Part shown: positions 1 through 64,000 of the stretch, piece after piece
How positions within the stretch are numbered: position 1 is the first letter of the stretch
Layout: every line of letters begins with the position of its first letter
Source of the DNA: Candidatus Binatia bacterium
GTDB taxonomy: Bacteria; Desulfobacterota; Binatia; UBA12015
Direction of reading: 5' to 3'
DNA: 64,000 nt
Assembly (NCBI GenBank): GCA_019749875.1
Contig: JAIEPK010000091.1
Coordinates: 14,398 to 78,397, forward strand
Translations under genes and position numbers: made by a program
Notes under the pieces: model-generated
Seen by the model: the letters and a program-made list of their open reading frames with translations, nothing else
The model's database searches: none
What the model was told of the DNA's origin: nothing

Positions 1-136
1 TCTGCGCGGACAGATCGCCGAACACCAATGCATCGCCCAGCTGGATGGTCGCATGCGCTTGGCCCGCACCGAGCCCCGAGAGCCCGAGCAGCAACGCCAG
101 AAAAAGACCACTTTGCCGGAACCGCGGCTTCGCCAT
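1..136 (-). CDS. N-terminal portion of a secreted protein with a Sec signal peptide; gene runs off the window start
   Basis: Minus-strand ATG at 136 preceded by GGAGGGAAG RBS. Translation MAKPRFRQSGLFLALLLGLSGLGAGQAHA... Absent from the ORF table because no stop lies in the window. Confidence 0.5.
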   Translation of the reverse strand, partial: MAKPRFRQSGLFLALLLGLSGLGAGQAHATIQLGDALVFGDLSAQ

Positions 137-351
137 CAGCTTCCCTCCTCGGCCGCCGGCCCCGTCAAGGTGCACCGGCAGCACTCGCTGATCCGAATCA
201 ACGGCGGCGCAATACTCCATTTCCGGCGGACATGGCAAGTGATGCGGCACGCGTCGGAGCGGAACCGCGGGCAGAGGGCATGCCGCGGCTCACGGAGCGG
301 GCGACACGTGCGCGCACGTGCGCCGCGAGGGGGCGCCGGAGCGCCCGATCG

Positions 352-741
352 TCAGTGCTTGGTGGCGGCGCCGAGCAGGCGCTCGATCTTCTCGCGTACC
401 AGCGACGGATCGACGACCGGCTTCGCGAGGTAGTCGTTGCAGCCGTTCGCGAGCGCCTTCTGCTCGTCGCCCGCCATCGCCTGCGCGGTGAGCGCGATGA
501 TCGGGATCGAGCGGCCCGCGTCGAGCGCGCGGATGCGACGGGTCGCTTCCCAGCCGTCCATCACCGGCATCTTCAGGTCCATGAAGATGAGATCCGGCGG
601 GTTCGACTCCACCGCGGCCACCGCCTCGGCGCCGTTGGCCGTCTCGACGATGTCGAAGTCGCCGATCTTGCGCAGCCGGTAGAGCAGGATGCGTCGGTTG
701 TCTTCGTTGTCCTCGACGACCAGGATCCGCTTTCTCGACAT
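352..741 (-). CDS. Single-domain response regulator (CheY-like receiver)
   Basis: MSRKRILVVEDNEDNRRIL...DLIFMDLKMPVMDGWEATRRIR...DYLAKP receiver motifs. AGAGG RBS 6 nt upstream of ATG at 741. The table ORF 352..834 starts at an upstream in-frame M without RBS. Confidence 0.8.
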   Translation of the reverse strand: MSRKRILVVEDNEDNRRILLYRLRKIGDFDIVETANGAEAVAAVESNPPDLIFMDLKMPVMDGWEATRRIRALDAGRSIPIIALTAQAMAGDEQKALANGCNDYLAKPVVDPSLVREKIERLLGAATKH

Positions 742-860
742 GGAAAACCTCTGTAGCCCTGCGCCGCCCGCGGCGGTCAGGCGTACTCCGCCGGGCTGCC
801 GATCGCAGACCGACCGTTCGTCGTTGGCACGCACCAGATCGCTCTGTTAGCGGCGCCGAG

Positions 861-2282
861 ATGGCGTCCGTACGAACGCGCTTCGCCCCGAGCCCGACCG
901 GCGCACTGCACGTCGGCGGCGTGCGCACCGCACTCTTCAGCTATCTCTACGCGCGCCATTTCGGCGGCCGATTCGTCCTGCGCATCGAAGATACCGACCG
1001 CCAGCGATCGACCCAAGCGTGGGTCGACGAGATCGTCGGTGCGCTGCGCTGGCTCGACCTGGAGTGGGACGAGGGTCCCTTCTTCCAGACCGAGCGCATG
1101 GATCTCTACCGCGAGACGATCGAGCGTCTGCTGTCGGACGGTCGTGCCTACCGGTGCACCTGCACGCCCGACGAGCTCGAGGCGAAGCGCAAGGTCGCCA
1201 TGCAGAGCGGCGGCAGCGCAGGCTACGATCGGCACTGCCGGCCCGGCTTCGGCCCCGGCCCCGACGCGGGCCGACCGGCCGCGATCCGCTTCGCGATGCC
1301 GACCGACGGCGAGGCGGTCATCGAGGACCTCGTCAAGGACAAAGTCGTCTTCCGCAACGCGGACGTCGACGACTTCGTGATCGCGCGCTCCGACGGCTGG
1401 CCGACGTACAATCTCGTGGTCACCGTCGACGATGCGGACATGGCGATCAGCCACGTGATCCGCGGCGACGACCTGCTGCCCAGCACTCCCAAGCAGATCG
1501 CGCTGTACCACGCGCTCGGTGCCCCGGTGCCGAGCTTCGCGCACCTGCCGCAGGTGCTCGGCGTGGATCGTGCGCGTCTCTCGAAGCGGCACGCCGCGAC
1601 CGCGGTCACGTCGTACCGCGAGCTCGGCTACTACCCCGACGCACTGGTGAACTTCCTGGCCCGTCTCGGCTGGTCGCACGGCGACCAGGAAGTGTTCTCT
1701 CGCAAGGAGTTGATCCACGCTTTCTCCTTGGAAAGTGTCGGCAAATCGGCGGGGGTCTTTAACCTCGAGAAGCTCGATTGGCTAAACTTCCAGTACCTGA
1801 AGGCACGATCACCCGAGCAGCTCGCAGGCGACTTGCGTCCCTTCATGGCGTCGCGCGGCATCGTGGTGCCGGGCGACGACGCTTGGCTCGCGAAGATGGC
1901 GGGCACGCTGCGCGAGCGTGCGAAGACGCTCGGCGAGCTGACCGACATGGCGAGCTTCTATCTCGCCGACGAGATCACCCTCGACGAGAAGGCGGTCGCG
2001 AAGTTCCTGAAGCCCGAGGCGGGACCTCTGCTGGCTGCGCTGGTCGACCGCCTGACGGCCCTGCCGGTCTGGGACCCGGCGGCGATCGAGGGCGTGTTCA
2101 CCGGTCTGATGACGGAGACGGGCGTGAAGCTCGGTGCCCTCGCGCAGCCGGTACGCGTGGCGGTGAGCGGCGGTACGGTGAGCCCGGGGATCTACGAGGT
2201 GCTCGACGTCCTCGGCCGCGAGCGCTCGCTGCGCCGGCTCCGGAATGCCATCGAGATCGCAAACGCGGCCGCCGGGCACTAG
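861..2282 (+). CDS. gltX: Glutamate--tRNA ligase (GluRS)
   Basis: HIGH-type motif HVGG near the N-terminus, KMSKS-like LSKRH, and class I GluRS sequence throughout. 473 aa. Confidence 0.95.
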   Translation: MASVRTRFAPSPTGALHVGGVRTALFSYLYARHFGGRFVLRIEDTDRQRSTQAWVDEIVGALRWLDLEWDEGPFFQTERMDLYRETIERLLSDGRAYRCTCTPDELEAKRKVAMQSGGSAGYDRHCRPGFGPGPDAGRPAAIRFAMPTDGEAVIEDLVKDKVVFRNADVDDFVIARSDGWPTYNLVVTVDDADMAISHVIRGDDLLPSTPKQIALYHALGAPVPSFAHLPQVLGVDRARLSKRHAATAVTSYRELGYYPDALVNFLARLGWSHGDQEVFSRKELIHAFSLESVGKSAGVFNLEKLDWLNFQYLKARSPEQLAGDLRPFMASRGIVVPGDDAWLAKMAGTLRERAKTLGELTDMASFYLADEITLDEKAVAKFLKPEAGPLLAALVDRLTALPVWDPAAIEGVFTGLMTETGVKLGALAQPVRVAVSGGTVSPGIYEVLDVLGRERSLRRLRNAIEIANAAAGH

Positions 2283-2320
2283 CCAGGCGCCTCAGGGCTT
2301 GTTAGGTTCGCCGCACCCGT

Positions 2321-2393
2321 TGGGGAGTCGGCTAATTGGTAAGCCACCTGACTCTGGATCAGGCGATTGTAGGTTCGAGTCCTACCTCCCCAG
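2321..2393 (+). tRNA. tRNA-Gln (anticodon CTG)
   Basis: Cloverleaf read by eye. Acceptor TGGGGAG/CTCCCCA, anticodon stem CCTGA/TCAGG with loop CTCTGGA, T-arm GTAGG-TTCGAGT-CCTAC. No encoded CCA. Confidence 0.8.
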
Positions 2394-2400
2394 CTCATTC

Positions 2401-2472
2401 GGTCCCATCGTCTAGCGGTTAGGACACCGGCCTCTCACGTCGGGAACAGGGGTTCGATTCCCCTTGGGACCA
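2401..2472 (+). tRNA. tRNA-Glu (anticodon CTC)
   Basis: Acceptor GGTCCCA/TGGGACC, anticodon stem CCGGC/GTCGG with loop CTCTCAC, T-arm AGGGG-TTCGATT-CCCCT. Close to the canonical Glu tRNA. Lies directly downstream of gltX. Confidence 0.8.
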
Positions 2473-2551
2473 TTTCGCTTCGCACCGCCCTGCGGGTGGT
2501 GCGGGCACCGCAGGTCGCTGCGCCGCGATTGCTGCCGAGCGCGGGACCGCG

Positions 2552-2845
2552 TCAGGAGCCGAGGCCGGACTTCTCGTTGAAGCTCCACGACTCGTCGCGC
2601 CGCACCCGAACGCCGATGCCGCGCTTGCGGAGCCGGTCGAAGCGCTGGCGGATCCAGTCGACCCCAGCATCGCTGGTGCGCGCCGGCACGCGCAGCTCGA
2701 GCTGCGAGCCGCGGCCTGCCCACAGGGCGTCCGCAAAGAGCGTCTCGACCTCGTAGGGCGTCAGCCAGCCGGTCCGTTCACTGCGCTGGACGCCGCTGTT
2801 CTTCGCGAGCTGCGCTCGGAAGGGGAAGACCTTCTGCTCGTTCAC
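2552..2845 (-). CDS. Small hypothetical protein (~97 aa)
   Basis: GTG start at 2845 with GAGG RBS, chosen inside table ORF 2552..2953. No recognisable domain. Confidence 0.35.
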   Translation of the reverse strand: MNEQKVFPFRAQLAKNSGVQRSERTGWLTPYEVETLFADALWAGRGSQLELRVPARTSDAGVDWIRQRFDRLRKRGIGVRVRRDESWSFNEKSGLGS

Positions 2846-3007
2846 GTTCGGCCTCCGACTCGACGGCTCCGGACCACACCACGACAGCGACGTCCCCACG
2901 GGAGCGCTAGGGCCGCGGCCTACGTGCTCGCGACCGCCGTTCGACTCGACCAACCGGGGCAGGAGAAACCAGCAGGCAGATGGGACCGTCGTACACGCGC
3001 CGCGCAG

Positions 3008-3034
3008 CGGAGAAAACCCCGCTCGCGGCGAGCG
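3008..3034 (-). terminator. Rho-independent terminator downstream of gene 3050..3439
   Basis: Inverted repeat CGCTCGC-G-GCGAGCG (3020-3034) followed on the minus strand by GGGGTTTTCTC, 15 nt after the TAA stop. Confidence 0.5.
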
Positions 3035-3049
3035 TGACGAGGAAACGAC

Positions 3050-3439
3050 TTAGAGGCTCGCCTTGCGCGCCCGCGGGGTCGTCTTCGCGCGCGGAGCGCG
3101 CTTCTTCGCAGGCGCGGCAGGTGCCATGGGCTCCGCGCTCTTGACCCCCGTCGTCAGCATCGTGGCCAGATTGGTCTTGCCGTCCTTTGCGCGACGTGCG
3201 GCGGCCTTCTTCGCCGCCCGCTCGGCCGCCTCGAGAAACTCCGACGACCCACCGACGTCGTAGCGTCCGCGAACCTTCGGAATGTACCGCAGGCGCATCA
3301 CGATCTTGTGCTGCTCGTAGTGCTTCACGCAGCGCCAGCCCTTGTACGCTGGCTCGCTGCAGACGACACAGAGGCCGAGCGCGCGGTGCTTGCGCTGCCA
3401 CAACGTCTGACGGCTCACGCCGGTCTTCTTCTTCTCCAT
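3050..3439 (-). CDS. Hypothetical basic protein with a Lys/Ala/Arg-rich C-terminal tail
   Basis: 129-aa ORF. C-terminus AAKKAAARRAKDGK...KKRAPRAKTTPRARKAS resembles histone H1/HU-like tails. Terminator just downstream. Confidence 0.5.
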   Translation of the reverse strand: MEKKKTGVSRQTLWQRKHRALGLCVVCSEPAYKGWRCVKHYEQHKIVMRLRYIPKVRGRYDVGGSSEFLEAAERAAKKAAARRAKDGKTNLATMLTTGVKSAEPMAPAAPAKKRAPRAKTTPRARKASL

Positions 3440-3737
3440 TTCGATCTCACCCTGTCACCGCGACGCCGCCGCGGCTCAAAATCGGATTCACGAATTCTTC
3501 GATCTTGCCAGATCACCCGTATGGGGGGCAAGGCGCCGGGGCCGGCAATTTTACTCTTCCGGTCGTTTTTGCCGTACCAGCATCGCTCGGATTCTTGCAC
3601 GACGGAGGATCCCGTGCGGACGCCCCACCAGGCGCCGCAGCGCGTCGCGTTGACGCGACCCCGACATCGATCTAGGACCGCGGCTGAGCGTTCCGAAGAC
3701 GCGTCACCAACGAGAGACCAAGGGGCACGAACCATCG

Positions 3738-4154
3738 ATGAGCTGCATCTTCTGTCGCATCGTGTCGGGCGAGGTGCCGGCCGAGATCGTCGCGCGCGAG
3801 CCCGGCGCCATCGCGTTCCTCGACGTCTCCCCGCTCGCCGACGGGCACGTCCTGGTCGTGCCCGAGGCGCACGTCGCGCGCGTCGAAGACTTGGATGCCG
3901 GTGCTGCGGCTTCGCTGTTCCGCACCGTGACGCGACTCGCGGGGCCGATCCGGACCGCGGTCGACGCGGCCGGGACGACGATCGGCATCAACAACGGCGA
4001 GGCGACGGGCCAGACCGTACCGCACGTGCACGTGCACATCGTCCCGCGCTGGGAGGGCGACGGCGCCAGCAGCGTGCACGGGATCTTTCGAGCCGGCCCG
4101 CGACGTCCCGTCGCGGCCGTCGCAGCCGCCATCCGCGGCGCGATCGAGCGCTGA
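3738..4154 (+). CDS. HIT-family (histidine triad) hydrolase
   Basis: HVHVHIVPR histidine-triad motif and N-terminal MSCIFCRIVSGEVPAEIV typical of HinT/HIT proteins. Confidence 0.9.
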   Translation: MSCIFCRIVSGEVPAEIVAREPGAIAFLDVSPLADGHVLVVPEAHVARVEDLDAGAAASLFRTVTRLAGPIRTAVDAAGTTIGINNGEATGQTVPHVHVHIVPRWEGDGASSVHGIFRAGPRRPVAAVAAAIRGAIER

Positions 4155-4286
4155 TCGGGTGGCGCCCTCCTGCATCCGAGAGCACTTGCCCACCGTATCG
4201 AATGCACGCCGGGCGCCCGGCGTCCGCTAGTCACCGATTCGCACCGGCTCCGCGGCGTCGCGGACCGACGAACGATGGAGGAACGG

Positions 4287-4574
4287 ATGAATCGAACCAC
4301 CAGAGGGGCCGTCGTGGCGCTCGGCGTCGCAGCACTGTTCAGCGCAGGCACGGCCTTCGCCGAGTCCGCGAGCGACGGCCACGACATGCACGACGGCGGC
4401 GCCAAGAAGGACGCCAAGGTCGCGTGTACCGGCGTCAACGAGTGCAAGGGCAAGGGCGAGTGCGCCGGCGCAGGCAACTCGTGCGCCGGCAGCAACTCGT
4501 GCAAGGGCAAGGGCGTTCAGATGATGAGCGCCGCCGATTGCCAGAAGAAGGGCGGCAAGGTCGCGACCAACTGA
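4287..4574 (+). CDS. bufA: Bufferin-type RiPP precursor (DUF2282-like): signal peptide plus Cys-rich core with 6 Cys
   Basis: GGAGGA RBS then ATG at 4287. Signal MNRTTRGAVVALGVAALFSAGTAFA. Core VACTGVNECKGKGECAGAGNSCAGSNSCKGKG...ADC. Followed by DUF692 and DUF2063 genes. Confidence 0.7.
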   Translation: MNRTTRGAVVALGVAALFSAGTAFAESASDGHDMHDGGAKKDAKVACTGVNECKGKGECAGAGNSCAGSNSCKGKGVQMMSAADCQKKGGKVATN

Positions 4575-4582
4575 GCCGGTGC

Positions 4583-4609
4583 GGCGGGGGAGCGGTCCGC
4601 TCCCCCGCC
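4583..4609 (+). promoter_or_regulatory. Perfect 13-nt inverted repeat between precursor and modification-enzyme genes; possible attenuator or processing site
   Basis: GGCGGGGGAGCGG-t-CCGCTCCCCCGCC, 9 nt after the bufA stop. No U-tract follows. Confidence 0.5.
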
Positions 4610-4622
4610 GCCCGGGCGCGAG

Positions 4623-5480
4623 ATGACACGACATCCCCACCTCGGTTTCGGCATCGGCCTCCGCACCGGTCACTTCTCCGCCCTGCTCGAAGGCGGGACG
4701 CGTGCAGACTGGCTCGAGGCGATCTCCGAGAACTTCATGATCCCCGGCGGACGGCCGCTGCACGTCCTCGAGCGCGTCCGGCGCGACAAGATGCTGGTCC
4801 TGCACGGCGTCTCGCTGTCGATCGGCGGCAGCGATCCACTCGACCCGAGCTACCTGCGCGCGCTGCGCGCCCTCGCCGATCGCTTCGCTCCGGCATGGGT
4901 GTCGGACCATCTCTGCTGGACGCGCCACGACGCGCACCAGCTGCACGACCTGCTGCCGCTGCCGTGGACGGAGGAGGCTCTGGCGCACCTCGTACCGCGC
5001 ATCGCGCAGGTGCAGGACGTGCTGGCGCGTCGTCTGGTGCTCGAGAACGTTTCCTCGTACCTCGCGTTCGACGGCGACCTGACGGAATGGGAGTTCCTCG
5101 CCGAGCTCACGCGACGCGCCGACTGCGACGTGCTGCTCGACGTCAACAACGTCTACGTGAGCGCCCGAAACCACGGCTTCGACCCGCGACGCTACGTCGA
5201 TGCGATCCCGCCGAAGCGCGTGGCGCAGATCCATCTCGCGGGGCACAGCGATCACGGGACGCATCTGCTCGACACGCACGACGCGCCGGTCGCGGACGCG
5301 GTCTGGGAGCTCTACCGCTACACGATCGAGCGCCTCGGTCCGGTGTCGACGCTGGTCGAGTGGGACGGCGACGTGCCGGCCCTCGAGGTCGTCGAGGCAG
5401 AGGCGGCACGCGCACGCGACGTCGCCGCCGCTGCGGTGCAAGCGGCGCACACGCGACGTGACGGCGTTGCGGCTGCCTGA
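4623..5480 (+). CDS. bufB: DUF692 / MNIO (multinuclear non-heme iron oxidase, MbnB/BufB-like) RiPP-modifying enzyme
   Basis: 285 aa. ...LGFGIGLRTGHF...EAISENFM...HGVSLSIGG...ENVSSY...VLLDVNNVYVSARNHG...HLAGHS matches the UPF0276/DUF692 family. Confidence 0.85.
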   Translation: MTRHPHLGFGIGLRTGHFSALLEGGTRADWLEAISENFMIPGGRPLHVLERVRRDKMLVLHGVSLSIGGSDPLDPSYLRALRALADRFAPAWVSDHLCWTRHDAHQLHDLLPLPWTEEALAHLVPRIAQVQDVLARRLVLENVSSYLAFDGDLTEWEFLAELTRRADCDVLLDVNNVYVSARNHGFDPRRYVDAIPPKRVAQIHLAGHSDHGTHLLDTHDAPVADAVWELYRYTIERLGPVSTLVEWDGDVPALEVVEAEAARARDVAAAAVQAAHTRRDGVAAA

Positions 5481-6264
5481 GCTGCAGGAGCGCCTGCGCG
5501 CGCTGATCGCAGATCCGGAGACGCTCGCCGGACCGCTGTCCGCACTCGAGGCGAAGGTCGCAGCGCTGCCGATCCGCGGCGATGCGCGCCTGTCGTCCGC
5601 CGAGCGCGTGCGCATCTATGCCGCCATGTACGTCGCCCGCCTGCGTGACGCGCTCGCGGACGACTTTCCGGCGCTGCGTCACGCGCTCGGCGAGGAGGCG
5701 TTCGGCGCGCTGGCGCAGCGCTACGTCGCCACGCATCCGAGCGATCGCCCTTCCCTGCGCGACCTCGGTCGCCACCTGCCGGGCTTCCTGCGCCGCGGCG
5801 AGGTCGCTGCGGTGCCGTGGCACGCCGAGCTGGCACAGCTCGAGTGGGCCATGGTCGGCGCGTTCGACGCTCTCGACCAGCGCGTGCTCGCGCGAGAGCA
5901 ACTCGGCGTGCTCGCACCCGAAGCGTGGCCCGAGCTGCGGATCGTGCCGGTGGACTCGCTGCGCTTGCTCGCCTTGACCCATGCCGTCGACGCGGTGCGC
6001 GAGCGCCTCCTCGCCGGCCACGATGCCGGCGCGATCACCGCGACGAGAACCCTGTTGCGCGTCTGGCGGCAGGACCTCGTGGTCTACGTCCGCGCGATCC
6101 CGCAGCTCGAGATGGCGGCCCTGCGCTGGCTGCACCGTGGCTCGACCTTCGCCGATCTGTGCGGATGGCTCGATTCCGTGATCGACGCCGACCAGGACGC
6201 GACCCATGTCGCCGGGTCGCTGCTGGCGCGCTGGGTCGAGGACGGCCTTCTCGTGGCGGCCTGA
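5458..6264 (+). CDS. bufC: DUF2063-family protein (BufC/MbnC-like partner of MNIO enzymes)
   Basis: GTG at 5458 overlapping the bufB stop by 23 nt (coupling). VTALRLPELQERLRALIADPE...ERVRIYAAMYVARLRDAL matches the DUF2063 N-terminal region. Confidence 0.75.
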   Translation: MTALRLPELQERLRALIADPETLAGPLSALEAKVAALPIRGDARLSSAERVRIYAAMYVARLRDALADDFPALRHALGEEAFGALAQRYVATHPSDRPSLRDLGRHLPGFLRRGEVAAVPWHAELAQLEWAMVGAFDALDQRVLAREQLGVLAPEAWPELRIVPVDSLRLLALTHAVDAVRERLLAGHDAGAITATRTLLRVWRQDLVVYVRAIPQLEMAALRWLHRGSTFADLCGWLDSVIDADQDATHVAGSLLARWVEDGLLVAA

Positions 6265-6311
6265 CGCGCGCACTTGCCCACGCGCGCATGCACCTGCGAC
6301 ATAGGAGCGCG

Positions 6312-7325
6312 ATGCAGCTCGAAGCACGCGGCCTTCCGATCCACACGCGCTCCCTGTCGGTCACCCTGTCCGCCACGCAAGGGCGCGACGCCGCGTTCGC
6401 CGCCTACGTCCTCGACCTGCGCAAGCGCGGCTTCGTGCCCGTCGCGGGCGACCTGCAGGGCACCGGCATCATCCACCACATGCAGCTCGACGGCGCGATC
6501 GACCCGAGCGCGCGGCGTCTCACGCGGATCGCCGCGCGTATGCCCACGGTGGCCTTCGAGGCGAGCGTCGCGTCGGAGGGCGAGAGCTGCAGGGATCTCG
6601 CGGGCCGCGTCGATCATCTGGCCGGCACGGCGATCGACGGAACGTGGGCACGCGCGCTCGGAGCGGAGATCGGTGGCCCGCGCGGCTGCTCGCACGTGCT
6701 GACGCTCGCACAGCTGCTCGGCCCGACCGCCGCGTGGGCGCTCGACGAGGACGCGCGTCTGCTGCGAACACCCGCGCGCTCGCCGGGCGAGCGCATCTTC
6801 CGCCGCGACGTCACCATCGACGGCTACGAGTGCAGCGGCGACCTCTACTTGACGCTCCAGCTCAGCGACCTCCATCTCGCACCCACGCCGCCCGGCGCGG
6901 CCGCCGCCGATCGCTTCGCAGCCCAGCTGGAGCTGCGCGCGGCGACCCGGCTCACGATGGCCGACATGACGATCGCCGAGATCGGGCTCGCCGAGCGTCG
7001 CAGAACGGCCGCGGACTTCGAGACCGCGAGCTGGCACGAGCGCCCCGATCGCGCGACGCCGCTCCTCGGCGCATCGCTGCGCAGCGGCATCAGCGGGCGC
7101 CTGCTGCAGCAGTTTCAGGACGCCGGTACGGACCGCCCGCTGCTCGACGCTCTGCTCATGCTGGCCCCGGCGACCGTGCAGTGCATCGCCTCGTTCATCG
7201 ACACCTGGACCCAGGTGCCGTGGATGCGCCCGGGAGCCGCGAGCAATGGCGAGACCGGCGGCCATCCCGACTCCTGCTGGATGTGGCGCCGTGACGGCGC
7301 CCTCGGACGCAAGCGCTTCGGCTGA
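6312..7325 (+). CDS. Hypothetical 337-aa protein, probably co-transcribed with the buf genes
   Basis: AGGAG RBS then ATG at 6312, 47 nt after the bufC stop, same strand. No recognised domain. Several Cys. Not DoxX-like. Confidence 0.5.
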   Translation: MQLEARGLPIHTRSLSVTLSATQGRDAAFAAYVLDLRKRGFVPVAGDLQGTGIIHHMQLDGAIDPSARRLTRIAARMPTVAFEASVASEGESCRDLAGRVDHLAGTAIDGTWARALGAEIGGPRGCSHVLTLAQLLGPTAAWALDEDARLLRTPARSPGERIFRRDVTIDGYECSGDLYLTLQLSDLHLAPTPPGAAAADRFAAQLELRAATRLTMADMTIAEIGLAERRRTAADFETASWHERPDRATPLLGASLRSGISGRLLQQFQDAGTDRPLLDALLMLAPATVQCIASFIDTWTQVPWMRPGAASNGETGGHPDSCWMWRRDGALGRKRFG

Positions 7326-7361
7326 GGGCGCACGCCGCGACGGCGCGCGCCCCCGCCCCGT

Positions 7362-7844
7362 TCAGAGCCGCGCCAGCACCGACTCGGCGCTCGATGCGTT
7401 GAGCCCCGGTCCGGGCTCGACCATCAGGGCCTCGAGCTTGCCGTCGCGCACGATCATGGCGTAGCGCTGCGAGCGCTGGCCCATGCCGAAGCCGGTCGCG
7501 TCCATGCCCAGGCCGAGCGCGCGCGTCAGCTCGCCGTTCCCGTCCGCCAGCATGCGGATCTTGCCGCTCGCGTTGCTGCTCTTGCCCCACGCGTCCATGA
7601 CGAAGGCGTCGTTCACCGCGAGACACGCGATCTCGTCCGCGCCCTTCTTCTTGAGCGCGTCGTACTGCTCGACGAAGCCCGGCAGGTGCTTCATCGAGCA
7701 CGTCGGCGTGAACGCACCGGGCACCGCGAAGACGACCAGACGCTTGCCCGCCGACAGCTCGGCGAGCGATGTCGGGGTCGGCTTGCCGTCCACCATCTCG
7801 GTGACTTTCACGTCGGGAACCTTGTCGCCTTCCTTGATCGCCAT
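7362..7844 (-). CDS. Peroxiredoxin, Prx5/PrxD subfamily
   Basis: VFAVPGAFTPTCS peroxidatic-Cys motif. 160 aa, typical Prx5-like length. Confidence 0.9.
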   Translation of the reverse strand: MAIKEGDKVPDVKVTEMVDGKPTPTSLAELSAGKRLVVFAVPGAFTPTCSMKHLPGFVEQYDALKKKGADEIACLAVNDAFVMDAWGKSSNASGKIRMLADGNGELTRALGLGMDATGFGMGQRSQRYAMIVRDGKLEALMVEPGPGLNASSAESVLARL

Positions 7845-7949
7845 GTCGTCCTCCGCGCGCGGTTGGTTTGACGCGCGGGCCTACAGCTAGCCGAGGGCGC
7901 GGCGCCACTCAAGGATGGCGGCGCGCGCGAACGCAGCGCGGAGCGACGA

Positions 7950-8969
7950 TCACAACGCCAGCAGGAGCACCGCGGCGAGCGCTGCCGCGATCCCGACGCG
8001 AAGGAGAAAGCGCGGCTGGATCACCGCGTGGTCGGAGGCGATGCTGCGCACCGACTCCGGCGTGACCCCGCCGAGGCAGACGGCTTCGACGATCTCGAGG
8101 CAGTCGCCGGCCAGGAGCTCGCGGAAGACGTGGCCCAGCTCGGCACTGGCCGCCGACGGATCGCCCTTGTAGCTCACCTCGTCGCCGCCGTACCCGAAGC
8201 GCGCGTTGAGCAGCCAGCCGATGCCGCCACCGAGGGCGTGCGTCGCCTCGCGCACGTGCGCACCGTTGCCGCCGCGGCGCTCCCGCCACGTCGCGAGCCG
8301 CTCCCCGGCGTCCACCAGCGGCGCGAAGGGCGGCGGCTGACGCTGCCCCAGCCGCGCATACTCCGGCTCGACGAGCTGCGGGCGCTCGGCGAGCATGAAG
8401 CTCGTCTCCCACGTGCCGGCATGCTCGCCGCTGACCACCGCCACCCGCTCGTGCGGGTTCAGCGCACGGCCGAGCAGCTCCTCCACGCGTGCGAGGCGTC
8501 CGCCCGTGACGATGCGGTGCAGCACCGCGATCGACGGCGAGAACATGCGCATCCCGTAGCGCCGGCTGAGCTTGCGGCACGCGGCCTCGATCGCCGCCGC
8601 ATGGCGCGGTCCGCCGTGACCGTTGGTCACCACCACGTTCTCGAACCCGGCGCGGGCGAGCGACCTGCCGTGCGCGAGCAGCGCGCCATAGAGGATCCGC
8701 GGTGCCACCTCGAAGGTTCCCGGCAGCGGCAGCTCGTCGCAGCCGAGCGCCAGCAGGGGCAGCTGCACGACGGTCCAGTCCGGGTGTCGCTCGGCGAAGC
8801 GTCGTCCGGCCTCCTCGGCCATCCAGCGCGCCATCGCCTGATCCATCCCGAGCGGCAGGTGCGGCCCGTGCACCTCGAGGGCGCTGACCGGCAGGAACGC
8901 GACCGCGCGCGTCCGGATCATGCGCAGCAGTGCAGCGTAGCTCAGCTCGTCGGCGCGAACGATCGGCAT
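7950..8969 (-). CDS. Creatininase-family amidohydrolase
   Basis: HGPHLPLGMD, VVVTNGHGG and SGEHAGTWETS motifs. Start chosen at MPIVRADEL (8969). Table ORF extends to 8999. Confidence 0.75.
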   Translation of the reverse strand: MPIVRADELSYAALLRMIRTRAVAFLPVSALEVHGPHLPLGMDQAMARWMAEEAGRRFAERHPDWTVVQLPLLALGCDELPLPGTFEVAPRILYGALLAHGRSLARAGFENVVVTNGHGGPRHAAAIEAACRKLSRRYGMRMFSPSIAVLHRIVTGGRLARVEELLGRALNPHERVAVVSGEHAGTWETSFMLAERPQLVEPEYARLGQRQPPPFAPLVDAGERLATWRERRGGNGAHVREATHALGGGIGWLLNARFGYGGDEVSYKGDPSAASAELGHVFRELLAGDCLEIVEAVCLGGVTPESVRSIASDHAVIQPRFLLRVGIAAALAAVLLLAL

Positions 8970-9017
8970 GGTCGCTCCTGCATAGCGCCGCACCGCCAAG
9001 TCCCCAAGCGCACGCGC

Positions 9018-10469
9018 TCAGCGAGCCCCGCGGAGCGCTGCGAGCGCGCGGAGGTAGATGCGCCGGTTCCACACGATCCAGAACGCGACCAGCGCCATCG
9101 GGATCAGCCGTGCCGTCGTTGCGTCGTCGCCCGTCGCGAGGGCGACGGCGACGGCGAATCCCGGCAGGGTCACCGCGAGCAAGCGCGCGTTGTCGGGACG
9201 AATGCGGTAGCCGAGCGCGTCTCGATGGTAGACGAAGGTCACCACCAGCGTCGCCACGTTCGCGACACAGTACGCGAATGCAGCGGCCGTGGCGCCGAGA
9301 TGCGGGAGCAGCACGAGTGCCACTGCCGCCCACCCCGCCCAGTAGAAGACGGCCTGGAACAGCAGGAAGCCCAGACGCTCACGCGGCAGCAGCGAGATGT
9401 TCATCGATTGACGGAGCATCGCCACGAGCTCGCCGCCGAGCTGCCAGACGAGCATCGGTGCCGCGGCGAGGAACGCGCGTGTGTAGAGCACCGGCACCCA
9501 GGCGTCGCGCGTGCACAGCAGCACGACGATGCCGGGCGCCAGCACGGCGAGGACGAGCTGCAGGAAGTCGTCCTGCAGCGCCTGCACCGCCGCGGGATCG
9601 TGCACCGTCGCCGCGACCTTCGGCATGCCGTAGGTCCACAGCGAGGCGCTCAGGATGCCGAGGTAGTTCTGCCCGACCTGCCAGGCGACCTGATAGTAGC
9701 CGTTCGCCTCGGCACCGAAGCTGCCGATGATCGCTCCGCGCACCAGGAGCGCCGCGCCGGTCGCGACCATGCTGGTCGCCGCGAGCGCACCGGCGAGGCG
9801 AAACAGACGCCGCACGATGACGGGATCGAGGCTCTGCACGCGGATCCGGATCCCGCGCGGCCGCAGGACGAAGCGCCACACGAGCCATCCGCCGATCACG
9901 ACGCTCGCGCCCTCCGCGATCGCCAGGGCCGCGACGGCGCCCATCAAGCCAAAGAGCCGCACCAGCACGATGGTCGCGCCGAGACCGATCAACGAGTCCG
10001 CGATCGCGAGCTGCGCGTAAGCACGAAACTGCAGCGCACCGGAGAGAATGCGGAACACCAGCACCGCCGGCACCGCGAACACGAGCCCGATCGCTGCGAT
10101 GACGATCAGCGGGGCCAGGCTCGCGTCGTGAAACACCAGCCCCGCGACCCACGGCGCAACGAGGACGGCACCGCCGCCGAGCAGCAGCGCGAGGCCGCCG
10201 AAGAGCGCGAACGACGTCGCGAGGAGCCGCTCCAGCGTGCGCCGATCGTCGCGACCGACCGCCTCGGCGACCAGCTTGAGAAAGCCGTTGCCCACCCCGA
10301 GCAGCGCCGCTTGCCGCAGCACGTCCTGCAGCACGACGGTCTGTGCGACGAGACCGGTCCCGGCCGGACCGAGCAGTGCGGCGACGATCTTCACGCGCGT
10401 CGCGCCGATGACCATGAGGACGAGCTGCTGGCCGCTCAGCAGACCGATGGAACGGACGAGCTCGCTCAC
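9018..10469 (-). CDS. Polysaccharide biosynthesis flippase-like membrane protein (MOP/Wzx superfamily)
   Basis: 483 aa with about 12-14 hydrophobic segments throughout, typical of Wzx/MurJ-type transporters. Confidence 0.65.
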   Translation of the reverse strand: MSELVRSIGLLSGQQLVLMVIGATRVKIVAALLGPAGTGLVAQTVVLQDVLRQAALLGVGNGFLKLVAEAVGRDDRRTLERLLATSFALFGGLALLLGGGAVLVAPWVAGLVFHDASLAPLIVIAAIGLVFAVPAVLVFRILSGALQFRAYAQLAIADSLIGLGATIVLVRLFGLMGAVAALAIAEGASVVIGGWLVWRFVLRPRGIRIRVQSLDPVIVRRLFRLAGALAATSMVATGAALLVRGAIIGSFGAEANGYYQVAWQVGQNYLGILSASLWTYGMPKVAATVHDPAAVQALQDDFLQLVLAVLAPGIVVLLCTRDAWVPVLYTRAFLAAAPMLVWQLGGELVAMLRQSMNISLLPRERLGFLLFQAVFYWAGWAAVALVLLPHLGATAAAFAYCVANVATLVVTFVYHRDALGYRIRPDNARLLAVTLPGFAVAVALATGDDATTARLIPMALVAFWIVWNRRIYLRALAALRGAR

Positions 10470-10535
10470 CGGGGTCTCGGGCTAGCAGCGCGCTCGGGCG
10501 TACCACAAGGTCGCACCGACCCGAGGCGATCCCTG

Positions 10536-10880
10536 TCAATGCGTCAGACGGGCGCCTCCCAGCGCGTCGAAGTTGACGACGGCATCGCCCTCGCCGTCGA
10601 CGACCGAAACGATGCCCTGCGGCACGGCATGCTGCCAGGTGACCGCCCACTCTTCCGCCGCCGCGCGCCGCTGCTCGGCGGGTACGTCCCGCCAGCGCTC
10701 GCCGACCTGCACCAGCAGCAGACGCGGTAGGCCATCGAGCCGGTGCACGTCCACGATCCCGTACGCCTCGCGCAGCGCCGGAGCGCGCAGCTGCGCCACC
10801 ACCTCGTCGGCCGACACCGTGTGCGCACGCGCCGCCGTCCCGAGCACGAGCAGCCCCGTGCCGAGAACGACGGCGCGCAC
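10536..10880 (-). CDS. Small hypothetical protein with an N-terminal hydrophobic signal-like segment
   Basis: C-terminal in-frame part of table ORF 10536..12278. The rest of that ORF is antisense to the large gene. GTG start inferred at 10880 (VRAVVLGTGLLVLGTAARA...). Confidence 0.3.
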   Translation of the reverse strand: MRAVVLGTGLLVLGTAARAHTVSADEVVAQLRAPALREAYGIVDVHRLDGLPRLLLVQVGERWRDVPAEQRRAAAEEWAVTWQHAVPQGIVSVVDGEGDAVVNFDALGGARLTH

Positions 10881-10912
10881 CAGGCGTGCGATCCGTCGTC
10901 GGCCGTGCGCCG

Positions 10913-13900
10913 TCAGTGCGCCGCTCCGGCCGCCTTCGCGCGATCGGCCTCGAGCTGCTTCACCTCCTCGGGCGGCAGCTGCTGACGGAGCGCCGCGTCG
11001 GCGGCGTCGGCCGGGATGCTGAAGCGATAGAGCGGGAAGTAGTCGCCGGTCGAGGTGTTCTTGTCGCGCTGGACCTTCTCGGCGAGCTCCTTCCCGGTCA
11101 CGACGGTACCGTCGGCGAGAACGTTGTCGCTGCCGTGCGCGCTCGCTTCGCGCGGCAACGTCAGCGCCGCGAGCGTGCTCGACAGCCAGCCGCGCAACGA
11201 CGCGAGCCACGTCTGATCCGCCCGCTCGAGGCGCGCGAATGCCGGGAGCTCGTCGTGCAGCAGCGTCGCCGTCGCCATGACCGGCAGACCGGGCGAATCG
11301 AAGCCGTCGCCGGCGAGGTCGACGAAGATGGGATTGGTGAAGCCGAGCGGGATCATGCCCGGCACGATCTTGTCGATGAGCGCGTCGGGCGTCGGCAGCG
11401 GCGACAGCTTCGCGCCCGCCTCGACGATGAAGTAGGTGTCGACCGCGAGGTTGACCGGGATCTCTGCGTCGAAGCGCGTGATCTTGCCGAGCGCCTGGCT
11501 GAACGGGCTCGCGGGCGGCGCGCCCACCTTCGGCGACGTGGTCGCGTCGAAGGTCAGCGTGGTGAAGCCGTTCGCGATCACGCGCACCTGGTCGACCGGA
11601 ATCCAGTTCGCGGCCTGCACCTCGATGCGCAGCCGCACCGTGCCGCTCGCCGGCACCAGTGTGCCGCCGAGCCCCGCCGAGGCGCCGATCGTGTCGAGCA
11701 CGGAGAAGCGGATGAACGGGCCGGTGGTCGCCATCATGTTGGCGGCCTTCACGTTCGCGTTGAAGGTCGTCGGGTCGAGCGTCGCGGGATCGTCGCCTGC
11801 GCCGCCGACGTACGTCCGCGCGTAGCCCGCGCTCTCGAGCGTGACCCGGTGCGAGTCCGAGGTGCCCGTGCCGCCGATGAACGGCACCGTCGGCGGATCG
11901 ATCTGGTTCAGCAGCGACAGCCAGTCGCGCCGCACCGCGATGTACGCCGGGATCTCGGTGCCGTTGAGGATCTCCATGACGTCGAAGTCGATGTTGCGCA
12001 GCCCGTCCGGGTTCGACACGCCCGACGTGCCCGGTCCGGTGACGTCGTCGTCGAGCAGCATGTCGTTGGGCGACGCCGCGAGCGGCAGGCTCGGGTCGTA
12101 ACCGAAGTTGTTGAAGAAGCCGATCGAGGTGATGCCGGAGACGCCGGCACGCACGTGGTTGTACTGGAGGACCTGCGCTCCCTGATCGCGCAGGCGCTTG
12201 AAGATCCAGTTCGGGGCGACGAACTCGTCCTCGATCGCGCCGTCGCGGCGTGCGTTCGCCTGCACGGTGAGCGGCCACGCGTTGATGTGTCCGGTGCTGT
12301 CCGGGAACGCGGGCGGGTTCGGCACCGAGCCCGTGACCTCGTTCCCGACCATGGACGTGATGCGGCTGCCGAGGTTCAGGTTGGCGATGATCGGCGCGTA
12401 ATCGACCTGGTAGTCGTGGTCGGTGCTGACCATCACCTCGACTCCCTCCGCCGCGAAGCCCGCGACGCGGTCCTGCAGCGGTGCGGTCGAGTCGAGGCTG
12501 CGCGCGGAGTGGATGTGGAAGTCGCCGGAGACGAAGCCGGCGGTGTCGACGGAGCGTCGCAAGCGGAAGTTGATCTTGCGCGTGCGCTGCGCGCGGACGT
12601 TGACGATCTTGCGGCGCAGCGAGTACTCGGGTCCGCGCGAGGCGTAGATTTCGTACTTGCCGGGACGCAGCTGCACGGTGCCGCTGCCGCTCGCGAGGAA
12701 GACCCAGTTCGCCTGCGCGGGTCCGCCGCCGAAGGTCTCCATGCGCAGGTCGACGTCCGGCCCGACGGTCGGGTCGCCGATCGCGATCACGTCGCTCTTG
12801 AAGCGCGGATCGACCGTGGGAGCCACGCCCTTGATGGTGATCTTCGCCGGCATGGCCGGATCGGGGCCGGCGACGGTCTCGAGGACCTTGAGATCGAGCG
12901 TGGCGAGCGCGCTCAGCTCCGGAACGGTCACTGCCGTGTTCGCCGCCGCATTGACCACGACGCCGGTCACGGTCACCGGGTCGCGCTCCGGCGAGCGAAC
13001 CTCGAGGCTGTACGTTCCGACCGGCAGCACGATTCCCGAGAACGCCCCGGTCGCGCTGGTGCGGAACTGCGTCACCGGCGTTCCGGGGCCGAAGACCGGC
13101 AGCGCGGCACCGCCGGTGCGTGTCGCGATGACGCTCGCGGCGACGTCGGTGGCGTCGGCGGCGTCGACCTCGCCCGAGATCGTCCCGGTCGCGAAACCGC
13201 GTCGTGCGGCGATCTCGGTGATCATCGGGTTCGCGACCGCCGCGACGTCGTTCTTGCTGCCGACGTAGATCCGCCGCTTGTACGTGAGGACGCCGCCGGG
13301 CTGCAGCGTCCCGAGCGGCGAGTTGCCGAATGCCGTCAGCAGATTGCTGCTCACCCCGAAGAGCGAATTGACGGCGGCAACCACCGGCGGATTCGGGCCC
13401 GCGCCGTCCTGGTCGATCGACGCCTCGTCACCGAGGATGCCGTAGGCGTTCTCGCCCGCGACCAGGTTGTTCGCCGGGTCGATGATCCCGTCCCCGGGGC
13501 CGGCGAGACCGGGCGCCGCAGCGAACGGCGGCAGCTCCAGTGCCGCCGCGATGTTCGAGAAGTCGAGCACCGCGTGCTTGAAGCCCTTGCCCGCGACCGG
13601 CGAGAACGGCACCTGCGCGCGTTGCGTCCACAGGCTCACATCGAGGAACCCGCCCAGCCCGGACGCCGGGTTGGTCGGATGGTTGTTGGTCACCGTCGTG
13701 GTGACGGTCAAGTACGGATCGGCGTTCGCCGCGGTGTACTCGGTCACGACGACCAGGTCGCTCGGCGGGACCGGCGTGGCGCCCTGATCGAAGCCGAGCA
13801 GATTGCCCGTGCAGGTGATCGTCGCCGAGGTCGGCGTCGACGACGCGCTCACGCCCGAGTAGACGATGAAGTTGCTCGTGCTCAGGCCCCCGACGGTGAA

Positions 13901-14242
13901 GATCTGCGTCAGGTGGTCGTTGTTCTGACCGTTGTTGCCGAGGTCGAGGACCGAGCAGCCCGAGAGCGCGAACTCGCTGACCTTGGGCGGTGCGGCCGGT
14001 CCGAGCAGCGGCACGAGATCGTCCTGCGGCCCGACGTCGTCGACGATCGCCTGGACCACGCCGTTCGAGACGTACCAGTCGTCGATGCCGCCATCCGCGT
14101 CGGTGCCCGCGAACAGGACCGAGGCCGCGTTCCCGGCGGTCACCCGCGTCGCGATCGGACTCGCCGTCGCGGGCGCGCTCGCAACGAGCAGCAACGAAGC
14201 CGACGCGACGATCGCGTGGCACGAAGAGCGCAGGTTTCGCAC
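10913..14242 (-). CDS. Large secreted protein (1109 aa) with a PHP/CehA-McbA-like metal-dependent hydrolase domain
   Basis: Signal peptide MRNLRSSCHAIVASASLLLVASAPATA. Internal GDFHIHSARSLDSTAP...VMVSTDHDY PHP-like motifs. Long beta-rich Gly/Thr/Val regions. Confidence 0.65.
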   Translation of the reverse strand: MRNLRSSCHAIVASASLLLVASAPATASPIATRVTAGNAASVLFAGTDADGGIDDWYVSNGVVQAIVDDVGPQDDLVPLLGPAAPPKVSEFALSGCSVLDLGNNGQNNDHLTQIFTVGGLSTSNFIVYSGVSASSTPTSATITCTGNLLGFDQGATPVPPSDLVVVTEYTAANADPYLTVTTTVTNNHPTNPASGLGGFLDVSLWTQRAQVPFSPVAGKGFKHAVLDFSNIAAALELPPFAAAPGLAGPGDGIIDPANNLVAGENAYGILGDEASIDQDGAGPNPPVVAAVNSLFGVSSNLLTAFGNSPLGTLQPGGVLTYKRRIYVGSKNDVAAVANPMITEIAARRGFATGTISGEVDAADATDVAASVIATRTGGAALPVFGPGTPVTQFRTSATGAFSGIVLPVGTYSLEVRSPERDPVTVTGVVVNAAANTAVTVPELSALATLDLKVLETVAGPDPAMPAKITIKGVAPTVDPRFKSDVIAIGDPTVGPDVDLRMETFGGGPAQANWVFLASGSGTVQLRPGKYEIYASRGPEYSLRRKIVNVRAQRTRKINFRLRRSVDTAGFVSGDFHIHSARSLDSTAPLQDRVAGFAAEGVEVMVSTDHDYQVDYAPIIANLNLGSRITSMVGNEVTGSVPNPPAFPDSTGHINAWPLTVQANARRDGAIEDEFVAPNWIFKRLRDQGAQVLQYNHVRAGVSGITSIGFFNNFGYDPSLPLAASPNDMLLDDDVTGPGTSGVSNPDGLRNIDFDVMEILNGTEIPAYIAVRRDWLSLLNQIDPPTVPFIGGTGTSDSHRVTLESAGYARTYVGGAGDDPATLDPTTFNANVKAANMMATTGPFIRFSVLDTIGASAGLGGTLVPASGTVRLRIEVQAANWIPVDQVRVIANGFTTLTFDATTSPKVGAPPASPFSQALGKITRFDAEIPVNLAVDTYFIVEAGAKLSPLPTPDALIDKIVPGMIPLGFTNPIFVDLAGDGFDSPGLPVMATATLLHDELPAFARLERADQTWLASLRGWLSSTLAALTLPREASAHGSDNVLADGTVVTGKELAEKVQRDKNTSTGDYFPLYRFSIPADAADAALRQQLPPEEVKQLEADRAKAAGAAH

Positions 14243-14366
14243 GGTTTCCCTCCCGACCTGCCCTGTGGGCGTTGTGGATCGGGGCGGAACCTATAAGCGC
14301 AGCTGCGCGCCGTGCAACCGAAAATTCATCGCGCGATCGTCCACGCGCGATCCGGCAGACCGGCGG

Positions 14367-15329
14367 CTACCAGCGACGGATCGGACCGCTGTCGAGGTGC
14401 AGGAAGCCCTCCGACGGGTAGTACCCCACACCGCCGGCGCGCATCGCGACCGCGACGTTGCGCAGCTGCCGGATGTCGCGACCGGGCAGCTGAATGTCGA
14501 TCGCCTGCCCCGTCATGTGGTAGCTGTGCTCGGCGACGCGGCCGCTGATCCTGCGGTAGCTCTCGTTCGTCGCCGGCGAGCGATAGCCCGAGAACACGTG
14601 GAACGGCTCGGTGCTGCCGAGCGCCCGGCGCAGGTCGAACAGCTGGTTCAGCACGCGCGGATCGAACTGGCAGATCTCGTCGTTGTGGTAGTCGCGCAGC
14701 AGGTGGTCGATCGCCTCGAGCGCGCCCGGCTCATAGCGGCCGTCGACGAAGTAGTCGACGTTGAGGCCCTCGCCGGTATGCACGCAGTAGAACGAAAGCT
14801 CCCGGCTCTCCGGCGCGTCCGCTCCGAACGAGAACGGTCGCGTCGGTGCGAAGTCTTCCGGTAGCGCGATCTCGGACTCGCGCTCGACCTCCTCGGCGCG
14901 TGCCGTCGTGACGACACGCCCGCGCGGAGTTTCGCGACGTGAGGCGACGCTGCTGCCCCCCTTCGACGCAGGCTCGGGCCTGCGGCTGGCGAGCTTGTCC
15001 GTCCCCTTGCGACCGGCCTTCGCCGTGCTCGTCGTCTTGCTGCTCGACGCCTGCGAACCCTTGCCTGCGGGCTTGCCGCTGCCCGCCTTCGCCGAGGTCC
15101 GCGACGTGCTGGAGCTTGCCTGCGACGCGCTCTTCGCGCCCTGCTTCGCCGGAGTTGCCGCCCTTCCGGTCGTACCGGTCGCCGCTTTCTTCACGGCGTT
15201 CGAGACCTTGGCGGCAAACGAAAGTTCCGGAAGAAGCAGGAGGCTTGCGACCACTCCCCCGCCGAGCCAGATGAACTGCCGCCGGCTCGCGGAAGACACA
15301 CCCATCCCCTCCAGTTCCGGTTCCGTCAT
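14367..15329 (-). CDS. DUF882 / peptidase M15-like Tat-secreted protein (YcbK/MepK family murein endopeptidase)
   Basis: GGGAGGGGG RBS then ATG at 15329. Tat motif SRRQFIWLGGG. C-terminal ...HSYHMTGQAIDI...GGVGYYPSEGFLHLD matches DUF882. Adjacent to an L,D-transpeptidase as in E. coli ycbB-ycbK. Confidence 0.85.
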   Translation of the reverse strand: MTEPELEGMGVSSASRRQFIWLGGGVVASLLLLPELSFAAKVSNAVKKAATGTTGRAATPAKQGAKSASQASSSTSRTSAKAGSGKPAGKGSQASSSKTTSTAKAGRKGTDKLASRRPEPASKGGSSVASRRETPRGRVVTTARAEEVERESEIALPEDFAPTRPFSFGADAPESRELSFYCVHTGEGLNVDYFVDGRYEPGALEAIDHLLRDYHNDEICQFDPRVLNQLFDLRRALGSTEPFHVFSGYRSPATNESYRRISGRVAEHSYHMTGQAIDIQLPGRDIRQLRNVAVAMRAGGVGYYPSEGFLHLDSGPIRRW

Positions 15330-15535
15330 TCCCCCTCCCTGGGATTGATCGCACCGTGGCGACCCGGGCTCCCTCCCCCGGCTCACCCCTGCGTGGCGTC
15401 GTTCGTACAACACGAGGCTCCGGAGGTCCAGCCTCGGAAGCGATTTTTCGGGCCTCGCCCCGACCGACGGGTCAGGCCCGGAGCGCGCGGGGAGCGGGTC
15501 GCGGCGTCAAGAGTTTATTTTACTTGACGAGAGGC

Positions 15536-17278
15536 TCAAGGCTCGGCCTCGGCGACGCGCGCCACCGGAGCTGCATCGCCGGGCTGCGTCGCGCTGCCGG
15601 CGACCGGACGGATCGAGCGCGGCTTCGCGAGATCGCGCGCCAGCTCGGCGTCGCTGTCGTAGATGTCCTCGCGGAACTGCACCGTGCCGTCGTGATCGCG
15701 CCAGGCGGTCGCATAGACGATGTGCACGGGAACCGGCGAGTGCAGGTTCACGTTGCGCGTGCTCCAGTCGGAAAGAGCCTGCTTGCGCTTCCCCTCGTCC
15801 CATTCCGGCATGTCGCCGAGCAGGGCAGCGGCGAGCGCCGGGGCGTTGCCGACGCGCACGCAGCCGTGCGACAGCGAGCGCGACGTCAGCCGAAACTTGT
15901 CCTTGTTCGGCGTGTCGTGCAGGTACACGCCGAACGGATTGGGCATGTTGAACTTGACGCGGCCGAGCGGGTTCTTCGGCCCCGGAGCTTGCCGCAGCCG
16001 GCGCGGCGTGGTGACGACGCCGCCACCGTCGGTGATCCCGGAGCCCGCCGACGCGACCCGCGTGCCGCCGCGCCACGAGATGCCCTGCGCCGCGAAGTAG
16101 CCGCCGTCCGCCATGGCGCGCGGGATCAGCTCCTCGGCCGCGATGCGCGGCGGGACGTTCCACGGCGGGTTGTAGACCAGGTGCCGGATCTCGCTGCTGA
16201 AGACCGGCGTCTGCCAGGTCGGCTTGCCGACGATGACCGGCATCTCGAGCGTGGTCGTGCCGCGATCCTCGATGCGCAGCCGGAACTCCGGGATGTTGAT
16301 CCACACGTAGCGCTCGCCGAGGTCGCTCGGCAGCCAGCGCAGGCGCTCCAGATTGGCCACGATCTGATCGACACGCTGCGCCGCAGTGACGTTCAGCGCG
16401 TCTCGGGTCATGTTGCCGATCGTGCCGTCCGGGGTCAGCCCGTGACGCTTCTGGAACGACTTGACCGCCGCTTCGAGGTGCTTGTCGTAGAGGTCGCGCT
16501 GCGCCGCAGGCGGCACCGCGTCTGCGGCGAGGTCACCGCTGGCGAGCAGTCGATCGCGGACGCGACGCACGCTCGGGTCGATGGCGCCCGGCGTGAGCTT
16601 CGGCACGTCACCGACCTTCGGCCAGCCACCGCGGGCCGCGACCTGCCGGTAGTGAGCCAGGAGCTCGCGCATCGCGGCGTAGTCCGCGGTCGGCGGTGCG
16701 AGCCGCTGCATGCGCCCCGCGATCTCCACCGGCGGCGCCGCCGCGAGATCCAGCGCGATGGGCACCGGATCCGGATCGACCACCATGGGCTCGATCTCGG
16801 GGATCGCGACGCGCGGCCGCCGGGCGCCGGTACGCACGTGAACGCCGTAGCGCATCACCGCCTCGCTGAGCAGCAGGTCGAGCTCGGCGCGCCGCAGGGG
16901 CTCGGTGGCACCGCGTCGCGCCTCGATCAGCGCGATCCGGTAGGCCTGCGGCTCGAGCCCGTCGGCATCGACGTGCCGCAGGAACTCGACCACCGCGTCG
17001 ATGCGCGCATTGGCATCGGGAGCGGTGACCCAGAGCGCTGCCGACGCTCGCGTGTCGTAAAGTGCGCGCAGCGCCGCGACGTCGAGCTTGGTCCCGTCGA
17101 TGGACAGCGGGACCGGATCGGACAGCGACTGCGCGATCAACGGCGACAGCTCGTCGGCGCGCGCCGGCCGTGCGGCCAGGCCCAGCAGCAAGCCTTGCGC
17201 GAGCAGGATGGCGCACAGCCACCCGCGCCGCCTCCCGGCGCGACCACCCCCCGCACGCTGCATGACCCCGCGGCCCAT
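15536..17278 (-). CDS. L,D-transpeptidase (YkuD domain) with N-terminal peptidoglycan-binding region, YcbB/LdtD-like
   Basis: ...YVWINIPEFRLRIED...PVIVGKPTWQTPVF...GVYLHDTP...LSHGCVRV catalytic motif. Signal peptide after M at 17278 or 17263. Table ORF starts further upstream. Confidence 0.85.
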   Translation of the reverse strand: MGRGVMQRAGGGRAGRRRGWLCAILLAQGLLLGLAARPARADELSPLIAQSLSDPVPLSIDGTKLDVAALRALYDTRASAALWVTAPDANARIDAVVEFLRHVDADGLEPQAYRIALIEARRGATEPLRRAELDLLLSEAVMRYGVHVRTGARRPRVAIPEIEPMVVDPDPVPIALDLAAAPPVEIAGRMQRLAPPTADYAAMRELLAHYRQVAARGGWPKVGDVPKLTPGAIDPSVRRVRDRLLASGDLAADAVPPAAQRDLYDKHLEAAVKSFQKRHGLTPDGTIGNMTRDALNVTAAQRVDQIVANLERLRWLPSDLGERYVWINIPEFRLRIEDRGTTTLEMPVIVGKPTWQTPVFSSEIRHLVYNPPWNVPPRIAAEELIPRAMADGGYFAAQGISWRGGTRVASAGSGITDGGGVVTTPRRLRQAPGPKNPLGRVKFNMPNPFGVYLHDTPNKDKFRLTSRSLSHGCVRVGNAPALAAALLGDMPEWDEGKRKQALSDWSTRNVNLHSPVPVHIVYATAWRDHDGTVQFREDIYDSDAELARDLAKPRSIRPVAGSATQPGDAAPVARVAEAEP

Positions 17279-17528
17279 CCACCTGACTTCCGCGTTCGAA
17301 CATACACGGCCGGCAGGACGGAGGAAGGAAAAAGAGTGGCGTGGCGGCATCACATGGCCGAACGACGCGACACGCCCCTTGCCGAGCGTCCGCTGCCGTC
17401 GAAGACGCCCTGCCGGGAACGCGCTTGCCGCACCGGGTGCTGCGTCAGGCGCGTCCGGCCGAGCCAGCCGGACGCGCCGCGCGGCGCCGTGCGAGCGACT
17501 GCCGTGCGGCGGTCGTCGTTTCGGAAAG

Positions 17529-17576
17529 TGGAGCCGAAGAGAATCGAACTCTCGACCTCTTGAATGCCATTCGGTC
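17529..17576 (-). other. tRNA 3' fragment (T-arm plus acceptor 3' strand) without a matching 5' half; candidate prophage att core (attR-like)
   Basis: Minus-strand sense ...GGTC-GAGAG-TTCGATT-CTCTT-CGGCTCC-A has a perfect T-loop consensus. No complementary GGAGCCG acceptor within tRNA distance. Its 3' end abuts host DNA (ldtD side) and its 5' side enters phage genes. Confidence 0.45.
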
Positions 17577-17778
17577 CTGTCAAGACGAGAGCCTCCTACA
17601 ACTACCGATAGGGGCGGTCCAGCCCCAGTCGGCACAACCGATGGTGTGCGTCGCATAGACGCGCGACCGGGGCGGCTCCTGACGTGAGCCGTTCTCGCAC
17701 ACTTCTGTCACACCGGGCGTCGTAGCGCCCGGCGGCGAGGTCGCTGGGTGGCGGCCTTCAGCACCGGAGGAAGCACAG

Positions 17779-19074
17779 GTGGGGGAAACAGTATGTGTAA
17801 CGGTGCCTCAAGGGCGCTACCGGCGGGTGCGGGTACGCATCTGGGGTGACGAGAAGTTCACCCATCTCAGTGAGCGGGCGAAGCTGATCTGGCTCTACCT
17901 TCTCACCAGCCCGCAGACGGTGGCTTTGCCCGGGCTGCTCCGGGCGGGCCCGATGGCCATGGCCGAAGAGATGCGTCTTGAGCCCGAGGACTTCCTTGCC
18001 GGGCTGAGCGAAGTGCAGACCGCTGGGTTGCGCGTCGAGCTCGATCGCCAGGCGCGAGTCGTCTGGATTCCTGGGGCCATCCGACACAACGAACCCGAGA
18101 ACCCGAACGTCGTCGCCGCGTGGAGACGCTCCCTTGATGAGATTCCAGAATGCGCGCTTCGCAATCGAGCAGTCGCCGAGATCGAGGCCTTCCTGCTCGA
18201 ACTCGGACCATCATGGGCTCGCGCGTGGTTCACGTTCGACGCGAGGCAGCCGCGTCCGAATCGGATCCCGTCGGATGTCGCCGCGGCGGTCCGCGCGCGC
18301 GATGGGGACGAGTGTCGGTACTGCGATGAGGCGGTCAACTGGCACGACCGCAAGAGTGGGGCTGGGGCCACCTTCGATCATGTCGACCCCGCCGGGCCGA
18401 CCAACGAGAGCAATCTCGTCGTCTCATGTCGATCCTGTAACTCCCGGAAATCACTCCGACTTCCAGAGCACGCAGGGATGCGCGACCCGCGTCCACTGAT
18501 CACTGATGGATCACTGATCAATCGCGGATCGACCACTTCAGGGATCAAGGTTCCGACCAGAAAACAGGATCAGGAACAGGATCAAGAGCAGGATCAGGAA
18601 TCAGAACCATCCGCGCTGCCGCGCGGGTCGTCCCCTCGCACCCTGTTCGACCCCGACGCCGAGCCGCACGAGCCACCAGCCGCCCCTACGAAGCCGCGTG
18701 CCGCGCGCAAGGCGAAGTCCGTTCGAGAGTCGTGGCTCACGCCGTTCAACGACGCGCACCGCGAAGTCCTCGGCGGCGACCTGAACTTCGGCCAGGCGGC
18801 GCAGGCGCTGAAGCCCGTCGTCGCCGCTCTCGGCCCGGAGAGGGCCCTCGCCTTCTGGCGGCACTACCTCGCCCAGACGGAGGCCCGCTTCGTCTCGGTC
18901 ACCAAGTTTGCGGAGAAGTTCAAGGCCTACGACCCGGCCCACGCGGGCCGCACCGGAGGAGCCCATGGCGGATCAGGTCATCGAGTTGGCGCAGCGCAGG
19001 CTGGAGCAGCGGCGGCAGGAGCAGGGAACCCGTGGGCAGCACTCCGCGGCGGGAGACAGGCCGCGGCCGGGTGA
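17779..19074 (+). CDS. Phage replication initiator / replisome-organiser-like protein with an embedded HNH nuclease motif
   Basis: GGAGGAAG RBS then GTG at 17779. ...CRYCDEAVNWHDRKS...FDHVDPAGPTNESNLVVSCRSCNSRK is an HNH motif. QDQEQDQEQDQE repeat. Located upstream of the helicase loader. The last ~110 nt overlap the next gene in another frame, so the true end is uncertain. Confidence 0.6.
   Translation: MGETVCVTVPQGRYRRVRVRIWGDEKFTHLSERAKLIWLYLLTSPQTVALPGLLRAGPMAMAEEMRLEPEDFLAGLSEVQTAGLRVELDRQARVVWIPGAIRHNEPENPNVVAAWRRSLDEIPECALRNRAVAEIEAFLLELGPSWARAWFTFDARQPRPNRIPSDVAAAVRARDGDECRYCDEAVNWHDRKSGAGATFDHVDPAGPTNESNLVVSCRSCNSRKSLRLPEHAGMRDPRPLITDGSLINRGSTTSGIKVPTRKQDQEQDQEQDQESEPSALPRGSSPRTLFDPDAEPHEPPAAPTKPRAARKAKSVRESWLTPFNDAHREVLGGDLNFGQAAQALKPVVAALGPERALAFWRHYLAQTEARFVSVTKFAEKFKAYDPAHAGRTGGAHGGSGHRVGAAQAGAAAAGAGNPWAALRGGRQAAAG
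18495..18600. repeat. GATC-rich iteron-like repeats inside the replication gene; candidate phage origin of replication
   Basis: 8 GATC sites within 98 bp (18498-18595) in a ~70% GC genome. TGATCACTGATGGATCACTGATCA followed by four (A/G)GGATCA(A/G)G units. Locally AT-richer. Confidence 0.45.
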
Positions 19075-19852
19075 CGTCGCGATCGAGATCCTCGACCGCC
19101 TGCAGCGCTCGGCGAAGCGCTGGGCATGCCGCGCGTGCGGCGAGGAGCTCACGCAGGACGACCTCAACCGCCCGCTCGTCGGCGCGGTGACGGAGCCCGG
19201 CTTCTGCACCGCGTGCGTCCGTCGAGCGATCGAGCGCGGCCGCAAGCAGCGCGAGCGGAACATCGTGCCGGCGATGCGCGCCGCGGGGGCGAGCGTGTCG
19301 CACGCACAGGCGAAGCTCGCCGACTACGCTGCCCTGCCGCACGGGGCGTTCGCGGTCGGCGACCCGCCGGGCTTCACGAAGGGCCATCGCGGCTACCTGA
19401 TCTGCGGGCCGTGGGGCACCGGCAAGACACACCTCGCGTGCGCGCTGATGCGCGGGTTCCTGATCGCGGGCCACACGGCGCGGTACGTCACCGCGAAGAA
19501 GCTCCGCCGTGAGGTGAACCAGACCAACAGCGACAGGGCGTCGCGCACCGAGCAGCAGGTCATCGACGAGCTGTGCGGCTACGACCTGCTCGTCATCGAC
19601 GACCTCGGGAAGGAAGGCACGATGACGGACGCCCTTAAGTCGCTGATCCACGACGTGCTCTCCGAGCGCCTCGACAACCTGCGCCCGGTAGTCATCACGA
19701 CGAACTTGCCGTTGCGCGGCTTGACCACGGACGGCGTCTTCTACCCGGGCATCGCCGAGACCTACGACGGAGGCATCGCGAGCCGCCTCGAGTTCCTCGA
19801 GCAGGTCGTGATCGACGGCGAGGACCGCCGGCAAGCCGGGGGCGCGTCGTGA
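18965..19852 (+). CDS. DnaC/IstB-like AAA+ helicase loader
   Basis: GGAGGA RBS then ATG at 18965. Walker A GPWGTGKTHLA and Walker B DLLVIDDLG. Confidence 0.85.
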   Translation: MADQVIELAQRRLEQRRQEQGTRGQHSAAGDRPRPGDVAIEILDRLQRSAKRWACRACGEELTQDDLNRPLVGAVTEPGFCTACVRRAIERGRKQRERNIVPAMRAAGASVSHAQAKLADYAALPHGAFAVGDPPGFTKGHRGYLICGPWGTGKTHLACALMRGFLIAGHTARYVTAKKLRREVNQTNSDRASRTEQQVIDELCGYDLLVIDDLGKEGTMTDALKSLIHDVLSERLDNLRPVVITTNLPLRGLTTDGVFYPGIAETYDGGIASRLEFLEQVVIDGEDRRQAGGAS

Positions 19853-20022
19853 CCGGCGGGCGTGTGCCGGCACGGGGCACCGATCACGAGGACCGGAGCG
19901 AGCGGCACAACCTGCTCCAGGAGCTCGAGCGCCTGATCGAGCTGCGCCAGCGCCTCGGCGTTTCGGCGCGGCAGCAGGCGGAGGACGTCATGGCGGTGCT
20001 CCGCCGCCGGGGCGTCGCGTGA
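19849..20022 (+). CDS. Small coupled ORF (57 aa), hypothetical
   Basis: GTGA overlap with the dnaC-like stop and again with the next start. High GC3. Below the table 60-aa cutoff. Confidence 0.3.
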   Translation: MTGGRVPARGTDHEDRSERHNLLQELERLIELRQRLGVSARQQAEDVMAVLRRRGVA

Positions 20023-20285
20023 AGCGCTACACGCAGAAGTCCTGGGCGTTGGTCGAGCGCCGCTTCGCGACGACGCTCCGCTGCTTCCCGATGCTCAGCC
20101 GTCGCATCTCGATGGCGCGGGCGGCGCTGAATCTTTCATGCGTGCGCTTCGCCGAGGCCGTGCGGCTCGACGTCGTGGTGCTGCGCGCGATCGAGGCCGG
20201 ACGTGCGTCACCGACGCGAGACACGCTGGCCGACATCTCGGCCTTCACCGGGCGGCCCCTCGGGTGGTTCGGGGGTCGCGGGTGA
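20019..20285 (+). CDS. XRE-family helix-turn-helix DNA-binding protein (Cro/CI-like)
   Basis: ...LSCVRFAEAVRLDVVVLRAIEAGRASPTRDTLADISAFTG matches the XRE HTH pattern. GTGA-coupled at both ends. Confidence 0.55.
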   Translation: MKRYTQKSWALVERRFATTLRCFPMLSRRISMARAALNLSCVRFAEAVRLDVVVLRAIEAGRASPTRDTLADISAFTGRPLGWFGGRG

Positions 20286-20483
20286 AGCGCCAGCGCTACC
20301 TCGTCGAGCTCGAGGACCGCACCGGGAAGCGCTCGAGCGTCTGCCGGTCCGACAGCCGCGTCGCCGCGGAGGCGGTCGCGAAGGCGCAGCGGCGCTTCGG
20401 GCTCGCAGAGCTCATCGACACGGAGACAGGCGAGGTCCTGCTCTCCCTCACACCCGCCGGATGGCGGGGGAAAGACGGAACGG
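20282..20483 (+). CDS. Hypothetical early protein; 3' end unresolved
   Basis: GTG at 20282 coupled to the upstream stop. Strong GC3 bias for about 180 nt, then codon bias collapses with no in-frame stop until 20938. Possible indel, or the gene ends near 20480. Confidence 0.25.
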
Positions 20484-20657
20484 ATGCCGACCAAGAAAAA
20501 GACACCCGAGCAGCGCGCGGACAACATCGTCAAGTCGCTCGTCCAGGGCCTGGGCCCCGACGATCGGAAGCACGTCCACGAGGGGATGCGCGTCCTGCTG
20601 AAGCGGATCGCGACGGACGAGATCAAGCACGCGGTCGCGGACGCGACGGCGGAGTAG
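20484..20657 (+). CDS. Small hypothetical protein (57 aa)
   Basis: ATG at 20484. Translation MPTKKKTPEQRADNIVKSLVQGLGPDDRKHVHEGMRVLLKRIATDEIKHAVADATAE with about 93% GC3. Clearly the coding frame in this stretch. Confidence 0.45.
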   Translation: MPTKKKTPEQRADNIVKSLVQGLGPDDRKHVHEGMRVLLKRIATDEIKHAVADATAE

Positions 20658-20761
20658 CGCAGCCGGCAGCGCCGGGTGTCGACGACGATGTCGAGGCCCG
20701 GCGCAAGGCCGCGTGGGACGCAGCACGGCGCGCTGGGTGGCGCGGCGAGCTCGATCCCGAG

Positions 20762-20938
20762 GTGCGGGAGAAGCTCGGCCCGCCCTGTCAAGCCAAGGAC
20801 TGCGGATACCCGCAGCGAATGCACGTTCACGAACGCGGGCGCCGCTGGACCTGGTGCGTGCCGGACTCCGGCTGCGGCATGTTCATCGGGGAGCGCGCTC
20901 AGGGGGTGGGGGTTGAAGGGGAAAGCAAAGCGGCGTAG
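20762..20938 (+). CDS. Small Cys-containing hypothetical protein; start unresolved (coding signal begins near 20700)
   Basis: ...PPCQAKDCGYPQRMHVHERGRRWTWCVPDSGCGMF in the frame of table ORF 20138..20938. High GC3 only in the last ~240 nt. Confidence 0.3.
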   Translation: MREKLGPPCQAKDCGYPQRMHVHERGRRWTWCVPDSGCGMFIGERAQGVGVEGESKAA

Positions 20939-20966
20939 CGCCGCACGCTCGGCGGTCCGGCGGCGC

Positions 20967-21464
20967 GTGAAGCGCCCGACGACCATCGTGGCGAAGCGAG
21001 AGTCTGGTCCGGGCGTGGTCGACACGCCAAGTCGCAGCGTCGCGACTCTGCAGATCGGCAGCAAGCCGGTACGCGCGCTGAGCGTCGAGCTCGATCTCGG
21101 CGCGGCGTTCGGGCCGGACGCACCGACGCACGAGAATGCGGCCGGCGGCAGGCAGTCGGTGTCGCCATGCGCGCTTGATGTCGTCCCGCTCGCGCTGTTG
21201 CGCGTCGGCCGGGTGCTCTTCTCGGGAGAGACGAAGAACGAGGACGAGCGGCAGCTGGTCGGTCGCGAGAACTGGCGGAAGATCACGTCGCGCGAGCACG
21301 CGCGGCACATGCTCAACCACCTGATCCTGTACCTCGTCGGCGATCGGTCCGACGACCACATCGAGCACGCCGTCGCGCGCGGGCTGTTCATCATCGAGCG
21401 CGACCAGGAGCCGCAGCGCGTTCTCGGCTGGTTCGCCGATCGCCTGCACGGGAGGTCCCGTTGA
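20967..21464 (+). CDS. Hypothetical phage protein (165 aa)
   Basis: GTG at 20967. Latter part of table ORF 20676..21464 has coding-like codon usage (…HMLNHLILYLVGDRSDDHIEHAVARGLFIIERD…). Confidence 0.45.
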   Translation: MKRPTTIVAKRESGPGVVDTPSRSVATLQIGSKPVRALSVELDLGAAFGPDAPTHENAAGGRQSVSPCALDVVPLALLRVGRVLFSGETKNEDERQLVGRENWRKITSREHARHMLNHLILYLVGDRSDDHIEHAVARGLFIIERDQEPQRVLGWFADRLHGRSR

Positions 21465-21961
21465 AGCTCCCTATCCCTGACTGGCTGATCGACGCGATCG
21501 TGCGCCGCGCGAAGCGTCGGCCGTACGCGCACTTGACGGGATACATGGAGCGGTACTGGCTGTTCCGCACCCGGTGGCTCGCGTGCCGGCTGCACGTGAT
21601 CCTGCGCAGCGACGACGATCGTGCGCTGCACGATCACCCGTGGGACTACGCGACCGTGATCCTGCGGGGCGGCTACACCGAGATCACGCCGAACCCGTTC
21701 CGGCTCTGGGACGAGCCGTGGCGGCCGATCGCGCAGCGTCGCGAGCGGATCGAGCCCGGCCGCGTGCTGTTCCGCCGTGTCGAGTCGCTGCACCGGCTCG
21801 AGGTTCCGGATGGCTCGACCTGCTTGACGATGTTCTTCACCCGCCCCAAGCGCCGCACGTGGGGCTTCCAGACGCCGCAAGGGTGGGTGAGTCACCACGA
21901 CTACGAGCGGATGATCGCGGGCGGCGTGATCCCGCACGCGAGGCGGAAGGTGGCGTCATGA
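21461..21961 (+). CDS. Hypothetical phage protein (166 aa)
   Basis: TTG start overlapping the upstream TGA. Table ORF. No recognisable domain. Confidence 0.45.
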   Translation: MKLPIPDWLIDAIVRRAKRRPYAHLTGYMERYWLFRTRWLACRLHVILRSDDDRALHDHPWDYATVILRGGYTEITPNPFRLWDEPWRPIAQRRERIEPGRVLFRRVESLHRLEVPDGSTCLTMFFTRPKRRTWGFQTPQGWVSHHDYERMIAGGVIPHARRKVAS

Positions 21962-22542
21962 CCCGGCTATCCTGCGGCTGCACCGAGCACGGCGGTGTGA
22001 TCTTTACGGCGGGTCCCCGCGCCTACATGCACGGGCACCAGCGCGGCAGCGACGCCGCGATGGCGACCGAGCCGACGGAGCCCCGGCCCGCCGAGCCGCG
22101 CTGCCGGGCGCGCAGCTACTTCTGGGGCTCGTACTACGACTGCGCGCTCCCGAAGGGCCACGCGGACGCGCACGACAGCTACCCCGGCGGCGGCCCGTTT
22201 GGCCAGTGGCGCGAGCAATGGACCGACGACGAAGTCACTGCGGAGGTGATGACGGACGGCTCGCCGAAGCCGGAGGCATCGGCAGCGCCGCCAGTCGCCC
22301 CCGCGCCCTTCGACGAGATGGAGCGCGGCCGGTGCGGCTCGTGCCGGTGGTGGAACCGTATCGAGTCGCGTCGCTACGGGGATTGCACGAACTCGCTTGT
22401 GGCTGACGGCTGCGATTCGGCCTTTCGCGGAGTCACGAACGCCGCGGTCCTGGGCCGTCTGCGCACCGGCGACCGCTTCGGCTGCGTCCACTGGCACGGC
22501 GACGACTGCCCGACGTGTGGCGAGCCGCGGAGGCCGAAGTGA
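21958..22542 (+). CDS. Cys/His-rich hypothetical protein (putative zinc-binding)
   Basis: ATGA-coupled start at 21958. CGC..., GRCGSCRWW, CPTCGEP motifs. Ends EPRRPK. Confidence 0.45.
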   Translation: MTRLSCGCTEHGGVIFTAGPRAYMHGHQRGSDAAMATEPTEPRPAEPRCRARSYFWGSYYDCALPKGHADAHDSYPGGGPFGQWREQWTDDEVTAEVMTDGSPKPEASAAPPVAPAPFDEMERGRCGSCRWWNRIESRRYGDCTNSLVADGCDSAFRGVTNAAVLGRLRTGDRFGCVHWHGDDCPTCGEPRRPK

Positions 22543-23408
22543 GCCCAATCGATCCGGAGGAGGTGCGGCGGCGGTTGGGAGATGCCCACGACTTCCGTGA
22601 TCGCCCGATCCACGCCGCCGCCCGAGAGTGGCTGCGCATGCAGGAGCATATCGTGCTGGACTGCGGCAGCAACAGTTGCCGCTTCGCCGCAACGAAGGGC
22701 GGGATGCGCACGAACGGCGGGTGCCGCTGCTTCGAGCGCGCCGGGTTCGGTCCGAGTGCCGTGCAGGCCGCGTATCAGATGCTGCCCGAGATCGCGCGGC
22801 TACGCGCAGCCATGCAGGAGCAGGGCGCGCCCGTCGACGACGAGTTCCCCGAACCTGATCCGGTCGCGCCAGGCATGCAGTATGACAATGCGATGCGGCT
22901 CGCGCTGGCCGTGCGTGACGCCTACACGGCGGCACTCGATTGCAGCGAGGACGGCGCCGAACCGACGCTGGACCTCAGCGGGATTGTCGATCGCCACCTC
23001 CGCGAGCAGCAGGCCGCGCCCACCGTGCAGGAGAAGTCGGGCATCCGGGACGTGATCGACCGCCGGGATCGTGAGGAGTTGATCGCGCACCTGGCGACGC
23101 TGGCGCCCGACGTGCAGGCGCAATGTCGTTTCGAGAACGGACGAGACGAGTGCCTTACGCACGCGGGTGGGCTGTTTGTCGGTTTTCGCCACGGGACGCG
23201 ACCGATTTGCACCCACGGCATCGACAGCGACGTACAGGCGCAGATCGACGCGGCGGTCGCGAAGGAGCGGGACGAGGACAGCGCCCGCGTAATGGCGGCT
23301 TCGCTACGGGAGGAGCAAGTCGAGGGCAGGACCGCACTCGTCCTGTTCGCCGACAAGATCCGCGCCCGCAGCGGCCTCGAACGCATCGAGCCACGGAGGC
23401 CGAAGTGA
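22539..23408 (+). CDS. Hypothetical phage protein (about 289 aa)
   Basis: GTGA-coupled start at 22539 preceded by CGGAGG. Ends IEPRRPK like the previous gene. Confidence 0.45.
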   Translation: MSPIDPEEVRRRLGDAHDFRDRPIHAAAREWLRMQEHIVLDCGSNSCRFAATKGGMRTNGGCRCFERAGFGPSAVQAAYQMLPEIARLRAAMQEQGAPVDDEFPEPDPVAPGMQYDNAMRLALAVRDAYTAALDCSEDGAEPTLDLSGIVDRHLREQQAAPTVQEKSGIRDVIDRRDREELIAHLATLAPDVQAQCRFENGRDECLTHAGGLFVGFRHGTRPICTHGIDSDVQAQIDAAVAKERDEDSARVMAASLREEQVEGRTALVLFADKIRARSGLERIEPRRPK

Positions 23409-23653
23409 TCGCCGCGTCGCCGGTCGTCAAGCGCTACGAGGTCCGTTGCGCGTTCGCGGCACACGGCACCAGGGGGAGTCATCGCTCGCGCTTCACGCGC
23501 TTCTATATCTGGGCGCTGATCCACTTCCTGTTCGACGGCTGCGTGCGGCAGATCGTCGACCACCAACGCCGGACCGTGAGCGGGCACTGGTTCGCGCCGG
23601 GAGACTGCCGGTACGACCGGCGCGAGCCGCGAGACGAACGAGGTCGCGCGTGA
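23405..23653 (+). CDS. Small hypothetical protein (82 aa)
   Basis: GTGA-coupled start at 23405 after CGGAGGCCGAA. In-frame tail of table ORF 23123..23653. Confidence 0.35.
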   Translation: MIAASPVVKRYEVRCAFAAHGTRGSHRSRFTRFYIWALIHFLFDGCVRQIVDHQRRTVSGHWFAPGDCRYDRREPRDERGRA

Positions 23654-24153
23654 TGCCGTCATGCCGACGCTGCAAGGGGCCCGTCGATCCGCCGCGCAGG
23701 AGCTGGTGCAGCCAGGACTGCGTCGATGCCTTCCTGTTCGAGCGGCACCAGTCGGTGCGGCGCGCGAGGGTCAAGGAGCGCGATCAGGGCGTCTGCGCCG
23801 AGTGCGGTCTCGACACGGTGGCGTTCTGCCGGGCACTTCGCCGGCTCGAGCGCGGCTTCGTCCCGCCTGGACGAAGCTACGGCCGCACGCGCGGCCTGAT
23901 CCGAGGCCGGCAGTGGATTCGCGCGCGCGAGATCCGGCGCGCGCTCCGCATCCCGTCACACCGCTTCGCCGACCTCTGGGACGCAGACCACATCATGCCG
24001 CAAGTCGAGGGAGGGCCGCAGACAATGGAGAACCTGCGGACGCTCTGCATCTGGTGCCACCGACGCGCGACGGCTGAGCTGCACGCGCGACTCGCACGGC
24101 GCCGCAGAGAAGGGAAACGCGGCGTGGCGCCGCAGCTGTCACTGGCGGTCTGA
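23650..24153 (+). CDS. HNH endonuclease
   Basis: CAECGLDT...WDADHIMPQVEGG...ENLRTLCIWCHRRAT HNH/zinc-finger motifs. Coupled start GTGATG. Confidence 0.8.
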   Translation: MMPSCRRCKGPVDPPRRSWCSQDCVDAFLFERHQSVRRARVKERDQGVCAECGLDTVAFCRALRRLERGFVPPGRSYGRTRGLIRGRQWIRAREIRRALRIPSHRFADLWDADHIMPQVEGGPQTMENLRTLCIWCHRRATAELHARLARRRREGKRGVAPQLSLAV

Positions 24154-24620
24154 TGGGCCGCGCAGCGCGCCCGCGGCAGTTCAAGCTCGGGCGCATCGGG
24201 AGAGGAGCCAGGGTGGGGAGAGACGCGAACCACAGGATGATCCAGGGGCGCTTCGAGAAGGAGCACCTCGCGTCGACGGCGGATCTGTCCGGCGTCGGCA
24301 AGGGCGTGCCCGACATCGTCGTCGGGTACTGCGGCTTGACGACGCTCGTCGAGATCAAGCTGCCCGAGGGTAGGCGCGGCGGCACGGCGTTCTCGAAGCT
24401 GAACCACCGACAGGTCGGCTTCCACAGCAAGTGGCGCGGTATGACGCCGTTCGTCGCGCGCACGGATGCCGACGTCGACGCGATAGCCGCTCGCATAGAG
24501 CGTCTCGGCGCCGTGATGCGCGAGATCGAGTCCCTCCCCGATGACGAGCTCGAGTCGCTCGCTCTCGAGCTGCGCCAGCGATTCCGCGAGGGGCCTTCCG
24601 CTTCAAGCCTGTCGGCCTAA
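24153..24620 (+). CDS. VRR-NUC domain nuclease
   Basis: GVPDIVVGYCGLTTLVEIKLPEGR...LNHRQVGFHSKW matches the VRR-NUC PD-(D/E)xK motif. TGATG-coupled start. Confidence 0.65.
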   Translation: MGRAARPRQFKLGRIGRGARVGRDANHRMIQGRFEKEHLASTADLSGVGKGVPDIVVGYCGLTTLVEIKLPEGRRGGTAFSKLNHRQVGFHSKWRGMTPFVARTDADVDAIAARIERLGAVMREIESLPDDELESLALELRQRFREGPSASSLSA

Positions 24621-24679
24621 CCTCGGGTCGCGGGTGGGGGGACGGCGTTGCCTTTGACCGGCCGCGCCGACAGGCGTTC

Positions 24680-25075
24680 TTGACTGGACGCTCCCCCCTG
24701 CTGTCCCGCACCAAGACCCATGCGCCGTTCCCATGCCCCGAACCATCGACCACGGAGAACGAGCGCGTGACCCTGGAGTGGCACCTTTCCAACGTACCCT
24801 TCGACGCGACGGAAGAGCAGATCGAAGCCTTCGTCGCGCAGTCCGGAGTCCTGGTGGGGCCGGTCCGGATGCTACACAACCCCGACGGCGAGTTCCGCGG
24901 GTACTGCTTCGTGCGCATCGACGTGGACGGCGGCGCGATAGAGATGGAGGCCGCGCGGCGCTCGATCTACGGTCAGCGCATCGCGACCCCTCGCAAGCCG
25001 AAGGGTCTGAAGATCAACGTCGAGGTCGCGCGCATGCGCCGGCAGCCGCCGGAGCGGCGCCCCGAGGCAGCCTGA
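24680..25075 (+). CDS. RRM-like (RNA recognition motif) small protein
   Basis: RNP2-like LEWHLSNVPFDATEEQI and RNP1-like RGYCFVRI. Alternative start GTG 24767 with GGAGAAC RBS. Confidence 0.45.
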   Translation: MTGRSPLLSRTKTHAPFPCPEPSTTENERVTLEWHLSNVPFDATEEQIEAFVAQSGVLVGPVRMLHNPDGEFRGYCFVRIDVDGGAIEMEAARRSIYGQRIATPRKPKGLKINVEVARMRRQPPERRPEAA

Positions 25076-25079
25076 CTCG

Positions 25080-25655
25080 ATGCATCTTCGCGACCGCGTA
25101 CGCGAGCTGCGCCTCGTCCCGGCGGGCGAGCTCCGGCGGAACGAGAAGAACTGGCGTCGCCACCCACAGCGCCAGCGCGACGCGCTCTCGGCGGTGCTGC
25201 GCGAGATCGGGTACGCCGGCGCGGTACTGGCGTACGAGGCCGGCGACGAGCTGAAGCTGATCGACGGCCACCTGCGCGTCGACGAGGCCGGCGAGGACGA
25301 CGTGCCCGTGCTGGTCGTCGACCTGACCGAGGCCGAGGCCGATCGCCTGCTCGCCATCTACGACCCGCTCGGGGCGATGGCGGAGACCGACCGCGTGAAG
25401 CTCGCCGGGCTGCTCAACGAGGCGGACCAGTCGATCACCAGCCTCATCCACGACCTCGACCCCGCCGGAGGGGCGGAGCCGAAGGGTGGTGGCGGGAAGC
25501 GCCCAGCGCCGATGCTCAAGTTCGGCGACACGCAAGTCGCCCTCACTGAGGGCGAGGCCGATTCGCTGCGCCAGCTCTCGTCCGACTACCGGCAGCAGCA
25601 CGGCTCGACGATCGGCTTCTGGGGCTGGCTCGCGAGCCACGCGGGTCTCGCGTGA
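25080..25655 (+). CDS. ParB N-terminal-domain (ParB/Srx-like nuclease) protein
   Basis: ...NEKNWRRHPQRQRDAL...LIDGHLRVDEAG... ParB-N/sulfiredoxin fold signature. Confidence 0.65.
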   Translation: MHLRDRVRELRLVPAGELRRNEKNWRRHPQRQRDALSAVLREIGYAGAVLAYEAGDELKLIDGHLRVDEAGEDDVPVLVVDLTEAEADRLLAIYDPLGAMAETDRVKLAGLLNEADQSITSLIHDLDPAGGAEPKGGGGKRPAPMLKFGDTQVALTEGEADSLRQLSSDYRQQHGSTIGFWGWLASHAGLA

Positions 25656-26275
25656 CGCGCAACCGCATCAAGTACCTGCGGCGCGTGCGCGCGTCCGAGC
25701 TGCTCCGTGACCCGGCGAACTACCGCCGCCACACCACGGCGCAGAAGAGCGCGCTCGCGGCCGTCTTCGAGGAGTTCGGTTTCGCCGGTGCCGCGATCGC
25801 GCGCGAGACGCCCGAAGGCCTCCTGCTCATCGACGGGCACTTGCGCGCGGACGAGGCGGGCGACGCCGAGATCCCTGTCCTGGTGCTTGACGTCACCGAG
25901 GCGGAGGCAAAGACGCTTCTCGCCGTGCTCGACCCGCTCGCTGACATGGCAGAGCTCGACCACGACGCGCTGTCGCGCCTGGTCGAGGGCATGGCGTTCG
26001 ACTCCGATGCCATCACGAAGCTCCTCGCGGACCTGCTCGGATCGACCCCCGGTGGCGCCGCCACGCCCGAGAAGGGCGAGGAGGAACCGTTCGTGCTCCT
26101 GCGGCATCGCAGCCGCCGGAAGTTCCCGGCCACGCAGGCTGAGATTCACGCGCTCTGGGCGGCGCTCAACTGGTACGTCGACACGAACACCAGGCCCGAG
26201 GGCTTCGTCAGTTGGCTGCTCGAGCGTGCCCGCGCGACCGGGTCTCTCGCGGCGCAGGCATCTCCTCCACGGTGA
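25652..26275 (+). CDS. ParB N-terminal-domain protein, tandem paralog of 25080..25655
   Basis: About 50% identical over about 100 aa to the upstream gene (…ANYRRHTTAQKSAL…LIDGHLRADEAGD…VLVLDVTEAEA…). Overlapping stop and start. Confidence 0.65.
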   Translation: MTRNRIKYLRRVRASELLRDPANYRRHTTAQKSALAAVFEEFGFAGAAIARETPEGLLLIDGHLRADEAGDAEIPVLVLDVTEAEAKTLLAVLDPLADMAELDHDALSRLVEGMAFDSDAITKLLADLLGSTPGGAATPEKGEEEPFVLLRHRSRRKFPATQAEIHALWAALNWYVDTNTRPEGFVSWLLERARATGSLAAQASPPR

Positions 26276-26658
26276 TCGCGGCGCTCGTCAATACACTCGA
26301 CTTCGACGATCGGCTCTACTCCGGCATCACCGACGACATGCTGAAGGCAGCTTCGGACCTCGACCTCGCGGCGCTCAGCGCGGGCGGCACAACCTTCGAG
26401 GAGGTGCAGCTGCTGTTCTTGCCGGCGGAGGCCGGAGCGTTCAAGGAGCTCGTCGACTTGATCGACAAGCGGGCGAAGAAGGCGAAGCCGCCGGCCCTCC
26501 TCGTGGGCGACAAGGCCGATTTCGACGCACTGTTCGACGCGACCGTTCGCACCAAGGGGGCGCTCAACATCATCAACTCGGCAACGGCGATGCAGGCCGT
26601 AGCGAGACTGGCGCTCGAGCGCTTGGAGAAGCTCGAGGCGGAGAAGTCAGCCGCGTAG
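26272..26658 (+). CDS. Hypothetical phage protein (128 aa)
   Basis: GTGA-coupled GTG at 26272. In-frame part of table ORF 26212..26658. Confidence 0.4.
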   Translation: MIAALVNTLDFDDRLYSGITDDMLKAASDLDLAALSAGGTTFEEVQLLFLPAEAGAFKELVDLIDKRAKKAKPPALLVGDKADFDALFDATVRTKGALNIINSATAMQAVARLALERLEKLEAEKSAA

Positions 26659-26777
26659 ATCTACGCGAAAATCTTCGGGGACCGCTTGCGGACGCTCGAA
26701 CGTCAACAGTAAGCGTACCCGTCACAGCTTGTGCGGGGGTGGGCGAATTCTCAAGTCGCTGTCCCACCAGGACGGAG

Positions 26778-27014
26778 ATGCAGGTGGAAATCCTGCCCCC
26801 CGCTCTAGACCGGTCAGGGGTGGACATGGGGGCGGTCTCGTTCGAGCGGTTGTTCGGTGACATCGGGAGGGGTGTCGACGCTGCCCTGCGCCCGCCCGCC
26901 GCGAAGCAACACGACTTCGCGAAGATCGCCGCGACGCTGAAGCGCTGCCGAAAGTGCGGCGCGGTGCGCTTCGCTGCCGACACGGCGCAGGACGCATGCA
27001 CGGAGGGGCGATGA
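26778..27014 (+). CDS. Small hypothetical protein with CRKC motif (78 aa)
   Basis: GGACGGAG RBS then ATG at 26778, after a 120-nt intergenic gap. Stop overlaps the next ATG (ATGA). Confidence 0.35.
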   Translation: MQVEILPPALDRSGVDMGAVSFERLFGDIGRGVDAALRPPAAKQHDFAKIAATLKRCRKCGAVRFAADTAQDACTEGR

Positions 27015-27946
27015 ACACCGAGAACGCGGCTGTGGAATCGCCGATCAGCCTCCTCGCGACCTTCCTTGCGGCGATGCCGTGGGAGAGCCGAAGAGCGCTG
27101 GACATCGAGGAAGCCCGGCGGCGCGGCGAGCCGATCGGCGTGAGCATCGGAGCGCTACGGGCCGAGGTGCGCGAGGCGCAGCTTCGGGTCTACAAGCTCG
27201 AGCAGGAGAAGGCCAGTCGCGAGCGCGTGATCTCCGAAGATCAGGCCGCGATGCGCGAGGTAATGGAGCGCGTTCGCGAGTTCGAGGAGAGGATGGGCGC
27301 GGAGAGAGTGAGCGCCTCGGCGCAGATTGCCCGTCTCGAGCGCGAGAACGCCGACCTGAAGAAGGAGGTCGCCGACATTCGCCGGTATAACGGCGGGTGG
27401 CAGCGGAGCTATGCGGCCGTCGAGGCGAAGCTCGATGGCGTCCGGAAGATGATCGTCGAGCGGATCAAGAACCTGCGCGAGCAGTACAGGTGCGCGCCCA
27501 GTGGTACGGAGGAGGCACGCAACGCGCACTCTCGTGCGTTCGTGCTGGAGGCTCTGCTTCGTGACGCCCTCGGCGAGGTCCTCGGCCTGGAACAGCCGGC
27601 GCCGATGGCCGTCGGGGTGGATGCCGCCGACCAGCCGTCCGCGCGGGAGTTCGACTGCGAGGTGATCGGCCTCGACATCAAGGACCCGACGTTCGACAAG
27701 CCGCGACGCAAAATCGTGGCGCTGCGGTGGCGAGCGGACGCAGGCGCGCTCTACCGCCACTTCCAGCTCGAGGTGCTACTTGGCGACGTGTCGGTGCCGG
27801 AGCTCGGCGCGCGCGTGACGGTCCGTCACTGGCCGCACAATGGCACCGTCGCCGTCGAGACCCCGCTGCCCACGATGGCGAGCGGCTCCGTGCGCGTCAT
27901 GACCGCCGGGCGCGTCACCGGTGATCCGCCGTGGGGACGGACGTGA
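27011..27946 (+). CDS. Coiled-coil hypothetical phage protein
   Basis: GGAGGGG RBS then ATG at 27011. Long heptad-like region (…LRAEVREAQLRVYKLEQEKASRER…). Confidence 0.5.
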   Translation: MNTENAAVESPISLLATFLAAMPWESRRALDIEEARRRGEPIGVSIGALRAEVREAQLRVYKLEQEKASRERVISEDQAAMREVMERVREFEERMGAERVSASAQIARLERENADLKKEVADIRRYNGGWQRSYAAVEAKLDGVRKMIVERIKNLREQYRCAPSGTEEARNAHSRAFVLEALLRDALGEVLGLEQPAPMAVGVDAADQPSAREFDCEVIGLDIKDPTFDKPRRKIVALRWRADAGALYRHFQLEVLLGDVSVPELGARVTVRHWPHNGTVAVETPLPTMASGSVRVMTAGRVTGDPPWGRT

Positions 27947-28019
27947 TGCTCGTCGTCTTGACGCTCGCCATGATGCTCGCAATCGCGGCCGTACGTCCGC
28001 CGGACGCGTGGGGCTGCTG

Positions 28020-28439
28020 ATGTTCGCAGCCCTACTGCTCGCGTGCTGCGCGAGCCTGCTCGTGGTCGTGCTGTGGCCCACGCTCATCGGCGTCGCCATC
28101 CAGCGAGACAACGCACGGACGGAGCGCGACGACCTGCGCAGCGTGCTCGCGATCGAGCGCGGCAAGAGTCGCGCCCTGGAGCCGATCCTCGTGCAGGCGC
28201 ACGTCGACACGCTCACCGCAGAGGGCGAGGCGGTACGGTTGCGCGAGGAGCTCGACGAGGCACGCGACCAAGCCGACGAACTCGTCGCCGAGGTTCGACT
28301 CGGCCGCGAGCGCATCGAGCACCAGTCGACGCTCATCACGCAGCTCGTCGAGGCGCTCAGTATCGCGACGGAGGCGCTCGAGAAAAGTCGCGACGTCGCG
28401 ACAAAGGACGTCCCTGGCGGGACGGTAGCGGGTGCGTGA
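28020..28439 (+). CDS. Membrane-anchored coiled-coil protein (139 aa); preceded by a 25-aa hydrophobic micro-ORF at 27943..28020
   Basis: MFAALLLACCASLLVVVLWPTLIGVAI TM helix then a charged coiled coil. TGATG coupling. Confidence 0.4.
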   Translation: MFAALLLACCASLLVVVLWPTLIGVAIQRDNARTERDDLRSVLAIERGKSRALEPILVQAHVDTLTAEGEAVRLREELDEARDQADELVAEVRLGRERIEHQSTLITQLVEALSIATEALEKSRDVATKDVPGGTVAGA

Positions 28440-28654
28440 GGAAGAAGCCTGGTCGGCCCGACGGTAACGGCGGGGGTGCCAAAGCGGGTCGGGAATGCAC
28501 GCCTCGCGACCAGGCTCCGGTGCGCGTCGAGACGGCATCTGGCGCGGTGATCCAGGTGGCGCTGCACTCCAGTGCGATGTCGCTGCCGGACGATCGACTC
28601 GGTGCGATGGTGCGAGACGCCTACTGGGCGATCCGTGGGGGGAAGCGGAGGTAG
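28436..28654 (+). CDS. Small hypothetical protein (72 aa)
   Basis: GTGA-coupled. In-frame tail of table ORF 28043..28654. Confidence 0.3.
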   Translation: MRKKPGRPDGNGGGAKAGRECTPRDQAPVRVETASGAVIQVALHSSAMSLPDDRLGAMVRDAYWAIRGGKRR

Positions 28655-28943
28655 GGGTGGCCGGGTGACGGCCGGGCGTTCGTAGCGCACCGGTCGTCAC
28701 CCGGGGGCGTGCTGCAAAGAACCAACCGTGGGTGCGTGGCGTCGGCTGTGGCGCGGGTGGGGGACTCGCGCGTTGGGTGCCGTCGTCACCGGTTGGTGGA
28801 CGACGGAAGCTCTACGCAACGTCGGGGCCAAGCGCAATCCCAGCCGCTGTCCACGCCGCCAGGAAGATTCTTGGCGTCAACTGTAAGGGTGTCGGTGTAA
28901 AATCTGCGATCGACACGGTCGCTTGTAGACGAGGGGGGAGCGG

Positions 28944-29333
28944 ATGCCCGAGGCATGGCGAGAGGTGGCGGTCGATGGCGAGCCGGACAGTGACATGTCG
29001 GGCAACGTCTCGCTCTACGAGATCTACGACGCCAACGCGGAAGCGCCCGAGGTGAAGCTCATGGGGCGCTTCAACGACGCCTGGATGTACGGCGAGCGGG
29101 CAACGCACTGGAAGCCCTGGGTTCAGTCCGATGCGCCGTCCGTGGCGCCGGAGATCTGGCACGAGGTCGCCACCGAGGGCAATCCGGAGACCGACGCACC
29201 GATCACGCTGTTCGAGATCTTCGACGGCGACTCGACGGGCTTGACGGCCTGGTACCTGAACCGATGGCTCGTACCCAGCGAGCTCACCGTCACGCACTGG
29301 AAGCTACCGAGGCTTTCCGACGCGCCAGCTTGA
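28944..29333 (+). CDS. Hypothetical protein made of two tandem ~55-aa repeats
   Basis: WREVAVDGEPDSD...LYEIYDAN...ATHWKPW repeated as WHEVATEGNPETD...LFEIFDGD...VTHWKLP. Confidence 0.5.
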   Translation: MPEAWREVAVDGEPDSDMSGNVSLYEIYDANAEAPEVKLMGRFNDAWMYGERATHWKPWVQSDAPSVAPEIWHEVATEGNPETDAPITLFEIFDGDSTGLTAWYLNRWLVPSELTVTHWKLPRLSDAPA

Positions 29334-29345
29334 AAGGAGGACGAC

Positions 29346-29525
29346 ATGCAGTTCGCTCTTGGCTCGAAGGTTCGAGACACCGTCACGGGATGCGCGGGCA
29401 CCGTCACCGCGCGCATCGAGTATCTCAGCGATACCCCGCAGGCGAAGCTCGAGTGGGGCACGCCCGACGGCACGCATCACGAGCGGTGGATCCCGGAGTC
29501 GCGTCTCGAGGCCGTCGCTTCCTAG
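29346..29525 (+). CDS. Small hypothetical protein (59 aa) with a strong RBS
   Basis: AAAGGAGGACGAC then ATG at 29346. Below the table size cutoff. Confidence 0.4.
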   Translation: MQFALGSKVRDTVTGCAGTVTARIEYLSDTPQAKLEWGTPDGTHHERWIPESRLEAVAS

Positions 29526-29588
29526 TCGACACGTCCAGCGCCCAGCGGCCGACGCGTACGGCCCGGCGCATCAACGGGGAGGTGTGAG

Positions 29589-30233
29589 GTGAGATGGTAC
29601 TACTCCGCGGCGATGCTCGCCGCCCTGCTCTTCTGTTCGCAGGCCGATGCGCGGCCGCTCGTGTTCACCGGCCCGGGTGGTGACGTCCACCAATGCGCGT
29701 TCCGTCCGGGCGCGAAGCCCGCGGTGCTCGACTGCTCGGACGGCAACGCGCCGACGCCTGTGCCGACCGCGATCGCGACGCCGAGCCCGGTGCCGACCGC
29801 CATCGACGAGCGCGACCTGTGCCCGGACGGCACGCTGCAGGACCGAGCGTCGAATACCGACCCGTGGTACGGCGTGACGGCGGTCATCAAGCCCGGCGAG
29901 GTCAAGCGCTACTGCGCGAAGATCCAGCCGCCGCTGATTCCGTTCTACCCGCGGCAGATCACGTTCTCGTGGTACGAGACGAGCGACCAGGACTGCGGCG
30001 CGCTGAACGTGGGCGTCGACGCGCTGAGCGGCCCGCCGCGGCCCCGCGGTGGAGCCGGCTACTCGGCGAGCGGGAACTTCTACTACTACGGCAAGTCTCG
30101 AGGACGTGACGGCTCCGTCATCCAGACGCCCGAGCAGACGGCGCCGGGCATCTACGTCGTGACCGTCATCGGTGGTGGTGAGCTGGGCACGACCTGCGTC
30201 AACTATCGCATCGCCTGGAAGGCCGAGCCGTGA
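29589..30233 (+). CDS. Secreted hypothetical protein (Sec signal peptide; Pro/Thr linker)
   Basis: GGGGAGG RBS, GTG start. MRWYYSAAMLAALLFCSQADA signal. PTPVPTAIATPSPVPTAI linker. Confidence 0.55.
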   Translation: MRWYYSAAMLAALLFCSQADARPLVFTGPGGDVHQCAFRPGAKPAVLDCSDGNAPTPVPTAIATPSPVPTAIDERDLCPDGTLQDRASNTDPWYGVTAVIKPGEVKRYCAKIQPPLIPFYPRQITFSWYETSDQDCGALNVGVDALSGPPRPRGGAGYSASGNFYYYGKSRGRDGSVIQTPEQTAPGIYVVTVIGGGELGTTCVNYRIAWKAEP

Positions 30234-31126
30234 CCGTCCTGGCGTTCGTCGCGGGCCTCGCGGTCGCGCTGGTGCTGTTCATGTGGTGGGTCGGCCGCTG
30301 CATGCCGGCGGTCGCGCTGGTGCTGCTCGCGGCCCTGCCCGCTCAGGCGCAGACACCCGACGAGCGGGCGATCCTCGACCTGATGAACGAGGAGCGCGCG
30401 CGCTTCAGCGTCGCGCCGCTCGGCTGGTCGGAGGAGCTGCACCGCGCGGCGCAGGCGAAGGCCGACGAGCAGGCCGAGCACGACGGCCAGTGCCCGGCGC
30501 ACGATTCCTGCGACGGGACGAAGTGGTCGAAGCGCATCGGCCGCTTCTATCCGGGCTGGGTGGCGCTCGGCGAGAATGCCGCGACGAGCATCCGCGACCC
30601 ACAGGTGATCGTCGACGGCTGGCTCTCGAGCGACGGGCACTGGAGCAACATCGTCGACTGGCGCTTCATCGAAGCCGGTGTCGCGCTCGCGGACGGCACG
30701 ACCGACTTCGGGCGCATCACGTGGGCCTACGCGGACTTCGGCTCGCAAGCCCTCCCGGCGACGCCGACGCGCGCACCACGGGTCACGCCGACGCCGCTAC
30801 CACCCGGCGGCATAGGCGCGCTGCGGATCCATCGGACCCGCGCCAAGACGATCGTCAGCGGCTACGTCGTGACGGACGGCTCCGACCTGAAGCAACCGGC
30901 GACGCTCACGATCGACCTGAGCAGCGGCGCCATGGCGGTGTTCGTGATCCCCGCCGGACGCATCCGACCGTCCGGCAAGGGCATTAAGACCATCGGCGGC
31001 CTGCCCGCACTGCGCATGGTGCCGTCCAGGCTACCCCGGATGCGGTTTCGGTTCGAGGTGTGGGGCGTGCACGAAGTCGGCCCGGTCAAGCTGTACGCGG
31101 CCGGACAGGCGTGGGGGTCAGAGTGA
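30230..31126 (+). CDS. CAP/SCP/PR-1 superfamily domain protein, membrane-anchored or secreted
   Basis: N-terminal hydrophobic segment. ILDLMNEERARFSVAPLGWSEELHRAAQAKADEQAEHDG...HWSNIVDWRFIEAGVA matches CAP-domain motifs. Confidence 0.7.
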   Translation: MTVLAFVAGLAVALVLFMWWVGRCMPAVALVLLAALPAQAQTPDERAILDLMNEERARFSVAPLGWSEELHRAAQAKADEQAEHDGQCPAHDSCDGTKWSKRIGRFYPGWVALGENAATSIRDPQVIVDGWLSSDGHWSNIVDWRFIEAGVALADGTTDFGRITWAYADFGSQALPATPTRAPRVTPTPLPPGGIGALRIHRTRAKTIVSGYVVTDGSDLKQPATLTIDLSSGAMAVFVIPAGRIRPSGKGIKTIGGLPALRMVPSRLPRMRFRFEVWGVHEVGPVKLYAAGQAWGSE

Positions 31127-31271
31127 GCACGCACGAGATCGTCGACCACGCGATCGTGACGGCGGAGCTGCTCATCTTGCTGGTCGGCTTCGTGGTCGTG
31201 ATCGTCCAGCGCGATCGCGCACAGGCGGAGCTCGACAAACTGCGAACCGAGCAGCGGTGGAGGCCACGCAC

Positions 31272-31610
31272 ATGACGCTCGTCGAGCTCATCGCCGCGAA
31301 TCTCGCGAGCAACTACCATCACGTCATCACCGCCGGCACCGACGAGCTGGTCGACAACGTCGCGCAGACCATCGCCGAGGAGGCCAAGCGCTTCGCGCGC
31401 GCCCTGCAGCGCCACCTATTCCCGGTCGCGACCGTCGTCGTGGCCGTGAAGTACCCCGACGGCCAGACCATCCGGCACCTCCTCTGCGACCGCTGCTGGC
31501 TCGCGAGGAGTGAGCGCCCGACGTGGGCTACGGTTGTCGGCTACGAGGGCCACGAGCGGGGCCTCACCGACACGAACGGAGCGCCGATCCTCTGCCAAGA
31601 GTGCCGATGA
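31272..31610 (+). CDS. Hypothetical phage protein (112 aa), flanked by tiny TM ORFs 31123..31275 and 31607..31732
   Basis: ATGA-coupled ATG at 31272. The neighbouring micro-ORFs encode single TM helices (LLILLVGFVVVIV; LAALYATAAGAAIALAVLLV). Confidence 0.35.
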   Translation: MTLVELIAANLASNYHHVITAGTDELVDNVAQTIAEEAKRFARALQRHLFPVATVVVAVKYPDGQTIRHLLCDRCWLARSERPTWATVVGYEGHERGLTDTNGAPILCQECR

Positions 31611-31728
31611 AGCGCGCGGTGGTCACGACGCTGCCGCTCACCCTGATGCAGCGAGTCTGCCTCGCGGCGCTCTACGCGACTGCGGCGGGTGCGGCGATCG
31701 CGCTCGCGGTGCTGCTCGTGAGGATCGC

Positions 31729-32547
31729 GTGACCGGAGGCAACGTCTTCCGGTGTCCGAGGTGCGACACCGTCGCGGTGTTCCCGGGCGTCGTCGCCTAC
31801 TGCCCCTGCCCGGACGGAGGACGGCCCGTCTCGTGGCCTGACGACCAGATCCCGCTCGAGCTGCCCGCGCCGACGATGATGCGTCGGGTTGGCACGCTGG
31901 GGCAGTACCTCGGCGTCCGGCGAGCCCGGCATCATCTCGCTCAAGAGCGAGACGCCGATGTCACCCGCCGAGGTCGAGGAGCTGCGACGGGTCTGGACGA
32001 TGCGGTCCCCTGTGTTCAGCGTCGGGTGGGGGCCGATCCCATGATCGTCAAGCTTCACGACGGCACCGAGGGGGAGTTGGTCGGGTGGATGCGATTGATC
32101 CCGCGATCGCGGACGCTCGTAGGTGGCACGTGGCGCCCGGAGATCGTCGTGCGTCGAGTGGGCCACCGCGACGAGGTGCTCTGGTCCGGCCGTGAGCGGC
32201 CCACACCCGACGACGCCGAGCTCGACCTCGCGAAGGCGGTCGCTCTCGCGGGCCTTGCGATGGCGGCGAAGGCTGGTGGCGAAGCGCTCGCGCGCGCAGA
32301 GGACGAGACGCTTCGTCGAGCGGCGATCCCGACCGTGCCTGGCTACTACATCGTCCGCTGGCGCTCGCGCTTCGTGCGCGCCTACGGCTACGACGCGACG
32401 CCGCAGATCGCGCGCTTCGAGCTCCGCACAGACTACATGGAGGACGACGAGCCTGACGCCCCGAAGGTCTGGCTCACCGGCAGCGACGTAGACCGCGAGG
32501 TCGACGACTTCGAGTGGCTCGAGGGGCCGCTGAAGCTCACTGCCTGA
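31729..32547 (+). CDS. Hypothetical phage protein (272 aa) with N-terminal CxxC...CxC cluster
   Basis: GTGA-coupled GTG at 31729. FRCPRCDTVAVFPGVVAYCPCPDG. Confidence 0.45.
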   Translation: MTGGNVFRCPRCDTVAVFPGVVAYCPCPDGGRPVSWPDDQIPLELPAPTMMRRVGTLGQYLGVRRARHHLAQERDADVTRRGRGAATGLDDAVPCVQRRVGADPMIVKLHDGTEGELVGWMRLIPRSRTLVGGTWRPEIVVRRVGHRDEVLWSGRERPTPDDAELDLAKAVALAGLAMAAKAGGEALARAEDETLRRAAIPTVPGYYIVRWRSRFVRAYGYDATPQIARFELRTDYMEDDEPDAPKVWLTGSDVDREVDDFEWLEGPLKLTA

Positions 32548-32741
32548 CGAACAGCGGGAGCCCGAGCCCATCCCGAGCTCCCGCTGCGGCCCACGGACAT
32601 AGAGCCACCGTCGCCGGCCGTCGGGGAACGGTACCAGCACTGCTACTGTTACCGTTGACCCTATGACTCGTCAACCGCTCAGCGCATACTGAGGCCGTCC
32701 CGTTCCCGTGTCCCTTCACCCTCTCAGGAGACACGGGAACC

Positions 32742-33140
32742 ATGCCCGGCGGACGCCCCCCGAAGCTCACCCCCGAACTACAGCAACGCATCATCCAGGC
32801 CATCCAGGGCGGCGCCTACCGCGAGAAGGCGGCGCAGTTCGCTGGCATCGCTCCCGAGACGCTGTCGCGCTGGATGTCGCGGCGCGGATCGCCCTACGCC
32901 GAGTTCAGTCAAGCGGTTCTGGAGGCGGAGGCGCATGCGTCCGTCATCATGGCGCTGCGCGTGTCGGCTGCCGCGAAGGACGACTGGCGCGCAGCGGCGT
33001 GGTGGCTCGAACGCAAGTTCCCCGACGAGTGGGGTCGCAAGGACCAGCACAAGATCACCGACGGAAATGGCGAGCCGGTCATCCCGCTCGACTTCCTGCG
33101 GCAGGCCTTCGAGCGGGCGACAAAGCGCGCCGAGGACTGA
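32742..33140 (+). CDS. Putative terminase small subunit (HTH DNA-binding)
   Basis: AGGAGACACGGGAACC then ATG. MPGGRPPKLTPELQQRIIQAIQGG...AAQFAGIAPETLSRWM. Immediately upstream of TerL. Confidence 0.55.
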   Translation: MPGGRPPKLTPELQQRIIQAIQGGAYREKAAQFAGIAPETLSRWMSRRGSPYAEFSQAVLEAEAHASVIMALRVSAAAKDDWRAAAWWLERKFPDEWGRKDQHKITDGNGEPVIPLDFLRQAFERATKRAED

Positions 33141-33146
33141 GCGCGG

Positions 33147-34583
33147 GTGGCGGTCCACCTGCACAAGCGCGCCAAGGACGAGCTGCGTCGTGGCGCGCGT
33201 GCGCTCATCGAGACGCCCGTCGGCTTCGCGCGTGGTGTCCTCGGCGACGACCTGTGGGGCAAGCAGGAGGAGATCCTCGACTCCGTCGCGAAGTACCCGC
33301 TGACGGCAGTCAAGGCGTGCCACTCGTCGGGCAAGACGCACGTCGCGGCCAGAGCCGCGCTCTGGTGGGTGGCGCGATTCCGCGACGGCATCTGCATCAC
33401 GACGGCGCCGACGTGGAACCAGGTCCGGCGCGTCATGTGGGGCCAGATCCACCAGGCGCTCGAGAAGTCGTGGGTCAAGTTCCCGCACGTCAACCAGACG
33501 GAGATCTGTCTCGGCCCGAGCAACTACCTCGCCGGTCTCTCGACGAGCGAGGGCGTCAACTTCCAGGGCTTCCACGGCAAGATCCTGATCATCCTCGACG
33601 AGGCGCCCGGCATCAATCCGGACATCTGGGAGGCGATCGAGGGCATCCGCGCCGGCGGCGACGTGCGCCTGCTGGCGCTCGGCAACCCGACCGTCGCCTC
33701 GGGGCCGTTCTTCGAGTGCTTCAAGCCCGACTCGCTCTGGAACCGCATCACCATCTCGGCGTTCGACACGCCCAACTTCCGCGGCATCGACATGGAGCGC
33801 CTCCTCGAGATGTCCGAGGAGGAGATCGCCGCGTCGCCGCGCGAGTACCTCACGACGCGACGCTGGGTGCGCGAGCGCTGGCACCAGTGGGGCCCAGACC
33901 ACCGACTCTGGGTGTCGCGCGTGCTGGGCGAGTTCGCAGAGCAGGACGCCGATTCGCTCTACAGCCTCGCGTGGCTCAGCGTCGCGAAGCAAAACGCCTT
34001 CGACCCGGATCCGACGGACCGCTGGTACGCCGGGCTCGACATCGCCGGGCCCGGGCAGGCGGAGACGGCACTCTGTATCCGCCGCGGCCAGCAGATCGTC
34101 GGCATCTGGGCGTGGCAGAAGGAGGACCCGCGCCAGGAGGTGCTCGACGTCCTGCGGCCATTCAGGGATCGCGGCATCGTCGTCCAGGGCGACGCGATCG
34201 GCCAGGGGCACTACTTCCTGCGCGACCTCGAGAAAGCGGGCTACCCGGTCGCGTTCGTCAACGTCGGGCTGCCGTCGTCCGAGCCGAAGCGCTTCGCGTC
34301 GCTCAAGGCCGAGATCTACTGGGAGCTGCGCGACACGCTGCAGGCGAACCAGCTCGCGTTCCCGAAGGACCGGCCCATGCAGTCGATCGTCGAGCGCACG
34401 ATCGGCCAGCTGTCGACGGTGCGCTTCACCGAGACCGAGCGTGGGCAGGTCATCATCGAGTCGAAGGAGTCGCTCGCTCGCCGCGGCGTCGCATCTCCCG
34501 ACCTTGGCGAGGCGGTGATCCTGTGCTTCGCGAAGTCCGCGAAGATCCGTCCGCGCAGTGCGCGCAAGGTCCACGCGGTGTGA
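33147..34583 (+). CDS. Terminase large subunit
   Basis: Walker A CHSSGKTH, Walker B ILIILDEA, then a C-terminal nuclease-like region. 478 aa. Confidence 0.9.
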   Translation: MAVHLHKRAKDELRRGARALIETPVGFARGVLGDDLWGKQEEILDSVAKYPLTAVKACHSSGKTHVAARAALWWVARFRDGICITTAPTWNQVRRVMWGQIHQALEKSWVKFPHVNQTEICLGPSNYLAGLSTSEGVNFQGFHGKILIILDEAPGINPDIWEAIEGIRAGGDVRLLALGNPTVASGPFFECFKPDSLWNRITISAFDTPNFRGIDMERLLEMSEEEIAASPREYLTTRRWVRERWHQWGPDHRLWVSRVLGEFAEQDADSLYSLAWLSVAKQNAFDPDPTDRWYAGLDIAGPGQAETALCIRRGQQIVGIWAWQKEDPRQEVLDVLRPFRDRGIVVQGDAIGQGHYFLRDLEKAGYPVAFVNVGLPSSEPKRFASLKAEIYWELRDTLQANQLAFPKDRPMQSIVERTIGQLSTVRFTETERGQVIIESKESLARRGVASPDLGEAVILCFAKSAKIRPRSARKVHAV

Positions 34584-34972
34584 GCGGCCCCCGGTATGAA
34601 CTGACCTCGGCGCCGCTATCCTCCATCTGCAAGACGCCCGAGCGTCGCTGATGAACGGCCAATGGCGATACACAGATCAACCGCAACGCAGGAGCCGACC
34701 ATGACGTAGGAACGCGCTCTCTCGACCCGGACCCCTGTCCCCTGCCCCGTTCGACCGGGCGCCCGTCAAGCGGCGCGGGGGACAGGCTCATCGCTCGCAA
34801 GAACCGCCGGCAGGCGACGCATCGCGGCCCAGCCAACCCGCCGCGACGCAGGGACATCGACGCAGACGCCCTCGCTGACCGCCTGCGCGCCATCGCGCGT
34901 GGCGAGCCGCTGAACGTCAAGAACGCGGACGTCGGCGATCCCCTGCGTGGATCCGTCCCTGTCTACGCCTGC

Positions 34973-37900
34973 GTGCACCTCATCGCGAGCAACCTCGCGA
35001 AGGCGCCGCTCGAGGTCTACCGCGGGAAGACCAAGCTCGAGAAGCACCCACTCGTGGACCTGCTGAAGCGGCCGAACAAGGCGATGCCGCGGCAGCGCTT
35101 CATCCACACGATCGCCACCCACGCGCTGCTCAACCCGAACGGCTACGTCTACATCGAGACGCGACATGGCGACGACCCGCGCAAGGGGCAGCCGGTCAAC
35201 CTGATCCCCCTGCCGCCAACGCGCGTCCGCGCGATCCGCCCGTCGACGAACCTCTACGACCTGGTCGGCTGGCGCTTCACCGGGGCGCAGGCGGTCGACC
35301 TGATTCCCGACGTCGTCGCACGCATCGAGGTCGCCCCGGACCCGGATGACCCCTACGCCGGCCTGCCGCCGCTCACGGCCGCGCGGCTGGCGGTCGAGAC
35401 CGACATCTACGCGGGCGAGCTCAACAAGGCGATCATCAAGAACGACGGTCGGCCCGCCGGCATCCTCCGCGTCACGGGCGACGAGGACCTGACGGACGAA
35501 GAGGTCGAGGAGATCCGTGCGCGCTGGAAAGAGGCGCACGGCAACCCGAACCTCGCGGGTGACGTCGCGGTCCTCATGGGCCGCATCGAGTGGCAGCAGA
35601 CGACCATCCCGCTGCGCGACATGCAGTTCATCGCCGGGCGGAAGTGGAACCTCGGCGAGACGGCGCGCGCGTTCAACGTGCCGCCCGTCTTCCTCGGCGA
35701 GTACGAGGCGTCGGGTCTCGCCGACGCCGGCATGCGCTTCTACTGGCGCATGCTCTACCAGACCGTCATCCAGCCGTTCAGCGAGCACATCCAGGGCGTG
35801 CTCACCGAGTCCCTGTGCCCTCGCTACGAGGACGACCTCTCGATCGTCTTCAACTGGGACAACGTCGAGGCGCTGCGCGACGACATGGTCGCGAAGATCG
35901 AGATGGCCAAGGGCCTCAAGGAGCTCGGCTACACGCCGAACGAGATCGCCGAGATCTGCGACCTACCGCCGCAGGACCAGCCGCGCGGCGACGTCGCCTG
36001 GGTGCCGGCCGGAATGGTCCCGGCCGAGATCGCGATCGAGCAGGCCGAGCTGCCTGACGACCCGCTCCCGACCGGCCCCGGCGGCTTGACGCCGCTGCCG
36101 CCTGCGCCGGGTGAGGAGCCCGAGCTCGTGCTCGAGCCGATCCCCGATGCGCCCGTCAAGATTTCGCGGGCGAAGATGACGCGTGCTCGCATCTGGCAGC
36201 GCCACCTGAAGGTCACGAACCCCTTCGAGAAGCGCGTCCTCAGCAGGCTCCGCGGCAACCTACAGAAGCAGCGCGCGCGCGTGCTCGACGCGATGGAGAC
36301 GAAGGCGAAGGGCCTGCCGCTGGGCCTCTCGATTGCTGGCCCCGCAGAACTGGCGCGAGCACTCGACCCGGACTGCCCAGTGTCCGATACGGCCGGAGAG
36401 CCGCTCACGCTCGGAGCGAGGCTCTACCGGGCGGCGCAGGTCGCCATCCGCGAGGCGAAGCGCGGCGAGCACCGGCTCGAGACCATGGCTCGCGAGCTGA
36501 TGAACGTGCGCGTGATGCTGCGCGACCACGGGCCGGGTGCGGTGCTGCGCGAGCTCGATGCGCTGCGGCGGCTGGTCGTCATGGCGCGCGCCGCGGACGA
36601 CGCGGCCGACGAGTTCGACGCGGACGCCTACGCGCGCTCGATCGAGCTCCTGCTGCGCCAGGCGTTCCGCGCGGGCGGCACCGACGCGGGTGAGCAGCTG
36701 CTCGACCTGAGCATCATCAACGACAACGCCGTCAAGGAGTACGCGAAGGAGCTGCCGAAGCTCGCAGAGACGTACTTCGACCACCGCCTCGGAGAGCTGG
36801 TGCAGATCGGCGAGCGCGTGAAGGAGCGGCTCCGGGACACGATCCTGGAGGGCCTGTCCCTCGGCGACACACTCGATCAGCTCATGGACCGCGTCCGCGA
36901 CACGTTCGACGCGTCGGCGTCCCGAGCGCGGACGGTGGCGAGGACCGAGTCCCACACCGCCGTGAACAGCGGCAAGTTCGAGACCTACAAGACGCAGAAC
37001 GCGCAGGGCGAGAACGAGTGGGTGACGGCGAAAGACGCGCACGTCCGCCGGTCGCACCAGATCGACGGCGAGCGTCGGCGCACGGGCGAGAAGTTCCCGA
37101 ACGGCTGCCGGTACCCGGGCGACCGTGCGGCGCCCGCGCGCGAGGTCTGCAACTGCTTCCTGCCTGGGACACAGATCAGCGGAGCGATCGTTGCGGCCCT
37201 ACGCGCCAGCTATTCTGGGCCAGCCGTCGAGATCGTAACCCGGAATGGCCATCGGCTGTGCGTCACCGCTCAGCACCCCGTACTCGGGGCGGAGGGGCCG
37301 GTCGCCGCTGCGAGACTTCGCGTAGGCGACCACCTTCTGGCCTACGGCACGAACATCGACGTGGCGTCCGCGAACGAGGAAGACGGATGCGCCAGCGTCG
37401 AGGATGTTTTCGATGCGATGGGGGGACATGAATCCGTTCTTCAAGCCTCCGCGGTGGATTTCCACGGCGACGGCCGCTTCGTCGAGCAGAAGGTCGACGT
37501 ACGCTCCCGCTACCATCGACTGCTGCGTGACGACGAGACCCTGGTCGCGAACGAACGTGGCGAGCTCGTTCTCGTAACGGCCGATTCGCCCCGTGGCGGC
37601 GCGGTTGGCGGCGGCGACCTGACGACGCCTCTGCTCGACGTCCATGGTGCTCCACTTCGCGCGCTCCGCGTCGGACCGGCCGCGCTGCTTGATGCCCGCC
37701 TTCCGCAGCCTGAGCGTGACGACGTGTCGCGCAACTCCGAACGAGTCCGCGAGCGACTTGACGCTCTCGCCGGAGGAGAATCGCCGAACGATCTCGGTGT
37801 CATCGAGGTGTCGACGACGGATACAGGCCTCGACGCCGGCAGCGGCCAGCTTTCTCCAGAGTGTCGAGCAGCCTACGCCAGCTTCGCGAGCGAGCTCCGG

Positions 37901-38086
37901 GACCGGAGTTCCGGCGCGGTAGCGCTCGATGAGGTGGTCGAGGTTCGGCACTTCCACTTTTCGGGACACGTCTACGACCTCCAATCGACAACCGGTTACG
38001 TAGCGGCCGGCGGAATCATCAGCAAGCAGTGCCGCTGCACCATCATCCCGGTCTCGGCCATCGACTACCAGCTCGAGGCCGCGTGA
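34973..38086 (+). CDS. Portal protein (HK97-like) fused to a MuF/SPP1-gp7 head-morphogenesis domain that is interrupted by an intein
   Basis: N-terminal portal signature ...VYACVHLIASNLAKAPLEVYRG. MuF region ...ARTESHTAVNSGKFETYK...PNGCRYPGD...VCN|[intein]|CRCTII. True start probably lies upstream of the first canonical start codon at 34973. Confidence 0.75.
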   Translation: MHLIASNLAKAPLEVYRGKTKLEKHPLVDLLKRPNKAMPRQRFIHTIATHALLNPNGYVYIETRHGDDPRKGQPVNLIPLPPTRVRAIRPSTNLYDLVGWRFTGAQAVDLIPDVVARIEVAPDPDDPYAGLPPLTAARLAVETDIYAGELNKAIIKNDGRPAGILRVTGDEDLTDEEVEEIRARWKEAHGNPNLAGDVAVLMGRIEWQQTTIPLRDMQFIAGRKWNLGETARAFNVPPVFLGEYEASGLADAGMRFYWRMLYQTVIQPFSEHIQGVLTESLCPRYEDDLSIVFNWDNVEALRDDMVAKIEMAKGLKELGYTPNEIAEICDLPPQDQPRGDVAWVPAGMVPAEIAIEQAELPDDPLPTGPGGLTPLPPAPGEEPELVLEPIPDAPVKISRAKMTRARIWQRHLKVTNPFEKRVLSRLRGNLQKQRARVLDAMETKAKGLPLGLSIAGPAELARALDPDCPVSDTAGEPLTLGARLYRAAQVAIREAKRGEHRLETMARELMNVRVMLRDHGPGAVLRELDALRRLVVMARAADDAADEFDADAYARSIELLLRQAFRAGGTDAGEQLLDLSIINDNAVKEYAKELPKLAETYFDHRLGELVQIGERVKERLRDTILEGLSLGDTLDQLMDRVRDTFDASASRARTVARTESHTAVNSGKFETYKTQNAQGENEWVTAKDAHVRRSHQIDGERRRTGEKFPNGCRYPGDRAAPAREVCNCFLPGTQISGAIVAALRASYSGPAVEIVTRNGHRLCVTAQHPVLGAEGPVAAARLRVGDHLLAYGTNIDVASANEEDGCASVEDVFDAMGGHESVLQASAVDFHGDGRFVEQKVDVRSRYHRLLRDDETLVANERGELVLVTADSPRGGAVGGGDLTTPLLDVHGAPLRALRVGPAALLDARLPQPERDDVSRNSERVRERLDALAGGESPNDLGVIEVSTTDTGLDAGSGQLSPECRAAYASFASELRDRSSGAVALDEVVEVRHFHFSGHVYDLQSTTGYVAAGGIISKQCRCTIIPVSAIDYQLEAA
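37154..38029 (+). mobile_element. Intein (Hint domain, 292 aa) inserted in the conserved NCRC motif of the MuF domain
   Basis: Block A CFLPGTQISGAI, block B GHRLCVTAQHPVL, GD at RLRVGDHLL, C-terminal block HVYDLQSTTGYVAAGGIISKQ, followed by +1 Cys. Penultimate residues KQ rather than HN. GC3 about 74% versus about 88-93% for neighbouring phage genes. Confidence 0.7.
37199..37969 (-). CDS. Antisense ORF within the intein: two HTH motifs plus a Vsr/DUF559-like PD-(D/E)xK endonuclease domain (candidate homing endonuclease)
   Basis: GGAGG RBS 7 nt before GTG (37969). HTHs at IERYRAGTPVPELAREAGVGCSTLWRKL and RRFSSGESVKSLADSFGVARHVVTLRL. YVDLLLDEAAVAVEIHRGG...HRIENILDAGASVFLVRGRHV resembles the DUF559/Vsr signature. 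In-phase antisense to the plus frame, which is junk-like in the middle. Confidence 0.5.
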   Translation of the reverse strand: MSRKVEVPNLDHLIERYRAGTPVPELAREAGVGCSTLWRKLAAAGVEACIRRRHLDDTEIVRRFSSGESVKSLADSFGVARHVVTLRLRKAGIKQRGRSDAERAKWSTMDVEQRRRQVAAANRAATGRIGRYENELATFVRDQGLVVTQQSMVAGAYVDLLLDEAAVAVEIHRGGLKNGFMSPHRIENILDAGASVFLVRGRHVDVRAVGQKVVAYAKSRSGDRPLRPEYGVLSGDAQPMAIPGYDLDGWPRIAGA

Positions 38087-38185
38087 CGCCTACGACTCCC
38101 CGGCCCTGAGCCGGTTGCCTCGGCCTACAAGGTCGAGGCCGTCCCCTTCGCCCCCCGACCCGCACGACAGACGAAGGGGCGACAC

Positions 38186-40015
38186 ATGCTGCCGGCGCAC
38201 TACGGCATCGACAAGAACAGCGGGAACCTGCAGCGCGACCTGGGCGACCAGCGACGCGTCATGCTCATCCGCGGCGAGCCGCAGCGCGTGCGGACCCTCA
38301 ACGCGAAGGAGCGCGTGCTGCGCTTCATCGTTTGCACCGAGGGCGTCAAGCGCGACGGCCACAAGGTCCGCATCGGCGACCTGAACAAGGGCGACACGTA
38401 CGGCTTCGACTTCACGAACTTCGCGAAGAACCCCGTCGCGCTCTGGACCCACGACTACGGCGCCGAGGGTCGTCCGCCGCTCATGCCCGTCGGCGCGTGG
38501 CGCAACTGGGTGGTCGAGGTCGAGAACGGCAAGCGCCAGCTCGTTGCCGACCTGAAGTTCGCGTCGCACCAGATGGCGTCGGACCTCTACCAGCTCTACC
38601 TGCCCGAGGAGGAGGGCGGCGACGGCTGCGGGCATGCGTGTTCGATCGGCTGGGTGCCGCTCACCTGGGAGGAGATGCGCTCGGCAAACGGCGCGTACAT
38701 CGGGCACGACTTCCTCACCGGCGAGATGCTCGAGATCAGCCCGTGCGGCATCCCGGCAGACCCGGACGCGACGCTCAAGAAGCTCTCGCGGGCGATGAAC
38801 GCGGGGCGCGTCTCGAGAGAGACCGTCGAGCGCCTCGCGGACTGGGGCATGTTGCCGAAGAAGCTGCGCGGCTACGCCTACGTGCTGGATCATCGCTCCG
38901 CGGACGCGGCACACACGCGAGCCATGACCAAGGGCGACCGCGTCAAGGTGAAGGCGGGTAAAGAGCACGACGCCATGACCAAGGGTGCCGCCGGCGAAGT
39001 CGTCGAGGTGAGCACGTCTGCGCTCGGGATCAAGTTCGACGGCATGGACGGTGTCCACCGGTGGTACGTCGAGTCGGAACTCGAGGCTGCTGACGACAAC
39101 CCCGAGCAGATCGAGGGCGACGAGATGTCGCGCGCGATCGCGGCACTGCTCGATGACGAGTCGGCACACGGCAACACGGGCGACAAGTCGACGATCGACA
39201 ACACGGAGAGTCGCGACGTCGCGACCGAGGGCGGCGGCAAGCAGTCCGAGGCGTCCCCCACCGCCGAGGTCAGGCACGGCATCTTCTGGACCGAGGTCTG
39301 CCGTACGATCGCATTCTCGTTCGGCACCGTCGCTCGGGGGCAGATGTCCGACGCGATGGACCAAGCGAAGGATCGGGCCTGCGCCCTGCACTCGCAGCTC
39401 TACGGCGTGCTGGACCAGCTCTCGTGGGAGATCACGACGCTCTTCGTGAAGGGCCGCGACATGATCGGGATCGAGGCCGCGCCGAGCTACCCGACGGATG
39501 ACGACTGGGCGCGACGCTGCGTCAAGCGCGGTGCGGCCCTGGCCGCGTCCCTGTCCGACACGTTCGCCGAGATGGAGGACATCATGGCCGGCGAGGCCGG
39601 AGCCGAGGGCGAGCCCGAGACCGCCAGCGCCGATGCGCCGCTCACCCGCGTCGGCAAGAAGCTCGCGAGCAAGACGCCAGAGGGCGAGGACCAGGACGAG
39701 CCCGAGACGCCCGACGAGGAGGACGACGAGGACGAGGACCCCGAGAAGACCCTCGCGCTCGAGCTGGGCGACGTCATGGAGCGTGCCACCGCGAAGATCC
39801 GCGGCGAGCAGCCGGGCGCGCACGGCGATCACAGGGAATGGCTCGACGACGACCGCCTTGCCCGCTTCGCGAAGGCGCTCGGACGCAACGAGAAGTCCAG
39901 CGTCAAGGACGACGAGCCCATCGGCACGCGCGCGGATTTCGCGGACATCCTCCTTTCTATTGATCGCGTCTCGGCCAAGCTCGGTTCAGGCCGATCGGCG
40001 CGCGGCGGCAACTGA
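38186..40015 (+). CDS. Prohead (capsid maturation) protease, HK97 family, fused to an acidic scaffold-like C-terminal region
   Basis: ...RVLRFIVCTEGVKRDGHKVRIGDLN...FAKNPVALWTHDY... protease domain. Long D/E-rich C-terminus. GAAGGGG RBS. Confidence 0.75.
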   Translation: MLPAHYGIDKNSGNLQRDLGDQRRVMLIRGEPQRVRTLNAKERVLRFIVCTEGVKRDGHKVRIGDLNKGDTYGFDFTNFAKNPVALWTHDYGAEGRPPLMPVGAWRNWVVEVENGKRQLVADLKFASHQMASDLYQLYLPEEEGGDGCGHACSIGWVPLTWEEMRSANGAYIGHDFLTGEMLEISPCGIPADPDATLKKLSRAMNAGRVSRETVERLADWGMLPKKLRGYAYVLDHRSADAAHTRAMTKGDRVKVKAGKEHDAMTKGAAGEVVEVSTSALGIKFDGMDGVHRWYVESELEAADDNPEQIEGDEMSRAIAALLDDESAHGNTGDKSTIDNTESRDVATEGGGKQSEASPTAEVRHGIFWTEVCRTIAFSFGTVARGQMSDAMDQAKDRACALHSQLYGVLDQLSWEITTLFVKGRDMIGIEAAPSYPTDDDWARRCVKRGAALAASLSDTFAEMEDIMAGEAGAEGEPETASADAPLTRVGKKLASKTPEGEDQDEPETPDEEDDEDEDPEKTLALELGDVMERATAKIRGEQPGAHGDHREWLDDDRLARFAKALGRNEKSSVKDDEPIGTRADFADILLSIDRVSAKLGSGRSARGGN

Positions 40016-40099
40016 GCCGCAGACGCGCGCAGACGACTCGACCATCACCGCCCCGACTTCCGGCCCCACGACCCGCCACCTGTTGCGCCGCACGGCGCC

Positions 40100-41380
40100 A
40101 TGGAGTCCGGGCAAATGCCGGAAGTCGTTGTCAAGAAGACCGACGAGGTCGCGAAGCTCCGCGCGTTCGTCGAGATGGTCGAGGGCGAGCTGCCCAACCG
40201 CATCACCAAGGAGCAGGCCGAGGAGATGGTCCGCGACGGCGTCAAGAGCGCCATGGCGGACTACGAGGCCAACATCGAGGCGCGGGTCATCGAGCGCATC
40301 AAGGCGGCCGACAAGATCGGTGCGGCCCCCGGCGAGCGCGTGTTCGTCGCCGGCGGCGAGCGCGAGCACGACCTGCCGCTGCGTCAGCTCGGCGACGTCA
40401 TCATCGCCGCCCGCTCGCTCACCCGCGAGGGCCGTCTGCCCAGCGAGAAGATGCTGCGCTATCTGAAGCGCGACATGCTCGAGGGCACCGGGACGCATCC
40501 CCTGGTGCCGGTCGTCACCGCCGACGGCGTCATTCGCTTCATCGGCGAACGGTCGATCATCCGCGGCATCGCCCGGATGATGCAGATGACGACCGATCAG
40601 ATCGTTCTGCCGATCGAGGACGAGAAGGGCGACGCGTACTTCCCCGCCGAGAACGTCGACGCCACGGCGAGTGACATCACCTTCAAGCCCAAGGACGAGT
40701 CGATCCTGCAGGCCGAGTCGGTCGTCGTGCACCGCGTGGTGTCGCGCGACCTCTCGGACGACGCGCTGATCGCGATTGCGCCGTACATCGCCGAGGTGTC
40801 GGCGGAGCGCATCGCGCGCGCCGAGAACCTGCAGGCGTTCGTCGGCTCGGGCTCGCCCTTCACCGGCGTCGTGAACACCTCGGGCGTGCCGGTCGTGCAG
40901 CTCTCGGACGGCAAGACGTCGTTCGGGGACCTCGAGTGGGACAACCTCGCCGAGGCGGAGTTCCAGGTCGACGAGGACGCGCTGGGCGACCTGACCTGGA
41001 TCACGAGCAAGGCCGCGTTCCTCGAGGCCTTCCGGATGAAGAACGACCAGGGCAACCCGATCTGGGCGACCCAGTGGTCGGCGGGCCTGCCGACGGTCGG
41101 CAACATGCCGAAGCCGCGCGAGAACCGTCCGGGCCTGCTCTCGGGTTACCCAGCCTACATCACCAAGACGATGCCGACGAACGCGCCGGGGGCGGTCTCG
41201 TTCATCATCGGCTCGTTCATGCAGGGCTTCGTGTTCGGCGACCGTCGCTCGCTCGAGGTCGAGTGGGACGACAGCATCTACCGCAAGAAGCGGAAGAGCG
41301 CCGTCTTCTTCTCGGAGCGCATCGGCATGAAGGTCACGCTGCCGAAGGCGTTCTGCATCGTCAAGAACGCCGACAGCTGA
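40100..41380 (+). CDS. Major capsid protein, HK97-like fold
   Basis: 426 aa immediately after the protease-scaffold gene. Strong terminator downstream. Sequence typical of HK97-family MCPs. Confidence 0.8.
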   Translation: MESGQMPEVVVKKTDEVAKLRAFVEMVEGELPNRITKEQAEEMVRDGVKSAMADYEANIEARVIERIKAADKIGAAPGERVFVAGGEREHDLPLRQLGDVIIAARSLTREGRLPSEKMLRYLKRDMLEGTGTHPLVPVVTADGVIRFIGERSIIRGIARMMQMTTDQIVLPIEDEKGDAYFPAENVDATASDITFKPKDESILQAESVVVHRVVSRDLSDDALIAIAPYIAEVSAERIARAENLQAFVGSGSPFTGVVNTSGVPVVQLSDGKTSFGDLEWDNLAEAEFQVDEDALGDLTWITSKAAFLEAFRMKNDQGNPIWATQWSAGLPTVGNMPKPRENRPGLLSGYPAYITKTMPTNAPGAVSFIIGSFMQGFVFGDRRSLEVEWDDSIYRKKRKSAVFFSERIGMKVTLPKAFCIVKNADS

Positions 41381-41452
41381 CCGGCGGGCGGCGGCGGGCT
41401 TCCTCCGGGCTCGCCGCCGCCATGACCCGCGATCGCTTCAGCGGCGCGGTGC

Positions 41453-41487
41453 GGGGCCGTCCTTCGGGGCGGCCCTTGCTTTTTTGT
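41453..41487 (+). terminator. Rho-independent terminator after the major capsid gene
   Basis: GGGCCGTCC-TTCG-GGGCGGCCC hairpin followed by TTGCTTTTTTGT. Confidence 0.7.
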
Positions 41488-41594
41488 GAGGGCCCCTTTC
41501 CGAACGTCCGCACCCTGCCGTAAAGGCCGCGCGCATCGGGACGGGGACCGCCTGGACAGCGGCCCTGAGGGCTCGAGACGCGGGGAGGTGGGGG

Positions 41595-42038
41595 ATGCAG
41601 CAGGGGATGCTGCGCGTGCGCACGAGGCAAGACGTGCGCACCAGTCGGGGGGTGCTGTGCGGTGGCTTCGTCGTCGAGCTGCCGGAGGACGAGGCGAGAG
41701 ACCTCATCAGCCGGAAGCTCGCCAGCGAGGTCGCCGATCGGCGCCGCGGTGACGGCCGCGAGGCGCCCGCCGGGCGCCCGGAAGGCGTCAAGCAGTCGCC
41801 GGGGGCGCCACTGCGCGAGAGCCCACGCGACGCGTTCCTGCGCAACGGCGATGCGGCCGGCGACACGCAGGACCCGCTGGGCACCTTCGAGCCGCAGCCC
41901 GGATCGGCGGAAGACTTCGACGCGCCACGCCTCGGCTACCGTGGCGACTCGTTCGATGCGCCGGTCGAAAGTCGCGACGTCGCGACCGTGTCGCGCGAGC
42001 CCGTCAAGCGGCGCGGCGGAAGGAAGCGCTCGCGGTGA
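41595..42038 (+). CDS. Hypothetical phage protein (147 aa)
   Basis: GGGAGGTGGGGG RBS then ATG. No recognisable domain. Confidence 0.4.
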   Translation: MQQGMLRVRTRQDVRTSRGVLCGGFVVELPEDEARDLISRKLASEVADRRRGDGREAPAGRPEGVKQSPGAPLRESPRDAFLRNGDAAGDTQDPLGTFEPQPGSAEDFDAPRLGYRGDSFDAPVESRDVATVSREPVKRRGGRKRSR

Positions 42039-43012
42039 AGCTCCGACTGCTCTACCCGAAGTCGCTCTTTCGCATCGGCGCCGAGCTCCGCATGGCGCTC
42101 GAGCAGGGCGGCGTCGAGATCGCCAGCAAGGCAGACGTCGCCCTGCACCTCTCGACGACGTCGGACTTTGACCCCGTCCCCGATGCGCGGAACGTGCTGT
42201 GGGCGACGGACGTCACGACACCCGATCTGTCACCCGGGGCGGTCGCGCGGCTGCGCGTCGCGGACGCGATCCTGGCGACGGGCTCGATGCTGCGCGAGCT
42301 GCTGATGCCCGTCACCCAGAACTGCTGCGTGCTGAGTACGATCGTGCCGCTCGGCTTCGCGCCCAGCGCCTTCCGCCCGGTACTGCGCACCGATGCGCCG
42401 CGCACGCAGGCGTCGCCGCTTCGCGTGCTCTGGGTCGGCGACCTGGATCCGCGTGGTGACCTGGGCCTACTCGGTGCGCTCTGGGCCGAGCGCTTCGCCG
42501 ACCAGCCGTGGATCACGCTGACCGTCGCCGCGCCGGGCGTGAAGCCGGAGCACAAGGGCAACGTGCACTTCGCGCCAACGCCCCTCGCGCCACGATCGCG
42601 AGTCAGCCTGTTGCGCAGCCATCACGTCATGGTGTCGTTCGGCCACCTCGACCGTGCCGGGCTGACCGAGCTCGAGGCGTTGGCGACGGGCCTGCCGCTC
42701 GTCACGTCGGCATGGGCGCCCCCGCTCGACTACCCGCTGCACGACTGCGCGGAGGTGGTCGACTACGAGGTCGACTACGACCGCCACGGCAACGAGGTGG
42801 TGACGGCGAACCCCGGCGAGCTGGGCCGTCGCCTCGAGCGCGTCGTGCGCAACTACGACGACGCCGCGTGGCGTGCGTTCGATGCGGTGCGCATCCGCCC
42901 GTTCGCCGTCGAGCCCCGGATCCTCGACGCGTTCCGGTGGCCGGCGGTGATCGAGCAGCTGAAGCGTGCGCTGGCCGAGACGCTCAGCGGCGATGCGAGG
43001 GCCGCAGCGTGA
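42035..43012 (+). CDS. Glycosyltransferase-like protein (GT1/GT4-type C-terminal domain)
   Basis: GTGA-coupled GTG. ...VSFGHLDRAGLTELEALATGLPLVTS resembles the GT-B E-x7-E region. Confidence 0.5.
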   Translation: MKLRLLYPKSLFRIGAELRMALEQGGVEIASKADVALHLSTTSDFDPVPDARNVLWATDVTTPDLSPGAVARLRVADAILATGSMLRELLMPVTQNCCVLSTIVPLGFAPSAFRPVLRTDAPRTQASPLRVLWVGDLDPRGDLGLLGALWAERFADQPWITLTVAAPGVKPEHKGNVHFAPTPLAPRSRVSLLRSHHVMVSFGHLDRAGLTELEALATGLPLVTSAWAPPLDYPLHDCAEVVDYEVDYDRHGNEVVTANPGELGRRLERVVRNYDDAAWRAFDAVRIRPFAVEPRILDAFRWPAVIEQLKRALAETLSGDARAAA

Positions 43013-43311
43013 CCCGCGCACGAGACGTCATCGCGGAGCGGCTCCACCTCGATCGCGCCGCCGACTGGCGGCTGGGTGCGAGGGCGGTGCTCGTCTTCAC
43101 GCGCTCCGGGTCGGTCTATCAGGTCGACACGCAGGGCACCGTGCGCGGCGGATCGCTCGGCACCGAGAACGGCCGGCTCCAGGGGGCGGTCTACAGCACG
43201 GGTGGGCCGCTCAGGCCGGGCGAGATCGTGGTCGGGCTGTCCATGGAGATCGTCACGCACCGCAACGTCGTCACCACGACGCGCGTCGAGCGGGTGGAGG
43301 ACGCGGAATGA
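43009..43311 (+). CDS. Small phage structural-module protein (100 aa)
   Basis: GTGA-coupled. In-frame tail of a table ORF. Confidence 0.4.
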   Translation: MTRARDVIAERLHLDRAADWRLGARAVLVFTRSGSVYQVDTQGTVRGGSLGTENGRLQGAVYSTGGPLRPGEIVVGLSMEIVTHRNVVTTTRVERVEDAE

Positions 43312-43730
43312 AGGTCCCCGGAGCACCGGAGCTGCGGATTCGCCACGACGGGTCGACTCGCATCGTCAGCGGACCGGCGACATCAGTTTGCGTCGACGTT
43401 GGCGGAGAGCTTGCCCAGCCGATCGTTCGCTCGGTCGACTACTTCGTCGGCACGGCCGGCGACCGGCGCGGGCAGCCGTGTGTCCTCGTCGAGTGGGGCG
43501 GCTTCTCGTCGAACCTCGAGGTCGTCGCCGAGCTGGCCGAGCCGATCCCCGAGCACGAGCACGTGCAGCGCGTCTACGTGCTGTGCCTCGGGCTGTCGCG
43601 ACGGACGAAGGTCTGCGACGCCGACACAGGCGAGGAGATCCTCGTCACCGGCGTGCGCGTCAAGCTGGTCGCCGGTGAGCCGGCGCTCGCGTGGGTGGAC
43701 CCGTGGGTCGACCCGAAAGGAGAGCAATGA
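43308..43730 (+). CDS. Small phage structural-module protein (140 aa)
   Basis: ATGA-coupled ATG at 43308. Confidence 0.4.
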   Translation: MKVPGAPELRIRHDGSTRIVSGPATSVCVDVGGELAQPIVRSVDYFVGTAGDRRGQPCVLVEWGGFSSNLEVVAELAEPIPEHEHVQRVYVLCLGLSRRTKVCDADTGEEILVTGVRVKLVAGEPALAWVDPWVDPKGEQ

Positions 43731-44014
43731 AACCGTTCAGCATCTTGACGTCCATCACCGACCCCGTGCAGGGCTCCGGCAAGCTCGAGCTGACCAGCCG
43801 CGGGAAGATGCGGATCGAGTACGAGATCGACCTCGCCGGCGACATCGTCGACGCGGCGATGTCGGGTGACCCCAACGTCGGTAATCGTCTGCGCCAGAGC
43901 ATCCCGGCGGCGCTTAGCCAGCTCACGCAGAACCTGTTCGGTCAGCTCGCGCAGGGCCATCCGGCGCAGAAGGCCGGGCACCTCGCCGTCGTACCGAACC
44001 GCCTCGACACGTGA
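43727..44014 (+). CDS. Small phage protein (95 aa)
   Basis: ATGA-coupled ATG at 43727. Confidence 0.4.
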   Translation: MKPFSILTSITDPVQGSGKLELTSRGKMRIEYEIDLAGDIVDAAMSGDPNVGNRLRQSIPAALSQLTQNLFGQLAQGHPAQKAGHLAVVPNRLDT

Positions 44015-44163
44015 ACCCGCTTCGCTACGTCGGCTGGTACGTCGCGGCGCTGGTGTTCGCGGCCGGCGGCCGGATGCTGCGGCCTGGTGCTGATCCGAAG
44101 GACGAGGCGGTCGCGGCCATCGCGTTCGCGAACCGGCTGATGGGCTACGACGATGACGAGTGA
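44011..44163 (+). CDS. Small hydrophobic phage protein (50 aa)
   Basis: GTGA-coupled. VGWYVAALVFAAGG hydrophobic segment. Confidence 0.3.
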   Translation: MNPLRYVGWYVAALVFAAGGRMLRPGADPKDEAVAAIAFANRLMGYDDDE

Positions 44164-44395
44164 GCCGCGACAGTTCGCGCACACGCTCGGCGAGCTGTGC
44201 GCCAAGGGCGAGTTCCAGACGACTGGCCTCCTGACCAGTCAATGCGACGCCGCGGTCGAGCACGCCATCGAGCTTCGCTTCGTCTCCAACGCGGACCTGG
44301 ACGACGCCCTGCGGCGCCTCGTGCCCGAGGAACTGAGTGCGGACGTCTACTCGATCGACCTGCGCGTGCTGCTGCGGGTCAAGGCGCACCGATGA
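44153..44395 (+). CDS. Small phage protein (80 aa)
   Basis: Table ORF. Coupled start and stop. Confidence 0.4.
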   Translation: MTSEPRQFAHTLGELCAKGEFQTTGLLTSQCDAAVEHAIELRFVSNADLDDALRRLVPEELSADVYSIDLRVLLRVKAHR

Positions 44396-44631
44396 ATGGC
44401 CCCCGGTGGTGGACCGGCCCGCTCGCGCTGCTGGCGCTGTGCGGTGCGATGATCCTGATGGCGCTGCTCGCCGGCTGCGACACGCGCCAGGCCGATGCCG
44501 GCGACCCGCTGCCGATCGTCGCGACCAGCAACCGCGGCGAACTCTACCGCGTGCGCGACGGCAACGTGACGTGCTGGTTCACGATCAACTCCTACGGCAG
44601 CGCCATCTCGTGCCTGAGGGACGCGCCGTGA
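44392..44631 (+). CDS. Putative lipoprotein (79 aa)
   Basis: Signal plus lipobox ...MALLAGC. ATGA-coupled. Confidence 0.4.
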   Translation: MNGPRWWTGPLALLALCGAMILMALLAGCDTRQADAGDPLPIVATSNRGELYRVRDGNVTCWFTINSYGSAISCLRDAP

Positions 44632-44879
44632 GGGGCCTCGCGGAGGCCATCGACGCCTTCATCGACTTCGGCATGACGGCGATCATCCGCACCGCCGCGT
44701 TCCTCCTGGTGTGCGCGTTCTTCGGTGGCATCGTGCCGGGCCTCGCGGCTCTGCTGTCTGGCTGCGACGATCGCCCGTGCGTCCGCTCCCACACGGAACA
44801 GGCGTGGTTCAGCACCGGCGTCGCAGGCTTCTTCGCCGACATCCAGGTCTGCGACGAGTACGCCCCGGAGGCGCCGTGA
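44628..44879 (+). CDS. Small membrane protein (83 aa)
   Basis: GTGA-coupled. TAAFLLVCAFFGGIVPGLAALLSGC hydrophobic stretch. Confidence 0.35.
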   Translation: MRGLAEAIDAFIDFGMTAIIRTAAFLLVCAFFGGIVPGLAALLSGCDDRPCVRSHTEQAWFSTGVAGFFADIQVCDEYAPEAP

Positions 44880-45163
44880 CCGTCAAGCTGGTCATCTCGA
44901 AACCGGCCCCGTGCAAGGGCTGCGGCCACCGCCTGCACCGAGGCGAGTGCCGGCACAGGTTCCCGTGGTGGCTCCGCGTGCTGAAGGTTCTCCACCTGGT
45001 GCGGAGGAGTATCGCGATGCGGAGACCTCCCGCGCGCTCGCTGTGGTCGTTCTGGGCGCGGCCCGTGTGCGGTTGCTACCTGTGGGACTCGCGACGTGTC
45101 TACGACTGGCAACGGCAGCACGTCATCGCGCGCCGCGCCGCGCGGCGGAGGAGCCGTCGATGA
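44876..45163 (+). CDS. Small Cys-containing phage protein (95 aa)
   Basis: GTGA-coupled. CKGCGHRLHRGECRH. Confidence 0.35.
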   Translation: MTVKLVISKPAPCKGCGHRLHRGECRHRFPWWLRVLKVLHLVRRSIAMRRPPARSLWSFWARPVCGCYLWDSRRVYDWQRQHVIARRAARRRSRR

Positions 45164-45576
45164 CCTGGCCGCTCGCCTGTGTCGGCGTCGTGCTCGCGAT
45201 GCTCGCCCTGCGCTTCGGCGCCCTGCTGCGCGACGCGTGGCGCGGGCCGCGGTGGGACTTCACGCCGAGCGAGTTCTTCGAGGTCGTCTTCGCGCCGAAC
45301 GACTGGCGCTGGCACCACGACTACTCGATAGACGCCCTGCGGCGCGCGTTCGCGATCCCGCGCCACATGCTCGAGCCGAAGCCGCGGCTCGTCTACTCGT
45401 GGCACGAGATGCCGGTCGTCGACTGGCCGGAGCCCGAGCCTGAGCCACCGAGGAGCTCGCTGTTCGACACCTGGACGCCGCCCTTCTTCGGTGACCGTCT
45501 GCTGATCGAGTGGGAGCGGCGCGAGAAGAGCCTGCCGCGACTGCTGTCGTTCGTTCTCCCGATGGGGTGGCGGTGA
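45160..45576 (+). CDS. Hypothetical phage protein (138 aa) with an N-terminal TM segment
   Basis: ATGA-coupled ATG at 45160. Confidence 0.4.
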   Translation: MTWPLACVGVVLAMLALRFGALLRDAWRGPRWDFTPSEFFEVVFAPNDWRWHHDYSIDALRRAFAIPRHMLEPKPRLVYSWHEMPVVDWPEPEPEPPRSSLFDTWTPPFFGDRLLIEWERREKSLPRLLSFVLPMGWR

Positions 45577-46175
45577 GCATCGCGGTCGTTCTGCCGCTCG
45601 ACGCGTCGACGACGGTCGAGCAGTACCGCCGGTCGCTCAAGACCTTCCTCGCGCAGACGATGTGCCCACGAGCGCTGGTCGTCCTCGAGCGCGGCATCTC
45701 CGAGGACCTGGACGTCGAGGTGTCGACGAGCGCATGGCCGCTGCGCGGGCACCCCGGTGTGTTCTTCTTCCGCCCGGTCGCGAGGCCGGACGACATGACG
45801 GCGGTCTACCGCGCCGGCGCGCAGGTAAACGCCGAGGTGCTCACCTGCTGGGAGCCGGGCGAGGAGTTCCACCGCGACACGCTGGGACACCTCTGGGTCG
45901 AGCAGAACAACGGCTGCGCCTCCGTCGTCTACGCGGAGGACGAGCGAATCTGGGCCGCGTGCCACCGGCAGTGGTTCGAGCTCGGGCCCGTTTTCCCGAC
46001 GGCGCGCAAGATCCGCGCGGCGCTCCTCGTGCACGGCCACCTCATCAGGCGCATCGCCCCGGTTCGGGACTACACGCCGGACCCAGGTGCTACACCACGC
46101 GCTCGCGAACGCTCTCCATCCACTCGACGATCGCGTCCTCGATCGTCTCCCTCGTCGCCCTCGCGACTGGCATGA
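45573..46175 (+). CDS. Possible GT-A (family 2-like) glycosyltransferase fragment or hypothetical; 3' extent uncertain
   Basis: VSIAVVLPLDASTTVEQYRRSLKTFLAQT resembles the GT2 N-terminus. The last ~85 nt overlap a convergent minus-strand gene. Confidence 0.35.
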   Translation: MSIAVVLPLDASTTVEQYRRSLKTFLAQTMCPRALVVLERGISEDLDVEVSTSAWPLRGHPGVFFFRPVARPDDMTAVYRAGAQVNAEVLTCWEPGEEFHRDTLGHLWVEQNNGCASVVYAEDERIWAACHRQWFELGPVFPTARKIRAALLVHGHLIRRIAPVRDYTPDPGATPRARERSPSTRRSRPRSSPSSPSRLA

Positions 46176-46524
46176 GAGTCGTCCAGCGCTCGGAGAATCC
46201 GACCGAGACCCAGTCGTTCTCTTCGAGGACCACGCTGTTCGACCCGTCCTCGGTCGTCTCGTTGCGGATCGTCAGCTTCGGGCTGCTCCGGGCGCGGTGC
46301 GGCTCGAACGTGACGACGATCGTTGCCTGTTCGTGATCCGTCTCGCAGGAGACCTCCGCGCCGCTGCCACGGAGCTGGTCCGCAATGCGATCAGCCGCTG
46401 ACCGCGCATCGACGTAGGCACCATGTCGGTACTCGTCGTCGTGTCGCCGTTCGAGTTCGTCGCGAACCGCGCGCCTCATCGCCTCTCTCTTCAGGGCTGC
46501 CTTCAGGTCGTCGAGCTTGCTCAT
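46090..46524 (-). CDS. Hypothetical protein (144 aa), the only clearly minus-strand gene inside the prophage
   Basis: AAGGGAGAAG RBS 9 nt before ATG at 46524. Good codon bias. Confidence 0.55.
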   Translation of the reverse strand: MSKLDDLKAALKREAMRRAVRDELERRHDDEYRHGAYVDARSAADRIADQLRGSGAEVSCETDHEQATIVVTFEPHRARSSPKLTIRNETTEDGSNSVVLEENDWVSVGFSERWTTLMPVARATRETIEDAIVEWMESVRERVV

Positions 46525-46688
46525 CGGTGGGCTTCTCCCTTCTGCTCGCGCCCGTTACCCGCCCCACCGCGCGGGTGCAATGTCTCCCCGCCTTCCACTT
46601 GAACCCGACGCGCCTAACCTCGGGTCGTGGTCGGGGGTGGTGGTGTTGGCAGCGGCGGGGTCGGGAGTCTCGGCCCCGCCGCTCGTGT

Positions 46689-46760
46689 GGACGAGGTAGC
46701 GCAGCCTGGGAGCGCACCGGCGCCGAGCCGGAGGTCGCGGGTTCAAATCCCGCCCTCGTC
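46689..46760 (+). tRNA. tRNA-like gene with canonical acceptor, D- and T-arms but an atypical anticodon arm (possibly Arg-CCG)
   Basis: Acceptor GACGAGG/CCTCGTC, D-arm GCGC-AGCCTGGGA-GCGC, T-arm GCGGG-TTCAAAT-CCCGC. Anticodon region CCGG-CGCCGAG-CCGG gives either a 4-bp stem with G at position 33 or a 5-bp stem with a 5-nt loop. Confidence 0.45.
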
Positions 46761-46774
46761 CGTTCTCTGACGGT

Positions 46775-47302
46775 GTGCCGACCCGACGCCCATCGTTCAC
46801 GGCGGGCCGATCGCGGCACGCGAGCTTCACGCCGACGGGCGTCCGCCACCTGCGCTTCGCCTTCGAGCGCAGCGCGCATGGGCGCTTCGACTACGAGACC
46901 GACCCGACCTTCACGGTCCCCGGAGGGAACCTCGACTTGCTGAGCGGCGCGACACTCTCTGAGGTGGGCTTCGGTGCGCTCGTCTACTGCGGCACCGCCT
47001 ACTGCCGGCCGTCCGACTCGGAGGACGAGGTGCAGTTTGCGCTCCCCGCGGGCACCGTCAAGCGCCTCTACGTCCGCTGCTATCCGGCGCCCGGCTTCGG
47101 AGAGAGCTTCGCGTGCACGTTCCGCGTCGACAAGGCCGACACCCTGATCGCCGCGACCATCAGCGGCAATGGCCGCAACGCCGCATCGAACGTGAGCAAC
47201 ACCGTCACGACGACGGCCGGCCAGGCGGGCAGCGTCAAGATCACGCCCAGCTCCGGCGCGGCGTGGTCCTACCTGACCTGGACCCTCGAGATCGACCGAT
47301 GA
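46775..47302 (+). CDS. Hypothetical protein (up to 175 aa)
   Basis: Table ORF just after the tRNA-like gene. Start uncertain. Confidence 0.4.
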   Translation: MPTRRPSFTAGRSRHASFTPTGVRHLRFAFERSAHGRFDYETDPTFTVPGGNLDLLSGATLSEVGFGALVYCGTAYCRPSDSEDEVQFALPAGTVKRLYVRCYPAPGFGESFACTFRVDKADTLIAATISGNGRNAASNVSNTVTTTAGQAGSVKITPSSGAAWSYLTWTLEIDR

Positions 47303-47432
47303 TGGGGCCGGACGCCGACGTCGGGTCGGCACGCGGCTGTAGACCGCGCGTCTTCGGACACGGGGGGTTCGACTCCCTCCCGCCCCACTCTTTCCCGCCC
47401 CCCGATCCCAACGAAACCCTCGGGGGTGTCAG

Positions 47433-48290
47433 GTGAAGAAGGTCAAGCGTCTCCTCGCGCGGTCGGTGATCGCGCTCCTGCTCGCGATCGGCGTCCTGCA
47501 GGTCAGCATCCAGCCCGCGCTCGCGCAGAAGGCCGGCCCCGGCGAGCCGTTCCGCTTCCGCGGCGGCCTCGCGTACTTCGGCCCGACCGACTCGGACACG
47601 CTCCGATCGCGCGTCACCGATGCGACCGGCTCCGGTGGGGGTCTGGTGTTCGCGACCGGCCCGACCATCTCGGGGGGCACGTTCTCCAACCCCACCATGA
47701 CCGGCACCGTCACCGTGCCGGATGGCTTCCTCGCGTCCATCGCGAAGTTCGCCTCGGGCATCCTGTCTGGCAACGGCTCGAAGCTCGCGACCGTCACCGG
47801 CGCGCAGACCGCCGGCAAGCAGCTCACCTACGACGCATCGGGAAACGTCATCGTCTCGTCCTACGACGTCGGCGCCGCGGGCACCGGTAAGCAGATCCTG
47901 TCGTTCTCGAGCCAAACCGTCCTTCCCTTCGCGGACTCCGGCTCGACGAACTACCTCGGCCTCGGCGGCAAGGTCGGCGCTTCGGGAGATGAGGTCTGGG
48001 TCCGCGCACCGCTCAGCGGCGGCACCGCGTCGAAGCTCCGCTGTTTCGCGACCGGCTCGACCGGTGGCTCGGGCGCGGTCGTTACGCTCGGGTCCGGTGC
48101 GTGCGGAAGCCCGCTCACCTACCCCGGCAGCGGCCAGGTCACGGTCACCGTCACCTCGACAACGGCTGTCTCCGACACCTCGCAAACCCACTCCGTGACG
48201 GATGGACATTGCGTCGCCCTGAAGGTTGTGTGGACCGACACGACCACCGACCAGGGCCTCAACTGCACCCTCGAGTACGCTCTGAGCTGA
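47433..48290 (+). CDS. Secreted Gly/Ser/Thr-rich protein (Sec signal peptide)
   Basis: GTG with upstream GGGGGTG. Signal MKKVKRLLARSVIALLLAIGVLQVSIQPALAQ. Repetitive G/S/T-rich beta-like sequence. Confidence 0.55.
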   Translation: MKKVKRLLARSVIALLLAIGVLQVSIQPALAQKAGPGEPFRFRGGLAYFGPTDSDTLRSRVTDATGSGGGLVFATGPTISGGTFSNPTMTGTVTVPDGFLASIAKFASGILSGNGSKLATVTGAQTAGKQLTYDASGNVIVSSYDVGAAGTGKQILSFSSQTVLPFADSGSTNYLGLGGKVGASGDEVWVRAPLSGGTASKLRCFATGSTGGSGAVVTLGSGACGSPLTYPGSGQVTVTVTSTTAVSDTSQTHSVTDGHCVALKVVWTDTTTDQGLNCTLEYALS

Positions 48291-48298
48291 GGAGCACC

Positions 48299-51235
48299 AT
48301 GAACCATCGTACCACCCCACGGGCCCTCGCCATCCTGGTTGGCCTGACGGCACTCCTGTCTCTCTCGCCGGAGGCGCACGCGCAGCGCAGTAGCGGCGTC
48401 GCGCGCTTCCGGGGCGGCATGATCTCGTTCGCTTGCGCCGCCGGCAAGCTGCTGGGCGTCAACTCGAGCGGCTATGCCGCATGCCGCCAAGCTGGCAACG
48501 CGCTGGTCGCTGAGGACATCGGGCTCCACTGCGACCAGAGCGCCAATGACACGTCGACGATTCGGTCGGCGATCGAGGGCGGAACCGCCGCGGGCAAGAC
48601 GCTCCGGTTGCCGTCCGGGTGCAAGAGCCTACTGGGCACGCCGGGCGCGGGCGACTCGGTAGCCGACCTGATGACCGACACCGTCATCGAGTGCGAGGAC
48701 CACTCCGCCGGCTTCGTGCTGGCGACCAAGACCTGCTCGTCAGGTAGCGACACGCCGGGCGCAGCATGCACGGCGGACAACCAGTGTCGGAATGGGACGT
48801 GCCAGGGCGACGTGACCGGCGACGCGTTCGCTCCCAGCTCGGGCAGCACGTACACCGTCTTCGGCGCGGCGTCCGGCGCGCAGCGCGTCGCCGTCAAGGG
48901 CTGCTCGATCTGGGCGAACGGCGCCAATGGCATTCCCGCCGCGGTCGGCGGCAACGACAAGCGGTGGGGCTACTGCAACGGCGCGGGCTCGAGCACCGCC
49001 GGACAGGGCTGCTTCTCGGGGTGTAACGTCGCGTCGGGCGTCCTGTACGGCCTGCCCTGCACCAGCGATGCCTCGTGCGGAGCTGGTGCGTGCGTGGACC
49101 TCGCTGGGAGCTGCAAGACGAACGGCGGCACGTGCCTGGGGGCGATTCCGTACGCGACGCCCTGGGGCGCGTCGGGTCGCGGCAAGATCCACCCCATCGA
49201 CTTCTCGGCCGGCTCCAGCGACGCCATCCGGAGCGTCAAGATCTGGGACCACCGCCGAGGAGACTTCTCCGTCAAGTCGGGGAACTCCGGCTCGATCGCC
49301 GACGTCACGAACAATCTCGCGTCGGCCATGGCGACACCGCCGATCGCCAACTTCCCCCACGGGCCCAAGCTCCAGGCGAGCGTCAACTACGGGATCTACG
49401 GCACTTACGGAACCAGCATCGAGCGGTTCGACGTCAGCGGGTGGGATGCGGCGGTCTACGCAGCCGGCCGGAACACGGTCCTGGGGGGCTCGGGCTCCGG
49501 GTATGGCGACCCCGCCGAGTCGACGTGGAACGGCACCGCCGGCATCGAGATCGCCGGCAGCTACGTCCGCTCGTACGGCTTCGTGGGCGGGCCAGGCTTG
49601 CTCAACTGCGTCCGTCCAAAGTTCGGACTGGGATACAACTTCCTCGTCTCGTCGCCCTACTGCGACTCGCACATCGGGGCGAAGTTCATCGCTCAGGATG
49701 CGGGCAACCAGTACGCCGACCTCCGGGGTGCGTGGGGCAGCATCGCGAGCGTGATGAGCCTCGGCGACCAGCGAGGGCGTTGCCCAACCGGAACCCCGCG
49801 CGCCAACAAGCTCTGCATCTTCGGAGCCGGCACCGACGCGACGATCGGGTGCCCCTCGTCGGCGTGCGCGGCGCACAACGACTTCCCGGCCACGGGCGTC
49901 ACCCACCTGGAGGTCGGTGGCACAACCCTTCTCCACACCGATCAGGCGAACGCCGCGCTGATCCGGGCGACCGACAGCAAGCGCTGCGCTGATGGCACCG
50001 GAACCATCGGCGGCCCCTGCACCGCGGACGCCGACTGCGGGACGGGCGGCAAGTGCCGCTTCCTCCGGTACTCCGACGTGTCGATCAAGGCCGAGCTGTA
50101 CGTCGGGGGGACGACGGGCGTCACCGGAGTGGACCTCTCGACGTCGAGCGTCGGCCAGGCGATCGACTCGCCGCTCGTGGGTGGAGGGCCGTCGATCGAG
50201 GTGTGGGACCTCGACCTGAGCTTCGGCAAGCTCGCGGTCGGCGTCAAGTTCCCGACCGCCACTCGCCGGTGCGTCGGTGGGGCGAGCGCCGGCAACACCT
50301 GCTCGGCGCACACCGACTGCACGGGCGGCGGCAGCTGCGAGCTGCCCGTCAAGAACTTCGTGATCCGCGGCAATGCGGGCGCCGTCACCACGCCGCTCCA
50401 GGGCTGGGACTGGGGCTTCGGCGACTACTCCGGCCTGTCCGGGCTGCTCCCGAGCGACGACCAGTGCAAGCCGATCAACTACGTGGCGGGCGAGGCGCTC
50501 ACCCGTGGCCAGGTCGTGTCGGCCTCGTCCTCGACGGACAACGCCGTCGTCAAGACCACCACGGGTAATCCTGAGCGTGCTCTCGGCGTCGCGCTCGGCG
50601 ACACGATCAGCGGCGACACCGTCAAGGTCTGCTCGCTGGGCGTCGCCGCGTGCATCGCGGACGAGGCGATCAGCAACGGCGCGGCGCTCACGCCGTCGAC
50701 CTCGACCTCCGGCCGGGTCAAGACGTGGTCGACGGGGGACGTCATCGTCGGTCGAGCCTTGGACAGTCCCGGCTCCGCGGGAACGGTCTTCGACTGCGCG
50801 ATCGGTCCCGTTCCGCCGACGCAGGGATCGACGTCGGTGTTCCCGAAGTTCGACTCGGACCGCCTAGCCACGAGCCAGGGCTTCACGTCGTCGTGTGCGA
50901 CGACGCAATTGCTCAACGCGAAGACCTACACCGCGACCAGCGGGAAGAAGATCCGGCTCGAATCGTACGTTCCCGTCAATCAGACGACGAGCGCCACCCG
51001 CACCGCAACGATCTACCTGAAGCGCGGCGGCTCGGGCTGCGACTCGGGCTCGCCGACTATCCTCGCGCAGGCCGACACCGCGCTCACGTCGGCGCAGAAC
51101 AAGATCAACGCCTCCCTGTCGTACACCGACACGGGACAGAGCGGCTCCGTCACGTACCGCGTGTGCGCGTGCTCGAACGGCGCGGGAACGCAGGCCGATG
51201 CCGGCTCGGTGCTGAACATCACCGAGACGAACTGA
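48299..51235 (+). CDS. Large secreted Cys-rich repeat protein (978 aa) with four C-x2-D-x2-C-x-x-G-x-C modules
   Basis: GAGGAG RBS then ATG at 48299. Signal MNHRTTPRALAILVGLTALLSLSPEAHA. Modules ACTADNQCRNGTCQG, PCTSDASCGAGACVD, PCTADADCGTGGKCRF, TCSAHTDCTGGGSCEL. Table ORF starts upstream at 48101. Confidence 0.6.
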   Translation: MNHRTTPRALAILVGLTALLSLSPEAHAQRSSGVARFRGGMISFACAAGKLLGVNSSGYAACRQAGNALVAEDIGLHCDQSANDTSTIRSAIEGGTAAGKTLRLPSGCKSLLGTPGAGDSVADLMTDTVIECEDHSAGFVLATKTCSSGSDTPGAACTADNQCRNGTCQGDVTGDAFAPSSGSTYTVFGAASGAQRVAVKGCSIWANGANGIPAAVGGNDKRWGYCNGAGSSTAGQGCFSGCNVASGVLYGLPCTSDASCGAGACVDLAGSCKTNGGTCLGAIPYATPWGASGRGKIHPIDFSAGSSDAIRSVKIWDHRRGDFSVKSGNSGSIADVTNNLASAMATPPIANFPHGPKLQASVNYGIYGTYGTSIERFDVSGWDAAVYAAGRNTVLGGSGSGYGDPAESTWNGTAGIEIAGSYVRSYGFVGGPGLLNCVRPKFGLGYNFLVSSPYCDSHIGAKFIAQDAGNQYADLRGAWGSIASVMSLGDQRGRCPTGTPRANKLCIFGAGTDATIGCPSSACAAHNDFPATGVTHLEVGGTTLLHTDQANAALIRATDSKRCADGTGTIGGPCTADADCGTGGKCRFLRYSDVSIKAELYVGGTTGVTGVDLSTSSVGQAIDSPLVGGGPSIEVWDLDLSFGKLAVGVKFPTATRRCVGGASAGNTCSAHTDCTGGGSCELPVKNFVIRGNAGAVTTPLQGWDWGFGDYSGLSGLLPSDDQCKPINYVAGEALTRGQVVSASSSTDNAVVKTTTGNPERALGVALGDTISGDTVKVCSLGVAACIADEAISNGAALTPSTSTSGRVKTWSTGDVIVGRALDSPGSAGTVFDCAIGPVPPTQGSTSVFPKFDSDRLATSQGFTSSCATTQLLNAKTYTATSGKKIRLESYVPVNQTTSATRTATIYLKRGGSGCDSGSPTILAQADTALTSAQNKINASLSYTDTGQSGSVTYRVCACSNGAGTQADAGSVLNITETN

Positions 51236-51310
51236 CCTCGCCCCCGGTCCCATGTCCCCGCGACGGCCTCGGCCGTCAAGCAGTGCCGGCACCCCGGCAC
51301 GGAGACGAGA

Positions 51311-51754
51311 ATGGGACTCAGGAAGTTCGTGCTGGTGCTTCTGGCACTGGCGGTCGCGCTGTACGTGGGGACCGGCGATGCGCTCGCCGTCAAGGCCGAT
51401 CTCAAGACCGGCACCTCGCTGAGCTCAGCCACGAGCACGGCCGTGGTCCCGGCGAACAGCCGGCGCATCAAGCTCACGATCCTCAACCTCGCCGCGACCA
51501 ACCCGATGACGTGCACCACGCTCGGTACTGCGACGGCCACGAACGGCTTCGTCATTCCGGCGTCCGGCTCGAAGGTGTTCGACACCAAGGCCGAGGCGAA
51601 GCGTGCATTCAAGTGCTTCAGCACGTCGGGTACCACCGCCGGCTACGACGAGGTGGTCGACGACGACTTCGCGCTGACGGCGCCGACGCCGACGCCGATC
51701 GCCACCCCGACCCCGACGCCGATCGCCACCCCGACCCCGACCCCGACTCCGTAA
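51311..51754 (+). CDS. Small secreted protein ending in a (TPTPIA)n Thr-Pro repeat
   Basis: Signal MGLRKFVLVLLALAVALYVGTGDALA. C-terminus TAPTPTPIATPTPTPIATPTPTPTP followed by stop. Confidence 0.5.
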   Translation: MGLRKFVLVLLALAVALYVGTGDALAVKADLKTGTSLSSATSTAVVPANSRRIKLTILNLAATNPMTCTTLGTATATNGFVIPASGSKVFDTKAEAKRAFKCFSTSGTTAGYDEVVDDDFALTAPTPTPIATPTPTPIATPTPTPTP

Positions 51755-51808
51755 GCGGGTCACGCCCCTCGCCCCTCTTCCCCGCCCCTCCGACCAAGGG
51801 AAGACGCG

Positions 51809-52771
51809 ATGGACACGACCTTCGAGCGATACACCGCGGGCGAGACTGCGGAATACGGCGGCGTCCTGCGCTACCCTCCCGCTGCGGGGGATGACGAGGG
51901 TGACCCGATCCCAAAGAGCGACATCGCGAAGCTCGAGGTGACGCTCACCAACGCCGCCGACGGGCAGATCGTGAACGGCAGAGAGGCGCAGAGCCTGCTC
52001 GACGCGAACGACGGACAGGTGAATGACACCTCGGGCGGGTTCCGCTGGAAGATCCAGCGCGCCGACACGGACCACGTCGGCGAAGGCTTCGACTTCGAGG
52101 AGCACGACGCCGACTTCGTGCTCGAAACGGTCTCCGGCCACCGACTGACGTGGCGGCACCGGATGCATTGCAGTCGCGTCGCGCCGCTCTGCGCGTGGAC
52201 CGACGTGCTCCTGTCGAAAGCCGACCTAGATCCGGGGGAGCGGCTCTGGGTCGAGCTGCTGATCGGTGCCGCGACGCGCACGGCTGAGGAGATCGCCCGG
52301 CGATCGCTGCGTGGCGGCTACACCGAGGCGCATCCCGTCACCGAGGTCCACTCCGTGCGCCGCGGCCAGCGCAGCATTCGCGTGCGGCACTGGCCGGTGA
52401 CCAAGATCGTCTCCGTCAAGGACTCGCTCACCGGAGACTTCGAGCACGCGGCGCCGCTCTCCGTGACGTCTTACGCCATGTCGACCCCCGAGACGCTCCG
52501 CCTGCGAGACGACGTGACCGGGTTCCAGGGCGGGCCCGGCACGGTCGAGCTGAAGCTCGCCGGCGGCTTTGCGCGCAGCGCAGGCGCCGTCCCCGAGCAC
52601 ATCCGCGTCGCGACCATCCGCCAGGTCATCCACTGGCTCGACACCTCTGGCTCGCCGGCTGCGACGGGCCGCTCGGTGGGCAGCATGTCGTCGAGCTACG
52701 CAGCGCCGAGCGCGTTGCTGCCCGAGGTGGCGGCCGCGTACCGGACCCTGCGCAGCCGGATCCCGCTCTGA
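51809..52771 (+). CDS. Hypothetical phage protein (320 aa), possibly head-tail connector/adaptor by position
   Basis: First gene of the tail-proximal block. No recognisable motif. Confidence 0.4.
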   Translation: MDTTFERYTAGETAEYGGVLRYPPAAGDDEGDPIPKSDIAKLEVTLTNAADGQIVNGREAQSLLDANDGQVNDTSGGFRWKIQRADTDHVGEGFDFEEHDADFVLETVSGHRLTWRHRMHCSRVAPLCAWTDVLLSKADLDPGERLWVELLIGAATRTAEEIARRSLRGGYTEAHPVTEVHSVRRGQRSIRVRHWPVTKIVSVKDSLTGDFEHAAPLSVTSYAMSTPETLRLRDDVTGFQGGPGTVELKLAGGFARSAGAVPEHIRVATIRQVIHWLDTSGSPAATGRSVGSMSSSYAAPSALLPEVAAAYRTLRSRIPL

Positions 52772-52772
52772 G

Positions 52773-53408
52773 ATGGCGGCGGGACTCAAGATCGACGCGC
52801 AGCAGGTCGCGGACCGCTTCGCTGGCGTGAAGGAACGCCTCGAGCGGAGCCGCGCGAAGGCGCTCAACGAGGCGGGCAAGTACCTCGTCGGACAGATCGT
52901 CCGGCCGATGCGCAAGGGCTACCTGCAGCTCACCGGCCGCCTCAAGAGTTCCATCGGCCACGAGGTGCAGGGTAACCGGCTCGACGTCGGAGTGGTGCGC
53001 CCGGTCGCCGGCGACGTGCTGCGCTACGCGGGCATTCAGCACGAGGGTGGCACCATCACGGGCAAGCCGTTCCTCGCGATCCCGCTCGACTACCCCGGCA
53101 ACCCGATCTTCACTAAGGCGGGCGTTTCCGCCGTGAAGGCGAGCTTCGTGCGGGACAACCCTGGGCAGTTCGGCCTCAAGGGCACGTTCGCCGCGAAGGG
53201 CGTGATCTTCGGTGTGCCGGCGAACGCCGTCGGCAAGCGGCGCAAGGGCCTGGGCGGCTTCAAGGGCTGGAACATCATCGCGCTCTTCGCGCTCAAGCGC
53301 TCCGTCACGATCCGCGCGAAGCGCTACGTGGTCGGTCCCGTTACGGAGAACGTCGGACGCGTGCGCGATTACATCGCGCGCGCCGTCAAGGAGGCTCTCG
53401 GTGGCTAA
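52773..53408 (+). CDS. HK97 gp10-like tail-component / neck protein
   Basis: ...GRLKSSIGHEVQGNRLDVGVV...RYAGIQHEGG... resembles the HK97 gp10 family. Confidence 0.5.
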   Translation: MAAGLKIDAQQVADRFAGVKERLERSRAKALNEAGKYLVGQIVRPMRKGYLQLTGRLKSSIGHEVQGNRLDVGVVRPVAGDVLRYAGIQHEGGTITGKPFLAIPLDYPGNPIFTKAGVSAVKASFVRDNPGQFGLKGTFAAKGVIFGVPANAVGKRRKGLGGFKGWNIIALFALKRSVTIRAKRYVVGPVTENVGRVRDYIARAVKEALGG

Positions 53409-53913
53409 GGCACCCGTCGTGACGGCAGACATCGGCCAGGTCATCCTCGACGCGCTGCTCGCGCGCGTGGCGACCGTCACGCAGGCGAACGGCTTCACCG
53501 CCGACATCGGGCGCGCAGTCTTCGACGCCATGACGTACGAGGACCCGCTCGTCGCCCCTCCCCCCTGCACGCTCTACCGAATCACGAGAGAGCAGCCCGA
53601 CAACGAGAAGCAGAGCTTCATCCGGGTGAAGCGCACGATCGACATCGCGTTCGGCTGGATCGTCAAGCATGCCGGCCCCGACCCGCAGGCCGTGGGGCGG
53701 TCGATCAACGCCGACCTGCACCAGGTCCTGATCGCCGACCTGTCCGTCTCGGCCCCTCTCGAGGGGGGCGGCATCGCGTCGATCCCCGTCGATCCGATCA
53801 CCGAGATCGCGCGCACCGTCTTCCCGAACGGCCCCGTCAAGGGCCTCGTCTACGGGCAGATCGACCTGTCGTTCCCGTTCTGGACGAGGTGCGAAAACTC
53901 TCGCCGACACTGA
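53401..53913 (+). CDS. Hypothetical tail-module protein (170 aa)
   Basis: GTG at 53401 overlapping the upstream stop by 8 nt. Confidence 0.4.
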   Translation: MAKAPVVTADIGQVILDALLARVATVTQANGFTADIGRAVFDAMTYEDPLVAPPPCTLYRITREQPDNEKQSFIRVKRTIDIAFGWIVKHAGPDPQAVGRSINADLHQVLIADLSVSAPLEGGGIASIPVDPITEIARTVFPNGPVKGLVYGQIDLSFPFWTRCENSRRH

Positions 53914-54067
53914 CCCCCTGCCACTTCAATCGTCCGCTCCCATACTCCTATCAGGCTGATCCCTCGCCACCCGGGCGAGGCTCCGTGTCTTCCGGTCCCC
54001 GGTCCCCTGATCCCCGCGCCCTCCGGGCGCTCGTTCATGCCGCGCCACCCGCGGCCGGGGACCACCA

Positions 54068-55063
54068 ATGGGAGTCAACAGGACTCGGAAGACGCTGTGC
54101 ACCGCCAAGATCGAGGGCGGCGGCTACGGCGTCGACGCGACGCCGACCGCCAGCGCGAACACGATGCTGCTGTTCGACGACGGCAACATCGTCCAGCGCG
54201 ACGTCAAGACGATCGAGAAGAAGCCGCTCCGTGTCTCGCTGACCGGGCAGAAGGACGGCATCGGGCGCTCGATCGCGAACGTCAATCTCAGCACCGTCCT
54301 CATGTCGCGCGGCGACGACACGGCCGCGCCGTGGCTCGACCCACTGCTCCGCATGTCGGGCCTCGCCGTTGCGACCGGCACCGAGGACACCTCGAAGAAG
54401 TTCTGGCGCTACACGCCGCGCAGCTCCGGATTCGAGTCGGCCACGATCTACGCCTACATGGACGGCTTCCTCTGGAAGGTGCCGGGCTGCTACGGCACGT
54501 TCACCCTCGACATGCAGGCCGGGCAGATGCCCGATCTCAAGTTCGAGGCCGCAGGCCTGTACGTCAAGCCGACGAACCAGGCGTTCCCGTCGGCCACGTA
54601 CCCGACGGACACGAAGCTCCAGGTCGAGAGCGAGCAGCTCGTCATCGGCCCGGACGGCGTCGGCTACTCGCCCGTGGTCCGGAGCATCAACCTCGTCTGG
54701 GGCATGGCGCGCGCGGAGCGCGGCGACTGCAACTCGCCGAAGGGCTTCAAGGGCTTCGACCCCAACGACCGCATGCCGAAGCTCACGCTGAAGGTCGAGG
54801 TCGAGGACACGCTCTCGAACAAGGACTTCTTCGCCTACCTCGACGACCAGCAGGCGCTCGGCGACGCCGCGATGGACGACGTCGAGTGGCAGCACGGCGA
54901 CGACGTGCAGTCGGCGATCGTCTTCAAGTGCAACGCGCCACAGCTCCTGTCGCACCCGTTCGAGGAGCAGGACGGCCTGCGCCTCTACACCCTGACCTAC
55001 AAGCTCCGGAACAACACCGACGACGGCGAGTTCTCGATGACGTTCCGCGAGGAGGAGTCCTGA
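54068..55063 (+). CDS. Putative major tail (tube) protein
   Basis: 331 aa. Located immediately before the G/GT chaperone pair and the tape measure gene. Confidence 0.55.
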   Translation: MGVNRTRKTLCTAKIEGGGYGVDATPTASANTMLLFDDGNIVQRDVKTIEKKPLRVSLTGQKDGIGRSIANVNLSTVLMSRGDDTAAPWLDPLLRMSGLAVATGTEDTSKKFWRYTPRSSGFESATIYAYMDGFLWKVPGCYGTFTLDMQAGQMPDLKFEAAGLYVKPTNQAFPSATYPTDTKLQVESEQLVIGPDGVGYSPVVRSINLVWGMARAERGDCNSPKGFKGFDPNDRMPKLTLKVEVEDTLSNKDFFAYLDDQQALGDAAMDDVEWQHGDDVQSAIVFKCNAPQLLSHPFEEQDGLRLYTLTYKLRNNTDDGEFSMTFREEES

Positions 55064-55152
55064 TCCGCTCCTGATGCTTGACGGGCGCCCCCATCGTGGG
55101 GCGCCCGCGCATCCGTCCCGTGCCCCACGCCCCCGTCACACCGGAGGATCAG

Positions 55153-55632
55153 ATGAACCCGTTCAAGATCGCGCCCATCACCGATGCCGAGCCCGGAGAG
55201 GTGCCCATCATGCAGGCCGAGGGCCAGCCGATGTGGACCTGCTACATCGAGCAGCTCACGCCCGAGGACCTCACGAAGGTGCTCGTTGGCCCGTCGATCG
55301 GCGGCCTGCGCGAGGGCTCGGACGCCGAGAAGAAGGCGAAGCGCTCGCGCATCAAGCGCTACGTCAAGCGCGTCTTCGCCGAGCAGGGCTGGACCGGCTG
55401 CACGCCGGCGAACGTCAAGGCGCTGCTGAAGCGCGCCTGCAAGAAGATCGACCTCGGACCGCTCGAAGATGCGGACGAGATCCCGTTCGACGTCGACTTC
55501 GCCTGCGACCTGCTGCTCGAGGCCCGTTCCGAGGACTTCGACCAGCCCATCCTGCGCGCCGTCAAGCATGGCGTCCAGAAGGCGCAGGAGATCGAGGAGG
55601 GAAACGAGAGCGGCTCCGAGCCTTCTGCCTGA
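55153..55632 (+). CDS. Tail assembly chaperone (G-like)
   Basis: GGAGGA RBS then ATG at 55153. Acidic 159-aa protein between the major tail and tape measure genes. Confidence 0.6.
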   Translation: MNPFKIAPITDAEPGEVPIMQAEGQPMWTCYIEQLTPEDLTKVLVGPSIGGLREGSDAEKKAKRSRIKRYVKRVFAEQGWTGCTPANVKALLKRACKKIDLGPLEDADEIPFDVDFACDLLLEARSEDFDQPILRAVKHGVQKAQEIEEGNESGSEPSA

Positions 55633-56048
55633 AGCTGTTTCGGCCGGGCGCGCCGAAGAGCTGCGAGGAGTGCTCCGACCTCCAGGAGCACTCCGACCAG
55701 CCGTGCTGGTTCCAAGACGGCTGCCCCTTCGACGACCTGGCCAACAGCCCGAGGCTCGGAGCAATCCTTCGCTTCGCGACCCGCACCATCGTCCACCAGG
55801 AGCTCCCCACCAGGGACGGCGGCAAGCAGCACCACTACGAGGTCCGACCCGACCTCTTCCAGCTCCGCTGCAAGACGAAGCAGGTCCCGCAGGCCCAGTG
55901 GGACGAGGCGCTCGACTACTGCGAGCTCGTCGCACGCGCCGCCACCGAGGCCCCCGACGTAGCGGCCGCGCCGAAGCACCGACGGCGCGGCGAACTGAAG
56001 AGGGTGACGCTTGGCCGCAGGCGACGAGAAGATCCGCGTAACGATTGA
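55153..56048 (+). CDS. Tail assembly chaperone G-T fusion made by -1 ribosomal frameshift at 55599-55605
   Basis: Frame relationship (G in frame 1, T extension in frame 0) and a canonical slippery site. Conserved siphovirus arrangement. Confidence 0.45.
55599..55605 (+). promoter_or_regulatory. Slippery heptamer G_GGA_AAC for a programmed -1 frameshift producing the G-T fusion chaperone
   Basis: XXXYYYZ heptamer is in the zero frame of the G gene. The -1 frame stays open to 56048 and encodes a Cys-rich extension (…CEECSDLQEHSDQPCWFQDGCPF…). Confidence 0.5.
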
Positions 56049-59000
56049 GGTCGACGACTCGGGTCTCCGGGTCTTCGACCAAGCGGGCAAGCTCGTCAAG
56101 CAGTTCGCGACGGAGGCCGGCAAGGCCGGGACCTCCGTCGACGAGCTGGCCGATGCGTTCACCGCTGGTCTCGTCGATGGTCTCGCGAAGGCCTCCGCCG
56201 AGACGGCCAAGCTCGAGGGCCGGCTGAAGGAGGAGCAGCGTCTCCTCGAGGCCGAGATCGAGCTCCGCAAACAGGTCAACGAGGGCGTGCTCTCGGAGAT
56301 CGACGCGCGTGCCCGGCTCGCGAGGGAGCAGGCGAAGGGCAACGAGGGCGTCGCCGACCTGCTCGAGCGCAACTCGCGCCTGAAGTCCGAGCTCGAGGGG
56401 CTCACCAAGGCCGGCAACGACAACACCGGGATGTGGCAGCGCCTGAAGTCCGGGGCGGAGTCCGTCAAGGGCGTGTTCGAGGGCGTCTTCTACGTCGTCG
56501 AGGGCGGCAAGGCCGCTTTCGAGGTTCTGCGCTCCGCGGGGGAGGTTGCATTCGATGGCCTCAACACGGCGGCGCGCACCTTTCGCGAGTCGACCATCAA
56601 CGGCATTGGCACGGAGTACCTCTCCGAGCTGACGGCGCTGGCCGAGGCCTCCGGCCGCGAGATGGACGACGTCCTCGACCTGGTGCGCGACGTCCGCAAG
56701 CGCGTCGGAGAGGCATCGACCGAGCTCGCGCGCGGCAACCTGACGAACACCTTCGTCGACGCGTTCAACCGTCTTGGTGCCGGCCCCGAGATGCTCAAGA
56801 AGTTCGCGACCGACACGGAGGCGGCGGTCGACTTCGTCATCTCGAAGATCGCACAGGCGAAGGACGACCCTCGGATTCAGTTCACGGTCCAGGAGCTGAC
56901 CAACTCGGGCTTCGAGAAGTTCGGCCCGATCGTCGCGGCACTCGGGGAGAAGGGCGTCGCGGAAGCGCGCGAGCAGGTCCGTGCACTCGGGCTTTCGATC
57001 TCGGATGAGACGGCAGCTCTGGCGCAGCGAACGCAGGCCAGCCTTAGTCTGATCGGGCAGGCCTTCGACGGCGTGATCCGTCAGTTGACGGCCGGAGCGG
57101 CGCCCGCACTAGAGGGCGCGTCGTCTCGCCTCGTGGCATTCGCCACCGACCTCGGAATCGCCGACGGACGGCTGCAAGACATCGGCGCCACCATCGGCGC
57201 CGGCGTCGCATCCTCGCTCGACTCGCTGATCGCGCTGGTCGAGCGACTCAGCACCGCCGCGAGCGAGGGGCGCTTCGGCGAGCAGCTCCTGGCGGAGCTG
57301 CAGAAGATCGGTCCTGCGGTCGAGCCGTACGCGCGCGAGGCCGGCGAGAAGATCGGCGAGTTCCTCGCCGAAGGCTTCCGTCGCGGCATCGCCGGCATGT
57401 TCTCGATCGACTGGTCGAAGCTCGCGGACCTGTCGGGCTTCGTCGATCCGATGGAGGCCTATGCCAAGGGCATCTCCGAGCGGGTCTCTGGCGCGTTCGA
57501 CGTCGACATCGCGCCGCTGACGTCGTCGGTAAACGCGGCTTCGAGCGCCATCACGCAGTTCAACACCGCCACCGCATCGGCCGCGGCGCAGAACGTCGAG
57601 GCGAACAACGCCTTCTCGTCGACGCGTGAGGTGCTCGGCCAGATGGCCGACGGCTCGCTGATCCTCGGCAAGAGCCTCATCCAGTCCGGCGAGGCGGCGA
57701 CGAAGGCGGGAGGCGGCTACCGAACGACGGGTGGTGCGGCCGGCCAGGCGGCGCAGGACCTCGCCAACTTCAACAAGGAGCTCGCGAAGCAGAGCGCCTC
57801 GCTCTCGGCCACGCAGGCGATCTACCAGCAGGCCGCTCGAGGCACGATCTCGCTCGCGCAGGCGGATCAGCAAGCCGCGGTCGCGAGTGCGACACTCGAA
57901 AAGGGCATCACCGACGAGAAGGCCAAGCTCGCCGCGCTCACGCTCGAGCGCCAGAAGGCCGCAGTCGAGACCGCGAAGGCCGCTGCTGCCGCTGCGGATC
58001 AGGTGCAGGCCGAACAGGCGAAGCTCGACGTCATGCGCCAGGTCGTTGCGGCAGGCGGCGACACCGAGGACGTCGCGCGCGCGGTGGCGCTCGCCGACAT
58101 CGAGCGCGCTGCCGCGGCGCAGCTCGCGAAGGGCGCGAACGAGGAAGACGTCGCTCTCCTCAAGCAGAAGCAGATCGCGCTCCTCGACACCGTCAAGGCG
58201 CAGCAGGAGCTGAACCAGGTCGCCACCGGCAAAGAGGAGCTGACGAAGCTCCGCGAGCAGCTCGCGATCACGCAGCAGCGCGCCGCCGGCACGCTAAGCG
58301 CGGTCGAGGCGGAGCGCCGGCTCGCGATCGCCGCCGCGGGCACGACCGAGGAGCTGCGCAAGCAGGCCGGCGAGAAGTTCGACCTCGTCAAGCAGATCGA
58401 GGACACCGAGAAGGGCTACGTCCATCTCGGCGACACCATCAAGGGCGCGTTCACGGACGTGTTCGATGCGCTCGTCGCCGGCACGCTCGACCTACAGGAC
58501 TCGCTGAAGAGCCTCGGGCTCGCCATCGGCAAGGACTTCTTCAATGCGATGCTCGAGTCGAAGTTCAAGGACTTCGACCCGACCGTCAAGGCCAATTTTC
58601 TTGAGCTGGGAGACTACGGCAAGGGCATCTTCGGGTCCCTGTTCGACGGCGTCGCGCGCATCTTCGGCGGCGGCGGTGGCGGTGGCTTCGTCGGGCCGCT
58701 GCTCGAGAACGGGACGATCGGCACCGGCGGCGGCGTGCCGGGACTCCTGGGCTTCGGCGGCGGCGGCGGTCTCGGATTGCTTGCGAACCTCGCGCTCAAC
58801 AGCGGCGGGTTCTTCGCCAACAGCAATCCGGGTGTGAGTCTCGGTCTGAGCGGCCTGAGTCTCGCGAATAGCGGACTCAGCCTCGCGACGGGCAGCGGCA
58901 TCATCGGCTCGCTCTTCGGCACCGGTGCTGCGTCTTCGACGATCGGGTCGCTGATTGGCGACACGGGCTCGGGCCTCGTCACCTCGCTCTTCGGCGACAC

Positions 59001-62000
59001 GGGCTCGAGCATCCTCGCCACGTCGCTCGGCACAGCCGGCGCCGTTGGTGGCGGCGTCGTCGGCGGCCTCGGTGGGGCCTACGCCGGCTGGCAGCTCGGC
59101 CAGGGCGGCCAGTCCGGCGCGCAGATCGCCGCATCGGCCGCGTCCGTCATCGCCGGTGGTGCGGCCGTCTACGCGTCGCTCACGGCGCTCGTCGCCGCGT
59201 CGACGTCCGCTCTGAATGCGATCCCCGTCATCGGCACCATCATCTACGCGATCATCGTCGCCCTGGCTGCGATCGCGGGCGCGATCACCGACATCACGCC
59301 CACCGCCGGCACGCTCCGCCGCCGCGCCGCGGAAGCCGCGCTCGATCAGACCGCGACCTTCGCCGCGCTGCAGAAGGACATGGGGGACCTGACGCGCAAG
59401 AAGTTCGCGCTCAACACGAACCCCGATCTCCCGCAGCAGCGCGAGTACATCGGCGACCAGGGCGTGACGGACCTCACCGGGTTCGCCACCGTGTTCGCAC
59501 AGACCGCCTTCGGGGGCTCGTTCGCGGCCGGCAAGGACCACGTCCAGGGCATCGCTCAGCAGTGGACGAACATCCTCACCGAGTTCTTCGCTCGGCTCGA
59601 CGGCTCCAGCGAGGAGGTCTCGGCGACGATCCGCGAGAATCTCCTCTCGGCCTTCCGCGACCTCGGCATCAACGACGCGACGAAGGCGTTCGAGATGCTC
59701 AACGGCGCCGCCGCGAACTTCAAGCTCAACACGGACACCTTCGACTACTTCCACGAGCAGATCGCCGGCGCCGAGTCCTTGGGCACGGCCGTGCGCGGCG
59801 TAGCCGGCATCTTCGAGCAGGAGCTTCCCCCGGGCGTGCATCTGGCGGCGCTCGCCCTGGAGAGCATGACGCGCGACGGGACGCGCGCGTTCTCCGATCT
59901 TGACTCGGCCGGTCACGACTCGCTCGTTCGCCTCGCCGACGACGCGAAGAGCTTCGATGCGCTCGTCGGGGCGCTCTTCTCCAACGGCTTCGAGATCGAC
60001 ACCGAAGACTTCGACCGCCGGATGAAGGACATCACCGCCTCCGCGGGCTTCGTCAGCGAGAACATTGGCGAGCTCTTCTCCGGGGCGTCGGTCGGCGAGG
60101 GGCTCGCGGCCTTCGGCGCCAAGCTGAAGGAGACGATCCTCGGTGCCGTGAGCGAGGCGTCGCTCGGCGACCTCTTCGACAACACCAACATCGCGGCGAG
60201 CTTCGAGCCCGTCTTCGCCGTACTGCGCCAGCTCAACGAGGGCGCCTACAAGAACGACGCTGGCCGCCTCGACTTCGGTGCGTTCGACGCCGACATGGTC
60301 GCGGCGATCGCCGAGGGCAAGGCGACGCTCGCGGACTACCTCCCGGAGATCATCGCGGCGCGCGATGCGATGCAGGAGTTCGAGAAGGCCATCGACGAGG
60401 CCCTGGAGCCGACTCCGGTAGAGGCGTTCTGGCTGGCGATGGAGGATCGGCTCCGCGCGAACACCGAGGCGGTGGAAGGCTTCGCCGCGAGCCTCTACGA
60501 CGCCGCGGCCCAAGCCGAGGCACTTCTCCCCGGCAGCGGGCAGGAGGTGGCTCGCGACCAGGCGCGCGCCGCGATCAGCGACGGTGCGCTCGGCGCGGCG
60601 CGCGCCGCCGCGGCGGAGGGCGTCGCCGCTGGCCCCGAGGGCGAGCGCCTTGCCGCACTCCAGACCGAGTTCCAGGCCAAGGTAAAGGCCGCGTTTGAGG
60701 GTGGCATCTCGACCGCCGAGCTCGGTGATCTCGCGAACCTCAAGGCCCGCATGGGCGAGGCCGGTCAAGCACTGGCCGACAAGATGTCGGAGTCCGCGAA
60801 GGTCTTCGACCAGCTCTTTGCGGCCGAGCGCTGGAAGGCCCAGGTCGACGCGGTCACCGATTCGCTCAAGGGCGCGATCGGCGGTGCGGGGCAGGCGTTC
60901 TTTGACGTCCTGAAAAACGGCGGCAGCGCCGAGGAGGCTGCGAAGGCGCTCGGCGACTCGTTCCGCTCGAGCGTCCAGCAGTCCGTCGTGCAGGGTATCA
61001 CCGATGCCGTTGTGCAGGGCGCGGTCATCCAGGGCGCGCTCGCGCCCCTGATCGCTGGCCTGCAGGGCGCCATCCAGGCCACCCTCCCCGGCGGGATCAA
61101 CGCGGCCGAGAGCCAATTCCTATCGGCCATCGTGGGCAAGATCGGCACGGAGACCAATAACGTCATCGGCCAGCTCACGCCGCTCTTCACCCAGCTCGGC
61201 ACGGCCGTCGGCGGGATCTTCGAGAACACCGACAAGACCGTCAAGAACATCGACGAGATCGACCGTCAGACGCGCGACGCCGACTATGGTGTCGACGAGA
61301 TGGCACGCCGCGCTGCGCGGCAGCTCGAGGAAGTCGGGAACGCCGTCCCACCGGCGACGGTGAGCGCCGTCAAGGACAACCTCGAGGCCCTCAAGGACGC
61401 GCTTCCCACCGAGGGTGCGTCGACCGACATCAAGGACGGACTCTCCAGGCTCGCGGGCGCCTTCTCCGACGTGCAGGCCGATACGATCGCCACCGGAGTA
61501 TCCGACCTGAAGGGTGCGCTCGGTGCCGACGGCGGCCTCGTCGCGGCGGCAAGCGAAGCAGGAAATGCGCTGGTGGGAGCGGGGGGCCTCACCGAGACCC
61601 TGGGCACCATCCAGGGAGCGCTCGGAGACCTTGGCGTCGCGGGCGCCGCCGACGATGCGTCCGGCGCGCTCCGCGACCAGCTTCAGGTCGCGACCGAATC
61701 GGCGGCCGATGTCCTGCAAGACCTCTTCTCGGCTCGCGTCGGGGATGCCGCGACCGCAGCGGAGCGCCTCGCGGGGCGTCTCGACGCCATCAAGCTGCCC
61801 GGTGCCGCGAAGGGTGGCACGTTCGGTGGCGGCACGGTCGTCGTGGGCGAGGAAGGCCCGGAGGTGGTGACCGCGCTGGACGGTGGGGGCTTCCACGTCG
61901 AGCCGATCTCTCGCGCGCAGATGAACATGCTGCTCGGCAACGGCATGCCGGGCTTCGCCGACGGCGGCTCGCTCATCCCGATCGGCCGTCGCGGCGGGAA

Positions 62001-63621
62001 TGGCGGCCGGCGTCCGGGTCTGCACCCCGCGCCGGTCGATCCTCGCACCACGCATCCTGGCTCCGACGACGAGGAGAAGACGATCAGCGTGTCGTTCTCC
62101 TTCGACTCTGCGATTGACGCATGGATGGAGACCGGCGACCCTGAGAAGCTGCGCGACGAGGTCCGGAAGTCGATCGGCGAAGGGATTCTCGAGGGCATGA
62201 AGCAGGGCCTCATGGCTCAGCTCGGGCTCGAGGAGTTCCAGAAGAAGATCGCCGAGGCGATCGACCGCGGCGCGAGCGCCGCCGAGCTCACCGCAATGGG
62301 CGAGGAGTTCGCAACCAAGGTCGAGGCCGGGATCACCGCAGCCGGCCCCGCCTTCGATGCGGTGGCGGAGGCCTTTGGCGTTGATGTGCAGGAGAAGCTC
62401 GACGAGATCGAGCTCGACCCGGTGCAGATGCTTTACGCCGCAGCGGCGCTCGGCGAGGAGGTGCGCGCTCGCCTTGGGGACTCGACGAAGGAGATCGGCG
62501 AAGCGCTGATCGCTGCCGCGCAGAAGGCCGCGCCTGTCGTCGGGGAGATGGTCGGCTCGTCACTGAAAGGTCTCTTGTCGGACCCCGACAAGCTCAACTT
62601 CGAGAACTTCTCGCAGAACCTCCGCGGCCAGATCTACCAGAACGTCGCCGGGGGCCTGATCGACGCGTTCATCCAGTCGGCGGTCATCCAGGGCGCACTG
62701 GCTCCGATGCTCGGCGCGATCTCGGTGATCTTCGACCAGATCGGAAAGAAGCAGCTCACCATCTCCGAGGCCAACGGCCTGATCGCGCAGCAGATCGGTC
62801 TGATCAACGGCGTGCTCGACGACCCGGCGTTCAAGGACACGCTCGAGACGCTGATCGGTGGCGTCGCCGACATCGGCAAGAACCTCAACGCCTTCCCACC
62901 GGCGGCGCGCGAAGTCGCGGATTCCGCTGTCGAGGTGCAGGACGCTGCCACCGCGGCGCAGGAGAAGGTCTGCGACGGCGAGTGCGAGCTCCAGAAGGAG
63001 ATCATCGAATACGGAGCAACGGCGCTCAATGCCGCCGGTCGCAAGGGCGAGATCACCGACACCGTCTATCGCGAAGCGACCTTCGTGCCATCGGGGGATC
63101 ATAGCGTCGCGGGCTGGTACGATCGCGAGCGCAAGCTCGCGCAGCGCCGGAGAATCCCCGCATTCGCGGACGGCGGAGTCGTCACGCAGCCGACCATCGC
63201 TCTCGTCGGCGAGGCCGGTCCGGAAGCGATCATCCCGCTCGGCGGCGCGGCCGGGCGCGACGACTCCATCGCGGACGCGATCGCGGCGCTCTCGGGGCAA
63301 GGAACGGGCGGCAACGACGCACCCGCCGGCGACATCGGGAGCATCCCGCGTGCCGTGCGAATCGCCAATGCGGCGCCATCGCGCGGCGGGGCGACGTCTA
63401 CCGACGTGATTCGAGAGCTCATCGCAGAGCTGCGCGCTCTCCGCGGGGCGCTCGCCGGCGGCTCCGCGAATCCGGCTCTGGAGCGCCTCGCTGCGCGCAT
63501 CGGGGACCTCGCCGACCGCCCACTACGGGCGAACCTGCGGATCGGCGAGCACGAGTTCATCGACGTCATCGACGACGCGTTCCGCACGGCCCGGCAGTCC
63601 GGGAGACAGATCGGAGGTTGA
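56011..63621 (+). CDS. Tail tape measure protein (2536 aa)
   Basis: Very long Ala/Glu/Leu-rich coiled coil with a central Gly-rich TM-like segment (58.68-59.3 kb). Sits after the G/GT genes. Confidence 0.85.
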   Translation: MAAGDEKIRVTIEVDDSGLRVFDQAGKLVKQFATEAGKAGTSVDELADAFTAGLVDGLAKASAETAKLEGRLKEEQRLLEAEIELRKQVNEGVLSEIDARARLAREQAKGNEGVADLLERNSRLKSELEGLTKAGNDNTGMWQRLKSGAESVKGVFEGVFYVVEGGKAAFEVLRSAGEVAFDGLNTAARTFRESTINGIGTEYLSELTALAEASGREMDDVLDLVRDVRKRVGEASTELARGNLTNTFVDAFNRLGAGPEMLKKFATDTEAAVDFVISKIAQAKDDPRIQFTVQELTNSGFEKFGPIVAALGEKGVAEAREQVRALGLSISDETAALAQRTQASLSLIGQAFDGVIRQLTAGAAPALEGASSRLVAFATDLGIADGRLQDIGATIGAGVASSLDSLIALVERLSTAASEGRFGEQLLAELQKIGPAVEPYAREAGEKIGEFLAEGFRRGIAGMFSIDWSKLADLSGFVDPMEAYAKGISERVSGAFDVDIAPLTSSVNAASSAITQFNTATASAAAQNVEANNAFSSTREVLGQMADGSLILGKSLIQSGEAATKAGGGYRTTGGAAGQAAQDLANFNKELAKQSASLSATQAIYQQAARGTISLAQADQQAAVASATLEKGITDEKAKLAALTLERQKAAVETAKAAAAAADQVQAEQAKLDVMRQVVAAGGDTEDVARAVALADIERAAAAQLAKGANEEDVALLKQKQIALLDTVKAQQELNQVATGKEELTKLREQLAITQQRAAGTLSAVEAERRLAIAAAGTTEELRKQAGEKFDLVKQIEDTEKGYVHLGDTIKGAFTDVFDALVAGTLDLQDSLKSLGLAIGKDFFNAMLESKFKDFDPTVKANFLELGDYGKGIFGSLFDGVARIFGGGGGGGFVGPLLENGTIGTGGGVPGLLGFGGGGGLGLLANLALNSGGFFANSNPGVSLGLSGLSLANSGLSLATGSGIIGSLFGTGAASSTIGSLIGDTGSGLVTSLFGDTGSSILATSLGTAGAVGGGVVGGLGGAYAGWQLGQGGQSGAQIAASAASVIAGGAAVYASLTALVAASTSALNAIPVIGTIIYAIIVALAAIAGAITDITPTAGTLRRRAAEAALDQTATFAALQKDMGDLTRKKFALNTNPDLPQQREYIGDQGVTDLTGFATVFAQTAFGGSFAAGKDHVQGIAQQWTNILTEFFARLDGSSEEVSATIRENLLSAFRDLGINDATKAFEMLNGAAANFKLNTDTFDYFHEQIAGAESLGTAVRGVAGIFEQELPPGVHLAALALESMTRDGTRAFSDLDSAGHDSLVRLADDAKSFDALVGALFSNGFEIDTEDFDRRMKDITASAGFVSENIGELFSGASVGEGLAAFGAKLKETILGAVSEASLGDLFDNTNIAASFEPVFAVLRQLNEGAYKNDAGRLDFGAFDADMVAAIAEGKATLADYLPEIIAARDAMQEFEKAIDEALEPTPVEAFWLAMEDRLRANTEAVEGFAASLYDAAAQAEALLPGSGQEVARDQARAAISDGALGAARAAAAEGVAAGPEGERLAALQTEFQAKVKAAFEGGISTAELGDLANLKARMGEAGQALADKMSESAKVFDQLFAAERWKAQVDAVTDSLKGAIGGAGQAFFDVLKNGGSAEEAAKALGDSFRSSVQQSVVQGITDAVVQGAVIQGALAPLIAGLQGAIQATLPGGINAAESQFLSAIVGKIGTETNNVIGQLTPLFTQLGTAVGGIFENTDKTVKNIDEIDRQTRDADYGVDEMARRAARQLEEVGNAVPPATVSAVKDNLEALKDALPTEGASTDIKDGLSRLAGAFSDVQADTIATGVSDLKGALGADGGLVAAASEAGNALVGAGGLTETLGTIQGALGDLGVAGAADDASGALRDQLQVATESAADVLQDLFSARVGDAATAAERLAGRLDAIKLPGAAKGGTFGGGTVVVGEEGPEVVTALDGGGFHVEPISRAQMNMLLGNGMPGFADGGSLIPIGRRGGNGGRRPGLHPAPVDPRTTHPGSDDEEKTISVSFSFDSAIDAWMETGDPEKLRDEVRKSIGEGILEGMKQGLMAQLGLEEFQKKIAEAIDRGASAAELTAMGEEFATKVEAGITAAGPAFDAVAEAFGVDVQEKLDEIELDPVQMLYAAAALGEEVRARLGDSTKEIGEALIAAAQKAAPVVGEMVGSSLKGLLSDPDKLNFENFSQNLRGQIYQNVAGGLIDAFIQSAVIQGALAPMLGAISVIFDQIGKKQLTISEANGLIAQQIGLINGVLDDPAFKDTLETLIGGVADIGKNLNAFPPAAREVADSAVEVQDAATAAQEKVCDGECELQKEIIEYGATALNAAGRKGEITDTVYREATFVPSGDHSVAGWYDRERKLAQRRRIPAFADGGVVTQPTIALVGEAGPEAIIPLGGAAGRDDSIADAIAALSGQGTGGNDAPAGDIGSIPRAVRIANAAPSRGGATSTDVIRELIAELRALRGALAGGSANPALERLAARIGDLADRPLRANLRIGEHEFIDVIDDAFRTARQSGRQIGG

Positions 63622-63627
63622 GGAGAG

Positions 63628-64000
63628 GTGCCAGTAGAGTCTCCGCCCGCGTCGGGCGCGCTGTGGTTCGATAGCTGGATTTCGAGCGCGACGGTCGCAA
63701 GCTACTCGAGCCAGCGAGCCAGCTTCGCCGCGAAGAACCTGCTCAACGGTCTGCGCAGCGACACGTGGCGCACGAGCGATGCGACGTCGGACGCCTACGT
63801 CGTCTTTGACATGGGTCAGCTACGCACGCCAGGCTGCCTGGGCCTCGGCGACGTCAACTTCTCCGCCGGGACGTACATCCGCCTGCACGGGTCAGACGAC
63901 TCGGCGCAGGTGGTAAATCCGGTCTACTGGGACCTGCCGCTCTATCCTCACGACGACATTGGTCGCTTCCTCCGTTGGTACATCGGATCGCCCACCTTTG
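63628..64000 (+). CDS. 5' part of the next tail gene (distal tail protein-like); continues beyond the window
   Basis: GGAGGTTGAGGAGAG then GTG at 63628. Good GC3. Open to the window end. Confidence 0.4.
   Translation, partial: MPVESPPASGALWFDSWISSATVASYSSQRASFAAKNLLNGLRSDTWRTSDATSDAYVVFDMGQLRTPGCLGLGDVNFSAGTYIRLHGSDDSAQVVNPVYWDLPLYPHDDIGRFLRWYIGSPTF

Follow-up and report, generated by a model that had tools for sequence, protein, structure and literature searches.

A predicted Buf2-type bufferin operon of Candidatus Binatia, with a recurrent stem-loop after the precursor gene and clade-restricted synteny with a DUF2889 gene

The founding Buf2-type bufferin operon, buf2ABC of Caulobacter vibrioides (CCNA_02999-03001), contains genes for a precursor, an MNIO enzyme and a DUF2063 partner, in that order, and has no DoxX gene; the central cysteines of its product bear -4 Da modifications (PMC11626156). 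Buf1 operons (buf1ABCD) likewise use an MNIO and a DUF2063 protein for maturation and yield a product that binds copper in the periplasm, but their precursor has four cysteines and belongs to PF10048 (DUF2282), and they often include DoxX and sigma/anti-sigma genes.

We analyzed a 64-kb stretch of DNA (the window) from a Candidatus Binatia genome. On the basis of gene order and profile matches, the locus described here is a canonical three-gene Buf2-type bufferin operon, bufA2-bufB-bufC. These genes and a fourth gene that follows them are all on the same strand (Table 1), at coordinates that agree with an earlier note on this DNA. That note had recognized a bufferin-type MNIO RiPP cluster, and the searches bore this out: the precursor and the maturase scored above the curated cut-offs of the NCBIfam equivalog models NF050166 (Cu_RiPP_BufA2; 67.6 bits, cut-off 60, E=8e-19) and NF050167 (MNIO_BufB; 365.9 bits, cut-off 310), and the partner protein matched DUF2063 (PF09836; 74.5 bits, cut-off 27.2). 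The note had also placed the precursor in DUF2282. We rejected this identity, because no Pfam family was reported for the precursor even at E<=10, PF10048 included, and NF050166 passed instead; of the three families named in the note, Pfam thus returned DUF692 (PF05114, 353.7 bits for BufB) and DUF2063 only.

Table 1. Features of the bufferin locus and its surroundings (positions in the window).
Feature	Position	Strand	Evidence or remark
HIT-family gene	3738..4154	+	PF01230, 85 bits; context, outside the system
12-mer GCACTTGCCCAC with TTGCCC -35-like box, ~95 nt upstream of bufA2 ATG	4182..4193	+	candidate promoter element (inferred)
bufA2, Buf2-type bufferin precursor, 95 aa	4287..4574	+	NF050166; putative Sec signal peptide, 6-Cys core
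GC-rich stem-loop, perfect 15-bp arms 4581-4595 / 4597-4611	4575..4617	+	inverted repeat and fold
bufB, MNIO (DUF692) bufferin maturase	4623..5480	+	PF05114, NF050167
bufC, DUF2063 partner protein	5458..6264	+	PF09836; GTG start inferred
CTTGCC box, 34-39 nt upstream of DUF2889 ATG	6273..6278	+	inside second 12-mer copy (6270-6281)
Fourth gene, cytoplasmic DUF2889 protein, 337 aa	6312..7325	+	PF11136
Prx5-type peroxiredoxin	7362..7844	-	PF08534 Redoxin, 125.5 bits

The locus resembles buf2ABC of Caulobacter in the order of precursor, MNIO and DUF2063 partner, in the lack of DoxX, in the six-Cys core of the precursor, and in passing the BufA2 and BufB models. A signal peptide as in the Caulobacter precursor is apparent by eye, as a Sec-type N-terminus (MNRTTRGAVVALGVAALFSAGTAFA, followed by E) with a basic n-region, a hydrophobic stretch (AVVALGVAALFSAG) and a cleavage site between AFA and E. 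There are exactly six cysteines in the precursor, a number shared by 49 of the 51 distinct precursors of related loci, and they occupy invariant columns in an alignment of 13 precursor sequences. The earlier description of the precursor stood with respect to its cysteines and, as read by eye, its N-terminus, and failed with respect to its family, which is BufA2 by NF050166. A Shine-Dalgarno sequence (GGAGGA) lies 5-6 nt 5' of the bufA2 start codon, and there is an alternative ATG at 4275. Unlike the Caulobacter operon, the locus is found in a Binatia MAG with 70% GC, yielded no SigF/NrsF-type regulator in a search of the window, and is followed by the DUF2889 gene and, convergent with it, a Prx5 gene; in addition, the N-terminus of the core is His-rich (DGHDMHD), and its modification and copper binding are predictions.

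The solved structures nearest to BufB were 3bww (1e-45), the DUF692 chain 8hci (9e-22) and MbnB. A Buf2 cluster is expected to have, adjacent to BufB, a DUF2063 partner with an RRE-like C-terminal domain; the PF09836 match identifies BufC as the adjacent DUF2063 protein. BufC also resembles the HvfC partner model NF050145 over its full length, yet scored below threshold (56.6 bits versus 142). The bufB and bufC reading frames overlap by ~23 nt, with the same overlap in the gene calls of relatives, which suggests translational coupling. By analogy to the characterized Caulobacter system, BufA2 would be synthesized with a Sec signal peptide, cytoplasmic BufB together with BufC would convert the four central cysteines to thiooxazoles, and the first and last cysteines would form a disulfide. 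The mature product would then be exported to the periplasm and sequester copper. All of this chemistry is assigned by homology.

The earlier note had presented the fourth gene as an anomaly, in effect a cluster of the Buf1/DUF2282 type whose DoxX is replaced by a novel protein of no recognizable domain. The order of precursor, MNIO, DUF2063 and a further co-directional gene is superficially like that of buf1ABCD. However, neither PF10048 (no Pfam match at E<=10) nor DoxX was found, the BufA2 model scored above its cut-off, and DoxX-terminated operons are a Buf1 trait. Since the founding buf2ABC operon has no DoxX either (PMC11626156), its absence here is normal. The supposedly domain-less protein matched Pfam PF11136 (DUF2889; 44.5 bits, cut-off 25, residues 11-140), a family with no general MNIO association (see below), and an identical protein in NCBI is already titled 'DUF2889 domain-containing protein [Candidatus Binatia bacterium]'. 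These profile searches refute the Buf1-like interpretation, which we find scarcely credible, and the missing DoxX with a novel fourth gene turns out to be no anomaly.

Compared with the Pfam DUF2889 family, the N-terminal half of the 337-aa protein passes the gathering score, and this long form of ~335 aa continues into another DUF2889-like half, which is divergent; its C-terminal PDSC[WY]MWR motif is invariant. Pfam gave no match to the C-terminal half alone, and NCBIfam none to the protein. An AF2 model (pLDDT 83, pTM 0.85) has two similar halves, and alignment of the N-terminal against the C-terminal half with hhalign gave E=0.02; as modeled, the protein looks like a tandem DUF2889-like duplication. 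A sequence profile search of the PDB with the family alignment found no match, and the MHC-like matches obtained with Foldseek against the PDB were discarded as spurious (E>=2e-3, TM ~0.15). Six residues (H11, H55, C93, C126, H128 and C322) were invariant in 86 of 86 family sequences. A metal or redox role would be in keeping with this Cys3His3 set, and the ~335-aa DUF2889 family is probably an uncharacterized metalloprotein. In the literature, DUF2889 turned up in two mentions only, both incidental.

We compared the neighborhoods of the DUF2889 family with those of close BufB relatives. The DUF2889 gene follows bufABC in 4 of its family's 80 species-level genome loci (L006, L007, L008 and L010). 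Close BufB relatives provided 44 informative loci, those with at least 1.2 kb of sequence 3' of bufC; 10 of them have a DUF2889 gene and 34 do not. Other DUF2889 loci have heterogeneous neighbors, including ClpB, Zn-ADH, enoyl-CoA hydratase, P450 and acyl-CoA dehydrogenase. The earlier note had asked whether the fourth gene co-occurs with MNIO clusters across genomes, and had named a lack of phylogenetic relation to MNIO neighborhoods as evidence to the contrary. The latter is largely what we found: in ~70 of the 86 members of the family, bufABC is missing from the surrounding 6-8 kb, and all buf-adjacent copies fall in one clade of a neighbor-joining tree. A conserved accessory gene would be expected to accompany MNIO clusters in unrelated lineages, which we did not observe, and DUF2889 did not appear in the text or the searched supplements of an MNIO landscape survey. 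The link between DUF2889 and bufABC is clade-restricted synteny, with no general MNIO association.

The flanking genes have a similar distribution. A HIT gene lies upstream of bufA2 in loci of the inner clade (L001, L007, L008, L010 and L086-L096) and is absent in L004 and in sister Buf2 loci. It can be used as a synteny control, since it adjoins bufABC in a restricted clade much as the DUF2889 gene does. The Prx5 gene, whose translation contains a PGAFTPTC motif, is found 3' of DUF2889 throughout the clade wherever the contig is long enough, and its adjacency is likewise clade-limited. The earlier note had called this gene adjacent and divergent; it is adjacent but convergent, lying on the minus strand tail-to-tail with the fourth gene. 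Sister Buf2 clusters have ECF sigma/anti-sigma or NrsF genes 3' of bufC instead of DUF2889, and none of their ECF sigma, RskA, NrsF or ferritin genes occurs within the 64-kb window. The stress-related neighbors, Prx5 here and ferritin-like proteins in the sister clusters, fit a common theme.

A perfect 12-mer repeat marks the regions upstream of bufA2 and of the DUF2889 gene. The sequence GCACTTGCCCAC occurs only twice in 64 kb, at 4182 and 6270. As a common operator it was rejected, since a 79%-identical relative does not conserve the copy that precedes bufA2; for the same reason we retained it only as a -35-like box. TTGC-type boxes were seen by eye at a similar distance upstream of bufA2 in relatives. 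Upstream of the DUF2889 gene, an alignment of 10 clade members showed the CTTGCC box to be invariant and the remaining spacer to have diverged, which makes it a candidate -35 element and hints that this gene has its own promoter. Consensus scans of the cluster for sigma-70 promoters and terminators found neither, and a stem past the DUF2889 stop codon (7320-7357) was no better than shuffled sequences (z = -1.1).

The fourth gene is best read as a syntenic neighbor that may have a promoter of its own, rather than as a DoxX replacement. It is probably a neighbor and no new pathway component, because it adjoins such operons in one small lineage only. The adjacency would have arisen once in one Binatia sub-lineage and been inherited along with HIT and Prx5 on either side. 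We also considered that the DUF2889 protein could be a clade-specific fourth bufferin component, co-transcribed with bufABC, metal- or redox-active through its invariant three Cys and three His, and functionally tied to Prx5; it might, for example, provide BufB with metal or reducing equivalents or control these, or sense copper or oxidative stress. The gene is co-directional with bufC across a terminator-free gap of 47 nt, and this adjacency persists over ~40% protein divergence with spacers of 9-190 nt, just 9-18 nt in L096 and L089. The bufABC-DUF2889-Prx5 block is kept from 100% to ~59% DUF2889 identity, even without HIT and creatininase, and the wider region (GltX, a response regulator and DUF1302) is syntenic down to 60% identity. 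The shared 12-mer, and the stress genes (ECF sigma/anti-sigma, ferritin-like) that sister clusters carry in the equivalent position, also favor a fourth component. However, that the buf-adjacent copies form a single clade implies one juxtaposition event, and the association is missing from the other ~70 family members and from 34 of the 44 BufB loci. In addition, locus L009 retains DUF2889-Prx5 without bufABC, there are genomes with several DUF2889 paralogs in unrelated contexts (L006 and L073; L011, L042 and L061), the HIT gene shows a similar clade-limited adjacency, and the 79%-identical relative has not conserved the 12-mer ahead of bufA2. We consider a fourth component unlikely. A broader proposal, in which a tandem-DUF2889 protein was recruited as a cytoplasmic Buf2/copper-oxidative-stress accessory with Prx5 and the stem after bufA2 is a general, undescribed Buf2 ratio device, is doubtful.

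The stem-loop between bufA2 and bufB was real and stronger than the earlier note had claimed: its perfect arms are 15 bp and begin 6 nt past the bufA2 stop codon, rather than 13 bp at 9 nt, and with an imperfect extension the arms reach 21 nt with 90% complementarity. The predicted minimum free energy was -44.1 kcal/mol (z = -4.54), and none of 200 shuffled versions, which averaged -29 kcal/mol, was equally stable. The stems are too divergent for sequence alignment (RNAalifold on a MAFFT alignment gave only four pairs and no covariation), so we used folds of each locus and a control window inside bufB, counting uninterrupted stems that were 8 bp or longer and lay no more than 60 nt from the bufA2 stop codon. 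A comparable GC-rich stem was present in ~86% of 59 distinct loci, with a median folding energy of -35.3 kcal/mol after bufA2 versus -21.8 kcal/mol in the control window. An Rfam search over 3400-8200 had no match, and two bufferin papers make no mention of a post-bufA2 stem. Comparable stems lie 3' of nisA and pqqA. Like these and the repeat of lasso peptide clusters, the Buf2 stem is stable, follows the precursor gene directly and precedes the enzyme genes, an arrangement with a presumed high precursor-to-enzyme ratio; unlike them, the stems of high-GC Buf2 hosts have no U-tract (57 of 59 loci). In lasso peptide clusters, a terminator-like inverted repeat separates the A gene from the biosynthetic genes (PMC5974421).

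One could regard the stem as an efficient factor-independent or Rho-assisted terminator of a monocistronic bufA2 transcript, with bufBC expressed separately, or as a GC-rich palindrome of no role. A few low-GC relatives (L141, L146, L151, L135 and L157) do have a stem followed by a T run, that is, a canonical terminator, and strong folding is expected of high-GC intergenic DNA, as the average of the shuffled sequences illustrates. The window, however, has the GC-rich stem-loop without a U-tract (tail CCGGGCGCGAG; the terminator scan was empty at the hairpin), and T-rich tails were present in 2 of the 59 loci, so the stem is not a canonical intrinsic terminator. There is also no space for a bufB promoter, since in the window just 5-11 nt separate the end of the stem from the bufB ATG, and the entire bufA2-bufB spacer is 44-60 nt in many loci. 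Also against these readings are the z-score, the enrichment over coding sequence, and a position that is conserved (median start 1 nt past the stop codon) although stem sequences vary by locus. Both explanations are quite improbable. Most likely, the stem defines or protects the bufA2 3' end. Through partial termination or a block to 3' exonucleases it would leave more bufA2 mRNA than bufBC mRNA, and in the window it may also mask a weak bufB ribosome-binding region. The stoichiometry control suggested in the earlier note is consistent with the recurrence across Buf2 loci, which fits a role in setting the precursor-to-enzyme ratio without proving it.

Taken together, we hold with considerable confidence that the locus is a canonical Buf2 operon with a recurrent hairpin after bufA2 and that the DUF2889 gene is a syntenic neighbor. 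The locus adds Candidatus Binatia to the hosts of Buf2 bufferins; its main value is otherwise correct annotation. The recurrent stem is a candidate element for the precursor-to-enzyme ratio and is relevant to heterologous expression. The ~335-aa DUF2889 family is a second modest lead, since one of its clades keeps a stable linkage to a copper-stress operon and a peroxiredoxin gene.

The cluster consists of four co-directional open reading frames on the plus strand between positions 4287 and 7325 (see table). The ATG of the first gene, bufA2, at 4287 is preceded by a GGAGGA Shine-Dalgarno sequence. Its product has an N-terminus that we judged by eye to be a Sec-type signal (MNRTTRGAVVALGVAALFSAGTAFA|E) and exactly six cysteines in the core, in agreement with the earlier note, which had also correctly recognized the MNIO enzyme that follows the precursor and its DUF2063 partner. 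The assignment of the precursor to DUF2282 did not hold. A Pfam search with the precursor reported no family, even at E≤10, and the protein passes the NCBIfam BufA2 equivalog ('BufA2 family periplasmic bufferin-type metallophore') with 67.6 bits against a cut-off of 60. Six cysteines were found in 49 of the 51 distinct precursors from related loci and form invariant columns in an alignment of 13 precursors; the remaining two BufA2-like precursors have 10. BufB scores above the cut-off (310) of the NCBIfam equivalog 'MNIO family bufferin maturase', and bufB and bufC overlap by approximately 23 nt. The families to which BufA2, BufB and BufC belong, the order of the genes and their overlaps are shown directly here, as are the hairpin with its recurrence and the distribution of the DUF2889 gene (both below). 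GC content is uniform across the region (approximately 70%) and therefore gives no pointer to a recent insertion. Because a protein identical to the fourth-gene product is recorded by NCBI as Candidatus Binatia, we assign the host to a Candidatus Binatia MAG.

Coordinates of the genes and sequence elements discussed here, in the window unless a related locus is named
Feature	Coordinates	Strand	Details
bufA2 precursor	4287..4574	+	95 aa; alternative ATG 4275; NF050166 match
bufB	4623..5480	+	PF05114 (MNIO family), 354 bits; NF050167, 366 bits
bufC	5458..6264	+	DUF2063/PF09836, 74.5 bits
Fourth gene	6312..7325	+	337 aa; PF11136 DUF2889, residues 11-140, 44.5 bits (cut-off 25)
Prx5-type redoxin	7844..7362	-	
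Stem-loop			inverted repeat; perfect 15-bp arms begin 6 nt after bufA2 stop
12-mer, first copy	4182-4193		upstream of bufA2
12-mer, second copy	6270-6281		upstream of DUF2889 gene
Glutamyl-tRNA synthetase gene	861..2282		
tRNA-Gln(CTG)	2321-2394		
tRNA-Glu(CTC)	2401-2472		
129-aa ORF	3050-3439	-	upstream of HIT gene; no Pfam match
1109-aa ORF	10913-14242	-	
Sister-cluster gene (sigma, anti-sigma or ferritin-like), L105	2548-3090	+	
Sister-cluster gene, same kinds, L116	3037-4137	+	
Sister-cluster gene, same kinds, L116	4141-4779	+	
Sister-cluster gene, same kinds, L110	8025-8717	-	

The earlier note held that bufferin operons usually end with a DoxX-like gene. This fits Buf1, in which the DoxX-terminated operon is found, and not Buf2: the founding buf2ABC operon of Caulobacter has no DoxX gene (PMC11626156), and a later survey found additional conserved genes only 'in extremely low proportions' (PMC12452194). 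The absence of DoxX from the window locus, as from the Caulobacter operon, is therefore expected. By analogy with the Caulobacter system (PMC11626156), BufB and BufC would convert the four central cysteines to thiooxazoles, the first and last cysteines would form a disulfide, and the product would be exported by Sec and bind copper in the periplasm.

A perfect inverted repeat does follow the precursor gene, as previously noted, but its arms are longer and start closer to the stop codon than the 13 bp and 9 nt first given. The window stem has a predicted folding energy of -44.1 kcal/mol; dinucleotide shuffles average -29.4 ± 3.2 (z = -4.5), and none of 200 folded as stably. We compared 59 distinct bufA2-bufB regions. 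In 86% of them, an uninterrupted stem of 8 bp or more lies no further than 60 nt from the stop, starting at a median of 1 nt past it, and the median dG is -35.3 kcal/mol, compared to -21.8 in a window of equal size inside bufB. A stem at this position thus recurs in Buf2 operons, and the bufferin literature that we compared does not mention it. Stem sequences vary between loci, and no formal covariation could be demonstrated in a sequence-based alignment. We rejected a canonical intrinsic terminator in the high-GC hosts, as a T-rich tail follows the stem in only two of the 59 regions; the lower-GC relatives (loci L141, L146, L151, L135 and L157) resemble canonical terminators. The stem would create or protect a 3' end of bufA2, a role matched by the terminator-like inverted repeat that lasso-peptide clusters carry between the A gene and the biosynthetic genes (PMC5974421). 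In the window, the stem adjoins the weak bufB ribosome-binding region and ends 5-11 nt before the ATG, and this spacing is not conserved among loci.

The fourth protein, described in the earlier note as lacking a recognizable domain, matches DUF2889 above the cut-off and is already named so in its NCBI record. The implied tie of this gene to MNIO clusters was checked in both directions and proved to be limited to one clade. A profile of the approximately 335-aa family recovered 80 species-level genome loci, and their neighborhoods were searched by tblastn with BufA2, BufB and BufC from the window. Only four of the 80 (L006, L007, L008 and L010; 59-79% identity) have bufABC directly upstream, as does the metagenomic locus L004. 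No bufABC was detected by tblastn within 6-8 kb of the other members, which are 34-60% identical and come from Binatia, Myxococcota, Gammaproteobacteria, Limnocylindria and others. Their neighbors are mixed and include ClpB (14 loci), Zn-dependent dehydrogenase, 3-hydroxyisobutyrate dehydrogenase, enoyl-CoA hydratase, P450, acyl-CoA dehydrogenase and CMD; across the family, acyl-CoA or oxidoreductase genes or ClpB often adjoin. Several genomes contain two or three DUF2889 paralogues.

In the reverse direction, we collected 80 metagenomic loci with BufB relatives (59-82% identity), of which 44 were informative, with at least 1.2 kb downstream of bufC. The DUF2889 gene was present in 10 of these, every time with a convergent Prx5 gene, and missing from 34. 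In the window, too, the Prx5 gene and the fourth gene are convergent; the earlier note had called them divergent. In the loci that lack DUF2889, sister Buf2 clusters (BufB approximately 64-68% identical), its place after bufC is occupied by ECF sigma, RskA-type anti-sigma and ferritin-like genes, or an NrsF anti-sigma gene lies nearby; no homologues of their ECF sigma, NrsF or RskA genes were found within the 64-kb window. DUF2889 does not appear in the text of the MNIO landscape paper or in those of its supplements that were searched.

In a neighbor-joining tree of 86 family members, every buf-adjacent DUF2889 copy falls in one clade. Locus L009 lies in the same clade and has kept DUF2889-Prx5, but the 2 kb upstream of the pair contain no bufC. 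This contig (CAZGUU010000093.1) is labelled 'uncultured Enterobacteriaceae bacterium' and nests among the Binatia copies; it is probably mis-binned or mis-labelled, or has lost the operon locally. The upstream HIT gene shows a clade-limited adjacency similar to that of DUF2889, and synteny across the wider region (GltX, response regulator, DUF1302) persists at 60% identity. Elsewhere in the region, the two tRNA genes lie directly downstream of the glutamyl-tRNA synthetase gene, a small unannotated gene resembling the 129-aa ORF occupies the same place in loci L001 and L002, and the 1109-aa ORF is kept as a 1108-aa gene in the 79% relative, with no Pfam hit on record there. Taken together, the one-clade tree, the co-occurrence counts and the shared synteny indicate a single juxtaposition followed by vertical inheritance, which argues only weakly that DUF2889 and bufABC are functionally linked.

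The spacer between bufC and the DUF2889 gene is 47 nt long and terminator-free, so read-through from bufC is plausible. Within it, a CTTGCC box 34-39 nt before the DUF2889 ATG is invariant in ten clade members, while the remaining spacer diverges (alignment A2), and an A-rich hexamer lies approximately 17 nt past the box, 5-9 nt before the ATG. From sequence, we infer that the two elements are a candidate promoter, which would produce a near-leaderless DUF2889 mRNA. The 64 kb contain exactly two copies of the 12-mer GCACTTGCCCAC, and only the second copy (CTTGCC core) is conserved in relatives. Because conservation of the bufA2 copy does not extend to the 79% relative, we did not accept the 12-mer as an operator common to bufA2 and DUF2889.

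From 18 homologues, AlphaFold2 produced a fairly confident model of the DUF2889 protein (pLDDT 83, pTM 0.85). The model contains two alike halves (β-sheet 11-79 with helices 97-151, and β-sheet 161-232 with helices 245-293), and hhalign gave a weak in-register match between them (E=0.02, residues 92-138 versus 240-286). Given the similar halves and this match, the protein is probably a tandem DUF2889-like duplication. No solved structure matches the model. H11, H55, C93, C126, H128 and C322 do not vary among the 86 family members, C291 occurs in only 49 of them, and the family motifs are GESCRD, GCSHxLTL and PDSC[WY]MWR. Clustering at 50% identity (E≤1e-30) gives 142 clusters, a modest family size. 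It is a probable uncharacterized metalloprotein family; that its member here was recruited as a metal or redox accessory seems unlikely to us. The locus is an ordinary Buf2 bufferin operon, found in a new host lineage and set in a DUF2889/Prx5 neighborhood that is specific to one clade.

Follow-up and report, generated by a model that had tools for sequence, protein, structure and literature searches.

A candidate prophage replication origin within the linker-coding segment of the cognate initiator gene

Introduction

Replication origins located inside the gene of their own initiator are a classic arrangement, but few families are documented to have it, lambda O and the RepA_N plasmids among them. 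In lambda, ori lies halfway along gene O and consists of four iterons plus an AT-rich tract, and in the lambdoid and Stx phages extra ori repeats simply lengthen the protein by residues. In pSK41, the winged-helix, DnaD-like N-terminal domain of Rep binds four Rep boxes situated centrally in rep; the central linker encoded by ori is dispensable in trans and the C-domain contacts replisome proteins. The origin of pT181 that is nicked also lies inside its rep gene, which encodes RepC, and P2 gpA and phiX174 gpA are other nuclease-type initiators with the origin in their own gene. ICP1 Odn is a fusion of an initiator DNA-binding domain and a nuclease, which cleaves the iterons of an origin. A different kind of origin is represented by E. 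coli oriC and P1 oriR, which are Dam-controlled and dense in GATC.

Here we analyse a GATC-dense patch in a 64-kb stretch of DNA from a Candidatus Binatia bacterium (the whole of this stretch is called the window). The original prediction had proposed this patch as a lambda-type phage origin lying within a replication-initiator gene. Our analysis gives a probability of about 0.55 that the patch is the cis-acting replication origin of the prophage, situated where its own initiator gene encodes a linker; that a protein binds there, that the duplex opens and that replication starts are all steps that we infer. The gene also encodes an HNH nuclease domain, and in the literature on HNH-bearing initiators, in which subscription journals were thinly covered, no description of this architecture was found.

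Results and Discussion

The Initiator and Helicase-Loader Genes

The patch lies in an open reading frame that, in agreement with the original prediction, encodes a replication initiator, according to its PHROG matches and to the 42% identity between its N-domain and the protein of Citrobacter phage Chris1 that occupies the cII-O-P slot. The two genes and the domains of the initiator are as follows.

17779..19074, + strand: replication-initiator gene, 431 aa (open reading frame; PHROG matches and AlphaFold2 model)
aa 13-160 (17815-18258), + strand: N-terminal winged-helix initiator domain (PHROG 1701/1408/25711)
aa 165-235 (18271-18483), + strand: HNH nuclease domain (PF01844 match at aa 179-225)
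aa 240-313 (18496-18717), + strand: disordered linker (AlphaFold2 pLDDT)
aa 308-384 (18700-18930), + strand: helical C-domain (alignment to P0001)
18962..19852, + strand: DnaC/IstB-like AAA+ helicase-loader gene (PF01695, 5e-14; PHROG 50 'DnaC-like helicase loader', 3e-38)

The N-domain matched the PHROG replication-initiator and DnaD-like families, PHROG 1701 ('DnaD-like') with 4e-16. It had no Pfam match even at E <= 10, RepA_N, DnaD and PF04492 being all without match, and neither Pfam nor NCBIfam holds a model for the initiator family. Homology to lambda O was rejected, as the comparison by hhalign of the 28-member family profile with lambda O gave a probability of 0.1% and there was no PF04492 match. 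When the modelled N-domain was searched with Foldseek, the RepA_N-type N-terminal domains 4pt7, 4pql and 5kbj were matched with a probability of 0.8-0.99, but with weak E values (0.07-0.26) and a TM-score of 0.43-0.48 on the target. Points of likeness to pSK41 Rep are repeats placed centrally in the gene, in the part encoding a linker, the 'DnaD-like' name of PHROG 1701 and these weak fold matches; points of difference are the missing Pfam RepA_N match, the phage context, the presence of the HNH domain and the sequence of the repeats.

The HNH domain scored 25.7 bits against PF01844, over a cut-off of 21.4. In an alignment of 28 sequences the catalytic and zinc residues D200, N212, C179, C182, C217 and C220 were invariant and H201 nearly so, and a search with the structure model matched the fold to Cas9 HNH domains. 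Judging from its sequence, the domain is apparently catalytically active, and no nuclease module other than this one was seen.

In the AlphaFold2 model, pLDDT was above 90 at aa 20-235 and below 50 at aa 247-313. The patch corresponds to the codons for aa 239-275, which are located within the predicted disordered linker flanked by folded domains; the original prediction had likewise placed the patch in a linker. The repeats thus fall in the segment between the DNA-binding and C-terminal domains, and P0001, a homologue without HNH domain, aligns with the window protein on both sides of the patch (46% identity in the N-domain and 34% in the C-domain).

The prediction was also right in placing a helicase-loader gene directly downstream. 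Besides the PF01695 and PHROG 50 matches, its product is matched by the NCBIfam DnaC, IstB and DnaI models. The loader reading frame opens at 18908, with its likely ATG at 18962, and overlaps the tail of the initiator reading frame; GC3 changes frame near 18930. In relatives of the initiator, IstB/DnaC-like or DnaB genes are found directly downstream, the same as in the window.

Organization and Statistics of the GATC Patch

GATC starts at 18498, 18509, 18516, 18527, 18543, 18568, 18580 and 18592, so the eight sites that had been reported within 98 bp are indeed there (18498-18595), and they form the densest GATC grouping of the window. The expectation that had been given for them, 0.3, is valid for mononucleotide composition; at the empirical rate of the window it is 0.84 per 98 bp, because GATC is over-represented throughout (563 sites vs 412 +/- 18 expected from shuffles). 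Even so, in second-order Markov simulations of 64 kb none of 300 reached eight GATC, the maximum being seven, attained in 12/300. A longer motif, KGATCA, is a stronger signal than GATC alone and is the real repeat unit: seven distinct sites occur in 18497-18596, against 63 on both strands of the whole window, and the largest cluster in third-order Markov simulations (n=200) had three. Five of these seven sites share one orientation, and GATC in the patch is read in all three codon phases. The elements that the original prediction had described, TGATCACTGATGGATCACTGATCA and four RGGATCARG copies, were both located (18497-18520 for the former; 18541, 18566, 18578 and 18590 for the latter), and in the frame of ORF 17779-19074 the patch translates as KQDQEQDQEQDQE. 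It is composed of the following parts.

18494..18529, + strand: two 18-nt direct repeats (CACTGATCA-N5-GGAT), family D6, 78% identity, with two GATC per repeat
18497..18520, unstranded: 24-bp dyad, TGATCACTGAT-GG-ATCACTGATCA, with three GATC; 11-nt arms, 91% complementary, and a 2-nt spacer
18526..18547, + strand: two more motif sites, GGATCG (18526) and GGATCA (18542), from the motif positions
18563..18600, + strand: tandem array (AACAGGATCAGG) x 3.2, encoding QDQEQDQEQDQE (TRF period 12, 3.2 copies)
18506..18605, unstranded: the 100 bp with minimum GC and minimum stability in the 64 kb (nearest-neighbour dG and GC)

From its symmetry, the 24-bp dyad is a candidate binding site for a protein dimer; as a single-stranded hairpin it showed no unusual stability (z = -0.5). 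The GATC codon phases across the 18-nt repeats are 2,1,2,1, that is, two phases within each repeat. The GATC copies are not independent of one another, because three are in the 12-nt tandem array and four in the 18-nt direct repeat, and in-frame tandem duplications of 18 and 12 nt cover 7/8 of them. Between them, the three 12-nt units show two differences, neither of which changes the peptide. The lag-11 autocorrelation of the patch is exceeded by 16% of windows, so its periodicity alone is not significant.

By sequence, the array at 18563-18600, which has 67% purine and 48% GC, is this gene's form of a (CAGGAR)n tract that extends through the family; compared with the family consensus it has AAA instead of AAT, and GAT alternates with GAA. 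The view of the eight GATC as independent iterons has to be abandoned at this point, since three belong to the tract, where GATC arises only from GAT replacing GAA.

The description of the patch as locally AT-richer was accurate. Its GC is 0.49-0.50 vs 0.69 for the window, and the value of 0.49 is the window minimum for window sizes of 60, 100 and 150 nt. The nearest-neighbour dG of 18506-18605 is -137.8 kcal/mol vs a window mean of -165.4 (sd 5.8), and this segment is a candidate DNA-unwinding region, although with 49% GC it can be called AT-rich, or easily melted, only in relative terms. GC3 falls to about 0.5 over 18390-18600, the rest of the gene being at 0.8-0.97, and the codons of the patch often end in A/T, which is rare in this genome. 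An internal promoter or terminator as the source of the AT-richer composition was rejected, as neither was found. DnaA boxes were absent from 17000-20500.

Compared with lambda, the locus has its putative origin in the middle of the initiator gene, where the gene encodes the linker that joins the N-terminal DNA-binding domain to a C-terminal domain proposed to recruit the loader; dyad-symmetric repeats precede a purine-rich tract of lower stability, and beyond it is the loader gene. The differences are also evident: the window initiator has no sequence homology to lambda O, its repeats are of 6 bp (KGATCA) vs iterons of 18-19 bp, its tract with 48% GC is not truly AT-rich, its loader is a DnaC/IstB-type AAA+ protein vs lambda P, and an HNH nuclease domain stands between the DNA-binding domain and the repeats.

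Repeats in Related Initiator Genes

An exhaustive HMMER search retrieved 6674 cluster representatives (E <= 0.001), HNH-only matches included. Exact-protein look-up of the initiator and of a host gene found nothing, single-protein scans of genome, viral and metagenome collections gave distant N-domain relatives only, and a profile-aided word-indexed protein search recovered few family members. Of other genes of the window, the terminase of the prophage has <=34% identity to any deposited phage, and the best tblastn matches of the neighbouring L,D-transpeptidase, in plasmids, have <=38%.

In the HNH-bearing relatives the HNH domain is followed by GATC/CTAG palindromes and these by a (CAGGAN)n tract, with the same motif in two or three phases. 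The repeat unit is there GATCTAGATC, in place of the KGATCA of the window. There are 17 GATC per 250 nt in L085, and 12, 9 and 5 GATC in L003, L092 and L089; the palindromes between HNH and QE tract number 5 in the window, 5 in L003, 11 in L085, 7 in L092, 5 in L089 and 3 in L004. Two other HNH-bearing loci, L087 and L091, have 1 and 0 GATC.

In about 70 HNH-less genes the same position holds ARGSCTT repeats with a 12-nt period (2.9 copies/105 nt vs a background of 0.077), and in the repeat region the Ala codon GCT is used in 51% of cases vs 17% elsewhere. After these repeats comes CCT-AAT-(CAG-GAA)n, conserved at synonymous sites: the Asn codon AAT is found in 74/75 vs 27% elsewhere (p = 1e-36, shared ancestry uncorrected), CAG in 96% vs 65%, GAA in 71% vs 46% and CCT in 42/47, likewise uncorrected for shared ancestry. 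The (CAGGAR)n tract is common to the HNH-bearing and HNH-less groups, and it comprises from 3 to 11 units per relative. On the other hand, GATC in the HNH-less linkers amounts to 0.07/100 nt vs a background of 0.64, and P0001, with which the window protein has both other domains in common, lacks GATC palindromes. In this family, then, as far as the sequences indicate, GATC palindromes go with the HNH insertion and are missing from the HNH-less relatives.

Taking the loci together, uncorrected for shared ancestry, the most frequent linker 6-mer is found in two or more strand/phase classes in 53/54 loci, and in 39/70 the repeat content of the linker ranks among the highest 5% of its own locus. 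The linker autocorrelation over 70 loci peaks at lags 11-12 and 22-24, with 0.330 at lag 11 vs 0.259 in upstream coding DNA. These comparisons argue that repeats at the linker position recur family-wide as features of the nucleic acid, and in the window, as in relatives, four or more repeated sites appear to be constrained as DNA and not as peptide. Where the original prediction had proposed a comparison with relatives, repeats are recovered at the same position and in several codon phases; GATC palindromes are recovered in HNH-bearing relatives and are absent from the HNH-less ones.

Proposed Mechanism and Alternative Explanations

The lambda-like reading, an origin within the initiator gene, is the best one because it is favoured by the initiator gene with its loader, the position in a disordered linker, the least stable DNA of the window and the repeats throughout the family. 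The origin itself is deduced from these features. The original proposal needs amending in that the protein is no homologue of lambda O, and in that the HNH domain had been overlooked. According to the mechanism that we propose, initiator molecules would bind the seven KGATCA sites, at the 24-bp dyad and then at the single sites, through the winged-helix N-domain, the adjoining HNH domain or both. The duplex would open in the neighbouring low-GC, purine-rich (CAGGAY-CARGAR)3 tract, the helical C-domain would bring in the DnaC/IstB-like loader encoded directly downstream, and the loader would put the host replicative helicase onto the DNA.

Several observations count against the origin: the 49% GC of the patch, the absence of DnaA boxes nearby, the non-significant periodicity and the departure of the tract from the family consensus. 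Others fit also a rival explanation, according to which the patch is no more than a low-complexity disordered linker, in which the repeats come from slippage and GATC is a by-product of D-Q, L-I and G-S codon pairs without DNA function. The region is predicted to be disordered, the 18- and 12-nt in-frame duplications can account for part of the cluster (7/8 GATC), the synonymous-only differences of the 12-nt units also fit a constraint on the peptide, and slippage builds repeats in disordered linkers, with a tract that varies from 3 to 11 units among relatives. We consider this explanation improbable, since the motif is in three codon phases, the patch uses rare A/T-ending codons (GC3 about 0.5) and coincides with the stability minimum of the whole window, single-copy synonymous sites are almost invariant in relatives (AAT 74/75, CCT 42/47), and the 11-nt spacing enriched over 70 loci is impossible from in-frame peptide repeats. 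The synonymous-site conservation could also stem from a function at the RNA level. AGGA(A/G) in (CAGGAR)n is Shine-Dalgarno-like, with AGGA every 6 nt in the tract, and ribosomes might pause at it when one half of the protein has been made and the other has not, which could, for instance, favour cis action of the nascent initiator; the conservation of CCUAAU(CAGGAA)n in about 75 genes suits selection on RNA as well as on DNA. This is a speculation that we find extremely unlikely: it leaves unexplained the 11-12-nt repeats as well as the palindromes and dyads that precede the tract, and the window has no in-frame start codon after the tract.

The other two explanations concern GATC itself. The palindromes could be sites on which the HNH domain acts in cis, instead of or in addition to being winged-helix iterons, so that the initiator would nick or cut beside its own coding sequence and could prime rolling-circle or sigma replication; alternatively, HNH domain and sites together might form a mobile cassette favouring gene conversion between related phages. 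Along these lines, and just as tentatively, the HNH domain might be an origin-directed nuclease acting in cis, which nicks the GATC palindromes (GAxCTAGxTC in relatives) just downstream, for nick-assisted initiation or for attack on, or recombinational conversion of, the origins of competing phages. In its favour, within the family the GATC/CTAG palindromes are present only where HNH is inserted, as opposed to the HNH-less linkers and P0001; GATC-rich linkers also follow related HNH domains in loci whose N-domains are not matched to that of the window by phmmer (L024, L033, L052, L053, L060, L061, L065 and L068); and the catalytic residues of the domain are conserved and its fold matches Cas9 HNH domains. 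Precedents are ICP1 Odn and pT181. Odn also joins an initiator DNA-binding domain to a nuclease domain, which acts at origin iterons; it is, however, directed against a satellite, its nuclease domain is of the T5orf172 type and it lacks a C-domain for recruiting the replisome, whereas the window protein is in the initiator slot and retains the C-domain common to HNH-less initiators. With pT181 RepC, P2 gpA and phiX174 gpA it shares a nuclease-bearing initiator and, in pT181, a cis site in the coding region itself; those are HUH/tyrosine rolling-circle enzymes, unlike the window HNH (beta-beta-alpha-metal) with a DnaC-like loader adjacent, and the nick site of the window is only hypothetical. 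We hold a role of the HNH domain at these sites to be unlikely, as the repeats of many HNH-bearing loci are of other kinds, without an excess of GATC, L087 and L091 have hardly any GATC, and a DnaC-like loader encoded downstream suggests that a helicase is loaded at a melted origin, not that replication is primed by a nick. Few loci of the same N-domain family bear HNH, and the association with palindromes rests on few lineages because only this handful of loci carries it. An HNH enzyme specific for GATC is not known to us. Methylation by Dam, which the original prediction had also raised, or sequestration could time initiation or transcription. Such a switch would account for 8 GATC in 98 bp, a dense cluster at a putative origin like that of oriC or P1 oriR, and in L085, whose linker has 17 GATC in 250 nt, a methyltransferase of the D12 class (Dam-type) is encoded 1 kb further downstream. 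It is very unlikely nevertheless. A scan of all plausible ORFs in the window found no DPPY/NPPY adenine-methylase signature, and a Pfam search of ten further ORFs gave no match to a methylase; among the fetched loci the D12 methylase is found only in L085, L057 and L067, the last two without GATC cluster; tblastn with three methylases from relatives gave no consistent link between methylase and cluster; and the conserved unit exceeds GATC both here (KGATCA) and in relatives.

Conclusions

The logic of an origin embedded in its initiator gene would fit also a large initiator family for which Pfam and NCBIfam have no model. The signatures of this family, phage-specific repeats in several codon phases and CCTAAT(CAGGAA)n conserved at synonymous sites, appear unusually clear at the level of the nucleic acid. 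If the embedded origin is confirmed, it would provide a rule for finding origins in many uncultured phages and prophages, and modular origin-initiator pairs for replicons in high-GC hosts. It would also pose the question of why one subfamily, this prophage included, has an apparently active HNH domain between the DNA-binding domain and the GATC palindromes; if that domain acts as an origin-directed nuclease, it would represent an HNH-based kind of initiator not described so far.

Initiator Gene and Its Surroundings

The patch lies within the initiator gene. Its repeat elements, the loader gene and the tRNA genes of the phage-like region are as follows:

17779-19074: initiator ORF, 431 aa, which holds the patch
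18497-18520: 24-bp dyad, TGATCACTGAT-GG-ATCACTGATCA
18526: single site GGATCG
18542: single site GGATCA
18563-18600: tandem array, (AACAGGATCAGG) x 3.2
18962-19852: DnaC/IstB-like helicase loader gene, next after the initiator
26733-26805: tRNA Gly(ACC), ARAGORN only, inside the phage-like region
46689-46762: tRNA Arg(CCG), inside the phage-like region
47305-47388: tRNA Tyr(GTA), inside the phage-like region

Residues 13-135 of the initiator match PHROGs for phage replication-initiator and "DnaD-like" proteins, with 42% identity to the Citrobacter phage Chris1 protein that occupies the cII-O-P slot. Residues 165-235 form an HNH nuclease domain (PF01844, score above gathering) whose catalytic and zinc residues are conserved. 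The N- and C-domains had no family match in Pfam or NCBIfam. In the AlphaFold2 model, for which 28 homologues were used as input, residues 20-235 were confidently folded, 240-313 were disordered, and a helical C-domain was located at 308-384. According to this model the patch, coding for residues 239-275, would correspond to the beginning of the disordered linker, and the N-domain may weakly resemble the N-terminal domains of RepA_N initiators. The initiator ORF overlaps that of the loader by 113-167 nt (18908-19074). Near 18930 the GC3 signal leaves the initiator frame for that of the loader, so the last ~45 initiator residues, Gly/Ala-rich and predicted to be disordered, are encoded in the overlap.

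The intergenic DNA that separates the initiator gene from the host L,D-transpeptidase gene holds a degenerate tRNA-like element (17529-17605, - strand), with the T-arm and 3′ acceptor strand intact (GGTCGAGAGTTCGATTCTCTTCGGCTCCA). It reached 19.5 bits with Rfam tRNA (threshold 29), was not called by ARAGORN, and has no second copy elsewhere in the window; no integrase was seen beside it. It may be an attachment-site remnant at the left end of the prophage. The ORF at 20676-21464 (+) gave a marginal Pfam match (PF18909, dATP/dGTP diphosphohydrolase, N-terminal domain; 29.5 bits, cut-off 27), and the gene call is uncertain because a long antisense ORF overlaps it. A free-standing second HNH endonuclease gene (23446-24153, +; PF01844, 1e-8) follows the initiator gene at a distance of ~4.4 kb. 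The terminase large subunit (33147-34583) has at most 34% identity to any deposited phage.

Repeats and Probable DNA-Level Constraint in the Patch

The eight GATC in 98 bp of the original prediction are present as described, starting at 18498, 18509, 18516, 18527, 18543, 18568, 18580, and 18592. The expectation of 0.3 that accompanied them follows from base composition, but GATC is over-represented across the window (563 observed versus 412 ± 18 in dinucleotide shuffles), in the host and phage parts alike; it is thus not avoided in this genome, and the empirical expectation becomes 0.84 per 98 bp. Eight is the maximum cluster of the window and was reached in 0/300 Markov simulations. The copies are not independent, since most are generated by an 18-nt direct repeat (18494-18529) and the 12-nt tandem array. 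The true repeat unit is KGATCA: the 64 kb hold 63 sites, and 7 distinct ones fall in 18497-18596, the largest simulated cluster being 3 (200 simulations). GGATCA is found in five copies that share one orientation.

Four observations favour a constraint on the DNA. GATC occupies all three codon phases (CTG-ATC, GGA-TCN, and GAT-CAG). The codons mainly end in A/T, which is rare in this genome, and GC3 is ~0.5 over 18390-18600 versus 0.8-0.97 in the rest of the gene. Within the window, GC content and thermodynamic stability both reach their 100-bp minimum at 18506-18605 (-137.8 kcal/mol; window mean -165.4, sd 5.8), and no promoter-like or terminator-like site was found that would account for this composition. 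Against such a constraint, the 12-nt units differ from one another in two synonymous changes only, and periodicity in the window's own patch is non-significant.

Relatives without an HNH Domain

The HNH-less set comprised 80 viral loci with a window-type N-domain (L102-L181, IMG/VR). In 70 of the 74 unique genes a P-N-(Q-E)n tract is located ~60 residues past the PESPNV motif, its DNA being CCT-AAT-(CAG-GAA)n with n of 3-11. Synonymous-site statistics cover 75 genes, a somewhat larger set. With shared ancestry uncorrected, the tract Asn codon is AAT in 74/75 versus 27% in the remainder of these genes (p = 1e-36), and the Pro codon is CCT in 42/47. These single-copy codons are cleaner evidence for synonymous-site conservation than Gln (CAG 96% versus 65% elsewhere) and Glu (GAA 71% versus 46%), both inflated because the tract is a microsatellite that homogenises.

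Immediately 5′ of the tract run ARGSCTT(TCG) repeats of 12-nt period, translated GKAF-DKAF-GKPS; ARGSCTT occurs at 2.9 copies per 105 nt versus a background of 0.077, spaced 12 or 24 nt (ancestry likewise uncorrected). The Ala codon is GCT in 51% of cases in this region versus 17% elsewhere. Like CCTAAT(CAGGAA)3-11, these repeats show synonymous-site conservation, and the two together look like a family-wide origin cassette. The Chris1 gene has similar repeats (GATAAGGCT); in two other relatives, L095 and L001, the repeat is AACGTT, in two phases. GATC is virtually absent from the HNH-less linkers (0.07 per 100 nt versus 0.64 background, again with ancestry uncorrected), and P0001, a homologue with N- and C-domains in common with the window's initiator, has neither HNH nor GATC.

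Relatives with an HNH Domain

HMMER, run exhaustively, gave 6674 cluster representatives (E ≤ 0.001, HNH-only matches included), and ~30 of the top-scoring ones align over the N-domain and HNH domain together. Several of these, analysed at the DNA level, have a common layout: HNH, 35-75 nt, palindromic GATC/CTAG repeats, and a (CAGGAN)n tract. A single DNA motif is translated D-L-D-P at one place and G-S-R-S at another. The densest GATC cluster among relatives is that of L085 (17 in 250 nt, chiefly within GATCTAGATC), and the counts in the others are 12 (L003), 9 (L092), 5 (L089), 1 (L087), and 0 (L091).

The wider set comprised 70 non-redundant HNH-bearing loci, the majority of them found by scanning viral contigs with HNH motifs; phmmer left most N-domains in this set unmatched to that of the window. 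The linker was among the top 5% of its own locus for repeat content in 39/70, and the commonest linker 6-mer appeared in at least two strand/phase classes in 53 of 54 loci. Across the 70 loci, linker autocorrelation has maxima at lags 11-12 and 22-24, and upstream coding DNA differs. Motifs vary by phage (GGATCTAC, CACTGATCCGGT, GAACTAGTTC, GACCTAGGTC, pentanucleotide runs, and others). CTAG-centred GAxCTAGxTC palindromes (GATCTAGATC, GACCTAGGTC, GAACTAGTTC, TACCTAGGTA) are common to several post-HNH linkers (L085, L092, L089, L003, L015, L033, L065, and L011; also L040, L035, L030, and L091), which points to related sites for dimer binding in which one specificity position varies. CTAG is missing from the sites of the window itself (TGATCA, GGATCA). 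In several HNH-bearing initiators of high-GC loci (L013, L018, L019, L032, L073, and others) the linker has CCGAC or GGGAC runs with 5-nt spacing; downstream, many of them have in common the peptide RDGTGRV, encoded by ACGGGACGGGAC, a stretch that may be another DNA-level element.

Possible Nuclease Action and Methylation

GATC/CTAG palindromes accompany the HNH insertion in the window-type family and recur behind related HNH domains joined to N-domains that phmmer leaves unmatched; as the catalytic residues are also intact, these sites may be targets of the nuclease. Precedents of a sort are ICP1 Odn, in which the DNA-binding domain of an initiator is joined to a nuclease that cuts origin iterons, and pT181, whose nicked origin lies within rep. 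The link is suggestive only, because many HNH-bearing loci carry other repeats. Nothing supports the Dam-type control of the cluster that had also been proposed: neither an adenine-methylase signature nor a cognate GATC methyltransferase was found in the window, and the conserved repeat unit is longer than GATC. The GATC-richest relative, L085, has a D12-class (Dam-type) methyltransferase (L085 2262-3185) ~1 kb downstream of its initiator gene, but among the relatives covered D12 methylases occur elsewhere only in L057 and L067, both without a GATC cluster, and L091 has two N6_N4 methylases, yet no cluster.

A Probable Origin within the Initiator Gene

The family order is DNA-binding N-domain, phage-specific short repeats, purine-rich low-GC tract, C-domain, and loader/helicase gene. 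This layout follows the logic of two known systems, the lambda origin within gene O and the Rep boxes of pSK41 Rep. The patch is therefore best explained as an origin embedded in the gene for the initiator, with a probability of about 0.55. The lambda-type origin originally proposed agrees with the layout and the loader gene, but homology of the initiator to lambda O was undetectable. By analogy, the initiator would bind at the patch, the DNA would melt there, and the helicase would be loaded.

Origins located within initiator genes are a known kind of element. Our searches of the literature turned up no description of the protein family, of its conserved tract, or of the HNH-plus-palindrome module. 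In the window the family tract takes the form (CAGGAT-CAGGAA)3, where GAT in place of GAA produces three of the eight GATC, and the dyad and single sites are the palindromic repeats of the HNH subfamily. The patch would then be the HNH-subfamily version of the family origin architecture.

Follow-up and report, generated by a model that had tools for sequence, protein, structure and literature searches.

What is a gene for a putative nuclease doing on the strand opposite an intein, codon over codon with it, in the middle of a phage head-morphogenesis gene? The locus lies in a window of 64,000 nucleotides from a Candidatus Binatia bacterium (contig JAIEPK010000091.1, positions 14,398 to 78,397), which is the whole stretch of DNA analysed here, and it adjoins chromosomal genes (gltX, tRNAs), so that the element belongs to a prophage. 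The original prediction had placed an intein in a portal-MuF fusion protein and, antisense within it, a gene for a protein with helix-turn-helix (HTH) motifs and a Vsr/DUF559-like nuclease domain. Judged by sequence comparison, that interpretation is supported overall, every testable element of it having held, and it can be extended in two respects: the arrangement is not peculiar to the window but recurs in a large family, and the antisense gene reaches beyond the linker between the two Hint halves to overlap the Hint-coding ends as well. We consider it probable that these loci carry a mobile intein made of two genes on one DNA, of which the antisense one is the homing endonuclease.

The host ORF (34973..38086, plus strand, stop codon included) encodes a portal-MuF fusion precursor of 1037 aa that matches the Pfam profiles Phage_portal (E 4.7e-62) and Phage_Mu_F (E 5e-13), as well as TIGR01537 and TIGR01641. 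Alignment with homologues confirmed the predicted intein at N|CRC of the MuF domain and its boundaries to the base: the 292-aa segment at 37154..38029 on the plus strand, delimited from the translation, runs from Cys1 (codon 37154-37156) to the terminal Gln of ISKQ and is followed by a +1 Cys (codon 38030-38032), these two cysteines being the residues of a class 1 intein, while three intein-less MuF homologues (P0153-P0155) read EEVINCRC, EEVIQCRC and EEVCNCRC contiguously across the junction, or EEV(I/C)(N/Q)CRC. Hint blocks A, B, F and G are all present as proposed. Blocks A (CFLPGTQI) and B (TAQH) form the N-terminal lobe (37154..37345, plus strand), where the sense frame is the better conserved one and where AlphaFold, given a 3-sequence alignment, models residues 21-60 at pLDDT 70-83. 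Blocks F and G (VVEVRHFHFSGHVYDLQS...GGIISKQ, with the motif GHVYDLQS) form the C-terminal lobe (37925..38029, plus strand), which is recognised by Hint-C profile matches in related loci and by sense-frame conservation, and the C-extein (CRCTIIPVSAIDYQLEAA) follows at 38030..38083 on the plus strand. A profile search bears the assignment out in part: Intein_splicing (PF14890) matches at E 1.4e-5 on the whole protein and at E 1.5e-6 on the intein alone, where its 28.5 bits lie under the gathering score of 35.8; the long linker splits the match. The match of TIGR01445 to the intein is weak. The intein also gives weak matches to IF-2 (PRK14845).

The window's intein ends, as had been read from the sequence, in Lys-Gln instead of the usual Asn preceded by His. 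In a comparison of 65 complete inteins (54 + 11) the window's was the only one with a terminal Gln, all others ending in Asn. A Gln end is a known intein variant, usually slower, and some Gln-ending inteins splice efficiently (PMC4031507).

Between the Hint lobes lies a sense-frame linker of about 193 aa (37346..37924, plus strand) that amounts to a read-through of the antisense gene. It had been called motif-free, and so it is: besides Intein_splicing no Pfam model matches it, and AlphaFold gives residues 65-257 a pLDDT below 50, from an alignment that is shallow (3 sequences, against 80 for the antisense protein). The antisense gene itself (37199..37969, minus strand) encodes 256 aa, from a GTG start at 37969-37967 to a TAG stop at 37201-37199, in a minus frame that is open from 37984 to that stop and whose codons stand exactly opposite those of the intein (position 1 against 3, 2 against 2). 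It spans 771 of the 876 nt of the window's intein (about 88%), a share that rises to about 99% in Jerseyviruses, and thus takes in parts of both Hint-coding ends. The proposed ribosome-binding site is found as a GGAGG at 37978..37982 on the minus strand, read from 37982 to 37978, 8 nt upstream of the GTG. In most of 54 related inteins, the window's included, the start codon and this Shine-Dalgarno sequence stand opposite the intein motif GHVYDLQ, whose His codon gives ATG or GTG in reverse complement and whose D-L-Q codons give GGAGG. In many relatives, moreover, the antisense of block G is a sigma-70-like promoter sequence, with a promoter-like score of 7.94 against 6.50 in synonymous-codon randomisations and a match of 12/12 in one locus (L017). 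A search of the window itself gave no promoter-like site, though with a host of 69% GC the sigma-70 consensus is perhaps not applicable.

The architecture predicted for the antisense protein, two HTH domains followed by a nuclease domain of Vsr/DUF559 fold, is supported by profile searches and by modelling. Both HTH motifs that had been noticed in the sequence were recovered. HTH domain 1 (residues 10-43; 37841..37942, minus strand) matches HTH_7 with 36.9 bits against a gathering cut-off of 23.8, and HTH domain 2 (residues 57-90; 37700..37801, minus strand) matches phrog_7170 and, slightly under the cut-off, HTH_58 (E 1.6e-4; 21.9 bits against 23.8). In the AlphaFold model of the protein, built on an 80-sequence alignment with a pLDDT of 92.5 and no residue below 50, each of these domains consists of three helices at pLDDT above 90. 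The nuclease core (residues 147-234; 37268..37531, minus strand) has the predicted fold of I-Bth0305I, Vsr and a DUF559 protein: Foldseek returned 3r3p (I-Bth0305I; probability 1.0, TM 0.70, rmsd 2.9 Å over 100 columns, rank 3 overall), 1cw0 and 1vsr (Vsr; 0.99-1.0) and 3hrl (0.95, TM 0.71). At the level of sequence, the window's protein has no significant match to any Pfam nuclease model, and the Vsr/DUF559 assignment accordingly draws on the fold search, on the family profile, whose matches include 3hrl (DUF559; E 5.8e-6) and Vsr (E 0.01), and on relatives, which match REase_MTES_1575 at E 2e-7 to 4.5e-5, below its 38.2-bit cut-off, and a single one of which (L005) reaches 20.8 bits for DUF559, whose cut-off is 20.6. 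The suggested likeness to the EDxHD family stood as far as the Vsr fold is concerned; the EDxHD motif is absent, the window's protein reading E170-I-H-R-G and the family residues after the Glu being variable.

Two acidic residues mark the candidate active site. D159 (codon 37495-37493, minus strand), the Asp of strand 1, is invariant in both family alignments (40 and 80 sequences), and E170 (codon 37462-37460, minus strand), the Glu of the (V/I)E motif in strand 2, is invariant among the 40 and at least 90% conserved among the 80; together they align with VDF...VEADGGQH of 3hrl. The window's protein has every invariant or near-invariant family residue. Conservation in the family does not extend to the third position, acidic or Lys, of the classical PD-(D/E)xK and ExD motifs, which makes catalytic competence uncertain.

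An exhaustive search recovered 1990 cluster representatives of the antisense protein at E<=1e-3 and 514 at the stricter limit of E<=1e-10, most of them 230-300 aa long, and the genomic settings of its relatives are uniform. In IMG/VR the nuclease ORF is covered by a longer opposite-strand ORF in the same codon phase in all 79 loci, at GC contents of 0.40-0.72; profiles built from relatives place both Hint ends at the same positions in 73 of them and at least one in every locus, the remaining six showing N or C only, and four of these being truncated where the contig ends. The same nesting is seen in loci L001, L003 and L005-L007 and in all cultured phages examined, namely those of Idiomarinaceae, Pseudomonas, Cronobacter, Vibrio, Gordonia, Salmonella and E. 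coli. Throughout, the related junctions follow the pattern ...N|C[FL]LPGT...[HS]N|CRC, the host ORF is uninterrupted through the intein in all complete related loci, and at each locus examined the antisense protein goes with this single intein insertion site. Annotation has missed its gene in well over a hundred genomes of phages and contigs from metagenomes. The antisense arrangement is that of a large unannotated family and not a single-locus oddity, and since no related locus examined lacks it, even at 40% GC, it is more than chance.

The two frames also carry different marks of constraint. Sense TTA, CTA and TCA codons are stops on the antisense strand, and they make up 2 of 17,288 codons in the overlap against 434 of 31,147 in the host ORFs outside it, a contrast whose pooled P-values are overstated since the pooled loci are phylogenetically related. 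In 54 distinct inteins the antisense stops are, with one exception, confined to the first 25 or the last approximately 20 sense codons. BLOSUM scores by frame favour the sense reading at alignment columns 0-59 and 240-269 and the antisense reading at 75-239, the sense score in the linker region being about 0 and the antisense score positive. Substitutions among 11 Guernseyvirinae phages give the same picture for the centre of the intein, with variable sites of 110, 28 and 58 at sense positions 1, 2 and 3, variable amino-acid columns of 113/170 in sense against 60/170 in antisense, and 1780 single-nucleotide differences that are synonymous in antisense against 417 in sense; in both Hint ends the pattern is inverted. 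By these sequence patterns, purifying selection acts on the antisense frame in the middle of the intein, and on the sense frame towards its two Hint ends. Dual coding also explains the base composition. Third-position GC is 0.72 in the intein on the plus strand, 0.79 in the antisense ORF and 0.94 in the N-extein, roughly the deficit first described, and in the intein centre the plus-frame values are inverted (0.86-0.94 at position 1, 0.62-0.68 at position 3); the separate acquisition that had been read into the deficit is not needed.

The element is polymorphic among near-identical phages. The junction is uninterrupted in 387 of 484 related phage records, including most related Salmonella and E. 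coli phages, and the intein-less phage SE2 retains 91.7% nucleotide identity in the flanks; among the intein-bearing relatives listed, the two junction halves match as separate places. Alleles that are mostly uninterrupted among relatives are the pattern expected of a homing element. One copy (L003) has decayed, with two antisense stops, while its intein frame is intact.

From these observations a mechanism can be proposed, in which expression, splicing, cleavage and homing are what we infer from sequence. The class 1 Hint domain, which interrupts the head-morphogenesis domain MuF at N|CRC, would be translated within the portal-MuF precursor and excise from it by self-splicing, the central ~190 sense residues acting as a tolerated spacer only. 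The antisense gene, not an in-frame domain, would supply the intein's homing endonuclease, with translation signals formed from the conserved GHVYDLQ motif. Its product would cut intein-less MuF alleles, and recombinational repair would then copy intein and nuclease gene together into the cut allele. The contiguous sense frame would survive because antisense gene and sense frame both avoid TTA, CTA and TCA.

The antisense ORF might instead be a by-product, either a chance opening produced by GC content and codon bias or the non-functional remains of an ancient inverted insertion; the linker would then be just a long unstructured loop. Long antisense ORFs in the same phase are indeed common in GC-rich genomes, and the window, at 69% GC, holds many shadow ORFs. 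Yet phages of 40-52% GC keep the ORF open against an expectation of 2-15 antisense stops per locus, the ORF encodes Pfam domains backed by homology and a confident predicted fold, and in the centre it is the antisense frame, not the sense one, that is under purifying selection; these results contradict the account, and we regard it as very improbable. It is harder to dismiss, though still unlikely, that the gene is real and selected and its product something other than a homing nuclease, such as a regulator of HTH type or an anti-host factor, either of them with a degenerate Vsr-like domain, an exclusion nuclease directed against competing phages or a maturase-like helper, with the intein immobile or moved otherwise. 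The variable third catalytic position, the lack of a significant Pfam nuclease match for the window's protein, the fact that the two HTH domains are its best-scoring parts and a label of 'predicted transcriptional regulator' given by one source to a family member would all suit such a role. Against it weigh the tie to one insertion site, the invariant D159 and nearly invariant E170 in well-conserved active-site strands, a fold that is that of the proven homing endonuclease I-Bth0305I, and the presence or absence of the element among near-identical phages.

A further possibility concerns the window alone and leaves the family functional overall: its copy could be a decaying prophage relic that splices inefficiently or whose nuclease gene is silent. 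Given the Gln end with its penultimate Lys and the prophage location, slow splicing or decay is conceivable for the window's copy, and the search for a sigma-70-like promoter there found none. But both frames are intact, the Shine-Dalgarno sequence and start codon are in place, none of the invariant or nearly invariant family residues has been lost, Gln-ending inteins do splice, some of them efficiently, and the sigma-70 consensus may be the wrong yardstick at 69% GC, so that decay seems to us a minority prospect.

A close parallel in design is offered by the fractured genes of phage and environmental DNA (Dassa et al., 2009; PMC2677866), in which a nuclease of Vsr-like fold is likewise encoded by a separate gene where the canonical endonuclease domain would sit. 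There, the host gene is split into two ORFs and the intein acts in trans; here, the nuclease gene is inverted and lies codon on codon over essentially its whole length in a contiguous host ORF. The text of that study mentions no antisense arrangement, and a fractured gene or split intein was rejected for the window, where the 1037-aa ORF passes through the intein without a break. I-Bth0305I of the EDxHD family (Taylor et al., 2011; PMC3239194; 3r3p) is also phage-borne and Vsr-like in fold, whereas its gene is a sense-strand one in a group I intron, and sequence identity is 13%. The antisense family, whose N-terminal part holds either one HTH domain or two, is nearer in sequence to DUF559 and REase_MTES_1575; its membership in the EDxHD family was rejected, as the motif is absent and the fold alone is shared. 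Canonical bifunctional inteins, with a Hint domain and an in-frame LAGLIDADG or HNH nuclease, resemble the present element in pairing Hint and nuclease at a conserved position within an essential gene and in having empty sites and copies with decayed nuclease genes. Their nuclease, however, lies within the spliced-out polypeptide, where here there is a spacer only, and the nuclease would be a different protein, read from a start of its own on the opposite strand.

The same host protein family is involved in the intein of MuF (Mu gp30/F) in the Mu-like prophage of Methylococcus capsulatus Bath (Ward et al., 2004; PMC517821), which was described as weakly similar to archaeal IF-2 inteins and as endonuclease-less. 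As for antisense coding in general, pop/ompA (PMC7103648) and olg1 and olg2 of Pseudomonas aeruginosa (PMC8850804) are likewise coding ORFs wholly antisense within an annotated gene; part of the text of these reports presents them as evolutionarily novel or newly originated and as supported mainly by expression. Set against that part of the accounts, the present pair differs in that both partners have recognisable ancient domains, recur in many divergent phages and are supported by comparative evidence.

Embedded antisense ORFs are routinely discarded by annotation pipelines. The original prediction had held the organisation to be undescribed, and the published literature searched indeed yielded no description of an antisense endonuclease gene inside an intein. 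It is rather likely, in our judgement, that the loci assembled here represent a widespread and unrecognised class of intein, in which a separate homing endonuclease gene runs backwards through the intein and takes its promoter, ribosome-binding site and start codon from the reverse complement of blocks F and G. If so, an antisense endonuclease gene would here be seen in an intein for the first time, the two genes would be among the clearest long, ancient, two-domain antiparallel overlapping gene pairs in any virus, and the arrangement would account for MuF inteins having been described as lacking an endonuclease.

The plus-strand ORF at 34973..38086 encodes a 1037-aa product that Pfam matches to PF04860 (portal, E 4.7e-62) and PF04233 (MuF/SPP1-gp7, E 5e-13). 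The MuF domain is interrupted by an intein whose boundaries, read from the translation, extend from Cys1 (37154-37156, opening CFLPGTQI) through a block B TAQH to the end of GHVYDLQS...GGIISKQ at 38029, with the +1 Cys starting at 38030, just where the original prediction had placed them. Taken alone, the intein gives a specific match to the intein splicing domain PF14890 (E 1.5e-6), at 28.5 bits and so under the cut-off of 35.8. The predicted spliced product reads ...REVCN-CRCTIIPV..., and the claim that the insertion splits a conserved NCRC motif is borne out by three intein-less MuF homologues, found with this spliced sequence, that run uninterrupted over the junction as EEVIQCRC, EEVINCRC and EEVCNCRC. 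Portal and MuF are likewise fused in one ORF of 1000-1100 aa, as at 34973..38086, in the related loci L003, L013, L014, L019, L029, L044 and L051, while Jerseyviruses, ES2, 1N2-2 and others encode MuF on its own, the intein site being identical in both architectures. On the sense strand of one related contig (SRR26786846, locus L006), the junction reads HPNCR/CFLPGT...TAN/CAF (slashes mark the intein ends), and here the intein appears, from sequence, to lie two residues downstream (NCR/C) of the usual N/CRC, which would make the second Cys of CRC the +1 nucleophile.

On the opposite strand, a frame lying codon-on-codon with the intein (codon position 1 facing 3, position 2 facing 2) runs without a stop from 37984 to the TAG at 37201-37199. 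The original prediction had assigned to it a gene with a ribosome-binding site, two helix-turn-helix (HTH) motifs and a Vsr/DUF559-like nuclease, and each of these elements was recovered: GGAGG at 37982-37978 stands 8 nt ahead of the GTG at 37969, HTH_7 exceeds its Pfam cut-off in the 256-aa product (37969..37199, minus strand) and a second HTH is present, and relatives match REase_MTES_1575 (E 2e-7) and DUF559 (20.8 vs 20.6 bits) in Pfam, with a predicted fold that matches Vsr. AlphaFold, run with an 80-sequence alignment, models the protein at a mean pLDDT of 92.5: a pair of HTH domains, each of three helices, is joined by a helical connector to an alpha/beta core, for which the best structural matches are the homing endonuclease I-Bth0305I (3r3p; probability 1.0, TM 0.70), E. 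coli Vsr (1cw0, 1vsr) and a DUF559 protein (3hrl). The family profile in turn matches 3hrl (E 5.8e-6), the multi-HTH protein Cbp1 (3.6e-7) and Vsr (0.01). The suggested membership of the EDxHD family has to be dropped, since the antisense nuclease resembles I-Bth0305I in fold but has no EDxHD motif. So has the view that the lower third-position GC of the intein marks a separate, recent acquisition: plus-frame GC by codon position is 0.71/0.44/0.94 in the N-extein, whereas at 37511-37780 position 1 reaches ~0.9 and position 3 only 0.62-0.68, a flip inside the intein that is the signature of minus-strand coding, and dual coding accounts for the lower value.

Other readings of this region were weighed against that of an intein with a gene on its opposite strand. 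A conventional endonuclease domain encoded in frame with the intein would occupy the sense linker, where there is no Pfam match, motif, conservation or confident fold, and it was rejected; the sense-intein model itself (mean pLDDT 40, residues 65-257 below 50), built from an alignment of three sequences, is too weak to test the Hint fold. An ORF opened by chance through high GC was also rejected, because the antisense ORF is conserved at 40-52% GC. The window copy may be a decaying prophage copy. Its terminal Lys-Gln is the sole case among 65 complete inteins compared, and Gln-terminated inteins do splice, often at a slower pace (PMC4031507); its sense and antisense frames are both intact, every conserved family residue is kept, and the Shine-Dalgarno (SD) sequence and start are canonical.

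The case for a functional antisense gene draws on selection acting in both frames. TTA, CTA and TCA are the sole sense codons that give a stop in the codon-on-codon antisense phase, and they account for 2 of 17,288 overlap codons vs 434 of 31,147 (1.4%) elsewhere in the host ORFs, with 2-15 expected per locus at 40-52% GC. The overlap region used for this count partly follows the antisense ORF, and the sense-strand Hint boundaries provide an independent definition. Under it, 54 distinct complete inteins have antisense stops only at or before sense codon 24, mostly at codon 15, the antisense gene's own stop, or within the last ~20 codons, the exception being L052 with an internal antisense stop. 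Among Jerseyvirus and other Guernseyvirinae loci (L097-L109), the antisense ORF stops at intein codon 2 (the Leu of CLLGDT) rather than at codon 16 and thus overlaps ~270 of the 272 intein codons. In columns 0-59 and 240-269, which correspond to the Hint lobes, the sense frame is the better conserved; across columns 75-239 its BLOSUM score is close to zero, and it is the antisense frame that is better conserved. Part of the antisense 'conservation' is imposed by the sense strand.

Substitutions were examined in 11 Guernseyvirinae phages with ungapped 272-codon inteins of 78-99.8% nucleotide identity, leaving out MG969409 (L110), an UNVERIFIED record with frameshifts in both frames. Variable sites at sense positions 1/2/3 number 18/9/28 in Hint N (codons 0-64, 65 in all), 110/28/58 in the centre (codons 65-234, 170) and 6/2/18 in Hint C (codons 235-271, 37), and the variable amino acid columns in the sense and antisense frames are 20 and 29, 113 and 60, and 8 and 19, respectively. 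Single-nucleotide differences in the centre are synonymous 1780 times in the antisense frame vs 417 in the sense frame, and the same switch in constraint is repeated in three close metagenomic pairs. As cases of conservation imposed by the sense strand, we read the near-invariant YG(V/M) near the antisense C-terminus as the reverse complement of block B (T-x-x-H-P-V), and the sense motif HGDG as that of AVAVE.

Putative signals for expression of the antisense gene are embedded in intein motifs. In the window, as in the majority of the 54 inteins, its start lies at the 21st antisense codon from the intein end; the His codon of GHVYDLQ, read on the other strand, gives the ATG or GTG, and yTGGAGGTC, the reverse complement of D-L-Q, supplies the GGAGG 8 nt upstream. 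Just ahead of this SD and start, block-G antisense in many loci (among L013-L091; also L010, 2399-2428) reads as a sigma-70-like promoter, with the -35 element drawn from ...SN codons and the -10 from W-I-I-A or I-I codons. The match is complete in L017 (TTGACA-16-TATAAT, 12/12) and reaches 11/12 in L068, L037 and L073, while phage 1N2-2 has TTCACA-18-TGnTATAAT ~55 nt before the start. Compared with synonymous-codon randomisations that keep the intein protein, promoter scores are higher (7.94 vs 6.50; Wilcoxon P = 1.4e-8, too optimistic as the loci are related), at 0.05 or below in 17 of 54 loci. A sigma-70 scan of the window returned no site, and its block-G antisense scores no better than synonymous randomisations.

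A word-indexed protein search with the antisense protein found no relatives, whereas scanning 1.84 billion representatives exhaustively with HMMER brought up 1990 cluster representatives at E<=1e-3 (514 at E<=1e-10), mostly of 230-300 aa. Ten family members were looked up; their contigs measure ~1-5 kb (eight under 1.6 kb), and none has a curated-source name or accession. Both of the two that were traced run antisense to a MuF intein, and in each the end of the contig interrupts the sense ORF: gene callers report the antisense ORF only when a contig end truncates the competing sense ORF. A scan of IMG/VR yielded 79 loci, 70 of them distinct, with 40-72% GC and junctions of the form ...N/C[FL]LPGT...[HS]N/CRC. 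In all 79 the nuclease ORF is fully covered by a longer opposite-strand ORF in constant codon phase and at least one Hint end is present; both ends occur in 73, and four of the remaining six, with one Hint end each, are cut by a contig end. Carriers among bacterial MAGs belong to Gammaproteobacteria, Gemmatimonadaceae, Anaerolineae, Alcaligenaceae and Halothiobacillus, five loci being all that a scan of genome contigs with a six-sequence alignment retrieved; a three-sequence alignment retrieved no relative there, and the ES2 intein had no blastn match in complete E. coli genomes.

GenBank phage matches comprise 19 records for the window protein and 96 for its Jerseyvirus version. In every annotated record among the matches listed, the match falls under a head-morphogenesis, MuF or hypothetical CDS, and in all seven records inspected (1N2-2, BR313c, ES2, vB_StyS-sam, Malisha, vB_VaM_H2 and Snoke) that CDS is on the opposite strand. 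Eight cultured phages were checked, and each has an intact antisense ORF: Idiomarinaceae phage 1N2-2, Cronobacter phage ES2 and Salmonella vB_StyS-sam (region GC 0.52 in each), Pseudomonas vB_Pae_BR313c (0.62), Vibrio vB_VaM_H2 (0.45), Gordonia Malisha (0.63), Pantoea AH01 and E. coli Snoke (MK931441). Salmonella LPSE1 is a further Jerseyvirus bearing the intein. In Snoke the intein is marked ('intein-containing capsid morphogenesis protein') and the opposite-strand gene is not annotated. A few Salmonella phage records (LC507823, PV446483, PV360690) place short 'hypothetical protein' CDSs within MuF, and one of those in LC507823 (L097, 1626-2027; BBO65996.1, 133 aa) corresponds to part of the antisense nuclease gene. 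Elsewhere (Salmonella phage NC_073183, MZ560703, OQ507916 and NC_073179) the intein-containing MuF gene is named 'NAD+--asparagine ADP-ribosyltransferase', probably a carry-over from MuF-toxin fusion proteins.

Vacant sites were sought with a 350-nt spliced junction from a Jerseyvirus, which matched 484 phage records. In 387 of these, among them SE2 (91.7% identity), SETP3 and E. coli K1G-like phages, the junction is contiguous and the site therefore empty, and in the intein-bearing relatives among the matches listed its two halves match as separate places. The uninterrupted site, as in SE2 or K1G, has HPN followed directly by CRS or CRC. Such presence and absence among close relatives is the pattern that a homing element would produce. 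In the portal-MuF relative L003 (3558-4442; DNA identical to L002), two in-frame stops break the antisense gene and the sense intein frame is intact, which looks like a later stage, with a decayed nuclease gene in a persisting intein.

Upstream of the portal-MuF ORF is a terminase-like ORF, and downstream of it an HK97-type capsid gene; at 861..2472 the window carries a gltX-type glutamyl-tRNA synthetase gene (E 5e-94) followed by tRNA-Gln(ctg) and tRNA-Glu(ctc), a chromosomal context; the window is thus bacterial genome with a prophage, and the element sits in a prophage head module within a chromosome of 69% GC. ARAGORN further predicts tRNA-Gly(acc) at 26733..26805, tRNA-Arg(ccg) at 46689..46762 and tRNA-Tyr(gta) at 47305..47388, within the phage-like region or close to it, ACC being an uncommon anticodon. 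Between portal-MuF and capsid lies a plus-strand 609-aa ORF (38186..40015) with no Pfam match, at a position equivalent to that of a 580-aa ORF in L003, which may encode a protease-scaffold fusion. Pfam matches at E<=1e-4 are likewise absent from a 2536-aa plus-strand ORF (56011..63621) and from ORFs of 900-1136 aa at 8028..10730, 10886..14296 and 48101..51235; given the 69% GC, some of these long ORFs may be shadow ORFs.

On the established anatomy, nesting, dual selection, predicted fold and polymorphism, a mechanism can be proposed. The precursor would be translated through the backward nuclease gene, which would serve as a spacer where the Hint fold normally accommodates an endonuclease; the intein would splice. 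The minus-strand protein would be made from its own signals, probably at low late transcription or in a lysogen, and would cut empty MuF alleles, into which repair would then copy intein and nuclease gene together. As to origin, insertion of a free-standing nuclease gene, inverted, into a mini-intein is plausible; at the observed 1.4% TTA/CTA/TCA some 6% of 200-codon genes would, by simple arithmetic, have no stop in the reverse in-phase frame; the ends of the antisense gene would later have been extended into Hint-coding sequence.

MuF inteins as such are already known, from the Snoke annotation and from Ward et al., who describe theirs as one that 'lacks a recognizable endonuclease sequence' (Ward 2004, PMC517821). 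The closest known arrangement is the 'fractured gene', in which a free-standing Vsr-like nuclease gene splits intein and host gene (Dassa 2009, PMC2677866), whereas here inversion and codon-on-codon phasing leave both contiguous. Neither targeted reading of Dassa 2009, Ward 2004, Kelley 2016 and Beyer 2022 nor a literature search with most subscription journals outside its reach turned up an antisense gene in an intein, in agreement with the original prediction of an undescribed organisation. The element type, an intein with a homing endonuclease, is known; its genetic architecture is, as far as that search reaches, unprecedented. If true, Hint domain and nuclease would here be coupled in a third way, in addition to in-frame domains and split, 'fractured' genes, and the apparent absence of an endonuclease in large MuF inteins would be resolved. 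For annotation, it reveals a family of ~2000 cluster representatives that is called only where a contig end truncates the competing sense ORF and is absent from curated phage records, even that of Snoke, where the intein itself is marked. For the study of overlapping genes, it offers a massively replicated natural experiment in which opposite strands of ~770 nt encode two proteins, one frame constraining the ends and the other the centre, and in which the catalytic motifs of one gene even supply the expression signals of its partner. The antisense gene is present in cultured phages of E. coli, Salmonella and Cronobacter, making these ideas directly testable, and the family may yield new site-specific nucleases.
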